From a virus: 64,000 bases of DNA. The translations under genes were made by a program, and so were the position numbers. Under the pieces are notes generated by a model. That model did not search any database. It had not been told where the DNA came from and worked only from the letters and a program-made list of their open reading frames with translations. Positions 1-64,000 of this stretch are shown piece after piece. Within the stretch, counting starts at the first letter, position 1. Each line of letters begins with the position of its first letter. The stretch lies in IMG/VR virus record IMGVR_UViG_3300008110_010375. One strand, given 5' to 3'.

Positions 1-2
1 GT

Positions 3-155
3 CAGAAGGCCGTCAAGTCGAAGATCGGCGTCGCGGTTCACACCAAGTACGAAGGAAAGAGCTTGGAAGACATGCACGCTACTCCACACGTTGACCATGA
101 AAACTTCAAGCAGCATAGAGATGTACATCTAATCTCTACACAGGCTAAGATTTAA
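3..155 (+). CDS. 3' end of the N-terminal half of a conserved T4-like ligase-fold protein (DUF6267-like), partial
   Basis: Frame 3 reads QKAVKSKIGVAVHTKYEGKSLEDMHA...DVHLISTQAKI*; KIGVAVHTKY resembles the mid-region of the family whose C-terminal half is 1065-1607. Confidence 0.6.
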   Translation, partial: QKAVKSKIGVAVHTKYEGKSLEDMHATPHVDHENFKQHRDVHLISTQAKI

Positions 156-1072
156 TGGGTGATTGGTCAAAATTAATAACAGTTAACTTTGTAGGTGGTT
201 ATTGTGGAGATTTCATTTGCTCTCTTGTGTATAACAGCTATTATGGCTCTCAAGTAGATTTTTTTAATAGTGTAACCAAAGCTAAATTTAGTCCTAACAT
301 GGCGAGCTTTAAAAATATAGCTTTTGAAGGTGAAGGACTAAGAAACTTTGATATGATTACTAATCTTTATTATAATAATGATTTTTATTCAACGTTCGTT
401 AATGATATCAATAGAGTTAGTGATAATATAGATTTTTTTGATTATGCTTATTCCCATGTTGCAAAAATTTATAGAACTTGTTATGATCCCGACAAACAAA
501 CATTTATTAATAATGTTCTTGACTACTGCAGAAATGTAGTCCCTAGTGATCTAAAAGATTTTACAATTATTACTCATCATTCTACTGATACTAGAATTCC
601 AGAATTCAAATTTAGTAACATTTTTTTAGGATCACATAATATTGCTATTGTTAGCTCTGATTCAAAATTTGACAGATATTTTAGACTTTTAGGATATCAT
701 AAGTTTTATAAAAGATTATATACAGATAGAACATTAAAACAAGCATTTCAACAGATGAGAGCTTTAGAATCAGAATTTTTGATAAGTTGTGAAAGATCTG
801 TTCTTAACGATATGGGTGAAATTAAAATTTACGTAGATAAATTTCTTTTCAGCAATGACTTTACATATGTTAAACAAATGGAAGATATATTTTCTTCTAT
901 AATGGGAAAGCAAATAGTCTTTAACAAAGATGCTATTAAAACATATAGAGAAAACAATAGAAAGATTTATTCACGATACTTAAACATCCCAGAAGATTTT
1001 GATCATGTTGATCCAATCAATGTATCAAAGATAAATGCTTTTATGGATGATGTAGAGGGTAAGAATGTCTAA
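155..1072 (+). CDS. AT-rich hypothetical protein, paralogue of 1586-2308 (possible sulfotransferase/P-loop-like fold)
   Basis: 305 aa; N-terminus MGDWSKLITVNFVGGYCGDFI matches MEDWSKLITINYPHGYHGDFI; strongly A/T-ending codons. Confidence 0.6.
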   Translation: MGDWSKLITVNFVGGYCGDFICSLVYNSYYGSQVDFFNSVTKAKFSPNMASFKNIAFEGEGLRNFDMITNLYYNNDFYSTFVNDINRVSDNIDFFDYAYSHVAKIYRTCYDPDKQTFINNVLDYCRNVVPSDLKDFTIITHHSTDTRIPEFKFSNIFLGSHNIAIVSSDSKFDRYFRLLGYHKFYKRLYTDRTLKQAFQQMRALESEFLISCERSVLNDMGEIKIYVDKFLFSNDFTYVKQMEDIFSSIMGKQIVFNKDAIKTYRENNRKIYSRYLNIPEDFDHVDPINVSKINAFMDDVEGKNV

Positions 1073-1607
1073 TTTAACCAAAGAACACAGTGATGCATTT
1101 GAACATCACATGGCAAAAGCAAAAGAGATTCATGACAAGCAGCCTCATGACTTTCACGACATCGTTGGGAAGCACGCCGAACACATCACGACGTACATAA
1201 ACCAAACGGTGCGCAGCGGTACGAAGCCGACGACCAAGGGTCTTAGGGCACACATCGCGGCTAGACACCAGAAGAACATAGACGCGGTCAGCACACCAGC
1301 GGCCAAGGCGAAGAAGACGGAGTCGATGAACGCCGATCTCGCACATCACGACACCCATGAGCAGCACTTTGTAAACGCTCTCAAGATACACCATCACATC
1401 CAAGCGGCCAAGGACATATTGGTCGACGGTTTGAACAAAGCCTCGAAGCAGCACAACCCACTCGAGCACCACATCGATGGGAAGGAGACGCATCCCGAAG
1501 GCTACGTCGCACATCACAATGGACAGTCGATTAAACTAGTGAACAGGGGCGAGTTCTCACGAGCGAACTTCGCGGCGACTAAAGCATGGAAGACTGGTCA
1601 AAGCTGA
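1065..1607 (+). CDS. C-terminal half of DUF6267-like conserved phage protein
   Basis: PEGYVAH...IKLVNRGEFSRANF C-terminal motif typical of this T4-like family; EGxV and K resemble ligase motifs IV/V. Confidence 0.65.
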   Translation: MSNLTKEHSDAFEHHMAKAKEIHDKQPHDFHDIVGKHAEHITTYINQTVRSGTKPTTKGLRAHIAARHQKNIDAVSTPAAKAKKTESMNADLAHHDTHEQHFVNALKIHHHIQAAKDILVDGLNKASKQHNPLEHHIDGKETHPEGYVAHHNGQSIKLVNRGEFSRANFAATKAWKTGQS

Positions 1608-2308
1608 TCACCATAAACTACCCGCACGGGTACCATGGTGACTTCATCGCATGCCTCATAACCAACACCAAGCCGATTCTCAGCGAGGGCCTCACCGCGA
1701 CCTACACGACTCCAGAGGTGACGTCGTCGTTCGGTGTAAAGAACCTCGATGCGATCGTTGGTATGCACCTAAGCATGGACTGCAGGCACGTCTTATTCGA
1801 TGATGAGTCTGAGTTCGCCAGAAGACAGGTTAACTACTACAGCCAGCTTCACGGCGAAGACTTTAGGCAGAACTTGAAAGAAGACCTTCGCTGGAAGCTC
1901 GATCACCTGCACGGAGTGAAGACGGTCTTCAACACCCACTACTGCAAGCACCAATCTTTCCTTCCGCTGCAAGAGGTGTTTCCCGGATCCCTCAACGTCT
2001 ACCTTACGCTTGAGAACCCCAACAACAAACGAATATATGACTTCTTGTTTGAGCATAAGATACTGCACCACTACAGAAACATGACGGCGTATAGGTTCTA
2101 TAGAAACCATCACAGCGATCCTCGAGACGCCGAGAAACCCATATACGTCGACAGGCTCATGGCCGAAGATGGATACGTGTACGCGAAGATCGTTGAGCAC
2201 ATGTTCGACAGCTGGTTCGACCTCGAGGCCTTAAGCGAATACAAGCGACTGAACAAAGAACTACTTCTACAGAATGGATACGAATATGAAGCTCTTGATC
2301 ACTGGTAA
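1586..2308 (+). CDS. Hypothetical protein (WSKLIT-N-x-x-GY-x-GDFI family)
   Basis: 240 aa, phage-typical codon usage, paralogous to 155-1072. Confidence 0.6.
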   Translation: MEDWSKLITINYPHGYHGDFIACLITNTKPILSEGLTATYTTPEVTSSFGVKNLDAIVGMHLSMDCRHVLFDDESEFARRQVNYYSQLHGEDFRQNLKEDLRWKLDHLHGVKTVFNTHYCKHQSFLPLQEVFPGSLNVYLTLENPNNKRIYDFLFEHKILHHYRNMTAYRFYRNHHSDPRDAEKPIYVDRLMAEDGYVYAKIVEHMFDSWFDLEALSEYKRLNKELLLQNGYEYEALDHW

Positions 2309-2852
2309 CCCTGAGTTCGGTCTAGCCAGAGCGCTGCATGAGATATACCCCGACGCCGATTTTATAAGCAGGAAGACCGGTCACGACCTATGTAAGAAGG
2401 AGCATAGGCGATGGGTCGCCGTCGAGTGCATCGGGTACGACGTCTTAATAAACAACTCCGCCCTACACGAGTTCAACCAGACCCTATTGCTCGAGGAGGT
2501 GTACACCGCCGCTCTGAAGTACAGCCATAACCTGCACATCATAAACATCGGCAGCACCACGGACAAAACGAACTCATCGCGCGTCTGGATGTACAACGCC
2601 GAGAAGAAGGCGCTCAGGGACGTCAACAACACGATGGGTCTCGCGGCAAACTGGAGGAAGGATGAGGGGCCTAAGGTGACCTACATAAGCTTCGGTACGC
2701 TATCGAACAACCAGCACAAGCACCCCGATCGCAGGTGCATAGACATCGAGCAGGCGGCGAGGTATATAAAGTGGGTGGTGGATCAACCCAAGTACTTGTC
2801 TATAAATGAGTTGAGCATCGACAGGATGCAGAGTGACACATGGATCAGCTGA
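2274..2852 (+). CDS. Short-chain dehydrogenase/reductase (SDR)-like protein
   Basis: LITGNPEFGLA Rossmann motif, LINNS, INIGS, YNAEK (YxxxK). Confidence 0.75.
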   Translation: MDTNMKLLITGNPEFGLARALHEIYPDADFISRKTGHDLCKKEHRRWVAVECIGYDVLINNSALHEFNQTLLLEEVYTAALKYSHNLHIINIGSTTDKTNSSRVWMYNAEKKALRDVNNTMGLAANWRKDEGPKVTYISFGTLSNNQHKHPDRRCIDIEQAARYIKWVVDQPKYLSINELSIDRMQSDTWIS

Positions 2853-3949
2853 GCTGGAGCAACTACGACTTCACCAAGATACCGTTCGACAGGATCGTGA
2901 AGGTCGGTCAGCGAACGATGCTGTATCGCGATATGTTCGTGGTGAGCTGGATCCTTGGTAGGTTCTGCAACTACAACTGCTCCTACTGCTGGCCGTACGC
3001 AAACAGCCGCACCAAGGATCACCGACCGACCGAGCTCTGCCTCAAGACGATCGATGAGATCAAGCGCCAGTCGCGAAGGAACGGCTTCAACAGCTACCAC
3101 TTCAGCTTGTCGGGAGGCGAGCCGACCTTCCATCCGGGATACCTAGACATACTTCAGCACCTAGCCGACGACGTCCCAAACTGCAACTACACCTCGGTCC
3201 ACATGACGTCGAACTGCTCGCAGAGCATGAAGTTCTTTGAGAAGTACGTTCGCATCGCGTCGAACTTCAACCGAGCGTCGGTGACCGCGAGCTTTCACAA
3301 GGAGCACCTCAACACGCCTGAGAAGGTCGCGGAGTTCGCCGACAAGCTTGAGTTCTTTCAGAGCTGGGACATACAGGTCACGATCAACATGGTCATGGTG
3401 CCGCAGTGGTTCTATGAGCTCTACGACGAGGCGATGTACTTCCACGATCGCGGGATCAACGTCACGCTCAAGCCGCAGAGCGACCCTAAGGCTTCGGTCG
3501 TCGTTCCGGGATACACCGACCACATGCTGCAGATCCTATGGAACGGGATGCCGCAGAGGTTCTTCACCGACACCAAGAAGAAGTTCATCAGGCCCAAGCC
3601 TAAGAAGCCCTTGGAAGACATCGCGATTGAGAACGACAACAAGGTTCCTCAGGACTTTCAGGTCGAGCTCACCGACGAGCTCGGGAACAAGTGGTACATG
3701 GATCAGTCGGAGAGGTTCAACGCCTTCAACTTCAATAAGTTCGAGGGATGGATGTGCAACTCAGGATACCAGTCCTGCATCATCCGCGAGCCCGATGGGT
3801 CGATCAAGAGAAGCTACAGCTGCCACGACAAGCCGCTCGGAAACATCGAGACCGGATTCGAGCTCTTTCCTAAACCGGTCATATGCACGACCAAGACCTG
3901 CGTCTCAAGCGCGGACAGCAAGATACCAAAGAGGTTGATGAATGTCTAA
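2840..3949 (+). CDS. Radical SAM protein with C-terminal Cys-rich (SPASM/twitch-like) region
   Basis: CNYNCSYC (CxxxCxxC), SGGEPT, C-terminal CNSG...C...CTTKTC. Confidence 0.85.
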   Translation: MDQLSWSNYDFTKIPFDRIVKVGQRTMLYRDMFVVSWILGRFCNYNCSYCWPYANSRTKDHRPTELCLKTIDEIKRQSRRNGFNSYHFSLSGGEPTFHPGYLDILQHLADDVPNCNYTSVHMTSNCSQSMKFFEKYVRIASNFNRASVTASFHKEHLNTPEKVAEFADKLEFFQSWDIQVTINMVMVPQWFYELYDEAMYFHDRGINVTLKPQSDPKASVVVPGYTDHMLQILWNGMPQRFFTDTKKKFIRPKPKKPLEDIAIENDNKVPQDFQVELTDELGNKWYMDQSERFNAFNFNKFEGWMCNSGYQSCIIREPDGSIKRSYSCHDKPLGNIETGFELFPKPVICTTKTCVSSADSKIPKRLMNV

Positions 3950-4613
3950 CCAACAGTTTACGGTGAAGCAAGTTCCCGGATACGAAGCAAAAGTCAGGCG
4001 TGAGAAGATCGACGACGTCGATGAGTGGCTCTGGCCTTGGGACGACCAAGGCCTATGGCTCGGGCCGAGTCAGGAGTGGTCACCGATCAAGGAGCTGATC
4101 CTTGAACACTGCCCATCTAGACATACGGTGTTGCAGGCCGGAGGCGCCTGCGGCATGTACCCGAGGCTGCTGTCGAACATATTCGAGCGGGTGGTGACGT
4201 TCGAGCCCGATCCGATCAACTTCTTCTTCCTATCGCACAACTGCAAGGACAAGCGCATCACCAAGATCAACGGGGTCTTAGGCAACGAGAACAGGTGGTC
4301 AACCTTCTGCTACCCAGCGGAAAACAACCGAGGAACCGGATCGATCAACTTCAACGCCGACGATCCTACGGCCGGCGACACCGTGATGTTCCGCGGGGAC
4401 AGCATGGTCTTTAAGAAGCTTGACCTGATCTACCTCGACATCGAGGGCGGAGAGTACAATGCAATCACAGGATTGATAAATACAATTAGACTACATAAAC
4501 CCGTAATCATATGTGAAAACGCGCACGCCGGACCATTAGACTACCTGACTCAGTTCGGATACAAGGCGATCGCGCGATCTCACTCAGACACCCTAATGAA
4601 GATCGAAGAATGA
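3942..4613 (+). CDS. FkbM-family methyltransferase
   Basis: LQAGGACG, FEPDP, LIYLDIEGGE, KPVIICE. Confidence 0.8.
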   Translation: MSNQQFTVKQVPGYEAKVRREKIDDVDEWLWPWDDQGLWLGPSQEWSPIKELILEHCPSRHTVLQAGGACGMYPRLLSNIFERVVTFEPDPINFFFLSHNCKDKRITKINGVLGNENRWSTFCYPAENNRGTGSINFNADDPTAGDTVMFRGDSMVFKKLDLIYLDIEGGEYNAITGLINTIRLHKPVIICENAHAGPLDYLTQFGYKAIARSHSDTLMKIEE

Positions 4614-6586
4614 GCACTAACGACACCGGAACTTCAGGGTCCCCTAAGGGCAGCAAGAAGCTTCAAGCTCGAAAGGTCAATGACGACATTGAGAAGAAGG
4701 GTGCCACGATCAGCGGCGGGAAGCCTAACCCGATCAACATCAATCCGGTTCAGGAGCAGGCCGAGCAGACGGCCGTCACAAACCTCAACATGAGGGCGCA
4801 GCCTCTCCATAAAGGGCACGTCAAAGTCATACAGGCGGTCGAGGACGAAGCCAAGCGCGTCGGCGGATCGGCCCACATCGTCACCTCGCACTCAGAGGGC
4901 GACGAGAAGAACCCGATTCCCGTGTCTAAGAAGATGAGCTACCTGCGCAAGGTGGCCTCCCAAGGCACGCACGTCATGTCGACGTCTAGGGAAGCACCGA
5001 GCCCGCTTCACACCGCGGCGCGTCTCAACAGGCACGCCCACCACCTAGTCGTGGTCGCGGGCAGCGATCGCGCCGGCGAGTACGAGAAGCTTCTCAACAA
5101 GTACAACGGTAAAGAGGGCCCTCACGGGTACTACAACTTCAAGTCGATCAAGGTCAAGTCGATAGGACGCGATCCCGACGCCGAGGGAACCGAGGGGATC
5201 TCCGGCACCAAGATGCGTGAGCACGCCAAGAGCGGGAACATCTCCGGATTCAAAGCGGGACTTCCACCTGAGCTGCACCAGCACGCGGAGGAGATGATGA
5301 GCGACATCAACAAATCAAGCAAGAAGAAGGTCAGGGAGAGCGTTGATGAGACGTTCACCGAGAAGTTCATCGACACAGCGGACACCGAGAAAGTTCTCGA
5401 AGCGATCGAGACCGCACACCGCGAAGCCCTCGCCCGCAGGGGAGACAGGAAGAAGCTCGAGTACGTCGCGCGCAAGGACCAAGATCGCAAGACGAGCTCG
5501 GTGCCGTATCGCCAAGACTCGATAAAGAAGCAGATCGTCGACGAGGACGCGCTCAACGTTTCCCTCAACAACAAGTTCAAGACCGCTTCGACACCTAAGC
5601 TTCCGAATACAAAAGACTTCAATCCATCCATGTTCAAAGACAAACCAGCGGGCGCGAAGATGCCGAACACCAAAGACTTCAACCCACCGATGTTCAACAA
5701 GGAAGCCTACGGCAAGGGATACAAATCGCCCGCGGACAAGATCGCCGCTGCCGCTAAGAGGTTGGGAAAGAAGGACCCGCTTCAGGGCATGGCTGACGCC
5801 GCTGAGAGGCTCAAGCAGAACGCCGCCGACTATCAGAAGATAGTCGATAAAGACAAGAAGAACGAAGAGGTCGAGCGTGTCGATGAAGTCTCAAAAGAAT
5901 TGATAGGTCAAGTGAACAAGAAGCGCACCCTGCAGAACATCCCGTCGAAGACTAAGAAGGCTTCCGACGTCCTCAACCGCGGTCTCATGCGCGCGGCTGG
6001 AATCAAGCCGCCGGTTCAGAAGGAAGAAGCCGTCGAAGAGGAGCGCAAGGGTCTTTGGGCGAACATCTGGGCTAGGCGCCGCGCCGGCAAGCGGATGCGC
6101 AAGCCCGGTGAAAAGGGCGCGCCGTCGGCTGAAGCTTTGAAGTCGGCTCAAGAGTCGATTGAGATCGATGAAGCGGCGAGCGCAGGTTTAGCGGCTAAGG
6201 CGAGCAAGTCGGGCATATCACTCTCTACGCTACAGAAAGTCTACCGCCGCGGCGTGGCTGCATGGAACTCAGGACACCGTCCCGGCACCACACCACAGCA
6301 GTGGGGCATGGCTCGAGTCAACTCCTACATCGCCAAGGGCAAGGGAACATACGGCGGCGCCGACAAAGACCTTCACGAGATGGAGGAGAACTACTCTTCC
6401 AGCAACCCAAAGTACCACGCGGGATTAAGCGCGTCGACAAAAGCGGCACGCGTCGCACACTGGAAGCGTGCCGACAAGATGTCTGATCGCGATCCACGTG
6501 CTTACGAGCCAGCGCCGGGTGATAAGACCGCGAAGACGAAACCAAGCAAGTACACGAAAGCGTACCACAAGAAGTACGGAGACTGA
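4610..6586 (+). CDS. Cytidyltransferase-like (HxGH) domain fused to several small basic modules; putative internal head polyprotein
   Basis: RAQPLHKGH, VAGSDR, ISGTKMR; downstream PNTKDFNP tandem, GLWANI, VYRRGVAAW...WGMARVNSY modules. Confidence 0.75.
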   Translation: MSTNDTGTSGSPKGSKKLQARKVNDDIEKKGATISGGKPNPININPVQEQAEQTAVTNLNMRAQPLHKGHVKVIQAVEDEAKRVGGSAHIVTSHSEGDEKNPIPVSKKMSYLRKVASQGTHVMSTSREAPSPLHTAARLNRHAHHLVVVAGSDRAGEYEKLLNKYNGKEGPHGYYNFKSIKVKSIGRDPDAEGTEGISGTKMREHAKSGNISGFKAGLPPELHQHAEEMMSDINKSSKKKVRESVDETFTEKFIDTADTEKVLEAIETAHREALARRGDRKKLEYVARKDQDRKTSSVPYRQDSIKKQIVDEDALNVSLNNKFKTASTPKLPNTKDFNPSMFKDKPAGAKMPNTKDFNPPMFNKEAYGKGYKSPADKIAAAAKRLGKKDPLQGMADAAERLKQNAADYQKIVDKDKKNEEVERVDEVSKELIGQVNKKRTLQNIPSKTKKASDVLNRGLMRAAGIKPPVQKEEAVEEERKGLWANIWARRRAGKRMRKPGEKGAPSAEALKSAQESIEIDEAASAGLAAKASKSGISLSTLQKVYRRGVAAWNSGHRPGTTPQQWGMARVNSYIAKGKGTYGGADKDLHEMEENYSSSNPKYHAGLSASTKAARVAHWKRADKMSDRDPRAYEPAPGDKTAKTKPSKYTKAYHKKYGD

Positions 6587-6587
6587 C

Positions 6588-6929
6588 ATGAAGACCTTTA
6601 AACAGTTCAAGGAAGAGGGCTGTGGCGACGACTGCGAGTGCAGGAAAGAGGGCATCGATGAAGCCGCCGTCGACTCAAAGGGCTTCCGCAGCTCAACCGG
6701 CGGCTTGACCCAGAAGGGCCGCGACTACTACAACCGTAAGACCGGCGGCAACCTTCAGGCGCCTGTGACGACCAAGCCGTCGAAGCTCAAGAAGGGATCG
6801 AAGGCTGCCAACCGTCGCAAGTCCTTCTGCGCCCGCATGGGTGGCATGAAGAAGCGCTTGACATCGGCGAAGACCGCGCGCGATCCAGACTCACGGATCA
6901 ACAAAGCGTTGAGAAAGTGGAACTGCTGA
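6588..6929 (+). CDS. Small basic conserved phage protein (RRKSFCARM family), putative internal head protein
   Basis: Starts MKTFKQFKEE, like the T4 internal-protein capsid-targeting sequence; AANRRKSFCARMGG...RINKALRKWNC. Confidence 0.7.
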   Translation: MKTFKQFKEEGCGDDCECRKEGIDEAAVDSKGFRSSTGGLTQKGRDYYNRKTGGNLQAPVTTKPSKLKKGSKAANRRKSFCARMGGMKKRLTSAKTARDPDSRINKALRKWNC

Positions 6930-7111
6930 TGAAGACCTTCAAGTCTTACGTATCTAAGCTTTCAGTGCCGGCAGGAACAACCGGAAAGCGAAGGGAGTGG
7001 AACCCTCCCCTCGTCGGCGTGCGCATGGCCGATGGTAAGATAAAGAAGCTCCCTCCCGGAAAGAGCGGTAGCTCAGGCGGCGGCGGTGCCGGAAACGGTG
7101 GAGGCGACTGA
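6929..7111 (+). CDS. Small basic protein, MKTFKSY N-terminus
   Basis: TGATG coupling to the upstream stop; Gly-rich tail. Confidence 0.55.
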   Translation: MKTFKSYVSKLSVPAGTTGKRREWNPPLVGVRMADGKIKKLPPGKSGSSGGGGAGNGGGD

Positions 7112-8451
7112 TGGCACAGTTTAGGAAAGACACACACAAATACTTAGGCGACGGAACCACCATCTTTGAGGTGATGATGCTCGCCGATCAGTACGGTAAC
7201 CTCGTAGGTCCTGCAAACCCTTCAGGCATGGCGGTCGATGCATTTGGCCGTGCACGCATGTCGACTCCTCTTACGCTGTTTGATTCTTCCCATCGCTACA
7301 AAGACAACGGACTTTGGTCAACTTCCAACACATCTACTGCAACATACAGTTTCAATGCAAACGCTGGGTTGATTGAACTTAACTTGGACACGACCGCGAA
7401 CGCTGAGATCATCAGAGAAACCACCAAGGTATTTTCTTACCAGCCGGGAAAGTCCCTTCAGTCGCTTCACACCTTCGTATTCAACACTGCTAAGTCTGGG
7501 CTGCGGCAAAGGGTTGGATACTTTGGTGCGCTGCGGCAAAGGGTTGGATACTTTGGTGCACAGAACGGTATATTCTTGGAGCAGGATGGAACCAACGTAT
7601 ACTTCGTGGAGAGGTCTTACGTCGAAGGTTCCGTATCTGAAACTAGGGTGGCTCAAGCTAACTGGAACATCGATACGCTTCTCGGCGCCGTTTCATCGAG
7701 CCCATCTCAAATCACTCTTGATCTAACGAAAGCGCAGATCTTATTCATAGACATCGAGTGGCTTGGTCTTGGAACCATTAGGTGTGGATTCGTCATCGAT
7801 GGGCGGTTGATACACTGTCATTCTTTCCATCACGCCAATCAAATTCAATCTACATACATGACGACTGGCTCGCTTCCGGTCCGCTATGAGATCAAGAATA
7901 CGACTGCCACCGCCAGCAACAGTATGTTGAAGCAGGTTTGCACATCCGTCATCTCCGAGGGTGGATATGAGCTAAGGGGTCAGCAGGAATCAATCGGCAC
8001 GGCTATCACTGCTCCAAAAACCCTTACGGTCGCTGGAACATTTTATCCGGTGGTTTCAATCAGATTGAAGTCAGATCGCCTAGATAGTATAGTGATCCTA
8101 ACTGCAACTTCGATGCTCGGCCTTGGAAACGGTTTAAACTTCAACTGGCGAGTCATTCAGGGCGGCACTGTCACCACAGCGGCATGGACCGACTACGGTG
8201 CAAACTCCGCTGTCGAGTATACCATATCGGGCACCGCGATCAGCGGCGGAAGAGTGCTTGCTTCTGGTTTCATTAACTCATCTAACCAAGGGTCGCCTTC
8301 GCTCGATATTCTAAAAGAAGCTCTGTTTAAGTTCCAGCTTGAAAGAAACGGAATAACAGGTACACCTGAATCATTAACTTTCGCCGTAGCGGCAGACACT
8401 CCCACGAGCAACTGCTACGCATCTTTTGACTGGGAAGAGATATCAAGGTAA
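7111..8451 (+). CDS. Putative virion structural protein
   Basis: 446 aa beta-rich; DAFGR, YQPGKS, EWLGLG motifs; ends WEEISR. Confidence 0.6.
   Translation: MAQFRKDTHKYLGDGTTIFEVMMLADQYGNLVGPANPSGMAVDAFGRARMSTPLTLFDSSHRYKDNGLWSTSNTSTATYSFNANAGLIELNLDTTANAEIIRETTKVFSYQPGKSLQSLHTFVFNTAKSGLRQRVGYFGALRQRVGYFGAQNGIFLEQDGTNVYFVERSYVEGSVSETRVAQANWNIDTLLGAVSSSPSQITLDLTKAQILFIDIEWLGLGTIRCGFVIDGRLIHCHSFHHANQIQSTYMTTGSLPVRYEIKNTTATASNSMLKQVCTSVISEGGYELRGQQESIGTAITAPKTLTVAGTFYPVVSIRLKSDRLDSIVILTATSMLGLGNGLNFNWRVIQGGTVTTAAWTDYGANSAVEYTISGTAISGGRVLASGFINSSNQGSPSLDILKEALFKFQLERNGITGTPESLTFAVAADTPTSNCYASFDWEEISR
7501..7560 (+). repeat. 30-nt tandem duplication (LRQRVGYFGA x2)
   Basis: ctgcggcaaagggttggatactttggtgc(g/a) repeated head-to-tail in frame. 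Confidence 0.95.
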
Positions 8452-8455
8452 AAAC

Positions 8456-8884
8456 ATGCTTATAGATCAGATGAAAGTCATTCACGCAACAAACTTCTCA
8501 TTCTACTTGAAAGCTCAATTCTTTCATTGGAACGTCGAGGGTCCGTTCTTTTCCCAGCTTCATGAGCTGTTTGCCGGCATCTACGAAGACAGTTTCGGCG
8601 CGGTCGATAAGATCGCCGAGGAGATCAGAGCTATAAAGGGATACGCACCGGGATCGTTCACCCGCTTCGCACAGGATTCAAAGATCAAGGATCAAGTCGA
8701 CGTCGTCCCCGCGATGGACATGGTCAAGACTTTGCTCGCGGACAATGACCTGCTCATAGTCGAGCTCGCGAAGGGCCAGAAGATGGCTGAGGTAGAGGGT
8801 GAGCTGGGTCTCGCCAACTACCTGCAGGACCGCTTAGACGCACACAAGAAGCACGGATGGATGCTTAGGGCAACATCGAAATGA
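8456..8884 (+). CDS. dps: Dps/ferritin-like protein
   Basis: FHWNVEGPFFSQLHELF, DKIAEEIR, HKKHGWML. Confidence 0.9.
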   Translation: MLIDQMKVIHATNFSFYLKAQFFHWNVEGPFFSQLHELFAGIYEDSFGAVDKIAEEIRAIKGYAPGSFTRFAQDSKIKDQVDVVPAMDMVKTLLADNDLLIVELAKGQKMAEVEGELGLANYLQDRLDAHKKHGWMLRATSK

Positions 8885-8930
8885 CCGAACCTGAAGCGAA
8901 TACGTCTCCTAAGGCCAAGGAAGATCATGC

Positions 8931-8938
8931 TATAAATA
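8931..8938 (+). promoter_or_regulatory. T4-type late promoter TATAAATA
   Basis: Exact consensus upstream of structural gene 9036. Confidence 0.7.
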
Positions 8939-9035
8939 AAGATATGATCAAACCTAAACACATCAAGACAGATAAACGTGTTTTTTATAAATCTTCAATC
9001 TATGTTCGAGATTTATTAGGAGAAGGAAAGTAACA

Positions 9036-10010
9036 ATGGCACTTTGGGGCAACAACGACTCTAAGACGGCGTCGGGAACCGTGGCGATCGCAGCCAACGG
9101 TCTCGTCACCGGTTCAAGCTCTAGCTTAGACACCGAAGCTAGGGTCGGCGACTTCATCAGCATGGCTAACACCGACTATTTGATTAAGTCTATCACCAAT
9201 GCAACTTCAGCGCAAGTCATTGGTCAATATGGAAGCGCGACCGTTACGGCTCAATCAGACGGATCATACATCCTTTCTGAAAAGCCTAAGTATGCAATCT
9301 GGGAAGCAACCGGACTCTATACCAACACCATCTATGGTGAAGATACAACTGAAGCCCAAGTGGCGAACGGTGCGATTCGCGAAGTCGTCATCGTCACCGG
9401 TGGATCGGGCTACGGCGCGAACGGCACCGTCACTGTGACCGGCGGCCTCGGCAACTCAGTCGCAGCGGCGGCGAACGCTTTCGTCTCGGGCGGTCGCGTG
9501 ACTCAGATCAAGTTCTCAAACAACGGTGTCGGATACACCTCGTCGCCGACGTTGACGGTCTCAGCTCCGGCTGGAATCACCTTCAACGCGTTGACCGCGG
9601 TGTCGAACACCAATGAGACGATCACCTTGACGTCGGCGAACTCCAAGTTCCTTGCCGGCGACCAAGTAACCTACACTGTCGCAGCCGGCAACACGGCGGT
9701 CGGCGGCTTGTCGAACAACACCACCTACTTCGTATCGTTCGCGAACACGACCGTCATCGCCCTCACCGATCGCTTGAACGGTGCTAACATCGACCTCACC
9801 GCTTCGGTCTCTGAAACTGGTCACACGTTGACCGGTCAGACGGCAGTAGTGGCTGCGATCCTCTCGGGCGTTCACCACTCGGCGCACGCCGGTTGGGTGA
9901 GGCGCACGGTTGGAACCGGCGGCCGTGCGGGCAGGGTGACCTTTGAAACCCTCGTCGCGATGGGCACCATCGCCGGCGACGCGGAAGACGACGTCCTTCC
10001 AGACGCTTAA
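9036..10010 (+). CDS. Virion structural protein (head/tail decoration)
   Basis: MALWGNND start, GSGY repeats, HAGWVRR...GRVTFETLVAM C-terminus; strong RBS; late promoter. Confidence 0.65.
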   Translation: MALWGNNDSKTASGTVAIAANGLVTGSSSSLDTEARVGDFISMANTDYLIKSITNATSAQVIGQYGSATVTAQSDGSYILSEKPKYAIWEATGLYTNTIYGEDTTEAQVANGAIREVVIVTGGSGYGANGTVTVTGGLGNSVAAAANAFVSGGRVTQIKFSNNGVGYTSSPTLTVSAPAGITFNALTAVSNTNETITLTSANSKFLAGDQVTYTVAAGNTAVGGLSNNTTYFVSFANTTVIALTDRLNGANIDLTASVSETGHTLTGQTAVVAAILSGVHHSAHAGWVRRTVGTGGRAGRVTFETLVAMGTIAGDAEDDVLPDA

Positions 10011-10032
10011 TCAGTATAAAGGGTGAACCAGC

Positions 10033-10383
10033 ATGACGGACACTAAGATCTCAGAACTAACCGCCGCCACGACGATGGCGTCCGGCGACCTGATTCCCAT
10101 AGTGGCCGACCCAGCTGGTTCACCCGCTACTAAAAAGATCACTCTCGCGAACTTCTACGCGAACGTGGTCGTCACGGCTAAGTTCGCCAACACGGTCACA
10201 TTTACGGCCGCGGTCACATCGAACAACTCGTTGACGGCGAACAACCTATTCATCACCTACAGGACCACGCCGGCTTCATCCGGCGACACGGTCACCAGCG
10301 GCAAGCTCTGGTTCGATGAGACATACCTATACGTATCAACGAACACGAACGTGATCAAGCGAGTCACACTGAACACCTTCTAA
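10033..10383 (+). CDS. Small virion fibre-like protein
   Basis: TKISELTAAT N-terminus, GKLWFDETYLYV...KRV C-terminus typical of fibre domains. Confidence 0.55.
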   Translation: MTDTKISELTAATTMASGDLIPIVADPAGSPATKKITLANFYANVVVTAKFANTVTFTAAVTSNNSLTANNLFITYRTTPASSGDTVTSGKLWFDETYLYVSTNTNVIKRVTLNTF

Positions 10384-10386
10384 AAT

Positions 10387-10779
10387 ATGCAGGACAAACT
10401 CGACGCGTCCAACTTTTTGCTATACGCCGCGAAGCACTACGACAACCCACAGTGCTTCGACACGCTTGAGTTCTACGAGGATCTCAAGCGATTCAAGTAC
10501 ATCAAGAGGCTTCTCAACAGGTACGTCGAGGACGGCGACCTCAAGGAGCGCCTGATCCTCAACCACATCGTCGTCCTGTTCAACCTCTTCGGCACGAACG
10601 CGGCCATACGCATGCTATTCTACAAGTGCGAGGGATTCGAGTCGCAGCTCATACCGTTCCTAGTCACACTGAACAACCTTCCCGACAGGGTTGAGAACAT
10701 CGGTATATCCTGCAGGACTATAAATACAACTGACATACCTCTGGATCTAAACGTAGTCGAAGCTCTCAGGAGAATCTAA
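10387..10779 (+). CDS. Conserved T4-like hypothetical protein
   Basis: LYAAKHYDNPQC...EFYEDLKRFKYIKRL...ERLILNH. Confidence 0.7.
   Translation: MQDKLDASNFLLYAAKHYDNPQCFDTLEFYEDLKRFKYIKRLLNRYVEDGDLKERLILNHIVVLFNLFGTNAAIRMLFYKCEGFESQLIPFLVTLNNLPDRVENIGISCRTINTTDIPLDLNVVEALRRI
10719..10726 (+). promoter_or_regulatory. T4-type late promoter TATAAATA
   Basis: Exact consensus about 50 nt upstream of 10779. Confidence 0.6.
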
Positions 10780-11951
10780 TGGCGGTCATGGACATCTACA
10801 TGATATACCAGTTCATCAGGAAGCTGGTGACGCCCTTCACCGAGATGCCGGCATACAAGGCTGGGATCATCGACAACCAAGGCAGGTTCCTCAAGCAGAG
10901 GTCGCAGTTCACGGCCGCCGACCAGCGCGCCTGCACCTACTTCGACATCCTCGTCATCAACCTCAAGCGCTTGATCTCAAAGCTTCCCGGAGGGAAGTCA
11001 CAGCTCGCTTCATACGCCGCGGCGCTTCTCTTGACGAGGACGTATGAATCCTATCAAAAGAACCCTACCGACGTCCTCTTCAACCTCGAGGAGGAGTTCT
11101 ATAAGACCTACGCCGAGGTGCAGTCACTGAAGGAAGACGCGCCCATGAACTCCACCGCGGTCATTCCCGATAAGACCGTCGTGTCGAAGTCGGCGGCTCG
11201 CAGGTACAAGGTCGCCAACCTCTTGGCCCAGCGGAAGATGAAAAAAAAACTGAAGGAGGAGTCGAGCCTTCAGTACCACTCGGAGCTCAACCCGAAGCTA
11301 TGGCAAGACGGTAAGCTCAAGGACGAGGTTCGCGGCAAACTCCTGCAGATCGCCGCGACTTGGATGAAGTTCGCCAACATACCAGCCGAAGCCGTAGTCG
11401 ACATCATCATCACCGGCGGCAACGTCAACTACAACTACACGCCGCTCTCCGACGTCGACCTGCACATCGTCATATCACGCGACTCGCTCAATCCAAACAG
11501 GGCGCTGATCGACGACTACCTGCAGGACAAGAAGATCCTCTGGACGCTGTCGCACCAAGACATCAACATCTACGGTTATCCGGTCGAGCTGTACGCTCAA
11601 GACGTCAACGAGCAGCCGCACGAGAACCAAGGCGTCTACTCTATCCAAAGGAACGAGTGGATCGCGACGCCTAGGAACCTAGGACTCGACTTTGAATCGG
11701 ACACCCACCTACAGAAGAAGGTGCAGTTCTACAAGGATCTCATCGACAAGATGATCTCACAGCAGGCGACCGACGGCACGTTCGACATGCTTAAGCAGCG
11801 TATCAAAAAGATGCGCGGCGACTCGATCGCTAAGTCGGGTGAGTTCGCCTTCGGCAACCTCGTGTTCAAGGAGCTGAGGAACCAAGGCTACTTGGATAAG
11901 ATGGACGCCTATCAGAGGTCTAACCTAGACAAGGCGCTGTCGCTGTCATGA
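10779..11951 (+). CDS. Fusion of a conserved T4-like N-terminal domain with a Pol-beta-like nucleotidyltransferase
   Basis: YQFIRKLVTPF...AYKAGIID N-domain; ITGGNVNYNY...SDVDLH, PVELY, NLVFKELR. Confidence 0.65.
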   Translation: MAVMDIYMIYQFIRKLVTPFTEMPAYKAGIIDNQGRFLKQRSQFTAADQRACTYFDILVINLKRLISKLPGGKSQLASYAAALLLTRTYESYQKNPTDVLFNLEEEFYKTYAEVQSLKEDAPMNSTAVIPDKTVVSKSAARRYKVANLLAQRKMKKKLKEESSLQYHSELNPKLWQDGKLKDEVRGKLLQIAATWMKFANIPAEAVVDIIITGGNVNYNYTPLSDVDLHIVISRDSLNPNRALIDDYLQDKKILWTLSHQDINIYGYPVELYAQDVNEQPHENQGVYSIQRNEWIATPRNLGLDFESDTHLQKKVQFYKDLIDKMISQQATDGTFDMLKQRIKKMRGDSIAKSGEFAFGNLVFKELRNQGYLDKMDAYQRSNLDKALSLS

Positions 11952-12325
11952 TCAGGCTCGTGTTAAGCTTATTCACCGGCGCCTCGTCGCTCCCATGGAT
12001 AATCGGTGGGATCGTCGCTCTGGTCGTCGCTTTCGGAGGATGGCTTGCCTACCACGATCACCAGATCTGGAACAAGGCGATGAACGCCTTCAACGAGAAG
12101 CAGGAAGCTCTGGTTGAGGAGAAGAAGCAGGAATTCGAGAAGAAGACCGTTGAGATAAACGACACCGCCGAGAGGATTCGAGCGGCGATCGCCGAGCAGC
12201 AGAAGAAGGAAAGCTCGACCGCGGCGAACATAATAAAGAACACCGAGGGCGGAACCGGTCAGGCGTCCTCCTACTTGAAGAGCATAGTCAAGCAGCTTGA
12301 GCAGAACTATGGAGAGAAGAAGTGA
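11948..12325 (+). CDS. Inner-membrane spanin (Rz-like)
   Basis: N-terminal TM helix then coiled coil; overlaps a lipoprotein gene. Confidence 0.7.
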   Translation: MIRLVLSLFTGASSLPWIIGGIVALVVAFGGWLAYHDHQIWNKAMNAFNEKQEALVEEKKQEFEKKTVEINDTAERIRAAIAEQQKKESSTAANIIKNTEGGTGQASSYLKSIVKQLEQNYGEKK

Positions 12326-12594
12326 AGAAGATCATGCTTGCGTCTTGCCTCTTTCTAGCCGGCTGCGGATCAGACATAAAGCTCATAGCCCCTGAGTACA
12401 AGATAGTCAAGGCTCCCGATGAGCTCTACGACTGTCCGGTCGAGAAGAAGTTCCCTAAGCCCGATACCTTGACAGAAAGACAGGTAGGTGTTCTTTTGTT
12501 GAAACTTCAGCGAAACAACCTAGCCTGCAAGAACTCCATAGAAGCTGTTAAAAAGTTCTACGACGAAGCCGAGAAGACCATAGACGAAAAATAA
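12322..12594 (+). CDS. Outer-membrane spanin lipoprotein (Rz1-like)
   Basis: Lipobox LAGC, Pro-rich, additional Cys residues. Confidence 0.75.
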   Translation: MKKIMLASCLFLAGCGSDIKLIAPEYKIVKAPDELYDCPVEKKFPKPDTLTERQVGVLLLKLQRNNLACKNSIEAVKKFYDEAEKTIDEK

Positions 12595-12597
12595 TGG

Positions 12598-12625
12598 TTG
12601 ACATTTGAGTCAGCTGTTGTATAAT
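12598..12625 (+). promoter_or_regulatory. Sigma70-type promoter for primase
   Basis: TTGACA-N16-TATAAT. Confidence 0.7.
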
Positions 12626-12656
12626 AGTCTTACTAGTTTTCAAAAGGTTATAGTCG

Positions 12657-13691
12657 ATGAATACTCTTTGGATAGATCAAAAGTTCGCTTCACTGATCGG
12701 ACTGCAGCTTGAGCAGTTCAAGGTCGTAAAGACCAAGCCGTACAACGCCAAGTTCAGGTGCAACGTCTGCGGCGACAGCCAGACCAACAAGTACAAAGCA
12801 CGCGGTCACTTCTACGAGAAGAACGACCACATAAACTTCAAGTGCTTCAACTGCGGTTTCAGCACCTCCCTCTCCAAGTACATAAAGACCTACAACCCGT
12901 CGCTCTACGCCGAGTACCGGATGGAGGTCATGCGCGAGAACGGACAGGAGCCGGTCAAGTTTGAGCCCGATATATCGAAGTTCTCACAGCGACGCGTCGA
13001 CAAGTTCGACCCTATGAAGGACCTCAAGAAGGTCTCCCAGCTCGCGCCAAACCACCCAGCAAAAAAATACGTTGTCGACAGGAATATACCGTCGAACCAA
13101 CACTTTCGAATCTACTACGCCGATATATACTACACGTGGGTAAACTCGATCGTTCCCGATAAGTTCAGCGAGAAGGCGGTCAAGGCAGATGAGCCGAGGA
13201 TCGTCCTCCCGTTCATAGACTTCAACGGGTACGTGTTTGGATTTACCGGCCGTGCATTGAATCCCAATTCTAAAGTTAGATACGCCACCATAATGCTCGA
13301 CGACAGCAAGCCTAAGCTGTTTGGCATGGAGGCCATCGACAAGACGAAGCGGGTGTACGTGGTGGAGGGTCCCATCGACAGCATGTTCCTCAGCAACTGC
13401 GCGGCGATGGCCGGCTCCGACGCCGACTTCACTCCGCTCGGCGACCCGCGAAACGTGACAGTGGTCTACGACAACGAGCCGAGGAACAGGGAGATCGTCA
13501 AGAAGATGCATCGAGCGGTCGACCAAGGGTACGGCGTGTGCATCTGGCCCGAACACATAGATCAGAAAGACGTGAACGACATGGTCAACCGCATGGGTCT
13601 CGACGGTCCATCCATACAGGCGATCATAGATCAGAACACCCACTGCGGCCTCTCAGCGAAGATGAGGCTTTCATCATGGAGCAAGGCGTGA
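12657..13691 (+). CDS. gp61: DNA primase (T4 gp61)
   Basis: CNVCGDS/CFNC zinc finger, VVEGPIDSMF TOPRIM, YDNEPRN, KDVND. Confidence 0.95.
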   Translation: MNTLWIDQKFASLIGLQLEQFKVVKTKPYNAKFRCNVCGDSQTNKYKARGHFYEKNDHINFKCFNCGFSTSLSKYIKTYNPSLYAEYRMEVMRENGQEPVKFEPDISKFSQRRVDKFDPMKDLKKVSQLAPNHPAKKYVVDRNIPSNQHFRIYYADIYYTWVNSIVPDKFSEKAVKADEPRIVLPFIDFNGYVFGFTGRALNPNSKVRYATIMLDDSKPKLFGMEAIDKTKRVYVVEGPIDSMFLSNCAAMAGSDADFTPLGDPRNVTVVYDNEPRNREIVKKMHRAVDQGYGVCIWPEHIDQKDVNDMVNRMGLDGPSIQAIIDQNTHCGLSAKMRLSSWSKA

Positions 13692-13897
13692 GAGATAAAT
13701 CCGTATCCGAGAGATACTTCACCAACTACTACACCTCATACGTAAAGTATGACCCTGAATTGGATGAATACCACCTAGAGGTCCCATCGACAGCGCTCTT
13801 CCACCTAGGTTGGGAGGAGGGCGACGATATTGAATTTGTCATCGACGAACGCACGAAGAATGTAATTGTATCAAAGAAAGAGAAAAAAGATGTCTAA
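13688..13897 (+). CDS. Small AbrB/MazE-like protein
   Basis: LEVP...LGWEEGDDIEF pattern; GTG start overlapping the primase stop. Confidence 0.5.
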   Translation: MRDKSVSERYFTNYYTSYVKYDPELDEYHLEVPSTALFHLGWEEGDDIEFVIDERTKNVIVSKKEKKDV

Positions 13898-15818
13898 CTT
13901 CCTTCCATCCCTCTACCAAGAGTTCATCTACAAGAGCCGCTACGCCAAGTTCCTCGACAAGGAGGGACGCCGCGAGAACTGGGACGAGACCGTCAAGCGC
14001 TACTTCGACTACATGCAGGCCCACCTTCTCGACAACAACAAGTACGCTCTTCCGGACGATGAAAGGAAGGAGCTTGAGGAAGCGGTGTTGAACCTAGAGA
14101 TCATGCCGTCGATGCGCGCGCTTATGACCGCGGGTCCGGCCTTAGATCGCGACAACACCTGCGCCTACAACTGCTCATACCTCGCGGTCGACGATCCGAA
14201 GGCCTTCGACGAGGCGCTTCTCATCCTCATGAACGGCACGGGCGTAGGCTTCTCGGTCGAGCGTCAGTACGTCAACAAGCTTCCTGAGATCCCTGAGAAG
14301 ATGTTCGACTCAGACACCAACATCATAGTCAAGGACTCGAAAGAGGGTTGGGCCAAGGGCTACCGTCAGCTCGTCGCCCTCCTCTACTCCGGCGAAGTTC
14401 CTAAGTGGGACTTGTCGTTCCTTCGTCCCGCCGGCGCGCGTCTCAAGACCTTCGGTGGACGCTCGTCCGGTCCCGGACCGCTCGACGACTTGTTTAAGTT
14501 CACGGTCAAGATGTTCCGTCAAGCCGCCGGTCGCAAGCTCAACTCCCTCGAGTGCCACGACATCATGTGTAAGATCGGTGAAGTCGTTGTGGTCGGAGGC
14601 GTGCGTCGCTCGGCGATGATCTCACTCTCGAACTTGACCGACGAGCGCATGCGCGGAGCGAAGAACGGCTCATGGTGGGAGAACAACCCGCAGCGCGCCC
14701 TCTCCAACAACTCGGCTGCATACACCGAGAAGCCTGAGATGGGTACGTTCATGCGTGAGTGGCTCTCGCTCTACGACTCAAAGTCCGGCGAGCGCGGCAT
14801 CTTCTCCCGCGTGGCTTCGAAGAGTCAGGCGGCGAAGAACGGCCGACGCGACCCGAACCACGACTTCGGCACGAACCCATGCTCGGAGATCATCCTTCGT
14901 CCCAACCAGTTCTGCAACCTCACCGAGGTCGTGGTTCGCTCGACTGACGATGTGATCAGCATGTCTAGGAAGGTTCGCCTAGCCGCGCGTCTCGGCACCA
15001 TCCAGTCGACGCTCACCCGCTTCCCCTACCTTCGCAAGTCGTGGACGACGAACACCGAGGAGGAGCGCCTGCTCGGCGTCTCACTCACGGGCATCATGGA
15101 CAGCACGCTGATGAACGGTCGTCAGGGCGAAGACAAGCTTCGCGAGGTCCTCGAGACGCTTAAGACCGTCGCCGTCGAGGCCAACAAGACACTGGCCGAG
15201 GCGATCGGCATACAACAGTCGACCGCCGTCACGTGCGTCAAGCCGTCGGGAACGGTGTCTCAGCTCGTCGACTCAGCGTCGGGCATCCACGCCCGCCACT
15301 CGCAGTACTACATCCGCACAGTTCGCGGAGACAACAAGGATCCGCTCACGAAGCTCATGAAGGACATGGGATTCGTCAACGAGCCTGACGTGATGAAGCC
15401 CGACTCAACTACCGTGTTCTCATTCCCGCAGAAAGCTCCGTTAGGCGCCGTGCTTCGCGAGGAGATGTCGGCGATCGACCAGCTCAACATGTGGATGATC
15501 TACCAAGAACACTGGTGCGAGCACAAGCCGTCCGTCACGATCTCGGTTCGCGAAGACGAGTGGATGGAGGTGGGCGCCTTCGTGTATGAGAACTTCGATA
15601 AGATCTCCGGCATCTCGTTCCTTCCTCACTCGGACCATGTGTATCGCCAAGCCCCGTACCAAGACTTCTCGGAGCGTGAGTACAACCAGCTCGCGGCGCT
15701 CATGCCGAAGGAGATCAACTGGTCGGATTTGTCTAAATACGAGCAAGAAGACAACACCAAAGGTTCACAGACGCTTGCCTGTGCTGCCGATGGATGCGAG
15801 ATCGTTGATTTGAACTAA
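13890..15818 (+). CDS. nrdJ: Class II (adenosylcobalamin-dependent) ribonucleotide reductase
   Basis: PSMRALM, AYNC, GTGVGFS, VGGVRRSA, TNPCSE, FCNLTE, TCVKPSGT, C-terminal CAADGC; no nrdB adjacent. Confidence 0.92.
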   Translation: MSNFLPSLYQEFIYKSRYAKFLDKEGRRENWDETVKRYFDYMQAHLLDNNKYALPDDERKELEEAVLNLEIMPSMRALMTAGPALDRDNTCAYNCSYLAVDDPKAFDEALLILMNGTGVGFSVERQYVNKLPEIPEKMFDSDTNIIVKDSKEGWAKGYRQLVALLYSGEVPKWDLSFLRPAGARLKTFGGRSSGPGPLDDLFKFTVKMFRQAAGRKLNSLECHDIMCKIGEVVVVGGVRRSAMISLSNLTDERMRGAKNGSWWENNPQRALSNNSAAYTEKPEMGTFMREWLSLYDSKSGERGIFSRVASKSQAAKNGRRDPNHDFGTNPCSEIILRPNQFCNLTEVVVRSTDDVISMSRKVRLAARLGTIQSTLTRFPYLRKSWTTNTEEERLLGVSLTGIMDSTLMNGRQGEDKLREVLETLKTVAVEANKTLAEAIGIQQSTAVTCVKPSGTVSQLVDSASGIHARHSQYYIRTVRGDNKDPLTKLMKDMGFVNEPDVMKPDSTTVFSFPQKAPLGAVLREEMSAIDQLNMWMIYQEHWCEHKPSVTISVREDEWMEVGAFVYENFDKISGISFLPHSDHVYRQAPYQDFSEREYNQLAALMPKEINWSDLSKYEQEDNTKGSQTLACAADGCEIVDLN

Positions 15819-16636
15819 TGACTTCTTACGAAAACATGACCATCGTGCAGTACGACCGTGGAAACATGGGCGAGTTCGTGTGTCTAGCTATGCACAAGAA
15901 CATATACGGCGAGGACATGTTTACCGAGAAGAGGAAGAACGACCTAGGTTGGTACTTCATGAACATAGACGGGGCGTTCGACTGCCTCCTCTACGATTAC
16001 CACCGACCTAAGGTCGAGTCCGTATACCTTCAGAAGGTGGTGTTTGGATCTTGCGCGTATGAGTCGATCCTAGATGGAAACATCGACGAAGCGCGCGAGA
16101 CCATGCACGCCATGATCAACTACAGGAAGACTTTCCCCAAGACGTCTCCCGATATGATCGACATACTGGACATACCGGAACCTGATTTTTCATACGATCC
16201 CAATCATAAAGTTTTGACGAGGATCCACAACTTCGACGGGCTTGATCTAGTTCCGGTGTTTCCTGGAGCTAAGATCGTCAACGTTTACTGCCGTCCTGAG
16301 AAGAGGTGGATATTCAAGTTTCTCTACCTATACAAGAAGCACCTCGACTCTACCGACAGCCTGAAAGATAGGTTCAAAAACGGCGTCGAAGATTTTTGGA
16401 ACTTCAACTGGGTCAGGAACCTTGAGCCTAAGAAGGGACTGATAAACGTCGACTGCTACAACATATTCCTAGGTAAGGTCGGTGGAATCTTCGGTGATGA
16501 GTTCACCAATATATTCAGTGAGAACTTCAATAATAACAAATCTATGCTCGATAGATATAGTTTAGATTACAAAAGAGACAATGTGACCAGCGACGAGCTT
16601 CTGTCAGTGATAAGAAGCATCTACGGCAGCTACTAA
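15818..16636 (+). CDS. Hypothetical protein, distant member of the 155/1586 family
   Basis: IVQYDRGNMGEFV resembles INYPHGYHGDFI; VFPGA resembles VFPGS. Confidence 0.5.
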   Translation: MTSYENMTIVQYDRGNMGEFVCLAMHKNIYGEDMFTEKRKNDLGWYFMNIDGAFDCLLYDYHRPKVESVYLQKVVFGSCAYESILDGNIDEARETMHAMINYRKTFPKTSPDMIDILDIPEPDFSYDPNHKVLTRIHNFDGLDLVPVFPGAKIVNVYCRPEKRWIFKFLYLYKKHLDSTDSLKDRFKNGVEDFWNFNWVRNLEPKKGLINVDCYNIFLGKVGGIFGDEFTNIFSENFNNNKSMLDRYSLDYKRDNVTSDELLSVIRSIYGSY

Positions 16637-16652
16637 TCGAAGGAACCCAGCA

Positions 16653-16922
16653 ATGGACATCAACAACATCGTAACCATCCTTTCTGAGCTCATCAAAGAT
16701 GAGGCGACGCGAAAAGAGATCTACACGAGGATCCTAGAAGAATCGGACGAATATGACCTCGAAGACGTTGAGCTTGGGATCGATGACTCCTTCGATGAAG
16801 TCTATGAAGACATGGCTGAAGAAGACGAAGAAGAAGAATTTGAAGAGGACGAAGACTACGAGGACGACGATGAAGACGACTCGTCTGAGTGGGATGACTT
16901 CGGTGATTCGGATAAGGAATGA
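16653..16922 (+). CDS. Small highly acidic protein
   Basis: Asp/Glu-rich C-terminal half; RBS aagga. Confidence 0.65.
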   Translation: MDINNIVTILSELIKDEATRKEIYTRILEESDEYDLEDVELGIDDSFDEVYEDMAEEDEEEEFEEDEDYEDDDEDDSSEWDDFGDSDKE

Positions 16923-17476
16923 GAATTGTCGGAATTGACTACAGCCTTACTAGCCCTTGTGTTTCTATCACCGGGACTTCTCGGTTCAGCTTTGCTGGTT
17001 GTAGATTTTATTACCTTACTGCGAAAGAAAGACTCTGCCTAGACGTAGGCAACGTTCAGGGCGACCTACACAGCGAGTACGCCACGAACGAGCAGAGGTA
17101 CTACCAGATAGCTGATTGGGTATTGACAAAGCTTGAAGAAGGTGATACTGTATACCTTGAGGGTTACTCGATGGGATCGACCGGAATGGTCTTCAACATC
17201 GCTGAGAACGCCGGACTCCTCAAGCACTACCTGTGGAAGCGAGGGTTCGAGTTTCACTTGGTCCCACCGACCGTGGTGAAGAAGTTCGCGACCGGAAAGG
17301 GTAACGCGAACAAGGAGAAGCTCCAGGAAGCCTTCATCGAGGAGACTGGGGTGGACATAAAGAAGATGCTGGATATGACTGAGAAGCAGTGGAACCCATC
17401 ATCGGACATAATAGACGCCTACTACATCTGTAAATATGGACATAATCAGGAGACATCCAATGTGGAATGCAGTTAA
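16919..17476 (+). CDS. RuvC-like endonuclease
   Basis: VGIDYSLTSP, YLEGYS, IAENAGLLK, PTVVKKFATGKGNANK, DIIDAY. Confidence 0.8.
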   Translation: MRIVGIDYSLTSPCVSITGTSRFSFAGCRFYYLTAKERLCLDVGNVQGDLHSEYATNEQRYYQIADWVLTKLEEGDTVYLEGYSMGSTGMVFNIAENAGLLKHYLWKRGFEFHLVPPTVVKKFATGKGNANKEKLQEAFIEETGVDIKKMLDMTEKQWNPSSDIIDAYYICKYGHNQETSNVECS

Positions 17477-17657
17477 GAAGTTCTTTGCGTTCTTCTTCTC
17501 AGTGGAAGAAGTCAACAGGGTTGAAGCGAAGATCGATGAAGAAGTAAAGACAGTCAAGCGCAAGGCGAAAGAGAAGCTCGACGTCAACAAAGACGGCAAA
17601 GTCAACGTTGAAGACGTGAAAGAAGTAGTCAAGAAAGCTACACGGAAGAAGAAGTGA
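17460..17657 (+). CDS. Small protein with an EF-hand-like motif
   Basis: DVNKDGKVNVED. Confidence 0.55.
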   Translation: MWNAVKKFFAFFFSVEEVNRVEAKIDEEVKTVKRKAKEKLDVNKDGKVNVEDVKEVVKKATRKKK

Positions 17658-17863
17658 GCAAGAGCGGTTTTCAGGTCTTCCTCGACGGCAACCTACCGGT
17701 GGTCGTCGGGGAGTGCCCGAAGTGCAAGAACGGGGACAGGGGCATGGTCTTAGTCGACTACGTTCACAACCCCGTGAACGAACATCGAAGCACCGTGTAC
17801 ATCAAGTGCATCGCATGCTTCTCAGTCTATCAAACGAACATCAGTGAAGTCGCTGAGGATTAA
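17654..17863 (+). CDS. Small zinc-ribbon protein
   Basis: CPKC...CIAC. Confidence 0.55.
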   Translation: MSKSGFQVFLDGNLPVVVGECPKCKNGDRGMVLVDYVHNPVNEHRSTVYIKCIACFSVYQTNISEVAED

Positions 17864-17865
17864 AC

Positions 17866-18138
17866 ATGGCAAAGAAAACAAAAAGAAAAGCTTACACCTC
17901 GAAGGGCGGGACCCCCAGCATGAAACGCGACACCGTCAAGGCGATGCGTCGCGATAAGTCTGAAGTTGAGAAGCTCATGAACAAGGTCGAAGTCTGGGCG
18001 CGCGGAAAGCGCGTTATGGTGACGATCCCGAACCCAAACAAGAACGAAACCAACAAGCGCTTCATCCGAGTCGAGGGGATCCACTCAGGTGCCTTCGGAC
18101 CATGGAAGCGTGAAGACAAGAGACAATCGAATGATTGA
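17866..18138 (+). CDS. Conserved basic hypothetical protein
   Basis: TIPNPNKNETNKRFIRV motif; Lys/Arg-rich. Confidence 0.6.
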   Translation: MAKKTKRKAYTSKGGTPSMKRDTVKAMRRDKSEVEKLMNKVEVWARGKRVMVTIPNPNKNETNKRFIRVEGIHSGAFGPWKREDKRQSND

Positions 18139-18379
18139 CGTCTACGGTAGGGAGGGCTGCAGCTACTGCACGCTTGCCCAGAAGCTTCTCGAGGAGAGAA
18201 AGATCCCATACAACTACATTCAGCTTGGCGTCGACATCACCGTCCCTGAGTTTCAGGACAAGTTTCCTGGGCAGAAGACGGTGCCCGTAGTCGTGGCGCA
18301 CGGGATGAAGGTCGGCGGATACACGGACCTAGTCAACTACATCGAAGAAACAAGCGGCGGACACACAGATGACATCTAA
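18131..18379 (+). CDS. Glutaredoxin
   Basis: CSYC, TVP, VGGYTDL. Confidence 0.9.
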   Translation: MIDVYGREGCSYCTLAQKLLEERKIPYNYIQLGVDITVPEFQDKFPGQKTVPVVVAHGMKVGGYTDLVNYIEETSGGHTDDI

Positions 18380-18620
18380 GCAAGAGATCATGCAGGCCCT
18401 CAACGAGCGGGTCGTGACGGTGAAGTTTAAGAAGGTGAACGGCGAGGAGCGCACCATGAAGTGCACGCTTCTCAGCTCAATCGTTCCCCAGATCCACAGC
18501 GATCCGGCTCGGGTCGAGAGGGAGCGCAGGGAGAATCCAGACGTCGTAGCCGCGTGGGACGTCGAGAAGAAGGGATGGCGATCCTTCAGGGTAGACTCAA
18601 TTCTAGAAATAAATAAATAA
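18369..18620 (+). CDS. SH3-like/WYL_2 beta-barrel protein
   Basis: VKFKKVNGEERTMKCTL...WDVEKKGWRSFR. Confidence 0.7.
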   Translation: MTSKQEIMQALNERVVTVKFKKVNGEERTMKCTLLSSIVPQIHSDPARVERERRENPDVVAAWDVEKKGWRSFRVDSILEINK

Positions 18621-18724
18621 ACATATAAAAATTGACAGTCGGCATGCACCTCGTGTCAATATATTGACAACGCAAAAAAAACTTTTTTTGATATATAAAA
18701 ATAAAACCAAAAAAAGAGAGTGCA

Positions 18725-19063
18725 ATGCCCGACTTCATTTCTACGCCCCTGATGGCGAAGCTATTATCAGGTCTCGGTGGTTTAATCGGTGGAGCAGCTT
18801 TCATGGCTTTCTACAAACCGAGGAACGTTTGGGACGCGGCCATACGCTCAGGATTAAGCGTGACATCGGCCATAGTGTTTTCTCCGATAATCATCGATCA
18901 CTATCAGATAACCGACACCATGAACAACCAGATCGCCCTATCGGTCGGCCTAGGTTTCGTCTCATGGAGCATACTGTCTCTAGTGGCTAGGTTCCTGATA
19001 AAGATTCAAGACGAGAAAGTCAACATCAAGCTCCCCAACTTTCTCGAGCAAAACAAACAGTAA
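18725..19063 (+). CDS. Putative holin / membrane protein
   Basis: Three hydrophobic segments and a charged C-terminus. Confidence 0.55.
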   Translation: MPDFISTPLMAKLLSGLGGLIGGAAFMAFYKPRNVWDAAIRSGLSVTSAIVFSPIIIDHYQITDTMNNQIALSVGLGFVSWSILSLVARFLIKIQDEKVNIKLPNFLEQNKQ

Positions 19064-19079
19064 AACAGGATTTTTTGTT

Positions 19080-20012
19080 ATGATGGAAGTGAATGAACTC
19101 AATAAGAACGCGAGGGGCGGCACGGAGCTGATGCAGGAGCGCCTGCACTCGACCCTGCCCAAGGACCTCCTCGACAAGTTTCAGATCATCCCGTCGCGGG
19201 TTCGCGAGATCGACCCAAGCAAGAAGGCGATCCTCTGGCTTCACGACCTACCAAACGATCCCGAGTCCCAGCACCTCAAAGACCCTGAGTCGCGAAAGCG
19301 ATTCTCAAAGATCGTCGCGGTCTCCAACTGGCAGATGCAGCTCTACAACCTGATCCTCGGCGTACCGTACGAGGAGTGCGTGGTCATCAGGAACGGCATC
19401 ACACCGATAGACATCGAGGAGAAAGAATTCGATGGCACTGTGCGGCTCATCTATCACACCACACCTCACCGAGGACTTGAGATCCTCGTACCAGTTTTTG
19501 AGAAGCTCTGCGAGCGGTATGACAACGTCGTACTGGACGTGTTCTCGAGCTTTAGCATATATGGTTGGAGCCAGCGCGATGCTCCCTATGAACACCTTTT
19601 TGAGCGCTGTCGAAATCACCCAAAGATTAACTACCATGGAGCCGTCCCTAATGAGCGCATTAGAGAGGAGCTCAAGCGATCTCACGTCTTCGCTTATCCA
19701 AGCATTTGGCCCGAAACATCCTGTATCGCTGCTATTGAGGCGATGAGCGCGAAGAACTTCGTCGTCGCCCCGAACTACGCCGCCCTGCCTGAGACGACCG
19801 GCGGCATCTCACCCCTGTATCAATGGAGCGAAACCCCGAACGACCACGCGAACAGGTTCTATCACGTGCTCGAAGCGGTAGTTGAGACCATCATACAAAA
19901 AGGCCCAGACGAGAACCGTCTGGGCTTTCAGAAAGCTTACGCGGACGCAACCTTCAACTGGGAAGACAACGTCTCAAAGCATTGGGAGCACCTGCTCAGG
20001 CAGCTTGCCTGA
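19080..20012 (+). CDS. GT-B (GT4-like) glycosyltransferase
   Basis: GGTE, WLHD, VSNWQ, TPHRGL, YPSIWPETSCIAAIEAM. Confidence 0.85.
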   Translation: MMEVNELNKNARGGTELMQERLHSTLPKDLLDKFQIIPSRVREIDPSKKAILWLHDLPNDPESQHLKDPESRKRFSKIVAVSNWQMQLYNLILGVPYEECVVIRNGITPIDIEEKEFDGTVRLIYHTTPHRGLEILVPVFEKLCERYDNVVLDVFSSFSIYGWSQRDAPYEHLFERCRNHPKINYHGAVPNERIREELKRSHVFAYPSIWPETSCIAAIEAMSAKNFVVAPNYAALPETTGGISPLYQWSETPNDHANRFYHVLEAVVETIIQKGPDENRLGFQKAYADATFNWEDNVSKHWEHLLRQLA

Positions 20013-20133
20013 GCCAGTACTTGTGGTACGACACCAGAGTGTCCACTATCTTAGGCTCAAGCGGACCGTTGCTTACGAGTCCCTCGACGTAGCGGTCGAG
20101 ATCTAGACTACGAGAGTCACAGAACTCGACCAC
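19996..20133 (-). CDS. Small hypothetical protein not in the ORF track
   Basis: GTG start after gagagg; VVEFCDSRSLDLDRYVEG...YWLRQAA*; phage-like codons. Confidence 0.4.
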   Translation of the reverse strand: MVEFCDSRSLDLDRYVEGLVSNGPLEPKIVDTLVSYHKYWLRQAA

Positions 20134-20157
20134 CAGCGATCCGAGCCTCTCGGGGAT

Positions 20158-20640
20158 TCAGCCAACCAAGTTGGCGGCGCGCTTAGCGGCAACCGACTTG
20201 ATGACTTCAAGGTTCTTAGCCTTGATCGCCTGAATGCGGGCGGCGGCCGCCTTGACGTCGGCAGAAGCTTGAACCTTGCGCTCAGCCTTGGGCTTAGCGA
20301 CCTTGTCGGCCTTGGCCTTAGCCATCGGAGCGACCGAAGTCACCGCACCGAAGACGCTACGGAAGTCAGCAGGCGAAGCCTCGAAGACGGTGTACGACTT
20401 GTTGCGCTTAGCGAGCTGGAGGCTAAGCTTGTCGAAGATCGTGGATACGATAGCTTCGTGCATTTTAGCCGAAGCGCCTGAGCCTACGATAACGCGACCA
20501 GACTTGTAGTTGAACTCGATCTTGCCCCAGTTCTGGGTCTTGATGAAGAGGACTGAGTTGCCCTGCTTCTGGATGTCACCGAGGTCCGAGTTGGACTTGA
20601 TGAAAGCTGTTGTGTCGAAAGTCACTTTTGAATTAGCCAT
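20158..20640 (-). CDS. Early hypothetical protein with Ala/Lys-rich tail
   Basis: RBS aaggag; own sigma70 promoter. Confidence 0.7.
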   Translation of the reverse strand: MANSKVTFDTTAFIKSNSDLGDIQKQGNSVLFIKTQNWGKIEFNYKSGRVIVGSGASAKMHEAIVSTIFDKLSLQLAKRNKSYTVFEASPADFRSVFGAVTSVAPMAKAKADKVAKPKAERKVQASADVKAAAARIQAIKAKNLEVIKSVAAKRAANLVG

Positions 20641-20670
20641 GATAAACTCCTTTGATTGGCTTACTTTTAG

Positions 20671-20699
20671 ATACTATAACAACCAGAAAAAATTGTCAA
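20671..20699 (-). promoter_or_regulatory. Sigma70-type early promoter
   Basis: TTGACA-N17-TAGTAT on the minus strand. Confidence 0.75.
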
Positions 20700-20914
20700 C
20701 CATTTTTTTCTAGCAATTTTAAGATATGCTGGAACTCAGATACAGTCTCGCGATAGATCGCGGCCTGCAGCTGGTCCACGTCGACCTGTCCCGAGGATAC
20801 CCCCGGATACTGATCGATCATTTGTTCGAGCGTCTTGATGCGCCCTTGGTAGGTCCCGATCCGGTCCATCAGGAACAGTTTCGGGTCGTTTCTTATAAAG
20901 TCCGTAGGTGTCAT
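20696..20914 (-). CDS. Early hypothetical protein
   Basis: 72 aa, downstream of the leftward promoter. Confidence 0.6.
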   Translation of the reverse strand: MTPTDFIRNDPKLFLMDRIGTYQGRIKTLEQMIDQYPGVSSGQVDVDQLQAAIYRETVSEFQHILKLLEKNG

Positions 20915-20926
20915 ATTTCTGTTTCC

Positions 20927-21176
20927 ATTGCCATTATCTAGATCTTATACCGGTCTGGGGAAAATGTCAACCAGAAAGTGCACTTTTTTCAAAAAAAAAA
21001 TTAGTCAATAGAATCAATGGGTTATGCCGCGGCCGGAAAAAACCCTTATATTTCAATGGGTTAGTCCGAAGCCCAGAAAAACCCTTATATCTCAATGGCT
21101 TAATTTTTTTTCAAAAAAATGCATTTTTCTGGTTGACATTTCCCTAGAACTGTTATAAGATCTAGATAATGGCAAT
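20927..21176. repeat. Inverted repeat carrying divergent early promoters and enclosing three direct repeats
   Basis: attgccattatctagatcttata (20927-20949) / tataagatctagataatggcaat (21154-21176); TTGACA-N17-TAAGAT on both strands; caatgg cores at 21015, 21054, 21093. Confidence 0.9.
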
Positions 21177-21387
21177 AGGGAATAAAGACATGAACGAATA
21201 CGTATCGAGCTTCGTAGAAGCAATCCTTGAGAACGACACGAATCAAGAACTCAACGCGGTCGTCGTGGCCACGATAGTTGAGAAGCACCACGTAGGCAAC
21301 GGGTACTTCTCGTTTGACGGGATCCTTGACGACCTCACGGACATCTTGGGCTACGAGCCCGCGAGTGAAATTCTTGGAAATTGCTGA
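21169..21387 (+). CDS. Early hypothetical protein (alternative start 21190)
   Basis: Directly downstream of the rightward promoter. Confidence 0.55.
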   Translation: MAIGNKDMNEYVSSFVEAILENDTNQELNAVVVATIVEKHHVGNGYFSFDGILDDLTDILGYEPASEILGNC

Positions 21388-21396
21388 AAATAACGG

Positions 21397-21443
21397 TTGA
21401 CATTTCTTTGAAAATAATATAAGATCTAGATAATGGCAATAGG
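21397..21443 (+). promoter_or_regulatory. Third copy of the early promoter cassette
   Basis: TTGACA-N17-TAAGAT followed by ctagataatggcaatagg. Confidence 0.8.
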
Positions 21444-21702
21444 AAATCAGTCAATGACTTATGATCAAGAAATTCAAATGTTCGGTATGACCAAAGAACA
21501 GATCAAGAAGGAGTACATCCAAAGCTGGATGTCGTACCACACGGGTATCGAGATGCAGGTCATCTCCATCCTCTCGGACGCCCAACACCTCATGGAATTT
21601 GGTCAAGACGATCGCGCGCGTAAGCTCATGAACGTAGCAAAATACATCCTCTCAGAACAACTCGACAGCAAAATCAGCAAAATGCAGAAGAAGGTAGCTT
21701 AA
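21433..21702 (+). CDS. Early hypothetical protein
   Basis: 89 aa after the promoter copy. Confidence 0.6.
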   Translation: MAIGNQSMTYDQEIQMFGMTKEQIKKEYIQSWMSYHTGIEMQVISILSDAQHLMEFGQDDRARKLMNVAKYILSEQLDSKISKMQKKVA

Positions 21703-21703
21703 T

Positions 21704-21904
21704 ATGAAGAACTTAGAATTAGCTGAAGCGATGCGCCATGGACTATTCGCCGAGCGCGCGAACGTAAAGCAGGCGTGGAACGAAGTCTTCGAGATGATCG
21801 AGCGCCTTCCATGGGCTCATCAAGCGGGAGCCACCACTTCGATTATGGTGCTCATGAATACGATCTCTAAACAGATCATTGAAAACGAAAAGAAAGCTAA
21901 CTAA
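21704..21904 (+). CDS. Early hypothetical protein
   Basis: 66 aa, tight packing. Confidence 0.55.
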   Translation: MKNLELAEAMRHGLFAERANVKQAWNEVFEMIERLPWAHQAGATTSIMVLMNTISKQIIENEKKAN

Positions 21905-21905
21905 T

Positions 21906-22043
21906 ATGAATACGTACACCTTCACAAGCAAGAGCCGCAGCTACATTGTTAAGCGACTCGACTCACTTCGCGCCAGCGGCTGGAAAGTCAAAGCCCAGCA
22001 CGCTCATCCAGACGGTGGCATCACGACGACTCTGGTGAGGTAA
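21906..22043 (+). CDS. Small hypothetical protein (45 aa, not in ORF track)
   Basis: MNTYTFTSKSRSYIVKRLDSLRASGWKV...TLVR* fills the gap between neighbours. Confidence 0.5.
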   Translation: MNTYTFTSKSRSYIVKRLDSLRASGWKVKAQHAHPDGGITTTLVR

Positions 22044-22045
22044 TC

Positions 22046-22285
22046 ATGGAGCTCAGCTACGAACTGACACTCAAGAACGGTAAGAGGGTAGGCGTCTGGG
22101 ACGAGCGCGCCAGCGGAGGAATGATCGACAAGTACGTCGGTCCGTTCGCGGACACCGTAGAAGCCAACGACTACGCCAACGCCTTCACGGAAGCGTACGG
22201 CATGGGATACAACGGACGAGCCCGCCTTACAGTCATGAACGACGCAGTCTACGTTGCATGCACCCGCTGGACATCTTGCGATTGA
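22046..22285 (+). CDS. Early hypothetical protein
   Basis: RBS gagg; 79 aa. Confidence 0.55.
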   Translation: MELSYELTLKNGKRVGVWDERASGGMIDKYVGPFADTVEANDYANAFTEAYGMGYNGRARLTVMNDAVYVACTRWTSCD

Positions 22286-22310
22286 CAAATAAATCAAACT
22301 ATGGTAGTAT
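22282..22310 (+). promoter_or_regulatory. Sigma70-type promoter
   Basis: TTGACA-N17-TAGTAT. Confidence 0.7.
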
Positions 22311-22315
22311 CGACT

Positions 22316-22522
22316 ATGAAGATCAGGTTAGAATACTTCCCGCCGCTTAGGGACGTCTACGGCTCATTCGATGATCGCGATTGGGAAGTCACGGCGGCGG
22401 TTTCATACTACGGCAGGCTGGATGAAGACGTCATCCCATCGTCTTCGTTCCAGATCTACTGGCCCCTGAACCCTTGGGATGAACTTGAAAAAGTGGAAAA
22501 GAAATGGCTAAGTCGCTCCTGA
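22316..22522 (+). CDS. Hypothetical protein (possibly leaderless)
   Basis: ATG begins 6 nt after the -10 box. Confidence 0.45.
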   Translation: MKIRLEYFPPLRDVYGSFDDRDWEVTAAVSYYGRLDEDVIPSSSFQIYWPLNPWDELEKVEKKWLSRS

Positions 22523-23604
22523 AAGTACGTAAGATCAAGAAGCCTAAGACCACCAAGTCCGAGACGTATCTCGTCAACTTGAAGTACTTAGGCGACGAGC
22601 CCGACTCAACCAAGCTGTCGACGCAGGCGGACTGGGCGAAAGCGTTCAACTGGTACCACAGCATGTGTACCCGCGAGGACGCCCGTCAGTACCTCAAGGA
22701 CTACTTCGCCAGCGACAAGTCGATGCTGAAGAAGATCACCAAGATCCCCGACGCTCACATGCCGTACACGGCCGCTTGGCAGTGTCGCATCTGGAAGCGC
22801 ATCGGTAAACCTATCGACGGTGAGTCGCTCGAGCGCGTACACCGCTGGATCGATGAGGCTTCGTCGTTCGCCCGCGAGGAGAAGCCTAAGGAAGATAAGC
22901 CCGAGCGGCCGACGATCCAAGACCGTATGAAGGAGAAGATCTCCGAGCTCATCGGCGACATCGAGGTGCTGTACGACGCGGACATGCCCGTCGACCTGTA
23001 CTCGTATCTCCAGAAGAAGGAGATCCCCGCGATGTACACCGGCAGGATCGTTGAGTACTACAAGCCGATCCTCGAGGAGATGCAGCTCGCCGCGGCCGGC
23101 GAGATCGAGGGCTATGAGTCGTACACCAAGAAGTGGCTCCGCGACCGAGTGGCCATGCTTGAGAAGATGATCGACGACGCCAAGCGCTACGGCGGCAACG
23201 TCAAGAAAGCCCGCGCACCCCGTAAGAAGAAAGCACCCACGGCTGAGAAGCTCCTGAAGCACTTCGTATATCAGAAAGAAAGCAATGAGTATAAACTACA
23301 ATCGTGTGACCCCGCAAAGATTATCGGCGCTCAAGAACTTTGGACCTTTAACACTAAGTATAAAACTCTTAGCGTGTTTAGGGCTCGCGGCCCTGCTGGT
23401 CTCAGTGTACGGCGCACTACTATTGATGGTTTTGATAGCGATTCTTCCGTGACGAAGACCCTGCGCAAGCCCGACGAGGTCTTGAAGAAGGTGCTGACCG
23501 GCGGTAAGCTGGTGCTCCGTAAGCTCATGGATGAGCTCAAGACCAAGCCCATGAAGCTGGCCGAGCGCATCAACGAGAACGTGATCCTCGTCAAGGTTTC
23601 ATGA
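22504..23604 (+). CDS. Conserved T4-like hypothetical protein
   Basis: AFNWY, RPTIQDRM, PAKIIGAQELWTFNTK, KTLRKP, RINEN motifs. Confidence 0.7.
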   Translation: MAKSLLKVRKIKKPKTTKSETYLVNLKYLGDEPDSTKLSTQADWAKAFNWYHSMCTREDARQYLKDYFASDKSMLKKITKIPDAHMPYTAAWQCRIWKRIGKPIDGESLERVHRWIDEASSFAREEKPKEDKPERPTIQDRMKEKISELIGDIEVLYDADMPVDLYSYLQKKEIPAMYTGRIVEYYKPILEEMQLAAAGEIEGYESYTKKWLRDRVAMLEKMIDDAKRYGGNVKKARAPRKKKAPTAEKLLKHFVYQKESNEYKLQSCDPAKIIGAQELWTFNTKYKTLSVFRARGPAGLSVRRTTIDGFDSDSSVTKTLRKPDEVLKKVLTGGKLVLRKLMDELKTKPMKLAERINENVILVKVS

Positions 23605-23619
23605 TCGCCTCGGGCAGCC

Positions 23620-23627
23620 TATAAATA
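23620..23627 (+). promoter_or_regulatory. T4-type late promoter TATAAATA
   Basis: Exact consensus in an intergenic gap. Confidence 0.6.
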
Positions 23628-23653
23628 ACTTATAGGTAGCCAGAGAAAGCGCT

Positions 23654-23998
23654 ATGACAAACATCATTCAATTCCCAAAAAACAACTCAAACCCGTTCGG
23701 TCTTGAGCAGAACTCCCCCGATCTCTTGGTTGAGGTGCGGAAGGAGTTCTGCGACGAAGTCGTATCCGACGCGCTTGACGCGATCGTGGCGGTCTTCGCG
23801 AGCTACGGTATAGTATCCAAGGGCGACGTCTCATCCATCAAGGACATCGTCTTTCTCGAAGAGTCCCTCAAAGCTTTGACGTATCGTCATAAGAATCTAG
23901 AACACAGCCTTCATGAGATCATCGATCACACGATCACCATCTCCCCTGAGCTGGAGAAGCAGATCGAAGAAAAGTACACACAAAAAGATTTGACATAA
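23654..23998 (+). CDS. Hypothetical protein (NIIQFP N-terminus)
   Basis: 114 aa. Confidence 0.6.
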   Translation: MTNIIQFPKNNSNPFGLEQNSPDLLVEVRKEFCDEVVSDALDAIVAVFASYGIVSKGDVSSIKDIVFLEESLKALTYRHKNLEHSLHEIIDHTITISPELEKQIEEKYTQKDLT

Positions 23999-24018
23999 CC
24001 TACACGCCGTTATATAAT
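23990..24018 (+). promoter_or_regulatory. Sigma70-type promoter for rnh
   Basis: TTGACA-N17-TATAAT, perfect consensus. Confidence 0.85.
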
Positions 24019-24050
24019 CTTATATAGTATAAATTTGATGGAAACATATC

Positions 24051-24896
24051 ATGATCATCGTCGACTTTCACCAAGTCATGATCGCCAACCTGATGACTCA
24101 GCTTGGTAATCACACCAACACACCCATCGAGGAAAGCCTATTCAGGCACATGGTCCTCAACTCACTCCGCTCGTTTCGACAGAAGTTCAAGGAATACGGC
24201 GAGATCGTAATCGCATGCGACGACAAGAACTTCTGGCGCAAGCAGGTCTTTCCCTACTACAAGGCGAATCGCAAGAAGGCCCGCGACAAGTCTGAGATCG
24301 ATTGGAATACGATCTTTGAGTACTTCGGTAAGATCAAAGCTGAGATCCGCGAGCACTTCCCGTATCGCATGGTGCAGGTCGATACCGCTGAGGCCGACGA
24401 CATCATCGCCACTCTCGTCTATCGCTTTCAAGTCGATGAGAAGATCCTCATCCTCTCAGGAGACAAAGACTTCATACAGCTTCACATGTTGGCGAACGTC
24501 AAGCAGTACGATCCGGTTCGCAAGAAGTTCATCACACACAACGACCCGTTCATGTTTCGCTTTGAGCACATCATGAAGGGCGACGCCGGCGACGGCGTTC
24601 CAAACGTCTTGTCCGACGACGACACCTTCGTCACCGACAAGCGCCAGCGCCCTATGACACAGAAGCGCATCGATGAAGCATATGACTCTTACGTGGGAAC
24701 AATGGTCGACGCCTCGATCGATCGCAACTTCCAGCGAAACAGGCAGCTCATCGACTTGACCTGCATTCCGTCAAATATCGCCGATGCTATCAACGCCGCA
24801 TACGACGCCGAAGCGGGCAAAGACCGCAGCAAGATGTTCAACTACTTTATATCATACAAGCTCAAGGGTATGATGGATTCAATCGGAGACTTTTAA
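24051..24896 (+). CDS. rnh: T4-type RNase H (5'-3' exonuclease)
   Basis: FPYYKANR, EADDII, SGDKDFIQL, GDAGDGVPN, RNRQLIDL. Confidence 0.92.
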   Translation: MIIVDFHQVMIANLMTQLGNHTNTPIEESLFRHMVLNSLRSFRQKFKEYGEIVIACDDKNFWRKQVFPYYKANRKKARDKSEIDWNTIFEYFGKIKAEIREHFPYRMVQVDTAEADDIIATLVYRFQVDEKILILSGDKDFIQLHMLANVKQYDPVRKKFITHNDPFMFRFEHIMKGDAGDGVPNVLSDDDTFVTDKRQRPMTQKRIDEAYDSYVGTMVDASIDRNFQRNRQLIDLTCIPSNIADAINAAYDAEAGKDRSKMFNYFISYKLKGMMDSIGDF

Positions 24897-24897
24897 C

Positions 24898-25314
24898 ATG
24901 GCAAGGATGAGCGTATCTGAGATCCTCAAGAAGTGCAGTGAGTTCAAGAAGAAGGAGGAGCGCGTCGAGGCGCTGCGCGTCAACTGCAACGAAGCGTGCA
25001 AGATCGTGCTACAGTACATGTTTCACCCCGACGTGAAGTTCGCCCTTCCCGAGGGTAAGCCTCCCTTCAGGTACTCGCAGTTCGATGAGCAGAACATGCT
25101 TCACAGCGAGGCGCGCCGACTCTACCTCTTTCTCGAGGGAGTCAATCCAGAGATGAAGCCGCTGAAGCGCGAGACCCTGTTCCTCGAGATCCTTCAGTCG
25201 GTCGCTCCCGACGACGCCGACCTGTTGCTCGCGATGAAGGACAAAAAGAGTCCATACAAGGGACTCACTCAAGACGTGGTCGTCGCGGCGTTTCCGGAGC
25301 TCTTCCCCAAATGA
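24898..25314 (+). CDS. Conserved T4-like hypothetical protein
   Basis: LPEGKPP, EARRLYLF, KRETLF, KDKK. Confidence 0.7.
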   Translation: MARMSVSEILKKCSEFKKKEERVEALRVNCNEACKIVLQYMFHPDVKFALPEGKPPFRYSQFDEQNMLHSEARRLYLFLEGVNPEMKPLKRETLFLEILQSVAPDDADLLLAMKDKKSPYKGLTQDVVVAAFPELFPK

Positions 25315-25499
25315 ATCGCTATGGTAACCTTAAAAAGTTATCTGATAAGGGCAAGAAGATCGATGTTCGTCTCTACGAGGAGGCCCCGTCTTCTTTCAAA
25401 GAACTAAAGCGCGAAAGATACGATAAGCTTCGCAAGAACTACGACAACGCCCTTAGGTCGAAGAACCTAGATCGCCTGCTCTCATACGACGAGGAATAG
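25311..25499 (+). CDS. Hypothetical protein
   Basis: 62 aa, ATGA coupling. Confidence 0.5.
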   Translation: MNRYGNLKKLSDKGKKIDVRLYEEAPSSFKELKRERYDKLRKNYDNALRSKNLDRLLSYDEE

Positions 25500-25685
25500 A
25501 TGGAAAACTTCTACTTTGCCGTGGGATATACCCTGCTGTTAGTATTCGTGGCGTCCTACTACTACTTTCACGGTAAAAAGACCGGAATCGAGGAGGCCTG
25601 CATGGTGTTTCATGAGAAGGAGCCCGTAGCCTACAAGAGGATGAAGTCCACGCTTCAACAGGAGATGGGAATTGCAGACGAGTAA
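25500..25685 (+). CDS. Small membrane protein
   Basis: N-terminal TM segment; RBS gagga. Confidence 0.55.
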   Translation: MENFYFAVGYTLLLVFVASYYYFHGKKTGIEEACMVFHEKEPVAYKRMKSTLQQEMGIADE

Positions 25686-25845
25686 CACCGACGTACGGTT
25701 CATAGACGAAGTCTATAAGCCGGAAAAAGAAAATAAAATTATTTTGCCTGAGTATGTGGTCAAAGATATGGTCGCTCAGGGATTGAATCCGTTAAATAAG
25801 GATGACATCCAGTCTTACTGGTTGTCCAAAGGCATAAGCGAATAA
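25672..25845 (+). CDS. Small hypothetical protein (TTG start, not in ORF track)
   Basis: QTSNTDVRF...DMVAQGLNPLNKDDIQSYW...* fills the gap. Confidence 0.45.
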   Translation: MQTSNTDVRFIDEVYKPEKENKIILPEYVVKDMVAQGLNPLNKDDIQSYWLSKGISE

Positions 25846-25849
25846 CTGT

Positions 25850-26089
25850 ATGGCAAACTATACTTTCTTAGACACCAAGACAGACAAAGAGTTCGACATT
25901 GACATGCCTATATCTGAGCTTGACGACTACAAAGCTCGCAATCCCCACCTAGAACAGATCATCTCCCGTGCACCCGCGCTCGCGGACCCATCCCGATTAG
26001 GCATAAGAAAGCCTGATGCGGGTTTTCGTGATGTTCTAAAGAGGATCAAGAAGGCTAGTGGGAGGAGTAACAAGATCAACACTTGGTAG
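25850..26089 (+). CDS. FmdB-like conserved phage protein
   Basis: MANYTF...NPHLEQ...KPDAGFRDVLKRIK. Confidence 0.65.
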   Translation: MANYTFLDTKTDKEFDIDMPISELDDYKARNPHLEQIISRAPALADPSRLGIRKPDAGFRDVLKRIKKASGRSNKINTW

Positions 26090-26100
26090 AAGGGTACCGC

Positions 26101-26889
26101 ATGGATAAGCTATCTCGCGCTGAAAAAAGACTACAAAAAGCACAGAGGCGACAGGAGCAGCAGGAAAGAAAGAACCACCTAGAGTTAAAAAGCGTAACAC
26201 CTAAGACGGTAAACCAAGAAAACATATTCAGAGAGTTCTGCAACGGCAAGAACTTACTCATCCATGGACTTCCCGGAACGGGCAAATCGTTCCTATCAGT
26301 GTATCTCGCGCTCAATGAATTGACGCGCTACAGAGACTTCAAGAAGATTGTAATAGTCAGGTCGGTCGTGCCGTCGCGCGACATGGGATTCCTTCCCGGA
26401 TCTGTGAAAGAAAAAGCGGCGGTCTACGAAGCACCCTACCAATCTATAGTTCAGGAGCTCTACGGTCGAGGCGACGCGTATGAGATGCTCAAGGCGAAGG
26501 GTGTCATCGAGTTCACCACATCGTCGTTCCTTCGCGGAGTCACCATCGACAACGCGATCGTCATCGTCGACGAGTGTCAGAACATGACGTATCACGAGCT
26601 TTGCACCATCGTCACCCGCATGGGCAAGCACTCGAAGATCGTGTTCTGCGGAGACTACAAGCAGTCCGACCTCAAGTACGACGACGAGAGGGTAGGCATA
26701 GTGCACTTCATGAAGATCATCGCGTCGATGAAGCGATACTTCACAACAATCGAAATGGAAGCCGATGACATCGTCAGGTCCGGGCTCGTTAAAGAGTTCA
26801 TCATTCGAAGAGATGCGTACGAGAACCCAAGGGTCGTTGTCGTTCCATCCGCTTACTCGGATTCTCGAGAACCGAAAGTCGTTCACTAA
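26101..26889 (+). CDS. phoH: PhoH-like ATPase
   Basis: GLPGTGKS, MGFLPG, FLRGVT, VDECQN, TRMG, GDYKQSD, DIVRSGLVK. Confidence 0.93.
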   Translation: MDKLSRAEKRLQKAQRRQEQQERKNHLELKSVTPKTVNQENIFREFCNGKNLLIHGLPGTGKSFLSVYLALNELTRYRDFKKIVIVRSVVPSRDMGFLPGSVKEKAAVYEAPYQSIVQELYGRGDAYEMLKAKGVIEFTTSSFLRGVTIDNAIVIVDECQNMTYHELCTIVTRMGKHSKIVFCGDYKQSDLKYDDERVGIVHFMKIIASMKRYFTTIEMEADDIVRSGLVKEFIIRRDAYENPRVVVVPSAYSDSREPKVVH

Positions 26890-27547
26890 GACTTCTCTCG
26901 AGCTCCTCGCGGTCGAGCTCGAGCAGGTCAACACCGAGGCCGGCAGGTTCTATAAGACTCCCGCCGGCCTCCTCTACCCATCCGTCACGACCGTGACCGG
27001 ACTCCTCGGCCGCGCGAGCATACAGGCTTGGCGCAAGAAGGTCGGTGAGGAGAAGGCGAACGAGATCTCGCAGCAGGCGGCCAATCGCGGTACGCGCATC
27101 CATCAGTTGGCTGAAGACTACATCAACGGCGACGAGATCGACGTCAGCAAGTATACACACTACGACGCCGAGATGTTTGAAGACCTCAAGCAGGTGCTCG
27201 ATGAATCAGTCGACAACGTCTTCATGCAGGAGACGCGGATGTACTCAGACTACGTCCGCATGGCGGGCACCGTCGACATGGTCGCGGAGTTCGAGGGCAA
27301 GCGATGCGTGGTCGACTTCAAGACTTCAAGGAAGCTGAAGCGTTCGGAGGACATCCTCAACTACTACTGCCAAGCGACCGCGTACGCGATCATGTTCGAG
27401 GAGATGACGGGCGTTCCGGTCTCTAGGTTCGCCATCATCATAGCCGTCGACGGCGAGGGAATCCAGATCTTTCGCGGAAAGAGGGACGACTACGTAGACA
27501 CCCTGATGATGCTCAGGAAGCAGTACGACGACGAAAATGGCTATTGA
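26813..27547 (+). CDS. PD-(D/E)xK exonuclease
   Basis: YPSVTTV, WRKKVGEE, RGTRIH, AGTVD, VDFKTS, QATAYA; start position uncertain. Confidence 0.85.
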   Translation: MRTRTQGSLSFHPLTRILENRKSFTKTSLELLAVELEQVNTEAGRFYKTPAGLLYPSVTTVTGLLGRASIQAWRKKVGEEKANEISQQAANRGTRIHQLAEDYINGDEIDVSKYTHYDAEMFEDLKQVLDESVDNVFMQETRMYSDYVRMAGTVDMVAEFEGKRCVVDFKTSRKLKRSEDILNYYCQATAYAIMFEEMTGVPVSRFAIIIAVDGEGIQIFRGKRDDYVDTLMMLRKQYDDENGY

Positions 27548-27574
27548 CAAATTATTCTACATGTGGTATAAATA
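27544..27574 (+). promoter_or_regulatory. Composite sigma70 and late promoter for tmRNA
   Basis: TTGACA-N17-TATAAA with overlapping TATAAATA (27567-27574). Confidence 0.75.
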
Positions 27575-27578
27575 ATAA

Positions 27579-27910
27579 TGCTGATGTCGTTGACGGAAGT
27601 AGAATAAACATTCTGGACGCGGGGGCAGTACCCGCCGCCTCCACCACGGATACACTGGTCGTTGGGTGCAACAGTCCTCCTATTATAAAGAGGGTATGGC
27701 GGAAGAGACTAGCATATAACTGTTGCACTGATCAAAGCGGTGTCTCACAGTGTATCTTTGATGGGGGCGAATATTTAGGATCGACAGGTGTAGTAAAGAC
27801 TGGCCCGAGACAAAAGCAACAACGTTAAATGCAAACGATAACAATGCATCTCGTTACGCCCTAGCGGCCTAACATGAGCCCGAGGGGAGCTTGGAAACAG
27901 AATCCCCTCA
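27579..27910 (+). ncRNA. ssrA: Circularly permuted two-piece tmRNA (alphaproteobacterial type)
   Basis: Acceptor piece ends gacgcgggggcagtacccgccgcctccacca (CCA at 27644-27646); coding piece starts GGGGGCG at 27763, giving a 7-bp stem with G3-U70; tag ANDNNASRYALAA* at 27831-27872; closing gagggg...aacagaa...cccctc hairpin; outer ends approximate. Confidence 0.93.
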
Positions 27911-27928
27911 CTTTCTTTTTGGAATCAC

Positions 27929-29251
27929 ATGAAAACATTCTGCCCACTACCTTGGAACGGTGTATCCGTACGGAACAACGGCGACCTTCGAGTCTGCTGC
28001 AACGCGAATTCATACACAAAGAACCAAGGCATCCTTCGAAAGAAGGACGGTAAGCCCTACAACGTAGGACGCGACGACATAGGTGAGTCGCGCAACTCAG
28101 ACGTTCTCAAGGACATCCGCGTCTCGATGCTGCACGGAGAGTGGCACGAGGAGTGCACTAGGTGTAGGCTCGAGGAAGAAGCCGGCATCAAGTCGCGACG
28201 CGAGTATGAGAACGAGATCTGGCCGGACGTCAAGCACGAGGTTCTCAATAAGACCGACGACGACGGGACGATCGACACCGACGACATCAACCTCGACTAC
28301 TTCGACCTTCGCTACGGAAACTTCTGCAACCTCAAGTGCAGGATGTGCGGACCAACCGACTCACATATGTGGTACGGCGACCACGTAGCGACGACTGGAT
28401 ACACGGGATTCACAGACTCACACGGCCGCGTTCAACTCACCAAGAACGCGAAGGGCAAGTGGTCGACGAACGACTACGACTGGTTTCAGGGATCCAACTT
28501 CTACTGGGATCAGTTTGAGAAGCACACGAAGAACGCCACGAAGTTCTACATCGTGGGCGGTGAGCCGCTCATCATCGAGGAGCACATTCAGTCTCTCGAG
28601 CGGCTCATCGCCTCAGGTAGGGCACACGAGGTTGAGATAGAGTACAACACCAACCTGACGAACGTCACCGACAGGATCATCGAGCTCTGGAAGAACTTCA
28701 AAGAAATCAGAATCGGTGCGTCGATCGACGGCTTCGGTGAAGTGTTTGAGTATCAAAGGTTTCCGGCGAACTGGGACCAAGTGTATAAGAACATGCAGAA
28801 GCTCGACTCGACACCGGGACTCAACGTCGTGTCGTGGTTCGCCTTCACCGTGACACCGTTCAACATCCTTCACCTCCCTGAGTTCATGAAGTGGAAGCTG
28901 ACCGACTCCGGACTGAAGAGCTTCAACTCAATAAAGCAGGCGCGAAAGATCGTCAGCCACCACATGTGCCACAGGCCTAAGCACTACAACGTCAAGTGTC
29001 TGCCCGACGACTTCAAGCGCGTAGTCGATAAGAAGTTCGCCGAGTACAAAGACTGGGCTATTCGCAACCAACCCGAGTTTATATCCGCACAGTTCATCAA
29101 GCTCCTCGACGGAGTTTCGAGCTTCATGAACGCCGAGAGCTACCACGACGAGCACTTCGACAAGTTCGTCGACCTGACGAAGAAGCTCGACGAGCTGCGC
29201 GGTCAAAACATTCTAGACGTCGTCCCAGAGTTCAAGGAGTATTTCAAGTGA
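27929..29251 (+). CDS. Twitch-domain radical SAM protein
   Basis: N-terminal CPLPW...VCC...CTRC; CNLKCRMC; VGGEP; YNTN; SIDG. Confidence 0.85.
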   Translation: MKTFCPLPWNGVSVRNNGDLRVCCNANSYTKNQGILRKKDGKPYNVGRDDIGESRNSDVLKDIRVSMLHGEWHEECTRCRLEEEAGIKSRREYENEIWPDVKHEVLNKTDDDGTIDTDDINLDYFDLRYGNFCNLKCRMCGPTDSHMWYGDHVATTGYTGFTDSHGRVQLTKNAKGKWSTNDYDWFQGSNFYWDQFEKHTKNATKFYIVGGEPLIIEEHIQSLERLIASGRAHEVEIEYNTNLTNVTDRIIELWKNFKEIRIGASIDGFGEVFEYQRFPANWDQVYKNMQKLDSTPGLNVVSWFAFTVTPFNILHLPEFMKWKLTDSGLKSFNSIKQARKIVSHHMCHRPKHYNVKCLPDDFKRVVDKKFAEYKDWAIRNQPEFISAQFIKLLDGVSSFMNAESYHDEHFDKFVDLTKKLDELRGQNILDVVPEFKEYFK

Positions 29252-29484
29252 AGATCAACAACCTAAAGGTTCCAATCGAGATGATTCAGGAGATCGAGGT
29301 CATCGTGAAGAAGCGCAACCTTGAGTACATCGACGCTGTGATCTACTACTGTGAGAAGAACAACCTCGAGATCGAGACGATGGCTGAGATCATCAAGCAG
29401 AACTCCGCGATCAAGTCGAAGATCCAGATCGAGGCTGAGAACTTAAAGATGGTGAAGAGGACTTCGGCGCGGCTACCTATATGA
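29248..29484 (+). CDS. gp33: Late promoter transcription coactivator (gp33)
   Basis: YIDAVIYYCEKN...KIQIEAENL; gp33-59-32 synteny. Confidence 0.85.
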   Translation: MKINNLKVPIEMIQEIEVIVKKRNLEYIDAVIYYCEKNNLEIETMAEIIKQNSAIKSKIQIEAENLKMVKRTSARLPI

Positions 29485-30086
29485 CACAGTTTGAAGCCTA
29501 CCAGCTGTACAACGCCCTGCACCTGCACTTCACGCAGGACGGCTACGACTACCATAAGTATCGCGGAAAGACGCGGGTCACGGAGCACTCGCTCGACGTT
29601 CGACCCGATAAGTACATGTTCTACAAGCTGTCGAAGCACGAGGATCCCCTGATCTACCTCGTGTCAAACTTCTCAGAGAACGCCAAGTTCTACTCACGCG
29701 ATATGTTCAGCGTCAACGCCGACCTCAACTACAACGAGTTCCTTCGGCGACAACAATCCTTGACATATCAGTTCGAGTGTGATATAGATAATCTATTGGA
29801 AGACTTCGACAAGAACTTTGAGGTTCCAGACGGAGACTATCCCCACCTTCTCAAGCTGCTCACCCGTAAGAAGATCAGCAAAGAGAGTTTCATAATCATC
29901 CAAGACTGCGTACGCTTCTTCGGTGCATGGAACAAACGGATCACCGACCCGGTGCTCTGGCCTAAGATCGCGATGAACTGCAGGAAGCTACACCCTTTCC
30001 TTAAGTACGATCGAGATAAATACCGTGGGATCTTGCAAAACAAGTTCTCACACACAACGTATACACCGCAACACAACGGAGAATAA
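29481..30086 (+). CDS. gp59: Helicase loader (gp59)
   Basis: AYQLYNALHLHFT...YDYHKYRGK; position before gp32. Confidence 0.85.
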   Translation: MTQFEAYQLYNALHLHFTQDGYDYHKYRGKTRVTEHSLDVRPDKYMFYKLSKHEDPLIYLVSNFSENAKFYSRDMFSVNADLNYNEFLRRQQSLTYQFECDIDNLLEDFDKNFEVPDGDYPHLLKLLTRKKISKESFIIIQDCVRFFGAWNKRITDPVLWPKIAMNCRKLHPFLKYDRDKYRGILQNKFSHTTYTPQHNGE

Positions 30087-30088
30087 AC

Positions 30089-31000
30089 ATGGCAACATCA
30101 TTCGACTCACTCAAACAGAATCGTAAGTCAGCGTTCGATAAACTTACGAGCGAGCTCAACAAGCTCAGCACCAACCAGCAAGACTCATCCGACGACAACT
30201 ATTGGAAGCCCGAGGTCGACAAGGCCGGCAACGGCTACGCGGTCATCCGTTTCCTCCCGCCTCCGCAGGGCGAGGACGTTCCGTTCGTTCGCATCTGGGA
30301 TCACGGCTTTCAGGGCGACGGCGGCTGGTACATCGAGAAGTCGCTGACGACCATCGGTAAGAACGATCCGGTCGGCGAGCTCAACAGCAAGCTCTGGAAC
30401 TCCGGCGTCGAGGCCGACAAGGAGATCGCGCGCAAGCAGAAGCGTCGCCTCGCTTATCACTCGAACATCTACGTCGTCAAGGATTCTGCGAATCCAGCGA
30501 ACGAGGGCAAGGTGTTCCTGTATAAGTACGGCAAGAAGATCTTCGATAAGATCAACGAAGCCATGCACCCTCAGTTCGAGGGCGAAGTGGCGATCAATCC
30601 GTTCGATCTTTGGGAAGGCGCGAACTTCAAGCTGAAGATTCGCAACGTCGAGGGCTACCGCAACTACGACAAGTCTGAGTTCGACGATCCGGCCCCGCTC
30701 CTCAGCGACGACGATAAGCTCGAAGCTATTTGGAAGTCGGAACACTCGCTCAGCGAACTCATCGATCCTAAGAACTTCAAGTCCTACGACGAACTGAAGG
30801 CGCGCTTGTCGCGCGCACTCGGCGTCGGTGTCGAAGCCGCACGTGCATCTGCACCTAAGATCGACGAGGACGAGGCGTTCCCGGTGCCGCAGAAAGCTGC
30901 AGCGGCACCTAAGGTTGAGTCGGCCGCACCTTCGTGGAATAGCTCCACGGATGACGACGACGATGACCTCAGCTTCTTTAAGAAGATGGCGAACGACTAA
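30089..31000 (+). CDS. gp32: Single-stranded DNA-binding protein (gp32)
   Basis: GNGYAVIRFLP, HGFQG, NPFDLWEGANFKLK, YRNYDKSEF, acidic tail. Confidence 0.95.
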   Translation: MATSFDSLKQNRKSAFDKLTSELNKLSTNQQDSSDDNYWKPEVDKAGNGYAVIRFLPPPQGEDVPFVRIWDHGFQGDGGWYIEKSLTTIGKNDPVGELNSKLWNSGVEADKEIARKQKRRLAYHSNIYVVKDSANPANEGKVFLYKYGKKIFDKINEAMHPQFEGEVAINPFDLWEGANFKLKIRNVEGYRNYDKSEFDDPAPLLSDDDKLEAIWKSEHSLSELIDPKNFKSYDELKARLSRALGVGVEAARASAPKIDEDEAFPVPQKAAAAPKVESAAPSWNSSTDDDDDDLSFFKKMAND

Positions 31001-32730
31001 TAGTAGTACATATTGTCGCCGTACAGTGGTTTATCCCACGGATTGCTCGGCGCGGTAGATGAGTTAGGGAAGCCGGGAGCGGAACCACCGCCTCCGGCTT
31101 TACTGTTATCTGCGTTGTTGATGACTCGGTTGTCGTTGATGATCGTGGATCCGGATTGATTGCTTTGGATCGAAGGAGCGGTACGCGTCGAGGGAGTCAC
31201 CCTAGACATGATGTCTTCTTCAAGCTGTCTCGCTTGAGACATTCCTGGTGACCGTGCTGGTGAAACTCCTGTATAATCTCCAATTTCTTCCAACTGCATC
31301 GTATCAGGATTATACCTAGTTCTTTTCTTACCATCTGCAAACTTTACACCGGCATTATCTTCAACTGTCTGCATCTGTTCATTGGCTGTTCTGCCTTCAC
31401 GAACTTCTTGATTTGATTTAACTTGAAACGCGTTAGAAAGATCTTTCCACACTTCTGCTAAGTACTCGTTTACAGCTTCTTGTATTTCATCGGATGAAAC
31501 GTCTTTAAGCTCTTCGATACCTAAAGCGTCACGCCTGATGTCGTTGACGAGTTGACCGGTGCCAAGTGCGCTTGACATAGCAGCTAGAGGTCCAGCTGCA
31601 GTGGCTCCTGCCGGAGTCGCTTCGGCTATCGATATCGCCGCCTGTGCCGCGTCGATAAACGCACCCATGTAATCGCCTCTTGTCAATCTTCCAATGCTGC
31701 TAGCGCCAGCGACGAAAGCACCGAGTAGAGGAACCTGTTTTGACACGAGTCCAACGGCGCCGCCTACAGACTTTTCAACAGTTTTAGAAACTAATCCCTT
31801 TAGCTTCTCTTTCCTTGAAGCTTTGGGCGCGACCAACGGCGCGGAGGTTGCACCGGTCTTAGCTCCGGCTCTTGCACCGGCCGCGTTGCTAGCTAGAGTC
31901 TTTCTCGCTTGATTCTTGGTGGCTTCATCGTAAGCTGACATCCTTCGGCGATTATCTTCCTCGCTCGCTTCAGGTCCTTCACCTGCGAAAGCTGATTTAG
32001 CTTCAGCGGCTCTCGCCTGTATTGCTTTCCGTTGAGCGTTCCTACGCTTCTGCTCAGCTATGTCTTCCTCGGTGCCGAGGAATGAGATCTTCTTTCCACC
32101 CTTGGTGTACTCAGGCGTGTTGACCCCTAGAGCGTTTAAGATCTTTATAAGCGTCGATGAGACTTCCTTGTTGCTGGCGAAGAACTCACCGGCCGTGGCA
32201 GCGAAGTTTAAGAACGGATCTAAGTAGGGCTTGATCGTGTTCGTATAGAATTCTTTGAGCGCAGGGATGATCTTATCGATCGTGCCTGCCAGCAAAGCTG
32301 CGAGGCCGCCTAGCGCTCCAAGCTCAGTTAAGTCGAGACCACGACCCCTGCCTTCAGCCTTTGTGCCGTCTTTAGCTTTGACTGGAATCTCGATAGCCCG
32401 TCTACCGCGCTCCTTCTCCTGCTCTTGAGAGATGAGCATGCGCTCGATTAGCTCGTTGTTGCTCTCAAAAACTTTTGAGATCGACTGGATGAATCCGGAG
32501 AGAAGGCTGTTCGTCTTCTTGACTTCGTTGAGGACCTTGTTCTGGGTCTTATCGAGCTCACCTACGGTCTCACCCTCGGCGACGGCAGCGGGCCTGTTGA
32601 TGAACTGAGGCGCGACTGCCTCAGCGAGCATCGCCTTCGTCTCCTGCAGACGGGCCGACCTTTCCTCCTCAGGGATCTTCTCCATCCCCTTGATGATCTC
32701 GCTGAGATCCTTGATCTTAACCTGAGCCAT
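30997..32730 (-). CDS. Putative tape measure / baseplate hub protein (gp29-like)
   Basis: 577 aa helical Ala/Gly-rich, hydrophobic segments, Asn-rich C-terminus; downstream of gp26/gp51. Confidence 0.6.
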   Translation of the reverse strand: MAQVKIKDLSEIIKGMEKIPEEERSARLQETKAMLAEAVAPQFINRPAAVAEGETVGELDKTQNKVLNEVKKTNSLLSGFIQSISKVFESNNELIERMLISQEQEKERGRRAIEIPVKAKDGTKAEGRGRGLDLTELGALGGLAALLAGTIDKIIPALKEFYTNTIKPYLDPFLNFAATAGEFFASNKEVSSTLIKILNALGVNTPEYTKGGKKISFLGTEEDIAEQKRRNAQRKAIQARAAEAKSAFAGEGPEASEEDNRRRMSAYDEATKNQARKTLASNAAGARAGAKTGATSAPLVAPKASRKEKLKGLVSKTVEKSVGGAVGLVSKQVPLLGAFVAGASSIGRLTRGDYMGAFIDAAQAAISIAEATPAGATAAGPLAAMSSALGTGQLVNDIRRDALGIEELKDVSSDEIQEAVNEYLAEVWKDLSNAFQVKSNQEVREGRTANEQMQTVEDNAGVKFADGKKRTRYNPDTMQLEEIGDYTGVSPARSPGMSQARQLEEDIMSRVTPSTRTAPSIQSNQSGSTIINDNRVINNADNSKAGGGGSAPGFPNSSTAPSNPWDKPLYGDNMYYY

Positions 32731-32890
32731 TCTTCTTGTTCTGCTCGTCTATGTGCTGCGCGATCATGGTCAAGTATAGGTCGCGCTCGTAGGGATACAT
32801 CTCGTTCAGTTCTGTCACTGAGTATTTATGGTGAAACGTCATCGCGAAGTGGGTTTGATAGTAGACCGCGATACTGGAGTATCCGGTCAA
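32717..32890 (-). CDS. gp51: Baseplate hub assembly protein (gp51-like), not in ORF track
   Basis: YYQTHFAMTFHHKYSVTELNEMYPYERDLYL; lies in the -1 frame overlapping the end of gp26. Confidence 0.8.
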   Translation of the reverse strand: MTGYSSIAVYYQTHFAMTFHHKYSVTELNEMYPYERDLYLTMIAQHIDEQNKKNGSG

Positions 32891-33612
32891 TAGGTAAAAA
32901 AATCCTTCATACCCCTCAGCTCGACTTTGACCTTTTCGCCACCCACGTCGAGCTCGACTTCATGTTGGACGGCAGGCATAGTTGCAAAGAAGTTCTGGAT
33001 CTTAGTCAAGTCCTCGACCCTGAGTGAGTTCAAGAAGTCGGTGATCTCGTCTTTGGTGAATTCTTTGTAGACCTTGTCGTCGTCGAATATGTACTCTATC
33101 GAGCCGACGATCAGGTTGAAGATCGAGTCGTTGACTATCGCCGCGTCGAAGTTGTTCAGACGAACGTCGAACTCCATGGTCATCATGGTCTCAAGGTCTG
33201 GGTACTTCATCTTGATGCCCAAAGCCTCGTTGATCATGATCTTATCGGTGTGGTCAGGATTGAACTTGACCTTGACCTCATCGAGATCGACGTTGAACGC
33301 GACCTTCTTTTCATTGTGTGTATAGAACAGCTCGACGACGTTGCTGATCGACACCTTGCGGATGTTGATGAATATGTACTCGATGTCGAAGATCGCCAGC
33401 TTATCGACGTCGATGCTGTCGATGACGCAGTTGTTTATGACCTGCTTGACCGCGTCGATGACTTCCTTGAGGTCGTCCGACATCTTCACGACGAGGAGGA
33501 GCTTCTCCTCCTGCACGGTGAAGGGCCTATAGCTTATAGTCTTCCCAGTCGAGGGAACCACCAGCTTGAAGAGCGGGTGCTTGATCTTTGGCAGAGCCAT
33601 CTTATACTCCAT
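32887..33612 (-). CDS. gp26: Baseplate hub subunit / assembly chaperone (gp26)
   Basis: MALPKI, PSTGKTISYRPFTVQEEKLLL, FDIEYIF, MKYP, FFATMP, GMKDFF. Confidence 0.88.
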   Translation of the reverse strand: MEYKMALPKIKHPLFKLVVPSTGKTISYRPFTVQEEKLLLVVKMSDDLKEVIDAVKQVINNCVIDSIDVDKLAIFDIEYIFINIRKVSISNVVELFYTHNEKKVAFNVDLDEVKVKFNPDHTDKIMINEALGIKMKYPDLETMMTMEFDVRLNNFDAAIVNDSIFNLIVGSIEYIFDDDKVYKEFTKDEITDFLNSLRVEDLTKIQNFFATMPAVQHEVELDVGGEKVKVELRGMKDFFTY

Positions 33613-34364
33613 TATCTAAGGGATGTAGCGAACGCGTTCACTCCACTGATGAGCGCGAGGGGACTCTTGCGCCCGTTCTGTAGTAGGTTTAGGCCGAAGG
33701 CGAAGGCGCCTCCGTAGTTGAATCTTTGGGAAGCGTAGTAGGCGTTCATCGCCCTCTCGGCTTCGAGCGAGTCCATCTCAGTCGCGGGTATTCCCTCGCT
33801 GTCCCACGTCTTATAGGCGAAGGTCACCGGCAAGCGGGCGATCGTATCGTTCATCTCCCAACCCACCGGCACCGAGCCGATCTGCATCGGGAAGGCGCGA
33901 TCTAAGCTGTACTTGATTATCTGATCGGCGCTTGGGTTCAAGAAGTAGATGTCGATGGACGGCGACTCATAGGTCTCAGGGTACGCGAATTCACCGTACT
34001 TCAACGACGAGCCGCGCTGAACGCCGGTCGTGTCGACGCTGAAGTTGTGAATGAGGGTGGACCACTTATGAAAGTAGTCGATGACTTTGGCGTCGTTGTC
34101 GACCATGAACGTCAGGGTGACTTCGTTGAAGTTGATGTCCGTCGGCCTGTTCTCGTGCACCCCGTATCCGCCGAGCTTGACGGGCGTCGTGCTGTACACA
34201 AGTCCCGGAAGGACCGCGTCGCTGCAAAAGAACGGAACTTGACCGGTGTAGCTCGCGTAGAGTAGGTTCTTGGGAGGCGTGATCTGTACGTAGAACAGGT
34301 TCTGCTTGGCGACGCCGCCGGTCTTATTGAGTGCCGAAGTTATGTCTGTGATGTTGAATGCCAT
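33612..34364 (-). CDS. Baseplate-tail tube initiator (gp54-like, tail tube fold)
   Basis: GGVAKQNLF, LPG, TFMVD, AFP...V.WE, VTFAY. Confidence 0.7.
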   Translation of the reverse strand: MAFNITDITSALNKTGGVAKQNLFYVQITPPKNLLYASYTGQVPFFCSDAVLPGLVYSTTPVKLGGYGVHENRPTDINFNEVTLTFMVDNDAKVIDYFHKWSTLIHNFSVDTTGVQRGSSLKYGEFAYPETYESPSIDIYFLNPSADQIIKYSLDRAFPMQIGSVPVGWEMNDTIARLPVTFAYKTWDSEGIPATEMDSLEAERAMNAYYASQRFNYGGAFAFGLNLLQNGRKSPLALISGVNAFATSLR

Positions 34365-34954
34365 CAGGACCTTCTTACAGTTGCGTTCGAGTCTCTATAG
34401 ACGCTCGCCTTGTTCACTGTGAACCTCTCGAGCGGGAGGAACAAAGCGATGTCCCACTCGTTGGATGGTATAAGGAGGAACCTCGTCCTGAGCTGGGTGT
34501 ACAGGTACCTCTTGATGCACGGTTTGAAGTATTTATACCTTGAAGCTGAGTTGAGTATGTCGTAGGACATCCTCAGCTTCGTCCTGTCGTCGAAGTTCTG
34601 GTTCGAAGCTAGGTTGTATAAAGCGTCCATCAGGCGCGCCCGCAGCAGGTGCGGGAGGTAGTGCATGTTTATGCCGGTGAAGCCATCGGGATGCATGGTG
34701 AAGGGGAACACCAGCGGGTACCTATCGTAGTACGGCAGGTCGTCCTTGAACTTAGGGTCATAGCTGAAGAGATACATGTATCCCGGAGCGACCGCGGCGC
34801 GCTGCATGGCGGGATTGCTGTTGATCAGTCTCGTCAAGTTGACGTTTGAGACCTCGCGCGCCTTCTCACGAAACCAGTCGCGCGAGTCGGCGAAGCCGGC
34901 GCGCATGAAGTTCTGTCTGCCTTGGTTGAGTATGTCGGTGAATACCGGCATCAC
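34364..34954 (-). CDS. gp2: DNA end protector (gp2)
   Basis: YDPKFKDDLPYYDRYPL, GINMHYLP, PCIKRYL. Confidence 0.9.
   Translation of the reverse strand: MMPVFTDILNQGRQNFMRAGFADSRDWFREKAREVSNVNLTRLINSNPAMQRAAVAPGYMYLFSYDPKFKDDLPYYDRYPLVFPFTMHPDGFTGINMHYLPHLLRARLMDALYNLASNQNFDDRTKLRMSYDILNSASRYKYFKPCIKRYLYTQLRTRFLLIPSNEWDIALFLPLERFTVNKASVYRDSNATVRRS
34530..34537 (-). promoter_or_regulatory. Late promoter TATAAATA (minus strand)
   Basis: tatttata on the + strand, upstream of the gp54-like gene. Confidence 0.5.
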
Positions 34955-35388
34955 TTGACTCCGATCTCTTTCTCAGTCATTATCTTAAACTTCCAGTTCC
35001 TATCTCTACAGAACTCGCTGGCCGCCTTCCACTTGGCTTGGTTGACGCCGTACTGAAACACTTCCTTCAAGTACCTGCGCGGGTGCGCGGGATTCTTCTT
35101 AGGCTCGATGGTTTGACTGTACGGCTTGACCTCGATCATAAGCGTTGAGGTGTCTCCGCCGGTCTCACGCATCTTCACGATGAAGTCTGGGTAGTACCTG
35201 TGAATCCTGTTGTCGACCGGCGATACGTATGGAATCGCGAGCTCCTCCGATCCCCACTTCAATACGTTAGGGTGTTGGTCGAAGTACCTCATCAGCCTCA
35301 GCTCCCATAGGCTCCTGTAGATGATGTTGGTCGGGTCACCGGCGTATTTCTCAGGGTACTTAGGCCTGAATCTTCCCTTGTAGGACAT
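34951..35388 (-). CDS. gp4: Head completion nuclease (gp4)
   Basis: KYAGDPTNIIYRSLWE, WGSEE, HRYYPDF, IEVKP, NQAKW. Confidence 0.92.
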   Translation of the reverse strand: MSYKGRFRPKYPEKYAGDPTNIIYRSLWELRLMRYFDQHPNVLKWGSEELAIPYVSPVDNRIHRYYPDFIVKMRETGGDTSTLMIEVKPYSQTIEPKKNPAHPRRYLKEVFQYGVNQAKWKAASEFCRDRNWKFKIMTEKEIGVK

Positions 35389-35398
35389 AAGAAATCTC

Positions 35399-35406
35399 TA
35401 TAAATA
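35399..35406 (+). promoter_or_regulatory. Late promoter TATAAATA
   Basis: In the divergent gp4/gp48 gap. Confidence 0.75.
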
Positions 35407-35432
35407 TCATAGAACTATTTATAGAGGGTTTC

Positions 35433-36308
35433 ATGCCAGACGATTCAACGACAGCATCGGGCTCGGTCGTCATCTCGAGCACAGCTTCGCACAAGTACAA
35501 GACAAGGATTGAGTCGTTCGAGTACAGGCGCGAGCGTCCCGGAAAGGCGAACCCTGAAGTTCGCAACCAAAACATCGTGTTCTTTCCGCTTCCCCTTCAG
35601 ATGCCTGAGGATCACTACGGCGCGAACGTCAAGGACTTCGACCTAGCTGAGATAGGCACGACGATCGATACATTCAGGGACTTCAGCGGATCGACCCTCT
35701 CCGAGAAGATCGGCGCGGTTGCTTTGACCGGTGGTCTTGCGGCAGCCGCGCTGTCTAAGCTCACTGGATTCGCCAAAGCCGCCACCGACAACATAGTCGT
35801 AGGCGGAGGCGCCGCTGCTGCCGCCGCTCTTCCATTCCTTGGAGCGTACCAAGGCGTTGCTAGGAACCCACACACCGCTTTGCTCTTCGACGGCATGAGC
35901 CTCAGGCAGTTCAGCTTTACGTTTAGGATAGCGCCGCGCAACGAAGCTGAGAGCATACAGCTCAACAACACGATTCGCATGCTTAAGCTGCGCATGCACC
36001 CATCCTACAACAGCACGCTGAATTCATACGCGCTCGACTACCCGTTCCTATTCACCGTGTCGTTCCAAGGCTTTGAGAACATCGAGGGTGTGCCCAACGT
36101 CGCCCCGTCGTTCATGACCAACCTATCCGTCAACAACGCAAGTCAAGGAAACGTGTTCTTCAAGAACGGTATGCCGGCGATCGTTGACGTCAGGATGGAC
36201 TTCAAGGAGATCGACATGAAGACGCGTGAGTTCTTCACCGGTGCTGGTCCAAACACGACCGGCAACGAGCTCGGTCGAGAGGGAAATCCTGGGGCTAGGG
36301 AACGATAA
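35433..36308 (+). CDS. gp48: Baseplate tail tube cap (gp48)
   Basis: NPHTALLFDGMSLRQFSFTF..APRN, YP, FKE. Confidence 0.82.
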   Translation: MPDDSTTASGSVVISSTASHKYKTRIESFEYRRERPGKANPEVRNQNIVFFPLPLQMPEDHYGANVKDFDLAEIGTTIDTFRDFSGSTLSEKIGAVALTGGLAAAALSKLTGFAKAATDNIVVGGGAAAAAALPFLGAYQGVARNPHTALLFDGMSLRQFSFTFRIAPRNEAESIQLNNTIRMLKLRMHPSYNSTLNSYALDYPFLFTVSFQGFENIEGVPNVAPSFMTNLSVNNASQGNVFFKNGMPAIVDVRMDFKEIDMKTREFFTGAGPNTTGNELGREGNPGARER

Positions 36309-36311
36309 TCG

Positions 36312-36866
36312 ATGGCTTACTTCAACAACTTCCCTAAGATAACCTACAACGACTCGACCATCAGGAACATCCTCCTTAAGTCGGCGCTCGTGGCTGAAGT
36401 CTTTGAGAACCAAGACTCGTTCTACCCGTACATCGTCAAGGACGGATATCGTCCGGACCTCGTGGCCAACGAGTTCTACGGAGACTCAAGGTACGACTGG
36501 GTGGTGTACTTCAGCAACAAGATCGTCGATCCATACTACGAGTGGCCCCTGAGCGTCAACGACTTCAACTCATTCCTTGAGAAGAAGTACAACACGACGA
36601 TATACAGCCTTCAGAACACCACCTCACACTATGAGTACACAGGCACGACAGGCGAATTGGCCGAGGACATCGCGAGAAAGTCTTGGAAGATGTCGACCGC
36701 CACGCACGCGAAGAAGACGACGTACGGTGAGAGCACCGCGGGCTGGACCGCCGTGAGCGTATACGACTACGAAGACAGGCTGAACGAGGAGAGGCGATCG
36801 ATAAAGCTTCTCGCGCCGGCTTACCTGAATCAGATTGAAAAAGAACTCGCGACGATCTTTTCATGA
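36312..36866 (+). CDS. gp53: Baseplate wedge subunit (gp53)
   Basis: YFNNFPKI, RPDLVA..YGD, DPYYEWP, NEERRSIKL. Confidence 0.88.
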   Translation: MAYFNNFPKITYNDSTIRNILLKSALVAEVFENQDSFYPYIVKDGYRPDLVANEFYGDSRYDWVVYFSNKIVDPYYEWPLSVNDFNSFLEKKYNTTIYSLQNTTSHYEYTGTTGELAEDIARKSWKMSTATHAKKTTYGESTAGWTAVSVYDYEDRLNEERRSIKLLAPAYLNQIEKELATIFS

Positions 36867-38323
36867 GCGACACCAATCCATACCTCGTAGGCGTCGATGA
36901 GATCTCGATGGTCAAGTTCGACGGCACCGACCAGATGTCGATCAAGCCTCAGGTCGTCGAAGTGGTCGTCTACCAATCGATCTTCTCGCCTACTCTCAAG
37001 GTGACTCTTCTTCTCAACGACTACGTCAACCTCCTCAACAACTACCCCATGGTCGGCGAGGAGACGATAACGCTTACGCTCAAGCAGCGCGGACCCGACG
37101 ACGAGCCCGTTACGTATACGGCTGAGTTCGTGGTGTCGGCGATTCGCGACATTATAGTCAACGACGGAGGCCGTCAGCTCATATACTCCATCGACTTGGT
37201 GTCGAAGGAGGCGTTTGAGAACGCGAAGACGAGGGTCTCAAAAGCCTACTACAACAACGTCGAGTCGATAATCAGGGACATCCTTAAGTCGCACCTGAAG
37301 TCGTCGAAGGACCTGATCCTCTACGACACCAAGGAGACGACCACCCAAGAGACCGTCACGAAGAAAACGCGCAAGTACGTCGTTCCAAACATAACCCCCT
37401 TCGCCGCGATCAAGTTTCTCACGAAGTACGCCGTGTCGAACGACGACAAAGAGAACTTCATGTACCTCTTCTACGAGGTTCTGAACGGCGTCAAGAGGAG
37501 CACGGTGATCACTGACTACCGCGAGTCTAGAAGCAAGACGACGAAGCCGAACTTCATATTCAAACCGCTTCAGAAGCAGACGTACCTAGGTGTCGCCGAC
37601 GGCGCCGCGAGGAAAGCCGCTGAGGAGAACCCATACTTCTTCGTGTCAAACATCGAGGCGCTCAGGGGAAACCAAGCCGCGATGGAGACCCTCGCCAAGC
37701 GCGGGTTCACCGAGTCGAGGTCGATCACCGGCATGAAGTTCAACAAGAGGTACGCGACGCTTGAGAAGATCATAGGCGGCTACTTCGAGAATGAGTTCGT
37801 CGAAGTGAACATGCACCAGAAGGATCACAAGAACACACAGTTCAAGCTCGATGACCTCAAGAACACCCTCTACCCATCGAGGCTCAACACGGACAAGTAC
37901 ATAAAGAACGTCGTCGAGCATAAAGAGGGATCGGAGACGTCCGCTAGGCAGAGATACATAGTAAACAACTACGACGATCTCAACCAACCCGCGCTCAGGG
38001 ATAAGTTCGGTAGGTCAGCGGCAGACTACTTAGCTTACAATAGCATCGACATAAGCGTCGGCATACCCACGAACTTAGACGTCAGGCCGGGAGACTTGAT
38101 CTACATTCACGTTCCTGAGTTTCACGGCTTCAACCAAGTCACCGACGATGCGTACTTGACTGGATTCTTCGTCGTGTCTGAGGTGAAGAACGTCGTCAGG
38201 ACGTCGGGTGAGACTTCGACGCTGCTGAGAGTCAACAAGGACTCGCTGCTGAACGGTATATTTGAGACTTCATCCTTCAACCTTGGCAGCGGCGCTGAGA
38301 ACATGCGAAAGATCAAAGAGTGA
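36863..38323 (+). CDS. Baseplate hub protein (gp27-like)
   Basis: YQSIFSP, PMVGEE, FYE, PGD; position between gp53 and gp5. Confidence 0.6.
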   Translation: MSDTNPYLVGVDEISMVKFDGTDQMSIKPQVVEVVVYQSIFSPTLKVTLLLNDYVNLLNNYPMVGEETITLTLKQRGPDDEPVTYTAEFVVSAIRDIIVNDGGRQLIYSIDLVSKEAFENAKTRVSKAYYNNVESIIRDILKSHLKSSKDLILYDTKETTTQETVTKKTRKYVVPNITPFAAIKFLTKYAVSNDDKENFMYLFYEVLNGVKRSTVITDYRESRSKTTKPNFIFKPLQKQTYLGVADGAARKAAEENPYFFVSNIEALRGNQAAMETLAKRGFTESRSITGMKFNKRYATLEKIIGGYFENEFVEVNMHQKDHKNTQFKLDDLKNTLYPSRLNTDKYIKNVVEHKEGSETSARQRYIVNNYDDLNQPALRDKFGRSAADYLAYNSIDISVGIPTNLDVRPGDLIYIHVPEFHGFNQVTDDAYLTGFFVVSEVKNVVRTSGETSTLLRVNKDSLLNGIFETSSFNLGSGAENMRKIKE

Positions 38324-39222
38324 TGAGGGACGACTTCTACGGCGATAAGTTCAAGTGGTTCGTCGGCGTCGTGAAGGACACGGCCGGTGACAAGAACCGC
38401 GTGCGCGTTCGCATCTTCGGTGTTCACAGGACCGACGACGTCACCGACGTATCCGACGGCGACCTTCCGTTGGCGGTGGTTCTTTACCCAACGACGGGCG
38501 GCCACACGTCGGGCGGCAACATGTCGCACGGCCTCGTAAACGGAACTTGGGTCTTTGGATTCTTCGCGGATGGAGACGACTGTCAGCAGCCCGTGATCGT
38601 AGGAGTCATGAACGGAGGCGTCGGAAGCTCGAGCGACTACCAGTCTTCGTCTAAGCTTGAGGCCGGCGCTTTAGGTGAAGCCGCGTCGGCGGTCAACTCA
38701 CCGCACCTCACGAACGTTCAAGGAAACACGAACGCTGAGAAGACATACAACATGATATATGAGCTCATCGAGCGCAGCGGTCAGTCCGGCAGCAGCATCC
38801 ACGCTCAAGTCAGCGGCATCATGGGAAACATACTCGCTGAGAGCAACTGCAACCCGACGGCGAACAACCCAAACGACGCTGGCGAGAGGTCCTTCGGCAT
38901 CTGTCAGTGGCGCGGAGGTAAGTACGACAGGCTGACTCCCCTGCTCAGGCGATACGGCGACAACCCATCGCTCGAACAGCAGGTCTCATACATGTGGGAC
39001 GAGTTCATGACGACCGAGCAGAAGGCGTACAAGCGAATCCTTGCGGCCGGCAGCTACTACGAAGCCACGATAGGGATGTGCTTCTTTGAAAGGCCTAGGT
39101 GCTACAAGGGATCCTACATCGACACGAACGACTCGACCTTCACGCCGAGGCTGAAGTACGCCGAGCAGGTGTACAACAGCTTCAAGTACTCACCTAGGAC
39201 CGTTGGGAGGGGCGACAGGTGA
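38320..39222 (+). CDS. gp5 N-terminal OB-fold fused to a phage tail lysozyme domain
   Basis: WFVGVV, RVRVRIFGVH, WVFGFFADG..QQP; GIMGNILAES, GICQW, FERP. Confidence 0.85.
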   Translation: MMRDDFYGDKFKWFVGVVKDTAGDKNRVRVRIFGVHRTDDVTDVSDGDLPLAVVLYPTTGGHTSGGNMSHGLVNGTWVFGFFADGDDCQQPVIVGVMNGGVGSSSDYQSSSKLEAGALGEAASAVNSPHLTNVQGNTNAEKTYNMIYELIERSGQSGSSIHAQVSGIMGNILAESNCNPTANNPNDAGERSFGICQWRGGKYDRLTPLLRRYGDNPSLEQQVSYMWDEFMTTEQKAYKRILAAGSYYEATIGMCFFERPRCYKGSYIDTNDSTFTPRLKYAEQVYNSFKYSPRTVGRGDR

Positions 39223-39590
39223 TAGTTGGACCAAACAAAGTTTCGATGGTGAATGAGATCTCATTCGCAACGACCAATACGCTGCGCAACGAGACCGTCG
39301 ACATTGGATCGATCGATGCGAACTACGTAGTCTCTATCGACGGCGTTATAAATGAGAATAAACCGGTCACAGGAACCTCGGCCACCGTTGTGCTCGTGGG
39401 AGGCAACGACACCTTCGTGCATGAGAAGCAACCTAGGGAACCGATGTTCTATATGACCGTTAGGCAAAAGCTGACGATCTACGCGATACTTAAGGCACTC
39501 GCTACGCGCACGGACACCGCTTCGGTCAGCGCTTCGGTGCCTATTCTAGACACTATAGTTAAAGCAACCTACACCAACTTCCGCGGTTAA
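39219..39590 (+). CDS. Degenerate N-acetylmuramoyl-L-alanine amidase-fold protein
   Basis: YVVSIDG, VVLVGG, MTVRQKLTI mirror T7-lysozyme motifs; Zn-binding His residues not evident. Confidence 0.45.
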   Translation: MIVGPNKVSMVNEISFATTNTLRNETVDIGSIDANYVVSIDGVINENKPVTGTSATVVLVGGNDTFVHEKQPREPMFYMTVRQKLTIYAILKALATRTDTASVSASVPILDTIVKATYTNFRG

Positions 39591-39592
39591 TC

Positions 39593-41578
39593 ATGGCACT
39601 TGAAGACGGATTCAACGACTTAAAAGCTAACACCAAGGGATCGACCAATCGCGAGAGCGACGGTCTGGCGGTAGGCTACAACGTCAACCAGCTCAGCGCG
39701 ACTCCATACAAGTCGTACGAAGTTTCTGTGAAGCGCGGCGGCAAGGCTTCAGACACAACGCAGGTGTTCTCCGGTCCGGGAACAGGCACCGCGACCAGCG
39801 TCGGACACCCTGAAGATACGAAGGGATTCGTCACCGACACCGGAAACAAGATCGCGATTCACGGGACACCCGGCGCCGAGTCGATCGAGATCATTCACCA
39901 CTCAGGCGCCTCGATAATGATCGACGTCGACGGGTCGATCTTCCTCATGCCCACTTCAAAGAAGGGCTTCGGCCTGCACTCCGAGAGGGGCGACGGTGTG
40001 GTGTCAGCGCAGGGCAGGTTGATCCTCAAGGGTCACAGCGACATCGTTCTTGAGACCGAAGGAAGCGTGGCGTTCAACGTCGGGCAGAACATGTTCTTAA
40101 ACGTGCAGGGCGACATGAACGTAGACGTCGGCGGGTCGTACTCAGAGTCGATCGACGGTTCGCGCAGCTCGGAAGTCGTGATGAACAGCGCGATGACGGT
40201 CGGTGGAGCTCACCGTGAGACGATCGTCGACGGCAAGAGGACGCAGGTCTCCAAGGGAGACGTAAGGTACGACGTCGGCGGAGGCTCGTACGACGTTCGC
40301 TCGGAGCAGGACATCAACCTTCACGCGCAGAAGACCATAGACATCAACAGCAAGGAAGACTCGACCTACGAGGTTTCCAGCGGTAAGCTTACTCTGTTGG
40401 CAAGCGACGATACTATCATAGCTTCAAAAGCAAACATGTACGTCACGGCCGACGACAACGTCTCGCTCGACGCGGGCGGGCTTCTTACTGAGAAGTCGGT
40501 GACCGGTCACGTGGTGTCAACGAAGGACACCCTGTTCGTCGACGCCACGAGCTTGGTCGATATAAGGTCAGCCACGACCAAGCTGAGCGCGAGCGGTGAG
40601 CTAAACACTGTAAGCGCCTGCACGAATATAAGCTCGACTGGAGTCTTGAACGTCAACTCAGGCGGAGCCATCGACATCCGTGGATCGACGATAGATTTGA
40701 ATAAAGCCGCCGCTTCGCCTCAGTCGGTTCGCACGGTCGAGGCCTCAGACGTAAGGGCTACTCCGGCTTTGACTCAACCCAACGACCCTGAATACGCCGA
40801 CGCGAACACCGTCATTAAGAACATGACCAGCCTGCTCGACGCGCCTGAGCTTCCAAAGAACGCAAAGAAGATGTCCGACAACGAGATGTCTCTCTATGAG
40901 AACGAGGGCGACACACCGAACCCAGCCGCGAAGGCGATGGCGTCGATGAATCCCGCGGGCGGATCGCCTTATTCAAAGGGAACGGAGTTTGGATCGATCG
41001 GCGACAGCGGAAACGTTGGGTTTGACGGATCGAGCAACAACACTAAAGCTGAGGAGTCACCGGTGCCTTGTCCGACGTCTTGCACCAACACTTCGACGAA
41101 GCTGTCGCGAAACTTAAGCGTCGGAGGGTTCCCGGGACTCGGTCAGCTAGCTACCAATCAAATGGGCTACTCGCAGAAGGAGATCCTTGAGAACGTGCGT
41201 CACCTCGCGTACAACATCATCGATCCGATACTGATGAAGTTTGGAAGCTCAGTCACTATACTGCACGGCATACGTCATGGGCAGGGCGGCTCAAGACACT
41301 ACGTAGGCAAGGCGGTCGACATTAGAGCTTCATCCCGTGACCACGCGGAGACCGCTATGATAGCCAAGTGGATAGTTGAGAACCTACCCTACGACAGGTG
41401 CTTCCTTGAAGCCAATCGACAGGGAACGATCCACATCCACGTTGAAGCGGCGCCGGTAGGTTCAAGAGGATCGCGCACCGTTTGGACCTGCGCCGATCCA
41501 AAGTGTCAGTCGGCCGTGTCCGGACTGCAGCTGTCGTTCGCACAGCAGGGTCTCAAGAAGATGGGGTTCTTAGCGTAA
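39593..41578 (+). CDS. gp5 C-terminal beta-helix spike fused to a peptidase M15 domain
   Basis: TPGAESIEIIHHSG, VxG beta-helix repeats; SRHYVGKAVDI...HIHVE. Confidence 0.75.
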   Translation: MALEDGFNDLKANTKGSTNRESDGLAVGYNVNQLSATPYKSYEVSVKRGGKASDTTQVFSGPGTGTATSVGHPEDTKGFVTDTGNKIAIHGTPGAESIEIIHHSGASIMIDVDGSIFLMPTSKKGFGLHSERGDGVVSAQGRLILKGHSDIVLETEGSVAFNVGQNMFLNVQGDMNVDVGGSYSESIDGSRSSEVVMNSAMTVGGAHRETIVDGKRTQVSKGDVRYDVGGGSYDVRSEQDINLHAQKTIDINSKEDSTYEVSSGKLTLLASDDTIIASKANMYVTADDNVSLDAGGLLTEKSVTGHVVSTKDTLFVDATSLVDIRSATTKLSASGELNTVSACTNISSTGVLNVNSGGAIDIRGSTIDLNKAAASPQSVRTVEASDVRATPALTQPNDPEYADANTVIKNMTSLLDAPELPKNAKKMSDNEMSLYENEGDTPNPAAKAMASMNPAGGSPYSKGTEFGSIGDSGNVGFDGSSNNTKAEESPVPCPTSCTNTSTKLSRNLSVGGFPGLGQLATNQMGYSQKEILENVRHLAYNIIDPILMKFGSSVTILHGIRHGQGGSRHYVGKAVDIRASSRDHAETAMIAKWIVENLPYDRCFLEANRQGTIHIHVEAAPVGSRGSRTVWTCADPKCQSAVSGLQLSFAQQGLKKMGFLA

Positions 41579-41579
41579 C

Positions 41580-43535
41580 ATGTCTGGTCAAATAGAAACA
41601 CTCATCGTAGACAACACCTCAACCGGCGGCAGCAACCCACGGATCGACTCAACGTCGATCGAGAATGCACCCACTTTAACTTCATCGACCTCAGCTGCTA
41701 ACAACTACATACCAACGAGCGAGACCGTCGCTTCTCGAGAATACAATGCGGACGGATCAGTGGGTGACGCCGCAAGCCCGAGCTCAAGCACGGTTCCGAT
41801 CAACAAAGACACCACCGCCTTGAAGCAGAAGGGCGACATCCACGAAGACGGTGAGTCTTCCAACCCAGACCTAAAGAACTCGACGCAGGCGTTTAAGAAC
41901 GCGGTCGGCACTTCGGCCGGCATCCTGTCGGCCGCGGCTCTCATCAAATCCACTCTACAGAACAGCAGGGCTAGGGATCCGGTCGACAACTACTACCTGA
42001 CAAACGCCGAGAAGGCCCTCCTTGCTAGGCGCGCCGGTGAATTCTCAGCGCCGGGAATAGTTCCATACGACGTCATTGAGCAGTTCTTGTACATACTCGT
42101 GACGATCAGCGAGTACCAAGACCTTTCATACATAGCCGGCGTGACTGGGGTGTATGAGTTGAATGATAGGAACTTAGTTCGCAACCCAACCGCGATCCTC
42201 AACATAAGGGAACTGTACAAGGTTGGCTACTTGGCGAACGGTTTAGCGAGCATTAACAAGCAGTTCAGCACCAGCTACCACAACGCCTCCTACGCGGCCG
42301 ACAGTCAAAACTCAATACTCGGTCCTCTCCTAGGAGTGGCTTCTTTCGCAAGCTCACCCCTCGGCGCTCTGTCTAACGTATACGGCGTTCAGCAGGCAGT
42401 ATCGTCCATCGGTTTGACCGGTACCGCCGCGACCGCCGCCGCGCTGGCTTTAACGGCCGCTTCTTCTATAACGCAGTTTCCGGGTGTCGACGTAACGTCA
42501 GGCGTAGTAGAAAGCATCGAATCACAGATCGCGACTATAATGACAACGACCGATCAGTTCGGCACACCTTCTGGATTAGGTGGGACGGCTGGTCAGCTGG
42601 CGCAGTGCTCAAGCGTCGTAAGCTCATTGACTTCGCTCGCCGCTCAGGCCCAAGAAGCGAGCTCGATAGTCGCTAAGCACGGCGTCAACGACATGGGTCC
42701 GACTGCCGCACAGCTCATGACACTGTCTAAAAAGATCAAAGCGGTCGTCGGACAGAACAACCAGCTCGCAGCGGTGACTACGGTTCCAAGCACCGCGCTG
42801 AAGCAGCAGGACTTAAAGAACCAGTTGACACAGATAAACGCGATGGTAGTCGAGCTCGCATCTGACGCAGCTTCGATAGCGTCCACCCTCGGCGGCGTCA
42901 GCGGGCCGGGAAACATAGGTCCAGCGGCTTCTATGCTTCAAAGAATCGGTGGTTACGCTCCGGCGGCGTCGATCACGCAGATAGTTTTGGGTCAAAGGGT
43001 TAGACCATCGGTCGCGTGCAGGAATCCAATGATGCAGCCGCCTTCATACGCAGGAAGGGCGTTCTTTGGCGAGAGCTCAGGCGTTCAGATCGCCACGGAT
43101 CAAATGTTCTGCAGGAGGATCGCGTCCTACCCATCAAACCAAGCTGGGTCCGGACTCATGGGATTCATGATGCAGAACTACGGGTCCTACGGCGGAGGCG
43201 ACATAAGCATCCTAGGTTTGACTTCGTTGGTAACGCTTGGAGTCTTGACGCCTCCATCTGGAGGTTCTCTCGGCGCGTCTATAGCGACCCTCGCGACAAG
43301 CGTAGCGTCGATCATGGGCGGAAGCTCGAGCTCGATCGTCGATCCAAGGAGGAGCGACAACGCCATCCCATACATGATCGCGGCGTCTTCCGCCATGGTG
43401 GGAGACACGAAGTGTCCGTTCTCAACCGGTGTTTTCACGTCGGGTTGGCAGGTGGCTTCTTCGGTGGCGAACGACCTGCAGAAGCACTCACCCACGACCA
43501 GAGCTTTTCTAGAAACCGCACGAACCTCTTTATAA
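41580..43535 (+). CDS. Large Ala/Ser/Gly-rich hypothetical virion protein
   Basis: 651 aa with hydrophobic segments, between gp5 and gp25. Confidence 0.55.
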   Translation: MSGQIETLIVDNTSTGGSNPRIDSTSIENAPTLTSSTSAANNYIPTSETVASREYNADGSVGDAASPSSSTVPINKDTTALKQKGDIHEDGESSNPDLKNSTQAFKNAVGTSAGILSAAALIKSTLQNSRARDPVDNYYLTNAEKALLARRAGEFSAPGIVPYDVIEQFLYILVTISEYQDLSYIAGVTGVYELNDRNLVRNPTAILNIRELYKVGYLANGLASINKQFSTSYHNASYAADSQNSILGPLLGVASFASSPLGALSNVYGVQQAVSSIGLTGTAATAAALALTAASSITQFPGVDVTSGVVESIESQIATIMTTTDQFGTPSGLGGTAGQLAQCSSVVSSLTSLAAQAQEASSIVAKHGVNDMGPTAAQLMTLSKKIKAVVGQNNQLAAVTTVPSTALKQQDLKNQLTQINAMVVELASDAASIASTLGGVSGPGNIGPAASMLQRIGGYAPAASITQIVLGQRVRPSVACRNPMMQPPSYAGRAFFGESSGVQIATDQMFCRRIASYPSNQAGSGLMGFMMQNYGSYGGGDISILGLTSLVTLGVLTPPSGGSLGASIATLATSVASIMGGSSSSIVDPRRSDNAIPYMIAASSAMVGDTKCPFSTGVFTSGWQVASSVANDLQKHSPTTRAFLETARTSL

Positions 43536-43538
43536 ATA
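43531..43538 (+). promoter_or_regulatory. Late promoter TATAAATA
   Basis: Immediately before gp25. Confidence 0.7.
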
Positions 43539-43542
43539 AAAC

Positions 43543-43947
43543 ATGGCTATCCAGACCCAAAGAGCGACCGCAAGGTACAAAGACTTCTACACTAACCTCG
43601 AGTCGCATCCGGTTAGGAAGGACCTCTTTGTCCTAGAAGACGCGGACTCGATCAAGACTTCGCTAAAAAACCTGCTCTTCACCGATTACGGCGAGAGGTT
43701 CTTTCAGCCCGACCTCGGCGGCGGCATCAAGCGCCTGCTCTTTGAAAACATCACCGCTGAGACAGAATACGTTCTCAAGAGGCGAATCGAGGTCACGATA
43801 AGAAACTTTGAGCCTCGAGTCAACCTCCTTGAGGTATACGTCAACGGCGTTCCGGACGAAAACGGTTACGCCGTGACCATACTTTTTTCGCTTGTAAATA
43901 ATCCGACGGTGCACACCTACAACCTGCTGCTCACGAGAGTTAGGTAA
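43543..43947 (+). CDS. gp25: Baseplate wedge subunit (gp25)
   Basis: SLKNLLFTDYGERFFQP..G, LLFE, NFEPRV. Confidence 0.9.
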   Translation: MAIQTQRATARYKDFYTNLESHPVRKDLFVLEDADSIKTSLKNLLFTDYGERFFQPDLGGGIKRLLFENITAETEYVLKRRIEVTIRNFEPRVNLLEVYVNGVPDENGYAVTILFSLVNNPTVHTYNLLLTRVR

Positions 43948-45755
43948 TGGCAAACAACTTTCTCAACACATCAGAGCTTGACTTCGCGTCCATCAAGAGC
44001 TCGCTGAAGACCTACCTCTCGGGACAGTCAAGGTTCTCCGACTACGACTTCGAGGGATCGAACATGTCGGTCCTCTTGGACATCTTGGCGTACAACACGT
44101 ACCTCAACAACTTCTACGTCAATATGGTAGGAAGCGAGATGTTCTTGGACACCGCTCAGCTTCGCGAGTCTATCGTTTCGCACGCGAAGGAGCTCAACTA
44201 CATCCCGAGCTCACGCACCTCGGCGAAGGCCGTCGTAAACGTAAGGGTAACTCCGACCGACACACCGAGCTTCATCACGATTCCTAAGTTCTATGAATTC
44301 ACCACCACGATCGACAACACCACGCTGAACTACTCGACCGACGCCGACATCATAATCTATCCCGGAAGCAACGGATACTTGGCGTCGAACGTTTCGATAT
44401 ACGAGGGTTCGGTGGTCACCGAGTACTTCACCGCGTCGAACACAACTTTCTACAGGCTTCAGTCCGAGAACATCGATACGAACTCCATAGACGTCATCGT
44501 GATCAACTCACAGTACGACAGCTCGAACTCCACTTGGCTCAAGGCTGAAAACCTCTACGGTTTAAGCTCAACCTCAAACGTATTCTTCGTTCAAGGATAT
44601 GGTTCAAACCAATACGAGCTCACCTTCGGCAACGACGTGACCGGCAGGGCGCTGGTCGATGGAAACATTGTCAAGGTAAGGTACAGGGACACGATCGGTG
44701 ACCTCGGCAACGGTGCTTACAGGTTCAGCAAAGGAGCCTCGATACAGGGCTACTCAAACGTAAGCGTAACCACGGTTACGGCGGCCGCCGAGGGATCGGA
44801 GCGTGAGTCGAACGGTTCGATCAAGTTCAACGCGACTAGGTTCTTCACGACTCAGGAGCGCGCGGTCACGGCTCTCGACTACGCGAACTTGGCTAAAGCT
44901 AGGTTCCCACAACTTCAGTCCGTCATAGCGTACGGTGGCGAGGAGATGACTCCTCCGCAGTACGGCAAAGTCGCGGTCTCCGTCAAACCGTTCGGTAGCA
45001 CGGGTCTCATATCACAGAGCCTCAAGACCAGCATAATAAACTATCTCAACACGAAGAACATCACCACGCAAGCGGTCATCGTCGATCCTGAGTACTTCTA
45101 CGTCAAGGTGGACACCAGCGTCAACTACAACACCTCGGCCACGAACAACAGCAGCGCGCAGATCGAGGCCCTCGTCAGGAGCGCGATCATAAGCTACGCG
45201 AACAACAACTTGATCGACTTCGGAGACGACCTTAGGTACTCCAAGCTCATCAAGGACATCGACGCTTCGGAGGCTTCGATCATATCGAACGAGACGCAGC
45301 TTAAGATCATCAAGCGCTGGAGTCCAACGGTCGGTGTGGCGAGCAGCTTAGACTTCACCTTTGACAATCAGCTCTACGCAGAAAGCTTTCTGTACGAGCT
45401 TCCACAGGGTCACGACCTCGTAGTCTACTCAGGAAGCTTCACTTACACCCACACCGACGGGGACGACTACGACGCGTTCATAGGAGACAACGGACTCGGC
45501 GTGCTCAACATCTACACGAATCAAAGCACCGCGACTGGATTGGTTAGAACCATCCTCTCAGGCACGGTCGGCACGGTCGACTACGACACCGGTGAGGTCG
45601 CTTTCACCGCGAACGTCAAAGCCTACACCGGAAACTACATATCGATCTACGGTAAGCTTAGAAACAAGGACATCTACGCGGTGCAGAACAAGTTCCTGCT
45701 TGTAGAGTCGTCCGACGTATCCGTAACCCTGATCCCATTCGTCGGTAACAACTGA
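43947..45755 (+). CDS. gp6: Baseplate wedge subunit (gp6)
   Basis: LDFASIK, DYDFEGSNMSVLLDILAYNTY, QERAVTALDY, PPQYGKV. Confidence 0.93.
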   Translation: MANNFLNTSELDFASIKSSLKTYLSGQSRFSDYDFEGSNMSVLLDILAYNTYLNNFYVNMVGSEMFLDTAQLRESIVSHAKELNYIPSSRTSAKAVVNVRVTPTDTPSFITIPKFYEFTTTIDNTTLNYSTDADIIIYPGSNGYLASNVSIYEGSVVTEYFTASNTTFYRLQSENIDTNSIDVIVINSQYDSSNSTWLKAENLYGLSSTSNVFFVQGYGSNQYELTFGNDVTGRALVDGNIVKVRYRDTIGDLGNGAYRFSKGASIQGYSNVSVTTVTAAAEGSERESNGSIKFNATRFFTTQERAVTALDYANLAKARFPQLQSVIAYGGEEMTPPQYGKVAVSVKPFGSTGLISQSLKTSIINYLNTKNITTQAVIVDPEYFYVKVDTSVNYNTSATNNSSAQIEALVRSAIISYANNNLIDFGDDLRYSKLIKDIDASEASIISNETQLKIIKRWSPTVGVASSLDFTFDNQLYAESFLYELPQGHDLVVYSGSFTYTHTDGDDYDAFIGDNGLGVLNIYTNQSTATGLVRTILSGTVGTVDYDTGEVAFTANVKAYTGNYISIYGKLRNKDIYAVQNKFLLVESSDVSVTLIPFVGNN

Positions 45756-47716
45756 TGCTTCCCACCGTAGAGCAGATATCGAACCTAGTCGAGAATCAGT
45801 TCCCAAGCTTCTACCATGAAGAGGGACCGAAGTTCATCGAGTTCGTGAAGGCTTACTACGAGTGGCTTGAGACCTCAGGTAAGACGAACGATCAGGGCCG
45901 AAACCTGTTCAGCCTAAGGGACGTCGACACCACAACGACGCAGTTCTTAGATGAGTTTCGCAAGAAGTATCAGTACGTCTTGCCTAAGAACGTTCCCGGA
46001 AACACACGGTTTCTTCAGAAGCACATCCTCGACCTATACAGGGCCAAGGGATCGATCGACGGTCTCAAGCTATTCTTCCGCCTGCTCTACAACGAGGACA
46101 TCGACGTATACATCCCGTCCTACGACATCCTTAAGCCGTCGGACGGTAAATGGATCGAGCGCAAGTATATCGAGGGATCGTACAGCGACTACAATCAGTT
46201 CTTTGAGAACAAGCTCATCACAGGCTCTCAGTCGGGAGCCACCGCCTACGTTGAGTCGTACGTAAAGAACTTCGTCAACGGCCGCATCATCTACCTGTTC
46301 TTCCTCAGCGACATTCAGGGAACGTTCCTCGTCGGCGAGAGGATAGCCTACGATGGTCTAGACTTCAACCTCGCTCCAAAGATCCAAGGTTCACCGACGT
46401 CTGTGACCGTCACCACGACGACTCAAGACAACGAGGTCGGCGACATTCTCCTGCCTTCGGCTGCTAACGGCAGCGGTACAGGACTCAAAGTTTTAACGTC
46501 CGCCGTCAGGATCGCGGGTTCGTCGAACGGTACGATCGACTTCAAGGTTGTCAATGGTGGTACAGGTTACACGACCTCGCCGACCATAACCGTAAGCACC
46601 GGTTCAAACACGGGCGGCACGGGAGCTACGTTCACCGGCGTCATCCTGACCAACACGGCGCCCTTCACCTACTCGCTCAGCTACATCAACAACCTGATCG
46701 GCAGGACGGCGAACCAATCCTTCAACGCGAACACCTCTGTCGCGAACTCCACGGAATACATATCTTTCGCGAACAACACATACGCGAACGGCGACTACGT
46801 TCAATACACGACCTCCGCCGGAAACACCGCTCTATCCGGATTGTCCAACGGAAGCTACTACTTCGTACGCGGCGCTAACTCCACCGCCCTTCAGCTCGCG
46901 TCCGGCAACACGATCACGTACAACACGAGTCCGATCGACGTCACCGCAGGCGCGAGCGAGACCGGTCACTTCTTGTCTCTGGTCCCGATCACGAACCTTG
47001 CGATCAACGCGGTCACCTACGGTTCGACCCTGAACAACGCCTCCCTAAGCACAGTTCTCAACCTAGCCCTCACCAGCCAGACGATAACCGTCGGCACTAT
47101 ATCGCAGCTCACGGGAATCAACATCGGTTCAGGCTACGACGGCTACGTCAACATACAGATCACCGAACCTAAGCTCGTCGGCTACGGGATTCCCGATGGA
47201 TCGGGCGGTGTCACCGGCAACAACGCAGTGGTGACCGGCAACGTCGTGTTGGGTACGGGTCTCGTTCAAAGCGCGGTCGTTAAGAACTCCGGCTACGGCT
47301 ACCACACTCAAGCGGAGCCTGTGCAGTTCTACAACTCGACACAATCCAACACATCGCAGACCACGGATACGACTTTGAACCTCGGCGCGGTCGGCATCAG
47401 CGAGGGTTTCTGGCAGGGAACGCAGAGCTTTCTCGACAGCAATAAATACATTCAAGATAGTCACTTCTATCAAGAATACTCCTATGAGATTAAGTTCTCA
47501 AAATCGATCCATAAATACATCGATATATTGAAGGAATTAGTACACCCGACCGGGAACAAAGTATTCGGTAAGACTCTCGTATCCGCGGAGAACAACGATG
47601 AAGCCGTCGACATCGACAACACCTCTACTTTGTTTAGAATCCTCGGCGCGGCTCTGTCTCCAACCACGAACACGTCGGTCGATGTGTTCACCCTCAACGT
47701 TTCAAGGCTAGTGTAA
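45755..47716 (+). CDS. Baseplate wedge initiator (gp7-like)
   Basis: FVKAYYEW, YRAKG, KPSDGKW, IQDSHFYQEYSY, LVHPTG. Confidence 0.75.
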   Translation: MLPTVEQISNLVENQFPSFYHEEGPKFIEFVKAYYEWLETSGKTNDQGRNLFSLRDVDTTTTQFLDEFRKKYQYVLPKNVPGNTRFLQKHILDLYRAKGSIDGLKLFFRLLYNEDIDVYIPSYDILKPSDGKWIERKYIEGSYSDYNQFFENKLITGSQSGATAYVESYVKNFVNGRIIYLFFLSDIQGTFLVGERIAYDGLDFNLAPKIQGSPTSVTVTTTTQDNEVGDILLPSAANGSGTGLKVLTSAVRIAGSSNGTIDFKVVNGGTGYTTSPTITVSTGSNTGGTGATFTGVILTNTAPFTYSLSYINNLIGRTANQSFNANTSVANSTEYISFANNTYANGDYVQYTTSAGNTALSGLSNGSYYFVRGANSTALQLASGNTITYNTSPIDVTAGASETGHFLSLVPITNLAINAVTYGSTLNNASLSTVLNLALTSQTITVGTISQLTGINIGSGYDGYVNIQITEPKLVGYGIPDGSGGVTGNNAVVTGNVVLGTGLVQSAVVKNSGYGYHTQAEPVQFYNSTQSNTSQTTDTTLNLGAVGISEGFWQGTQSFLDSNKYIQDSHFYQEYSYEIKFSKSIHKYIDILKELVHPTGNKVFGKTLVSAENNDEAVDIDNTSTLFRILGAALSPTTNTSVDVFTLNVSRLV

Positions 47717-47717
47717 T

Positions 47718-49616
47718 ATGCCATCGAGTTATACATTTACCGCCGGTCAGATCCTCACCGCTTCGGACTTAAACAATAAGTTCTCGCAGACGGCGATCGA
47801 CGCAGCCAACGTATCCACGGCGAACGCCGGCACCTTGGCCGAACCTAGGCTTCCATATCGCATGAACCAGAACGTGCGGACGACCGACAGCGTTCAGTTC
47901 GTCGACGGCGTCTTCACGGGCAACCTAACTATATCGGGCACCACCACCTACGTCAACACCAGCGTCCTTGACATCAAGGATAAGAACATCGTCTTGGCGA
48001 AGGGATCGGCTAACGGGTCACAGGCAAACACGGGCGGCTTCACGATCGAGGGCGCTAACGTCGTGTTCCAGTACGACAACTCGTCGAACAACATAACGCT
48101 GACCCACCTTCTCAGCATCGGCAACTCAACCGTAAACGCGATCTTTGGCTTCGACGACACCTCACTTTCCGGCGGCCAGTTCATAGGCAACGTCAACAAC
48201 TACTTCCAAGTCATCGCCACGAACTCAAACACCGGCGTCAACGCGTCCGGCGACTTCGTCGTGGCCGACGACCAAGGCGTTGGTAGCAACAGCTACGTTG
48301 ACATGGGCATCAACAGCACGCAGTGGGCCAACAACCTTTGGACCATCAACGGCCCATCTGACTCATACCTCTACTCGCACGGCGGCGCGCTGGCGATAGG
48401 TACGGCTGAGAACTACCACACGAACTTCTTCGCGAATGGTACTCTCGCCAACAACGAGGCCATGAGGATCGACTCAGGCGCGAACGTCAACATCGGCAAC
48501 ACGAAAGCAGGCGCGACCTCACTGACGATCGGTAACACGACCGTCAACGTGGTGATCAACTCATCCTCTTTCAACATAAACACGGTCTTCACCGCGAACT
48601 CGACCGTAGTCAACGCGGCCTCCTATCGCGTCAACACTCAGTTCATAGCGAACACGACCGGCGTCTTCTCGACCGGAACCGTCAACGCTAACGCCTTCAC
48701 GACGACGACCGTCACGATCAACACTTTGGCCATCTCGGTCGGCGCGAACGTCACGATCAACACCACCTCACAGGCGATCGGTAACTCGACGGTCTACGCG
48801 AACGTGATAGCGGGCGAGATAACACTGTCGTCGAACAGCACCAACTCAGCTCTCGTTAACTCAACGTTCTTCACCGGAACTTCAAACAACGCACTTTACC
48901 TCGCGAACACCGCCGCGGCTATCTACGTAAAGAACACCGACTCAAGGACTCTCTCCGGAAACTTAGCTTTCTCCGGTGCCAACGTCTACTACAGCGACGG
49001 TTTCTTCGTCGGAACTAAGCTCGTGGTCAACACCAGCACTTTCTTCGTCGGCAACTCGACTGTAAATACCGTGACCACTGAGGGTCAAATCTCGCTCTCA
49101 GGCCAGACGATCAACTCCACCGCATACACGGGTCTGTCCTACACCGCGAACAACTCCTCGTACCTTGACGGTGTCGCTGCATCCGGATACGTTAACACCA
49201 CCGGTGCTTACACGATCTCAGGCGTTCACACCCACACCGCAAACATAGTGTTCAGCAATGGCAACGTGATCATAGCGAACGGTGGATTCGGCACCAACAC
49301 ACAGGTTCTCATCTCAAACGGAACCTCGATGTACTGGGGAACGTTCTCCGCGAACGACGCAGTCTCGTTAAACGGTGTCAACGCCACTTCATACGTGGTC
49401 AACACAGACTCAAGGACCCTGTCCGGCAACTTGGTGTTCTCAGGAGCGAACGTCACCGTGTCGGGCAACATGAGGTTCCAAGACGGTTCGCAGCTCATCG
49501 CCAACGGATCCTTCGGATCGGCCGATCAAGTCCTGATCTCAAACGGTTCAAGCATGTATTGGGGTTCGGGCGGTGTCAAGGTCTACTACGCTAACGGAAC
49601 TCAGGCTTACCCATAA
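47718..49616 (+). CDS. Tail fibre-like protein, Asn/Thr/Ser-rich
   Basis: GNLTISGTTTYVN...IKDKNI motif; internal duplications. Confidence 0.65.
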   Translation: MPSSYTFTAGQILTASDLNNKFSQTAIDAANVSTANAGTLAEPRLPYRMNQNVRTTDSVQFVDGVFTGNLTISGTTTYVNTSVLDIKDKNIVLAKGSANGSQANTGGFTIEGANVVFQYDNSSNNITLTHLLSIGNSTVNAIFGFDDTSLSGGQFIGNVNNYFQVIATNSNTGVNASGDFVVADDQGVGSNSYVDMGINSTQWANNLWTINGPSDSYLYSHGGALAIGTAENYHTNFFANGTLANNEAMRIDSGANVNIGNTKAGATSLTIGNTTVNVVINSSSFNINTVFTANSTVVNAASYRVNTQFIANTTGVFSTGTVNANAFTTTTVTINTLAISVGANVTINTTSQAIGNSTVYANVIAGEITLSSNSTNSALVNSTFFTGTSNNALYLANTAAAIYVKNTDSRTLSGNLAFSGANVYYSDGFFVGTKLVVNTSTFFVGNSTVNTVTTEGQISLSGQTINSTAYTGLSYTANNSSYLDGVAASGYVNTTGAYTISGVHTHTANIVFSNGNVIIANGGFGTNTQVLISNGTSMYWGTFSANDAVSLNGVNATSYVVNTDSRTLSGNLVFSGANVTVSGNMRFQDGSQLIANGSFGSADQVLISNGSSMYWGSGGVKVYYANGTQAYP

Positions 49617-51415
49617 TGTCCAACATAACGACTAAGTTCTTCAGTGAAAAGATCGGTGAATCGATCAAGCGTGAGATAGCGAACGGCGTGTACTACTTCG
49701 CCATAGGTAGGTCTTCCCCTTGGCCGGATGAAAACAACCCGACGACTGCTTACGACACGACCGACGCGATCACCGACTTCTCTAGGCACGTGGTCGCCGG
49801 AAAGAGGCTGAAGAGCGAAGACGTTACGAACTTGATACCTAGGCACTTCTGGGGCAGCGGAAACACCTACGCGCAGTACGACGACACCGACGTCGACTTA
49901 TACGACAAGCAATTCTACGTCATCAACTCGTCGGAAGCTGTGTACAAGTGCTTGTTCAACAACTCAAACACCGCTTCAACGTCCGAGCCCACCTTAGTAC
50001 AGAACAACATATTCCAGACGGCCGACGGCTACATCTGGAAGTATATGTACACGATCAGCTCGTCGAACAACACGAAGTTCTCAACGGGTTCATACATTCC
50101 GGTCGAGCCCAACACTACTATCAGCACTGCGGCCGTCAACGGTGCGATCGACGTCATCTTCTTGACGAATCCCGGCGTCGGATACACGGGCTACATCACA
50201 GGTTCCATCGCGCAAGTGGTGTCGAACACCGTGTTCAAGCTTACTTCGACCTCGGCTTTGTCGGTCGACAACTTCTACTACAACTCATCGGCGTTCTACA
50301 TATTCAACGGAACCGGTGAGGGACAGCTCACCAACATATCGAACTACGTCGTCAATGGTTCCGGCTACTACGTCTACACCGAAGACGCCATCAACAGCCC
50401 AGCTCTCGACGCTACTTCGGAGTTTAGGATCGCTCCTCAGGTCAGGATAACCGGCGACGGCAGCGGCGCCAAAGCGGTCTGCACGGTCAATACGTCGACC
50501 GACGCTTTGATGGGAATCGACGTGATCAACGCCGGCAGCAACTACTCATTCGCCAATGTGCAGATCATAACGAACCCGTCTTATGGTTCAAACGCGACTG
50601 CACGGGCGGTGCTTCCTCCCTACGGTGGCCACGGCTACGACGCGCACGCTGAGCTCGGCTCGAAGCTTCTAGGCTTCTCGGTGTTCTTCAACAACAACGA
50701 AAGCGGCTCGATATCGACGGAAGTGACCGTTCGTCAAGGAGGTATAATCAGCTCGCCTCAGAAGTACTCTAAACCGGCCTACGCGAACATCGCCTTCAAC
50801 GCTTTGACCGCGGTATCGAACACCGACGACACGATCGCTTTCACCAACGCAAATACATACTTCAACTACGGCGATCGTGTGATCTACACCACAGACACCG
50901 GAAACAACGCGATCGGTGGCTTGGCGAACGGCACCCACTACTACATCTCATCGGCGAACTCAACGAAGGTCAAGCTGGCCGCCACCCTCGACGGCGCCTC
51001 GATAAACTTGACCTCAGGTTCATCTGAGACCGGTCACCGCCTGTACACGACGAACACCTTCTCAACGAACACCTTCAACGCGTTGACGACCCTTACGATC
51101 ACTACGGGTCTCAACACATTCACAAACAATGAGATCATCACCGGAGCGACATCGAACGCGACCGCGAGGGTCAACTACGCGAACTCAACCACCGCGAAGG
51201 TGGTTATGATAAGCGGCAGCTTCACGGCGAACAGCACCTCAGGTGAAACAATAGTCGGTGGAACTTCAGGTGTTTCGGCCACGATCTCAGCAAACGGTAT
51301 AAATAATCCAGACATAGAACGATTCTCATTCAGGGTCTTGCACCTTGACAACATTGAGTACATCCAGCGCTCAGACACCGAGAACGAGCAGGGTTATTTG
51401 ATAATAACGATTTAA
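49616..51415 (+). CDS. gp8: Baseplate wedge subunit (gp8)
   Basis: IGRSSPW, FYVINS..VYKCLFN, DGYIWKYMYT, PPYGGHG. Confidence 0.85.
   Translation: MSNITTKFFSEKIGESIKREIANGVYYFAIGRSSPWPDENNPTTAYDTTDAITDFSRHVVAGKRLKSEDVTNLIPRHFWGSGNTYAQYDDTDVDLYDKQFYVINSSEAVYKCLFNNSNTASTSEPTLVQNNIFQTADGYIWKYMYTISSSNNTKFSTGSYIPVEPNTTISTAAVNGAIDVIFLTNPGVGYTGYITGSIAQVVSNTVFKLTSTSALSVDNFYYNSSAFYIFNGTGEGQLTNISNYVVNGSGYYVYTEDAINSPALDATSEFRIAPQVRITGDGSGAKAVCTVNTSTDALMGIDVINAGSNYSFANVQIITNPSYGSNATARAVLPPYGGHGYDAHAELGSKLLGFSVFFNNNESGSISTEVTVRQGGIISSPQKYSKPAYANIAFNALTAVSNTDDTIAFTNANTYFNYGDRVIYTTDTGNNAIGGLANGTHYYISSANSTKVKLAATLDGASINLTSGSSETGHRLYTTNTFSTNTFNALTTLTITTGLNTFTNNEIITGATSNATARVNYANSTTAKVVMISGSFTANSTSGETIVGGTSGVSATISANGINNPDIERFSFRVLHLDNIEYIQRSDTENEQGYLIITI
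51298..51305 (+). promoter_or_regulatory. Late promoter TATAAATA
   Basis: Within the 3' end of gp8, upstream of 51425. Confidence 0.6.
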
Positions 51416-51424
51416 GGACCAACG

Positions 51425-54400
51425 ATGCCGACGCAGCTCAGCAACAACATCGCAACGACGATCAGCACGACATACCTCGATGACTTCAGCGAGTCGAAGA
51501 GGTACTATAAGATCTTGTTCAGACCGTCGACAGCGGTTCAGGCGCGCGAGCTCAACCAGATACAGTCGATGCTTCAGAACCAGATCTCGAGGCTCGGCGA
51601 CTACAGCTTCAAGGATGGATCGATCGTCGACGGCGTGGCGATCTCCTATAGGTCCAAGCTTCCATTCGTTCGTCTCAACGACACGTTCGTCTCCAACACC
51701 TCGCAGTCCGTGACTGTGTACGACAACGACTACCTGATCACCAACAGCTCGAACGGCACAATCGCCGTCAAAGCATACATCGCCTACTCGGCGCGCGGAT
51801 ACAAAGCCAACTATCCAGACACGAATCGCTGGTACCTCACCTACGTTCAGACCGGCAAGGACGGCTCGAACAACGACGTCAATGAGTTCCAGTCGGGCGA
51901 CACGCTCTACGTCTACAACACCACGCAGACGAAGTCAGCCGCTCTCGACGCAGGCAAGCTCATCGACACCATCACCGTGTTGACCACCAACGCGACGGTG
52001 AACGCCACCGGATACGGCTACGGCGTGACGGTTTCCGACGGCATCATCTACCAGAAGGGCTTCTTCTCGACGGTCAACACACAGACCGTGGTGGTTCGCG
52101 ACTACGACCAGAACGTCAACAACTACGTCGTCGGCTTTGAGACGACCGAGTCGATCGTCACCGAGAACCAAGACTCAACCCTTTACGACAACGCGATCGG
52201 TTCACCGAACTACAACGCTCCCGGCGCGCACCGCCTCAAGCTGACGCCGACCCTCGTCGCTAAGCTTAGGTCGACAGTATCAAACAACTTCTTCGCGATC
52301 GCCGAGTTTGAGAACTCAAACACCATCACCCAGAAAGCTTCATTGGACCCGTCCGCCCAGCTCATGGCGTCGATGGCCAAGAGGACCTACAACGAGTCGG
52401 GTGACTACGTCGTTCGTCCGTTCTTCCTCGACTCGGAAGCAGACGCGGCGAACACCTCGGCCTTCTACTACAAGCTTTCACCGGGTCTCGCTTACGTCAA
52501 GGGATATGAGGTCGAGAAGATCTCCGACGTCTACGTAAACGCTCCTCGCGCGGTAAACACCAACATTGAGAACAACATCGGCATCACCTGCAACATGGGC
52601 AACTACGTGATCGTCGACGAAGTCGAAGGTTTGTTCAACAACGAGACGCTCGCGGAAGTCACCCTCTACGACACCGCGCAGAACTCATTGTCGGATCGTG
52701 AGAACGCAAGCTCGTCACCTTCAGGCTCGATCGTAGGCTACGCGAACGTTCGCGGCATGCAGCACTACAGCGGCACCAAGGGTCTCTACACGACTCAGTA
52801 CGCCCTCTACATATTCAACATCCGCATGAGCTCAGGTAAGAGCTTCGCGAACGACGTCAAGAGCTTCTACTCGACCAACGGCGCGGGCTACGCGAAAGCC
52901 GACGCGGTCTTGGAATCCGGCGTCGCCGTTCTCAAGGACTCAACCCTCGCGGCCGCGGTGTTCCCAACCGGCTTCGATGCGGTTAAGACCCTCGTGGTCA
53001 ACGGCGCGGCGTCTTCAGACACCACGTTCAACTTCCGTCAGATCAGCTCAACCACGATGGCATCGAACGGATCGGCGATCTTCAATCTCGACACCGCGGC
53101 TTCGGGCGGAACCGAAAGGCTCGGCGTCTCGGTAGGCAACTACACGTCCGCGGCGATCCTCAACCAGTTCAACGTCGTGGCGGGAGCCGCAGCTTACTCG
53201 GCGAACATCGCGGGTTCGGTGTCCATCACTTCTGGCGACGCAAACGTGGTCGGCACCTCGACCACCTTCACCACTTCAATAGCGAACGGTGAGCTCATCA
53301 GGGTCGCCAACGCCACCGCGACTGTGTACTACCAAGTCAACCAAGTCTCGAACAACACGTTCATGAACTTGATCAGCATACCCGCGGCAACATACGCGAC
53401 GTACAACGTGGCCCACTACTATCCAGAAGGCCACCACTTCAACATCACTTCGGTCAACGCGATCGCGGGCGGAATCTCGTTCAACATCAACACGGGATTG
53501 ACATTAGCTTCGGGCTCGATGACGGTCTACGCCTCTTATCCGGTCAGCAAGTCGACCGCCGTCCAAGCAAAGAAGGACGCGAAGGAAGGCACTTGGGTCA
53601 AGATCGACTGCTCGAACAACGCGGCCACATCCGTTGGACCGTGGGACCTCGGCCTCGTCGACGTATACAACATCAAGAACATCTACGTCGGTACCACCTA
53701 CGCGAACACCAACCCTGAGCGCAAGCAGTGGTTCTCTCTCGACAACGGTCAGCGCGACGACCTATACGATCACGCTAAGATCTCGGTGAAGCCTCAGTAC
53801 GCCGCGAACATCACAGGTTCTACGAAGCTTCTCATCGAGCTCGATCACTTCGTCGCGAACACCTCGGCTGGTGTCGGCTTCTTCACAGTCGACTCATACC
53901 CGATCGACGACGCGAACACCGCGAACACCACGGCGATCACCACCGCTCAGATCCCAACGTTCCAGTCGAACAAGGGATACGTCGACCTTCGCAACGCGGT
54001 CGACTTCCGTCCGGTCAAGTACAACACGGCGACCGTGACGACGACCGTCGGTTCGGCCACGATCAACCCAGCGGTATCTAACACATCTTTCAACATCACC
54101 TCGACGAACCAATACATCGCGGAGCCGGACTCAACTTTCACCGGCGACTTCGAGTACTACCTCCCGCGCTGGGACGTGGTCACCATGGACGTTGCCGGCA
54201 AGGTGCTCGCTAAAGCCGGTCAGTCGGCAGTGATTCCTAAGGTTCCATACATCGAGAACGACGTCATGCCGATCGCGGAGGTGTTCGTTCCTCCGTATCC
54301 GTCGCTGAGCGTCAAAGAAGCTGAGACCTACGGGCGCAAAGACCTCTCGATGAGGATTTCGGTCAAGACCACCAAGCGCTACACGATGAAGGACCTCACG

Positions 54401-57187
54401 AGGTTCGACGATCGAATCAAGCGGCTTGAGTACTACGTCGTCCTCAACGCCCTCGAGCAGCAGGCGAAGGATATGAACATCCCGTCAGCAGCCGACCCAA
54501 CTCTCAACAGGTTTAAGAACGGCATCTTCGCGGATCCATTCAACTCGTTCAACAGCGCCGACGTCACAAACATCGAGTTCAAAGCCTCGATCGACGCCGA
54601 AGCGACCGTGCTTCGTCCGTTCTTCAACGCATATCCGGTCGACTTCAAGTACGACACCGCGAACTCGACCACCGTCATCAACGGCAGCACGGTCACCGTG
54701 CCATTCACACATGTCCAATACATTCGTCAGCCCTACGCGACGAAGTACAGGAACTGCACCGAGTCGGTCTGGCAGTGGAACGGTAAGGTCGACCTCTTCC
54801 CATCGTACGACTTCTATCGCGATGAGAAGCAGGCCAACAACATCAACGTCAACATCGACAACGCCACACCGTGGAAGGACTTCGCCAACTCTCCGTTCGG
54901 CACGAACTTCGGCGATTGGAGAACTACGGGCACCAGAACTTCGTCGAGCAGCACCAGCACCGGTCGCGGTGGAACGACCACCACGACTACGACGACCCAG
55001 ACCACTCAGCAGAGAACCGTGACCGATATAAAGGTCGATACGATCAACGAGAAGGTCGACCTCGGCAACTACGTCTCAGACTTCTCGATCAATCCATACC
55101 TTCGCAGCAGGATCGTTGCTTTCGTCGCAACCAACCTCAAGCCGAAGACCACGATGCACGTGTTCTTCGACGGTAAGAACGTCGATGCCTACTGCGCACC
55201 GGGAACTCTGAGCGGCGCGACGAATCCATCAGCCGGCAAGGAAGACTCAGTCGTTTCGCAGAACGGTGCTTATGGTTCCGCTTTAGTCAGCGACGGTGAC
55301 GGCAAACTCTACGGGTTGTTTAAGATCCCTGAAGGCATGTTCAGGACCGGCGATAGGGTTCTTAGGATAGTAAACGTCAGCGATCTTACTACAGGCGCTG
55401 ACGCCATCATCACTTCAGCCACCGGAACTTATTCGGGTCAAAACATCTCGGTCACCAAGCAGTCGACAACCCTGAACATCTCGCAGCCTAAGTTGTCGTT
55501 TTCGTCGAACACTCAGACAAACACTATCAGCACAAGCACGACTACAACCAGACAGAATCCTGACGGCCGTGATCGCGGCACTGATCCTATAGCTCAAACG
55601 TTCAAGATCAGTCGTCCGGAAGACGGATCTTCAGGCGTCTATATGTCGAAGATCGGCGTGTACTTCTACGCTAAGGACGACAACGCCAATAACGGAATCA
55701 CCGTTTACATAACTGAGACCGACAATGGGTATCCAGACACTTCGCTTATAGTAGGTGAAGGTCGTATCCTTTCTGGAAACGTCACCACAAGCTCAACAGG
55801 AACAGTTGAGACTCAAGTAACTCTTAATCAACCGGTGATGCTCACGGCAGATAAGGAATACGCCTTCGTCGTGATGCCTGACGGCAACTCACCTGAGTGG
55901 CTTATCTGGACGGCTGAGACCGGCGGTGTCGACGTCAACACCGGTGAGAATGTCTTCAGCAACCCATATTCAGGCATAATGTTCGTCTCGGCGAATATGT
56001 CGGCATGGACACCGCTTCAGAAGGAAGACATCAAGTTCAACATCTACCGCGCCTCGTTCTCGATCGGCACATACTACGCCTACTTCAACAACGAAGACGA
56101 CGAGTACATCACGACTTCAGGCTTCACCCGCGCGAACTCAGCGGTCGCCGTTGAGATCGGCGACTTGGTCTACAGCGCGAACTCAACCGGCGGACCAAAC
56201 ACCGCGGCGAACGCGGCCTTCGGTAGGGTCCAATACGTCGACGAGTCGAATGGTGTGATCTACATCGATGGTTCAACCAACGGTAAGTTCTACGCGGCAA
56301 ACAACATCAATGTCTACAGGACTCCGGATCCGGCGAACACGAGCTACATCACGAACACCTACCTGATCGCCAACGCGACGATCAGCACGGTCGACAACTT
56401 GCAGTACCAAGCCGTCGTTCCTAAGTTCGCCACGATCCAACCGATCCTAACCGACATCTTCTACGACTTCAAGGGAACCGACGGTTCATACGTCAAGGAC
56501 ACCTCGTACCAGAAAGTCGTCGGTGAGCTTGAGTATGAGTACTTAGATAAGTCTAGGTACGCTGTCAGTAAGTCCAACGAAGTCGCGAGCATGTCCAGCG
56601 CGAAGTCCTCTTCGTTCAGGATCGCGCTTGGAACTTCGACCTCATACGCATCTCCAGCGATCGGTCTCGGCCGCAAGTCTTCGCTGTTCGTGAAGAACAT
56701 CATCAACAACGACGCGACGAACGAGTACACACGCTACGGAAGCGCGAGCACGAAGTACGTGTCAAAGAGGGTTGTATTGGCCGACGGTCAAGAAGCCGAA
56801 GACCTCAAGGTCATGATCACCGCCTACAGGCCGGTCGACACCGACGTCAAGGTCTACGCTAAGTTCTGGAACGCGTCGGACCCTGAGACCTTCGACAGCA
56901 AGAACTGGACGCTCATGTCGTACCTCAACGACACCGACCTCGTCTACAGCAGCCCGACGGACAGGACGAACTTTTATGAGTATGAGTTCGGTGTACCCGC
57001 GACGACGACTTATACGAACGACGCCTACCTCGACGCGACGAACAGCAGCATCTTGACCTACGTCAACGCGGCAAGCTCTAAGTTCTCAAGCTACAAGATC
57101 TTTGCCGTCAAGATAGTTCTTCTATCATCGAACGCCGTCAGGATCCCGCTGATAAACGACATCAGGGCCGTGGCGCTTCAGGTATAA
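51425..57187 (+). CDS. Large virion structural protein (DUF4815/VrlC-like)
   Basis: YLDDF, ILFRP..AVQARELNQIQ, APGAHR, RTYNESGDY, KRYTMKD, RFKNGIFAD, DPIAQTF. Confidence 0.85.
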   Translation: MPTQLSNNIATTISTTYLDDFSESKRYYKILFRPSTAVQARELNQIQSMLQNQISRLGDYSFKDGSIVDGVAISYRSKLPFVRLNDTFVSNTSQSVTVYDNDYLITNSSNGTIAVKAYIAYSARGYKANYPDTNRWYLTYVQTGKDGSNNDVNEFQSGDTLYVYNTTQTKSAALDAGKLIDTITVLTTNATVNATGYGYGVTVSDGIIYQKGFFSTVNTQTVVVRDYDQNVNNYVVGFETTESIVTENQDSTLYDNAIGSPNYNAPGAHRLKLTPTLVAKLRSTVSNNFFAIAEFENSNTITQKASLDPSAQLMASMAKRTYNESGDYVVRPFFLDSEADAANTSAFYYKLSPGLAYVKGYEVEKISDVYVNAPRAVNTNIENNIGITCNMGNYVIVDEVEGLFNNETLAEVTLYDTAQNSLSDRENASSSPSGSIVGYANVRGMQHYSGTKGLYTTQYALYIFNIRMSSGKSFANDVKSFYSTNGAGYAKADAVLESGVAVLKDSTLAAAVFPTGFDAVKTLVVNGAASSDTTFNFRQISSTTMASNGSAIFNLDTAASGGTERLGVSVGNYTSAAILNQFNVVAGAAAYSANIAGSVSITSGDANVVGTSTTFTTSIANGELIRVANATATVYYQVNQVSNNTFMNLISIPAATYATYNVAHYYPEGHHFNITSVNAIAGGISFNINTGLTLASGSMTVYASYPVSKSTAVQAKKDAKEGTWVKIDCSNNAATSVGPWDLGLVDVYNIKNIYVGTTYANTNPERKQWFSLDNGQRDDLYDHAKISVKPQYAANITGSTKLLIELDHFVANTSAGVGFFTVDSYPIDDANTANTTAITTAQIPTFQSNKGYVDLRNAVDFRPVKYNTATVTTTVGSATINPAVSNTSFNITSTNQYIAEPDSTFTGDFEYYLPRWDVVTMDVAGKVLAKAGQSAVIPKVPYIENDVMPIAEVFVPPYPSLSVKEAETYGRKDLSMRISVKTTKRYTMKDLTRFDDRIKRLEYYVVLNALEQQAKDMNIPSAADPTLNRFKNGIFADPFNSFNSADVTNIEFKASIDAEATVLRPFFNAYPVDFKYDTANSTTVINGSTVTVPFTHVQYIRQPYATKYRNCTESVWQWNGKVDLFPSYDFYRDEKQANNINVNIDNATPWKDFANSPFGTNFGDWRTTGTRTSSSSTSTGRGGTTTTTTTTQTTQQRTVTDIKVDTINEKVDLGNYVSDFSINPYLRSRIVAFVATNLKPKTTMHVFFDGKNVDAYCAPGTLSGATNPSAGKEDSVVSQNGAYGSALVSDGDGKLYGLFKIPEGMFRTGDRVLRIVNVSDLTTGADAIITSATGTYSGQNISVTKQSTTLNISQPKLSFSSNTQTNTISTSTTTTRQNPDGRDRGTDPIAQTFKISRPEDGSSGVYMSKIGVYFYAKDDNANNGITVYITETDNGYPDTSLIVGEGRILSGNVTTSSTGTVETQVTLNQPVMLTADKEYAFVVMPDGNSPEWLIWTAETGGVDVNTGENVFSNPYSGIMFVSANMSAWTPLQKEDIKFNIYRASFSIGTYYAYFNNEDDEYITTSGFTRANSAVAVEIGDLVYSANSTGGPNTAANAAFGRVQYVDESNGVIYIDGSTNGKFYAANNINVYRTPDPANTSYITNTYLIANATISTVDNLQYQAVVPKFATIQPILTDIFYDFKGTDGSYVKDTSYQKVVGELEYEYLDKSRYAVSKSNEVASMSSAKSSSFRIALGTSTSYASPAIGLGRKSSLFVKNIINNDATNEYTRYGSASTKYVSKRVVLADGQEAEDLKVMITAYRPVDTDVKVYAKFWNASDPETFDSKNWTLMSYLNDTDLVYSSPTDRTNFYEYEFGVPATTTYTNDAYLDATNSSILTYVNAASSKFSSYKIFAVKIVLLSSNAVRIPLINDIRAVALQV

Positions 57188-57190
57188 ATA
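57183..57190 (+). promoter_or_regulatory. Late promoter TATAAATA
   Basis: Exact consensus at the head of the fibre/modification gene run. Confidence 0.6.
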
Positions 57191-57387
57191 TGAACAGCAA
57201 CGAAAGCTTAAAGAGATTAGGCTTCAATCCCGGCGCGGTGGTAAACACCGATGCCCTTGGTCTCAAGGCGTACCGCGAGGCTCGAGAGCGCGTCAGGCAG
57301 AGGAACAAAGACTTTGATCAGCTTAAGACCGACGTCGATGAACTTAAGTCTATGCTGAGTCAGATACTAGAGAAGTTGGACAAATGA
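57190..57387 (+). CDS. Small coiled-coil protein
   Basis: GAVVNTD...ELKSMLSQILEK. Confidence 0.65.
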   Translation: MNSNESLKRLGFNPGAVVNTDALGLKAYREARERVRQRNKDFDQLKTDVDELKSMLSQILEKLDK

Positions 57388-57998
57388 CGATAGCCATCGC
57401 AAACGTAGATACGACGACCGACTCATTCGGTCAATGGATCACGAAGACAAACGTCTTATCCGACGCGATGTCGAACAAAGTCGTGACGACCGATTCAAAC
57501 ACAGCGGTCGGTAACGCCGCGATCTCATCGGCTTTCTCGGCGAACGCCCTCTACGCGAACACGCTGTCCGGCGGCAACAACTCGGTTGCGGCTGCCCTGT
57601 CGGTCGCGACCAACACCTCATTCGCCGCGAACGTGGCCTTCAACGGATACAGGACAAACCTTGGTCTTGGCGCGAACGTATCGATCAACTCAGGCAACAG
57701 CACCTTCAGGGTCTTGACGGTCAATTCGGCGGCCTCGAACACGGTGGTCGCCACGAAGATCACGACCTCGGACCTCTCGGACGTAAACACGTCTTCGGTC
57801 GGCAACGGTCAGGTTCTGGTCTACAGCTCAGGCAACAGCTACTGGTACAACACCAACGCTGTGAACATAAATACATCTACGAACACAGTGACTTTCTCAG
57901 GAAACATCGTCGTGACGGGCATCCAATACTCGAACGGTCAGTCGTTCAGCTCATTGGTGGTCTACTACGCGAACGGTGTTCAAGCATTCCCAACGTAA
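57384..57998 (+). CDS. Short fibre-like virion protein
   Basis: DSFGQWITKTN N-terminus, DLSDV...GQVLVY repeat, shared C-terminal YYANG motif. Confidence 0.65.
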   Translation: MTIAIANVDTTTDSFGQWITKTNVLSDAMSNKVVTTDSNTAVGNAAISSAFSANALYANTLSGGNNSVAAALSVATNTSFAANVAFNGYRTNLGLGANVSINSGNSTFRVLTVNSAASNTVVATKITTSDLSDVNTSSVGNGQVLVYSSGNSYWYNTNAVNINTSTNTVTFSGNIVVTGIQYSNGQSFSSLVVYYANGVQAFPT

Positions 57999-58007
57999 GC
58001 GTAAGAC

Positions 58008-59105
58008 ATGGCAGCGCTACTTAAAATAAACACGGCTACCAGTCCGGTCTCACTGAAGCAGGCTTTAGGCACTGACTACGACTACGCGGTCGACCTTATA
58101 CTTACGCAGCTCATCGCGTCGTCGTCGAACGCCAACATAACGGTGAATCCTGCGAACACGACGGGATTGACCCTGATAGGCACCTTCACCGATACGTATC
58201 TAAACGCGAATCCGGGTGATCACCCCATCGGCACGACACCGCTCTCTGTGACCTACAACTTCTACCAAGACCAGCAGGCGGCAGCTGAGACCATCACCAG
58301 ACCCGTTGAGTTCGACACCGGCATCAAGGAGCAGAACGACACCGCTCTCAACGCCGACTTGATCTCAACGGCACTCGCGAATTTAGTCTCCGCGGGCGTG
58401 GGTTCATACGCGCTCCAGACGAGCTCGCCGGTCGGCGGCACATGGGTCTCAACATCTACGATCACAAACACCCTCGACGCTTCGACCACGAACAGCACCC
58501 AGCTTTGGAAGAAGACAGCGGCGGCTTCGACCCCTTCAACCCTACGTCCGATCAAGCTCAATACGGCCACTTCTCCGATCTCATTGAAGGAGATGTCGGA
58601 CGCTGAGATTCAATCGCTCGCGACAAGACTCAAGAACAGGATCGTCGCGACGGGCATAGGAACCTATAAAGTTCAAGCCACCACGCCGGCCGGCGGAACT
58701 TGGGTTACATCGGGCACCGCGTTCTTGGACACGACCAGGACTTCATCGGCCTTATCATACTCTGGTACGTATTCGGGTACGTACACCGGAACTTACAGTG
58801 GAACCTACAGTGGAACCTACTCAGGCACCTACACCGGAAGCTACACCGGCTCATACACCGGAAACTACACCGGTGGATACGTCCCGTTCTACAACGGCTT
58901 CGCCGGTCCTACGTACTTTGGTACGTACACGGGCTTCTATACTGGAACGTATACAGGAAACTACACCGGCAATTACACCGGTTCTTACACCGGTTCTTAC
59001 ACCGGATCATATACGGGAAGTTACACAGGCGGCTACACCGGCGATACGTTAAATAACGACAGCAGCACTGTTTCAACAATATACCTTTGGGTAAGGACGG
59101 CATAA
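58008..59105 (+). CDS. Virion protein with Y(T/S)Gx tetrapeptide repeat region
   Basis: Two duplicated N-terminal domains, then two runs of YxGx repeats around a unique loop. Confidence 0.7.
   Translation: MAALLKINTATSPVSLKQALGTDYDYAVDLILTQLIASSSNANITVNPANTTGLTLIGTFTDTYLNANPGDHPIGTTPLSVTYNFYQDQQAAAETITRPVEFDTGIKEQNDTALNADLISTALANLVSAGVGSYALQTSSPVGGTWVSTSTITNTLDASTTNSTQLWKKTAAASTPSTLRPIKLNTATSPISLKEMSDAEIQSLATRLKNRIVATGIGTYKVQATTPAGGTWVTSGTAFLDTTRTSSALSYSGTYSGTYTGTYSGTYSGTYSGTYTGSYTGSYTGNYTGGYVPFYNGFAGPTYFGTYTGFYTGTYTGNYTGNYTGSYTGSYTGSYTGSYTGGYTGDTLNNDSSTVSTIYLWVRTA
58758..59045 (+). repeat. Degenerate 12-nt tandem repeat (tacaccggnnnn) encoding YTGx
   Basis: Seen directly in both DNA and translation. 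Confidence 0.9.
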
Positions 59106-59106
59106 C

Positions 59107-59541
59107 ATGGCAAGGAAGATCATAAATCCTAGGTGGGCTAACGACGAGAAGACCGTGATTCTCGCTACCTTCAGGTACGACGACGGTCGTGAACTGGTTG
59201 CTTCCATCAGCAACGTCAACGATACGTTGAATCCCGATTGGAAGGAGATCATGGACACGTTCGGCGTTGAGCACCTTGATCAGAACACGGGCGACGCCCT
59301 TGAGAGCCACATGAAGCGTAAAGCTGAGAGGGCTGAGCGCGCGAAGATCGATCAAGATCGCGCCATCAAGGAGCAGCTGTTCAACCTCAAGGCTGAGGCG
59401 TTCGACATGGAGATCGTGAAGAACTCTAAGAATCGCGACATCAAGAACAAGATTCGCCGCGCAGCGACTCCAACTGAAGTCTTGGTCTACACCGCGCTTC
59501 TTCACATGCTCGAGGACCCGTTGGCCAAACCGACGGCTTGA
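59107..59541 (+). CDS. Hypothetical protein, possible fibre assembly chaperone
   Basis: NPRWANDEKTVI start; helical C-terminus; follows the repeat protein. Confidence 0.45.
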   Translation: MARKIINPRWANDEKTVILATFRYDDGRELVASISNVNDTLNPDWKEIMDTFGVEHLDQNTGDALESHMKRKAERAERAKIDQDRAIKEQLFNLKAEAFDMEIVKNSKNRDIKNKIRRAATPTEVLVYTALLHMLEDPLAKPTA

Positions 59542-59542
59542 T

Positions 59543-60292
59543 ATGAACGGATTCCTATACGTAGCTTCGCAGAGCTCGGCCTACTACAAGGCGGCCGTGC
59601 ACTCAGCCATATCACTGCGCGACAACTATCCTGAAGCAAACATAACCCTGTTTACCCACGAAGTGCTTCTTCAGGAGTCGGATCGCAAGTACTTCGATAA
59701 GATCGAGACTGGGATCCCGATCCATAAGCGCGCCAAGATGTACGCGATGGCTAGAACACCGTACGAGAACACGCTCTACCTAGACGCAGATACTGAGATT
59801 AGATCAGAGAATATCAAAAAAGTATTTGACATCCTAGGTAAGAATGATATAATGTTTACTAGGATTATACCAAAAGTTTCTAAAGACACCGTCATCGATA
59901 GGAACAACAACCTTGAATACCACGGCGGTGTGATCCTCTACAACTCAAAGAAGCTTACCCTGCAGCTGATGCAGGATTGGTATGAGACCTACCTGATCCA
60001 AGACACGTGCCAGTGGGATCAGAGTCCATTCGCGAAGTACAACCCAAGGATGAAGCCGTGGGATCAGTTCACCATCTGGTACCTGTTGAACGCCGATCCT
60101 AAGTACAAGAAGGTGAAGCACGCGATGTTTCCCAGCGGCGGGCACTCGTATAACTTTATAAATCTACTTGAGAACTACGAGGAGTTCAACGAGGTTGAAC
60201 AGATCGTATATCACTACACAATTCCACGTGACAGGGTCGCCAATGCTTTCTATATCTCGCCTAAATCCGGATTTAACTCGAATTTTAACTGA
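59543..60292 (+). CDS. GT-A glycosyltransferase (nucleotide-diphospho-sugar transferase)
   Basis: GFLYVA, TPYENTLYLDADT (DxD), HGGV, WDQF. Confidence 0.75.
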   Translation: MNGFLYVASQSSAYYKAAVHSAISLRDNYPEANITLFTHEVLLQESDRKYFDKIETGIPIHKRAKMYAMARTPYENTLYLDADTEIRSENIKKVFDILGKNDIMFTRIIPKVSKDTVIDRNNNLEYHGGVILYNSKKLTLQLMQDWYETYLIQDTCQWDQSPFAKYNPRMKPWDQFTIWYLLNADPKYKKVKHAMFPSGGHSYNFINLLENYEEFNEVEQIVYHYTIPRDRVANAFYISPKSGFNSNFN

Positions 60293-60902
60293 GTTCAGCG
60301 ACTTCTTCTACGGCCGCGACTTCAGCCACCTCGAGCCGCTCATCGGTTCCAACGAGAAGATGAGGAACGTAAGCGTTAAGTCTCTGGCGCATGAAGCCGT
60401 GAGCGAGACCTACCTTCGCGAAGCGCTGAAGCAGCCTCCGATCAAGCACGGCTTCCCTAGGCACTCTTGGGGGTTGGAGCTCGTCATGGATCGCAGGTAC
60501 ATCGAGGACAAGGAGCTTCTTGATAAAGCCGCGGCCGCGAACAGCAAGCTGATGAACTTCTTCGGCGCGCGAAACAACGCGCTCCAGATGTTCTATCCGG
60601 CGGGAGGCTACATCGGTTGGCATAACAACTGCAACGCTCCGGGATACAACATCGTCCTATCATGCAACCCTGAGGCGAAGGGCTACTTCGAGCACTATGA
60701 CCACGTCAACGATAAGTTCGTGAGGTTCGACGACGCGGCGGGCTGGAACTGCAAGGTCGGGTACTTCGGTTCCGACAAGGAAGATAAAAAGATCTACTGG
60801 CACTGCGCCTACACCGACAGCCCGCGCTTGACCTTCAGCTACGTCATCTACGACAAGAACATCTGGGCGGACATGGTCGATGACATTGGAACGCCCGATT
60901 AA
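60243..60902 (+). CDS. 2OG-Fe(II) oxygenase-like protein
   Basis: FYPAGGYIGWHNN ... WHCAY...RLTFSY (HxN...H...RxT). Confidence 0.6.
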   Translation: MLSISRLNPDLTRILTEFSDFFYGRDFSHLEPLIGSNEKMRNVSVKSLAHEAVSETYLREALKQPPIKHGFPRHSWGLELVMDRRYIEDKELLDKAAAANSKLMNFFGARNNALQMFYPAGGYIGWHNNCNAPGYNIVLSCNPEAKGYFEHYDHVNDKFVRFDDAAGWNCKVGYFGSDKEDKKIYWHCAYTDSPRLTFSYVIYDKNIWADMVDDIGTPD

Positions 60903-61647
60903 ATTCATATGTTTGAAGTGGGGTGATAAGTATGGACCCGAGTACGTCAACAGGCTTCATGAGTCAATACGCAGGTTCTATCGCAAGCCTCATCGCTTTC
61001 TTTGTTTTACTGATGACGCTCGAGAGCTTCGGCCGGAAATAGAAGTAAGGGACATAGAGCTCCTACGAACGGTGAAGAACGACTGCTTCACGATGGAGAA
61101 GTTGTTCCTGTTCGAAGGCCTCGACTTCGAAGGTCCATACGTCCTTCTCGACATAGACATACTCATACAGTCCGACTTGACCGCGTACTTCGACGAGTAT
61201 CGCTTCGAGGAGCCGAGGTTCTCTATAAGCGCGAGACCGCACACCGACGTCGACTACGTAAAGATCGCTCCCGTATTCAAAGACTATGGGACCTGCTACG
61301 TCAACAGCTCGTTCGTGACTTGGGACGGAGACCAGCTGAAGTGGCTGCCTGAGTTCTACTTAAAGAACAAGACCATCATCGACTACAAGTACAAAGACCT
61401 CGACACGTTCTTGTTTCACACTGTGTTGAGGAGGCTGAAGTTTCACCCGAGATCGATGATATACTCCTTCAATCATGAGAAGGGTTGGCTCGATTCACCT
61501 ATAGTCATGTTCAACACCTCGCACGGAAGGGGCGTCGAGCTGCACGAGGGACCTACTTGGGCTCGAGACCTGTGGGAATCGTTCGATAGTGTATCAAGAT
61601 CCGTTCGTCTTCCAGACGAACCTGCTTCTGAGCGGCCGTCGTCATGA
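60880..61647 (+). CDS. GT-A glycosyltransferase (KWGxKY family)
   Basis: ICLKWGDKYGPEYVNRL, CFTD, LDIDIL, NSSF. Confidence 0.78.
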   Translation: MTLERPIKFICLKWGDKYGPEYVNRLHESIRRFYRKPHRFLCFTDDARELRPEIEVRDIELLRTVKNDCFTMEKLFLFEGLDFEGPYVLLDIDILIQSDLTAYFDEYRFEEPRFSISARPHTDVDYVKIAPVFKDYGTCYVNSSFVTWDGDQLKWLPEFYLKNKTIIDYKYKDLDTFLFHTVLRRLKFHPRSMIYSFNHEKGWLDSPIVMFNTSHGRGVELHEGPTWARDLWESFDSVSRSVRLPDEPASERPSS

Positions 61648-62200
61648 TCTTCTTTGGAAAGTAGGCGACCCTTCCGTACTTATTGATGAATGTGTCGTCA
61701 CCGTAGTGCTCAGTCGTGTGCTTGAATATGTCGGACATAAGCATCTCAAAGAGGTAGTGGTGTGAGTCTCCCACCCATCCCATGACGGATGAGTTCCCGT
61801 TGCAGAAGAACCTCTCCTTGTTCTTTTGATCGAGCTTATCGACGAGCCTCCACCACTTCTCATCCTTCCAAACGGTGTCGACAACTTTGAGAACGCCCTG
61901 CCTCACCTCATCGACGAGGAAGTTAACGTTTCCCCTGATCAGCGTATCAAGGTCGAAGTATAAGTTGACTCCGGGACCGCTCACTTCGCGGCTGAAGAGT
62001 GCCACCTTGTTCCACCAAGTATCGAGCTCGAACCTCGTCGCGTCTATGAACTCGATGGGTCTGTCGGTCTTCCACTCAGAATCGGTCAAGCATATGAACT
62101 TGAAGTTACGCGTTAAATACTTACGAACTTGGTCGTAGAGCCTCTCGACGTGCTCGATTGAGTACGATGGTTTTACCAATACACAGTATACGTTTATCAT
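61553..62200 (-). CDS. GT-A glycosyltransferase (same family, opposite strand)
   Basis: MINVYCV...YSIEHVERL, ICLTD, WWNKVALF, YFDLDT, NSSVMGW, YGDD. Confidence 0.78.
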   Translation of the reverse strand: MINVYCVLVKPSYSIEHVERLYDQVRKYLTRNFKFICLTDSEWKTDRPIEFIDATRFELDTWWNKVALFSREVSGPGVNLYFDLDTLIRGNVNFLVDEVRQGVLKVVDTVWKDEKWWRLVDKLDQKNKERFFCNGNSSVMGWVGDSHHYLFEMLMSDIFKHTTEHYGDDTFINKYGRVAYFPKKIMTTAAQKQVRLEDERILIHYRTIPTGLEPK

Positions 62201-62909
62201 GGATGAGACAGTCAAGTTTATAGTTTTGAAGTGGGGAACCAAGTACGGTCCTGAATACGTTAACAGGCTATTTAGGACGATAAAGGCTACGTACTCAGGT
62301 CCGTTTGAGTTCTACTGCTTCACCGACAACAGCCGCGGCGTTGAGTGCAGGACGTATCCGATCGAGATGCTTCCGCACTTCAACTCAAACGTATTTACCG
62401 CCTGCAAGCTCGATCTCTTCAACAAGATCCCGTTCAAGGGTCCGTACTGCTTCCTCGACTTAGACGTCTTGGTGCTCAAGGACTTGAAGCCCTACTTCGA
62501 TGAGTACGGATTCAAGGAGCCTCGGATGATCTACAACTACTGGACCGAGATCGAGAGGATCTACAAGTCGTACTACACGGGCGACTGCTACGTCAACAGC
62601 TCGTTCGTGACTTGGACGGACGACCAGCTCAAGTGGATGTATCAGAAGTTCTTTGAGAACAAAGAAGTCATCGGATATAGGTTTAAGACACTGGATAAGT
62701 TCATCTACTACAGCAGCCGCAAGCAGATGAACTATCATCCCCGTGGGATCGCCTATGCGTACAGCTTCGGCGCCGAGTATCCAAACGACCTCGAACCATA
62801 CAAATTGCGCGATCAGTACGTAGCTATCTTCAACACTTCACACAAGAAAGGCGTCGAGCTTCACGACGCGGATGGATGGGCTAGAGATGTTTGGACCCGG
62901 CACGACTGA
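62199..62909 (+). CDS. GT-A glycosyltransferase (paralogue of 60880-61647)
   Basis: LKWGTKYGPEYVNRL, CFTD, LDLDVL, CYVNSSFVTW. Confidence 0.78.
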   Translation: MDETVKFIVLKWGTKYGPEYVNRLFRTIKATYSGPFEFYCFTDNSRGVECRTYPIEMLPHFNSNVFTACKLDLFNKIPFKGPYCFLDLDVLVLKDLKPYFDEYGFKEPRMIYNYWTEIERIYKSYYTGDCYVNSSFVTWTDDQLKWMYQKFFENKEVIGYRFKTLDKFIYYSSRKQMNYHPRGIAYAYSFGAEYPNDLEPYKLRDQYVAIFNTSHKKGVELHDADGWARDVWTRHD

Positions 62910-63519
62910 GCTTGACTACATCAAGGACTTGGATAAGATCCACGGAGAGATCTTCAAGCACCTCAACAGCCGAGGGCTTGAGTACGTCTACAGACTCTAC
63001 GCCATGCACAACGATCCAAAGATGCGAAACCGCAACTTCATAGCGATGGATCGCATACGCGCCAACTTCAAGAAGCTCGATAGGGTCGCCATAGTCGGAA
63101 GCAGCAGCCCGATCGCATTGACGCACTTCCTCAAGAAGGAGTACAATGCGAAGGTCACCCTCGTCTCGGACCATCCGTCGTTCGAGCTGTCGATCGGTTT
63201 CTTTGAGAGGTTCTTCAAAGCCGAGACGATCTTCAAGAGCGTCTTCTTCGAGGACGTCGACCTGAGCGGTTTCGACCTAGTCGTCCTGCCGGAGTTCGAG
63301 TACCTAGTTCCCTTGGATATGTTGAATCACGTGCACTTCGGCGACTCACTGATACTCGCCCTTCAGCACATCCAGCACGTCAACGATCACAACAGTCGAC
63401 ACGTGGTGATGAGCGTCGAAGACCTGCTTGAGCTTCTGAACCTTAAGCCGGTCTTTGAATCCGGCTCAGAGCTCAACATCGACGGAAGGAACGTCTACTA
63501 CGCCTTAGGTACGCGCTGA
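62872..63519 (+). CDS. Rossmann-like / degenerate methyltransferase-like protein
   Basis: RVAIVGS, FDLVV, EYL; start position uncertain. Confidence 0.4.
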   Translation: MDGLEMFGPGTTELDYIKDLDKIHGEIFKHLNSRGLEYVYRLYAMHNDPKMRNRNFIAMDRIRANFKKLDRVAIVGSSSPIALTHFLKKEYNAKVTLVSDHPSFELSIGFFERFFKAETIFKSVFFEDVDLSGFDLVVLPEFEYLVPLDMLNHVHFGDSLILALQHIQHVNDHNSRHVVMSVEDLLELLNLKPVFESGSELNIDGRNVYYALGTR

Positions 63520-63999
63520 CTTCTTCTTCATCTCGATGTAGAGTCTATCGAGACTGTCCTTCTTCAGGGTCACAAGCTCGCAGCCGTACCTTTCCGAGAG
63601 AGTGAACGCGTCCTTGAAGCTCCATGGATAGATGTCGATGTAGTAGCCGCGTGGGTGATTCACGCCTGTGTTCGCCCTGATGTATATCGACCCACCCTTC
63701 TCGGTCAAATCGATCACCTTCTTCATCCTCACCTCGATGTCCTCAAACTGACCAAAGTTCACGCTTCCAAAGACTATCACGTGATCGTAGCTCTCGTTTG
63801 GAACGTCGAAGTCTAGGATGTCGACCATGTAGTCCGCGGCCTTGTTGGCTATATCGATCCCGATTAAGTTGTTGATCTTCCCCTTGAACAGGTTGTACCC
63901 GCAGCCGACGTCTAAGACCGAACGGGGGTTCCTTGAGTTGATGAGGTCAACGATCTTCCAACCGGTGTACTCGAACTCATCGGTCCTAGGAAACCAAGT
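63505..63999 (-). CDS. Class I SAM-dependent methyltransferase, 5'-partial
   Basis: The open frame extends to the window edge: VLDVGCGYN...IGIDI...YDHVIVFGSVNFG. Confidence 0.75.
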   Translation of the reverse strand, partial: TWFPRTDEFEYTGWKIVDLINSRNPRSVLDVGCGYNLFKGKINNLIGIDIANKAADYMVDILDFDVPNESYDHVIVFGSVNFGQFEDIEVRMKKVIDLTEKGGSIYIRANTGVNHPRGYYIDIYPWSFKDAFTLSERYGCELVTLKKDSLDRLYIEMKKKSART

Positions 64000-64000
64000 T

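Follow-up and report, generated by a model that had tools for sequence, protein, structure and literature searches.

Genes and promoters of the locus

The window, a 64,000-nt stretch of IMG/VR record IMGVR_UViG_3300008110_010375 from an uncultured T4-like phage, carries towards its end a gene island that lies downstream of a T4-type late promoter motif, TATAAATA (57183-57190, plus strand). Upon counting this motif, we found 10 copies in the window versus 0.37 expected, every one in gene direction; the copy at 57183, which bears out the late promoter that an earlier sequence-only reading had placed ahead of the cluster, overlaps both the stop codon of VrlC/DUF4815 (1920 aa) and the start codon (ATG) of a 65-aa gene. 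As read from L002, a contig of the same phage, the island extends ~5.5 kb past position 64000, and the next downstream copy of the motif lies only at L002 16605 (~window 69476). Hence, the repeat gene described below and the plus-strand island genes share one late-promoter interval.

Two genes directly after the promoter had been called fibre-like. This holds for the second, which encodes a 204-aa fibre-like protein (57384-57998, plus strand; weak PHROG matches only) with a conserved N-terminal module; residues 1-77 share 65% identity with the start of an L008 protein of 959 aa. The first, by contrast, encodes a 65-aa small virion structural protein (57190-57387, plus strand; phrog_473, virion structural protein, E 1.9e-9), with homologues after VrlC in RHph_I1_18 and C48C1. 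The genes are tightly packed, with spacers of at most 9 nt or else overlaps, and all listed genes and elements of the cluster are present where that reading had put them. The cassette is flanked by VrlC and small-fibre genes on one side and by collagen-like and Mtd_N fibre genes on the other.

The island also contains a perfect sigma-70 promoter (TTGACA, 16 nt, TG-n-TATAAT; 59826-59853, plus strand), located within the GT8-like gene and ~390 nt upstream of the double-stranded beta-helix (DSBH) gene. Perfect sites of this kind occur 3 times in the window versus 0 in 100 shuffles, and the same position is occupied in relatives whose GT8-like proteins are 62-83% identical. Conserved promoters of this type within the island suggest that its genes are expressed early, and a host-directed role would fit this too.

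The repeat protein and its neighbouring enzymes

The predicted hydroxyl-rich Y(T/S)Gx repeat protein is indeed present, as a 365-aa protein (58008-59105, plus strand) that, by alignment of homologues, consists of an N-terminal region of ~245 aa with a repeated 14-residue motif, a tetrapeptide array, and a conserved tail with LWVRTA as its C-terminal end. The [Y/F]-[T/S/A]-G-x array (58758-59045, plus strand) comprises 10 units, a unique aromatic loop and 11 further units, with the pattern [YF]xGx in register in both arms. The protein contains 20 [YF][TS]G motifs compared to 1.3 in shuffles, and no comparable enrichment was found in the other proteins of the window. In a set of 1964 units drawn from 120 homologues, Y takes position 1 in 82% and F in 18%, position 2 holds T (54%), S (25%) or A (12%), and position 3 is G, while the number of copies varies from 5 to 65 with the enzymes retained throughout. 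More than 950 metagenomic homologues were found in freshwater and marine samples, and the N-terminal region and repeats match a 3347-aa protein of Phage C48C1.

The next gene encodes a conserved 144-aa partner protein (59107-59541, plus strand; alignment of homologues), for which we found no PDB or Pfam relative; the label of a chaperone-like protein has its position as sole support. It is followed by a 249-aa glycogenin-like (GT8-like) retaining GT-A glycosyltransferase (59543-60292, plus strand), whose folded model (pLDDT 94.4) agrees with the GT-A enzyme anticipated here. This GT-A fold is closest to GT8 structures: the best match is glycogenin (Foldseek E 4e-10; VIA Z 17.8, rmsd 2.7 Å, 185 residues), and glycogenin entries fill the first 26 ranks, with AgtA (Z 15.8), GlyE (Z 15.6) and GT6 enzymes behind them. 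K65 and the motif D81-x-D83 do not vary across 32 sequences, and the profile aligns them with the K...DAD segment of glycogenin, with all 12 of its 12 PDB matches being glycogenins, albeit weak ones (E ~0.3). Given this E value, and as no Pfam family, including Glyco_transf_8, was matched at E up to 0.1, we name the protein GT8-like rather than a member of GT8.

The DSBH gene (60243-60902, plus strand) has its true start at 60243, so that it overlaps the GT8-like gene by 50 nt, and encodes a 219-aa protein whose folded model (pLDDT 95.3) has a double-stranded beta-helix of PHD/P4H topology. Its best Foldseek match is the P4H of P. putida (E 2e-5), PHD2 aligns over 144 residues (VIA Z 11.3, rmsd 3.5 Å), and a Dictyostelium prolyl hydroxylase is among the fold matches, whereas AlkB, FTO and other nucleic-acid oxygenases rank lower. 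The motif reads H127-x-N129 ... H187 ... R195, in a spacing (H-60-H-8-R) that we take to resemble H313/H374/R383 of PHD2. In 66 sequences H127 and H187 are invariant, as is R195, 8 residues after H187, whose place in a 2OG pocket we infer from sequence; the acid position of the H-x-D/E ... H facial triad is, however, occupied by an invariant Asn129. Thus, of the proposed 2OG-Fe(II)-like oxygenase, the prolyl-hydroxylase-like fold is retained and the acidic metal ligand is not. The family comprises 787 clusters, and paralogues occur outside the cassette, at 3 places in C48C1 and in a replication-module context in L099.

Further downstream lie three probable glycosyltransferase genes of the KWGxKY type, encoding a putative 255-aa GT-A enzyme (60880-61647, plus strand; alignment, phrog_1962), a ~215-aa paralogue of a second KWGxKY subtype (61553-62200, minus strand; phrog_1962, E 5e-11) and a putative 236-aa GT-A enzyme (62199-62909, plus strand; PHROG match and alignment). 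Three such genes had been expected, and all are present as probable DxD GT-A paralogues, with the middle one on the minus strand. For this middle gene, orthologues aligned in every related locus, and the ATG at 62200 restores a first beta-strand that is missing from a shorter gene call. CxTD, K74, D91-x-D93, N-S-S and D175 are invariant in 16 KWGxKY sequences. The three proteins match phrog_1962 ('glycosyltransferase') at E 5e-11 to 3e-4, and the top PDB match of their profile is the GT8 enzyme LgtC, with 21 of 22 matches being GT8 enzymes, all weak (E >=0.047). They had no match in Pfam, in which no cassette transferase fell in a CAZy-linked family, and the nearest structural relatives of the cassette enzymes share only 10-17% identity with them.

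Both methyltransferase-like genes of the sequence-only reading exist as well, the second lying on the minus strand. The first encodes a probable class I SAM methyltransferase-like protein of 215 aa (62872-63519, plus strand), a lead from language-model features only (ESM Atlas score 0.93, methyltransferase clusters) with no match in Pfam and with an orthologue of 35% identity in L008. The second, a putative SAM methyltransferase gene of 256 aa, is present as its 3' part (63505-64000, minus strand) and runs past the window end at 64000 (whole gene, L002 10634-11404); its motif I is LDVGCGYN, its matches to Pfam Methyltransf_11/23/25 stay below the cut-off (E 0.03-0.06), and it has paralogues in related islands. 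Across islands, the variable additions comprise methyltransferases, sulfotransferases (Sulfotransfer_3 in some lineages, with an APS kinase as well in one relative), a second, canonical 2OG oxygenase, radical-SAM enzymes, an aminotransferase, and importers (TctA and a 354-aa gene in this island, SSF in a relative). The product of the 354-aa gene starts with a hydrophobic, putatively signal-peptide-like stretch.

Conservation of the cassette

The order of repeat protein, 144-aa protein, GT8-like transferase and DSBH protein is the same in 7 contigs so diverged that their repeat proteins are 40-61% identical, and the flanking genes differ between them; the KWGxKY transferases come next after the DSBH gene, in one to four copies per locus. 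Upon sampling 80 IMG/VR loci, picked by the GT8-like protein alone (39-83% identity) from at least 479 contigs in which the cassette is found, we observed the 144-aa gene directly upstream of the GT8-like gene in 80/80. Where more than 900 bp of upstream sequence made a locus informative, the repeat protein was upstream in 70/70, and clustering at 80% identity left the linkage intact in 31/31 clusters. Among 50,697 GenBank phage records, the repeat, GT8-like and DSBH proteins each match only Phage C48C1, in which the 3347-aa repeat protein is immediately followed by homologues of the 144-aa (E 6e-16), GT8-like (3e-29) and DSBH (5e-28) proteins, this locus retaining the repeat protein and the three core genes only. 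A tblastn search with the KWGxKY and GT8-like proteins likewise gave no match in cultured phages other than C48C1. The co-occurrence of repeat protein and transferases that had been put forward as a check is hence clearly positive in the 7 contigs, the 70 loci and C48C1, and the fact that the core enzymes are inseparable from the repeat gene in every informative relative argues against DNA or host LPS as their main target.

A candidate system for decorating the repeat protein

We propose, at roughly even odds, that the cassette is dedicated to the one repeat protein, to which it adds sugars and, variably, methyl or sulfate groups. The cluster had been read as modifying virion proteins and not DNA; the strict linkage speaks against DNA, and the target looks like one dedicated protein in place of virion proteins generally. 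The folds, catalytic motifs and strict synteny were observed here, whereas we infer as follows what is modified, at which residue, by what chemistry and where in the virion. The repeat protein would contribute its N-terminal region as a folded part, its long [Y/F]-[T/S]-G-x array and its conserved C-terminal tail, and the genes that follow, the prolyl-hydroxylase-like DSBH gene included, would serve to hydroxylate the array. An O-linked oligosaccharide may then be begun on Thr/Ser, on a hydroxylated residue or on Tyr of the array and subsequently extended, with the lineage-specific methyltransferases, sulfotransferases, 2OG oxygenase, radical-SAM enzymes and aminotransferase tailoring the glycan and the importers possibly supplying precursors. 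The particles would then display a fibre resembling a mucin or proteoglycan.

Several observations count for such a dedicated cassette: the strict synteny despite differing flanks; the GT8-like model being nearest to glycogenin and then to AgtA and GlyE, which act in protein glycan synthesis; the DSBH model being nearest to protein prolyl hydroxylases; a motif that is limited to one protein of the window and varies from 5 to 65 copies while the enzymes stay; and the position between fibre genes within one late-promoter interval. Against it count the replacement of the Asp/Glu metal ligand by Asn129, which leaves oxygenase activity of the DSBH protein unproven, its paralogues outside the cassette in C48C1 and L099, the sigma-70 promoters inside the island, the importers (TctA, SSF), which are no obvious part of protein glycosylation, and the distance of the enzymes from CAZy-linked Pfam families and from their structural relatives. 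A bolder and rather improbable version takes the tyrosine ladder as a multi-site primer, on which the GT8-like enzyme would start at Tyr or at residues hydroxylated by the His-His-Asn hydroxylase, while in some lineages the Sulfotransfer_3 enzymes, with a phage APS kinase, would add sulfate to tyrosines or to the glycan; if true, the outcome would be a sulfated, proteoglycan-like fibre, a first among viruses, made by phage enzymes throughout in the bacterial cytoplasm.

The island might instead remodel the host envelope, altering LPS, capsule or exopolysaccharide for superinfection exclusion or receptor masking, with the repeat gene a mere neighbour. We regard this as unlikely. It is the usual reading of glycosyltransferase clusters in cyanomyoviruses (PMC12801897), and the perfect sigma-70 promoters, which imply expression by unmodified host polymerase, would suit it, as would the importers and a gene content that differs from phage to phage in the manner of a moron island. 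However, the core enzymes are absolutely linked to the repeat gene in 31 clusters and C48C1, the latter having kept nothing of the island besides these, and the annotations of the examined loci, which are what we went by here, include no flippase, polymerase or ligase. Decoration of hydroxymethylated phage bases by the transferases and oxygenase-like proteins is far less credible still: T4-like phages do glycosylate DNA, and nucleic-acid oxygenases such as AlkB and FTO appear lower among the fold matches, but the genes sit in a fibre module strictly linked to the repeat protein, the closest folds belong to protein hydroxylases and to GT8 enzymes that act on proteins or glycans, and we know of no role for sulfotransferases or importers in DNA modification.

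It is also conceivable, if doubtful, that the enzymes and the repeat protein work together without the latter being the final substrate; it would then serve as a glycogenin-like primer or scaffold for a polysaccharide that is released later, as a lectin or adhesin for the product of the island, or as a beta-rich fibre that stays unmodified and has a regular face of Thr for, e.g., ordering water, binding ice or adhering to a surface. Glycogenin, the nearest relative of the GT8-like protein, is a self-priming enzyme, the array with its arms of 10 and 11 units is extremely regular, and Phe for Tyr (18%) and Ala for Thr/Ser (12%) mean that no acceptor residue is strictly kept. Yet, a purely structural role leaves unexplained the three inseparable enzymes with intact catalytic motifs, and the N-terminal region and C-terminal tail are conserved like modules for fibre attachment and assembly.

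Relation to known glycosylation systems

To our knowledge, the only phages with demonstrated virion glycosylation are a few actinobacteriophages. If glycosylation of the repeat protein is correct, the at least 479 IMG/VR contigs and >950 repeat-protein relatives suggest that sugar-coated fibres are widespread among aquatic T4-like phages with almost no cultured members. The system would be compact, with one candidate substrate and three core genes, and raises the questions how a repetitive protein is glycosylated in the cytoplasm, what a 2-His/Asn hydroxylase-like protein does, and whether host recognition, particle stability or grazing would change with a coat of glycan or sulfate.

In mycobacteriophages, the modified proteins are reportedly capsid and tail-tube subunits. 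Virion O-glycosylation was described for Che8, Corndog and Myrna (Freeman et al. 2023, cited in PMC12582341, PMC11256854), and phage glycosyltransferase genes are there, as here, neighbours of structural genes, their enzymes presumably modifying proteins of the phage's own virion within the cytoplasm. The present candidate cassette differs in having a dedicated tetrapeptide-repeat protein, in adding a hydroxylase-like protein, methyltransferases, sulfotransferases and importers, and in its hosts, Gram-negative aquatic bacteria.

Glycogenin starts its glycan on tyrosine, and the Skp1 pathway requires prior hydroxylation. In that pathway, P4H1 is followed by Gnt1/PgtA/AgtA, and GlyE is a transferase for serine-rich-repeat glycoproteins; glycogenin (GT8), AgtA and GlyE, whose structures are the closest solved ones to the 249-aa enzyme, all build glycans on protein. 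The 249-aa enzyme shares only 14-17% identity with them and lacks a Glyco_transf_8 match, and we identified in it no equivalent of the self-glucosylated Tyr of glycogenin.

A further parallel is Mimivirus, with its collagen-modifying L230 (lysyl hydroxylase and glucosyltransferase) and R699 (PMC9546862, PMC5802723, PMC12279948), and giant-virus glycans are further built by sets of glycosyltransferases plus methyltransferases (PMC9614988). Both systems combine a hydroxylase or hydroxylase-like protein of 2OG-oxygenase fold with GT-A transferases, which in Mimivirus decorate a repetitive viral fibre protein and here would putatively do so. The proposed substrate is, however, a Y-T-G-x array and not collagen G-x-y, the hydroxylase-like protein and the transferase are encoded by separate, overlapping genes and not fused as in L230, and the former resembles the prolyl, not the lysyl, type and has Asn at the acid-ligand position. 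Like our phage, the cyanomyoviruses S-SCSM2R and P-SSM2 are T4-like aquatic phages with many transferase genes in hyperplastic regions, whose clusters of glycosyltransferases and 2OG oxygenases are interpreted as modifying the host cell wall or DNA and are untied to a repeat protein (PMC12801897). Decoration of a dedicated fibre, if true, would change the annotation of transferase clusters in cyanomyovirus-like genomes, now assigned to modification of the host surface or of DNA.

The repeat protein and its gene neighbours

The 365-residue YTG-repeat protein (58008-59105, plus strand) carries its array at residues 251-346, where 10 and 11 in-register [Y/F]xGx units flank a unique aromatic loop. 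It contained 20 [YF][TS]G motifs compared to 1.3 in shuffled sequences, and no other protein in the window showed a comparable enrichment; Y-T-G as a sequon used throughout the virion was rejected, as a slight excess was seen only in a 632-residue protein (5 versus 1.4). More than 950 metagenomic homologues shared a plan of a ~245-residue N-terminal region that contains a repeated 14-residue motif, followed by the array and a conserved tail ending in LWVRTA. Upon quantifying the arrays of homologues, we found copy numbers from 5 to 65 units and, over 1964 units from 120 homologues, Tyr (82%) or Phe (18%) at position 1, Thr (54%), Ser (25%) or Ala (12%) at position 2, Gly at position 3, and mostly Thr, Ser or Asn at position 4. 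The repeat protein had no relative in Pfam or the PDB, and a RiPP-like reading of it was set aside because of its large conserved folded region and its position in the fibre module.

Starting from the repeat protein, we obtained seven contigs (repeat proteins 40-61% identical), all with the order repeat protein, 144-residue partner (59107-59541, plus strand, in the window), 249-residue GT-A glycosyltransferase (59543-60292, plus strand) and double-stranded beta-helix (DSBH) protein, and then KWGxKY glycosyltransferase genes. As Pfam did not recognize the 249-residue protein, we named it GT8-like. What flanked this order varied among the contigs, the upstream side carrying VrlC, Mtd_N fibres or Laminin_G proteins and the downstream side gp13 or long fibres. 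Surveying the best 80 of at least 479 IMG/VR loci with a GT8-like gene (39-83% protein identity), we found the 144 gene adjoining it in 80/80. Each of the 70 loci that extended over 900 bp in the upstream direction also had the repeat protein there, DSBH and KWGxKY genes appeared wherever the locus left space for them, and the repeat gene was seen in 31 of 31 clusters at 80% identity.

Among 50,697 GenBank phages, the repeat, GT8-like and DSBH proteins each matched only Phage C48C1 (Kyanoviridae). In this phage, a giant repeat protein of 3347 residues, annotated as hypothetical (L017, its locus in our set, 11839-21882; OQ984149.1 141011-151054), bears Y-T-G-x-like arrays over much of its length and lies among tail-fibre and fibre-assembly genes. 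Directly after it come homologues of the 144, GT8-like and DSBH genes and no other island gene; hence, the minimal unit is these four genes, to which metagenomic relatives almost always add KWGxKY transferases. The C48C1 genome also encodes two further DSBH paralogues and, elsewhere, a nucleotide-sugar epimerase and a UDP-glucose dehydrogenase. Co-occurrence of the repeat protein with the transferases, which the sequence-only reading had put forward as a check, was borne out in the contigs, the informative IMG/VR loci and C48C1. Because the core genes were never separated across this wide divergence, they almost certainly work together.

Structure models of the core enzymes

We modeled the structures of two core enzymes, the GT8-like and DSBH proteins. 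The GT8-like model (pLDDT 94.4) is that of a predicted GT-A enzyme that most resembles glycogenin (Foldseek E 4e-10; VIA Z 17.8, rmsd 2.7 Å over 185 residues); after it come AgtA (Skp1 glycan), GlyE (serine-rich-repeat glycoprotein) and GT6 enzymes. K65 and D81-x-D83 are invariant in the family. The DSBH protein (219 residues; 60243-60902, plus strand) yielded a double-stranded beta-helix (pLDDT 95.3) closest to prolyl hydroxylases, with matches to PHD2 (Z 11.3), P. putida P4H (E 2e-5), Dictyostelium PHD, OGFOD1 and PBCV-1 vCPH. H127, N129, H187 and R195 are invariant across the 66 sequences of this family, and their spacing fits the PHD-type H-x-D...H...R pattern except for Asn at the acid-ligand position, so that the protein is a plausible candidate oxygenase. 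The fold bears out the oxygenase-like gene of the sequence-only reading. The start of this gene was corrected to 60243, which gives it a 50-nt overlap with the gene before it. In the ESM Atlas, the DSBH protein matched viral hypothetical clusters only.

The wider island and its promoters

The transferase and methyltransferase genes that had been read as one continuous run are present, with one of each on the minus strand. The three KWGxKY proteins (60880-61647, plus; 61553-62200, minus; 62199-62909, plus) fall into two subtypes with CxTD, a Lys, DxD and N-S-S in common. Against the PDB, their profile weakly matched LgtC and glycogenins (E 0.047 upward), with GT8 accounting for 21 of 22 matches, and they also matched phrog_1962. 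A tblastn search of GenBank phages with a KWGxKY protein gave no match, and hhalign produced no significant alignment of the GT8-like with the KWGxKY family. The methyltransferase gene on the minus strand, which lies at 63505 onward and is truncated where the window stops, carries motif I and gave Pfam matches below threshold. The 215-residue protein (62872-63519, plus) is a candidate class I methyltransferase by a language-model lead only. Pfam returned no significant family for any of ten window proteins.

Past base 64000 we followed the island in L002, a 152,654-bp JGI contig of the same phage (exact-protein match; L002 coordinate + 52,871 = window coordinate), where it goes on to include a pair of sulfotransferase-like genes, a further methyltransferase, a TctA permease, a 243-residue protein and a 354-residue gene. 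The sulfotransferase-like P-loop family has GAPGSxWS and KSH motifs, and 5 of 10 members match Sulfotransfer_3 (best E 4e-5). The TctA permease is full-length (L002 12713-14158, ~window 65584-67029; Pfam E 9e-87), and the 354-residue gene (L002 14887-15951, ~window 67758-68822) has no Pfam match and is predicted to encode a protein whose start is hydrophobic and signal-peptide-like. At a similar island position, L008 (16296-17726), a locus from a related phage, carries a sodium:solute symporter and an APS kinase; such phage importers adjoining sulfotransferases hint at precursor uptake. The 243-residue protein (L002 14155-14886, ~window 67026-67757) represents a second oxygenase-like family that recurs in many related islands and, unlike the core DSBH protein with its Asn, has a canonical H-x-D...H...R including the acid position; hhalign between the two DSBH families was not significant. 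Searching the PDB by sequence or profile was uninformative for the sulfotransferase-like, 243-residue, DSBH and 144 families and for the N-terminal region of the repeat protein. Across lineages, the variable island genes comprise methyltransferases, sulfotransferases, APS kinase, radical-SAM enzymes, a DegT aminotransferase, a weak GT25 match and SSF or TctA importers.

After the island in L002 come a 108-residue fibre-assembly-like gene and two long fibre genes (16970-18679 and 18680 onward, ~window 69841 onward) in which collagen-like G-x-y runs (Pfam Collagen E 5e-10) take turns with short recurring motifs; the product of one of these genes starts with Mtd_N. Such collagen-like fibres are another possible substrate of a prolyl-hydroxylase-like enzyme; we set them aside because it is the repeat protein that is linked to the enzymes and because the examined part of L012, a related locus, shows no collagen-like genes.

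The T4 late-promoter motif TATAAATA occurs 10 times in the window compared to 0.37 expected. Between the copy at 57183-57190 and the next one downstream, at L002 16605 just ahead of the fibre-assembly-like gene, lie all genes listed in the sequence-only reading, tightly packed as it had described. Perfect sigma-70 promoters (TTGACA, N16-17, TATAAT) number three in the window (12598-12625, 23990-24018 and 59826-59853) versus none in 100 shuffles, and another lies upstream of the first sulfotransferase gene (L002 11398-11428). The site at 59826-59853 is inside the GT8-like gene, its TATAAT completed by an ATA Ile codon, and relatives whose proteins are 62-83% identical retain it at matching codons; in other lineages, a perfect site instead lies ~500 bp ahead of the GT8-like gene. 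This conservation suggests that the enzyme genes may be transcribed early, independently of the repeat gene's late promoter.

Proposed substrate of the cassette and the phage that carries it

We give about an even chance to the simplest reading, that the cassette modifies its own repeat protein, as predicted substrate and putative virion protein. In both models, the closest structural matches of the core enzymes are proteins that work on other proteins or on glycans bound to them. The cassette would glycosylate this protein, possibly following hydroxylation, and lineage-specific enzymes would methylate or sulfate the glycan; the array offers a regular hydroxyl-rich surface. This lies close to the virion-protein decoration proposed earlier, narrowed to one dedicated substrate. 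Counting against it are the Asn substitution in the DSBH protein, DSBH paralogues in other genomic contexts, the importers and the perfect sigma-70 promoters. As early expression would suit a host-directed function too, the promoters are compatible with an island that remodels the host envelope, which we nevertheless consider unlikely. We regard it as quite improbable that the repeat protein is a primer, a scaffold or an unmodified fibre, and give very little credence to a system that modifies DNA. Host-surface or DNA modification is the usual reading of cyanomyovirus transferase clusters (PMC12801897).

Modification of a dedicated repeat protein would have parallels in known systems. Mycobacteriophage virion glycosylation, as the citing papers present it (Freeman 2023, cited in PMC12582341, PMC11256854), likewise places phage transferases next to genes for structural proteins. 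Mimivirus L230/R699 combine a hydroxylase with a transferase that acts on a fibre protein made of repeats (PMC9546862, PMC5802723), and in giant viruses the glycan machinery includes methyltransferases alongside transferases (PMC9614988). None of the mycobacteriophage, mimivirus, giant-virus or cyanomyovirus systems is known to have the cassette's predicted Y-T-G-x substrate, its His-His-Asn hydroxylase-like partner or its sulfotransferases.

Neither a blastn search of the 7-kb region against GenBank phages nor a search of the window end in IMG/VR gave a match. The 1920-residue DUF4815/VrlC tail protein (51425-57187) has its closest cultured relative in Rhizobium phage RHph_I1_18 (43.6% identity), where the baseplate wedge is followed in turn by VrlC, small fibre genes, lysozyme, neck proteins and terminase, and its next relatives in Stenotrophomonas, Caulobacter, Sinorhizobium and Pelagibacter T4-like phages. 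Together with the permuted tmRNA noted earlier, these relatives suggest an alphaproteobacterium as putative host. Of the two genes earlier called fibre-like, the first encodes a 65-residue virion protein (phrog_473). The second encodes a 204-residue fibre-like protein whose last 11 residues (57960-57995) are 82% identical to the C-terminus (49581-49613) of the 632-residue protein (47718-49616), a common tail that may serve both proteins in assembly or docking.
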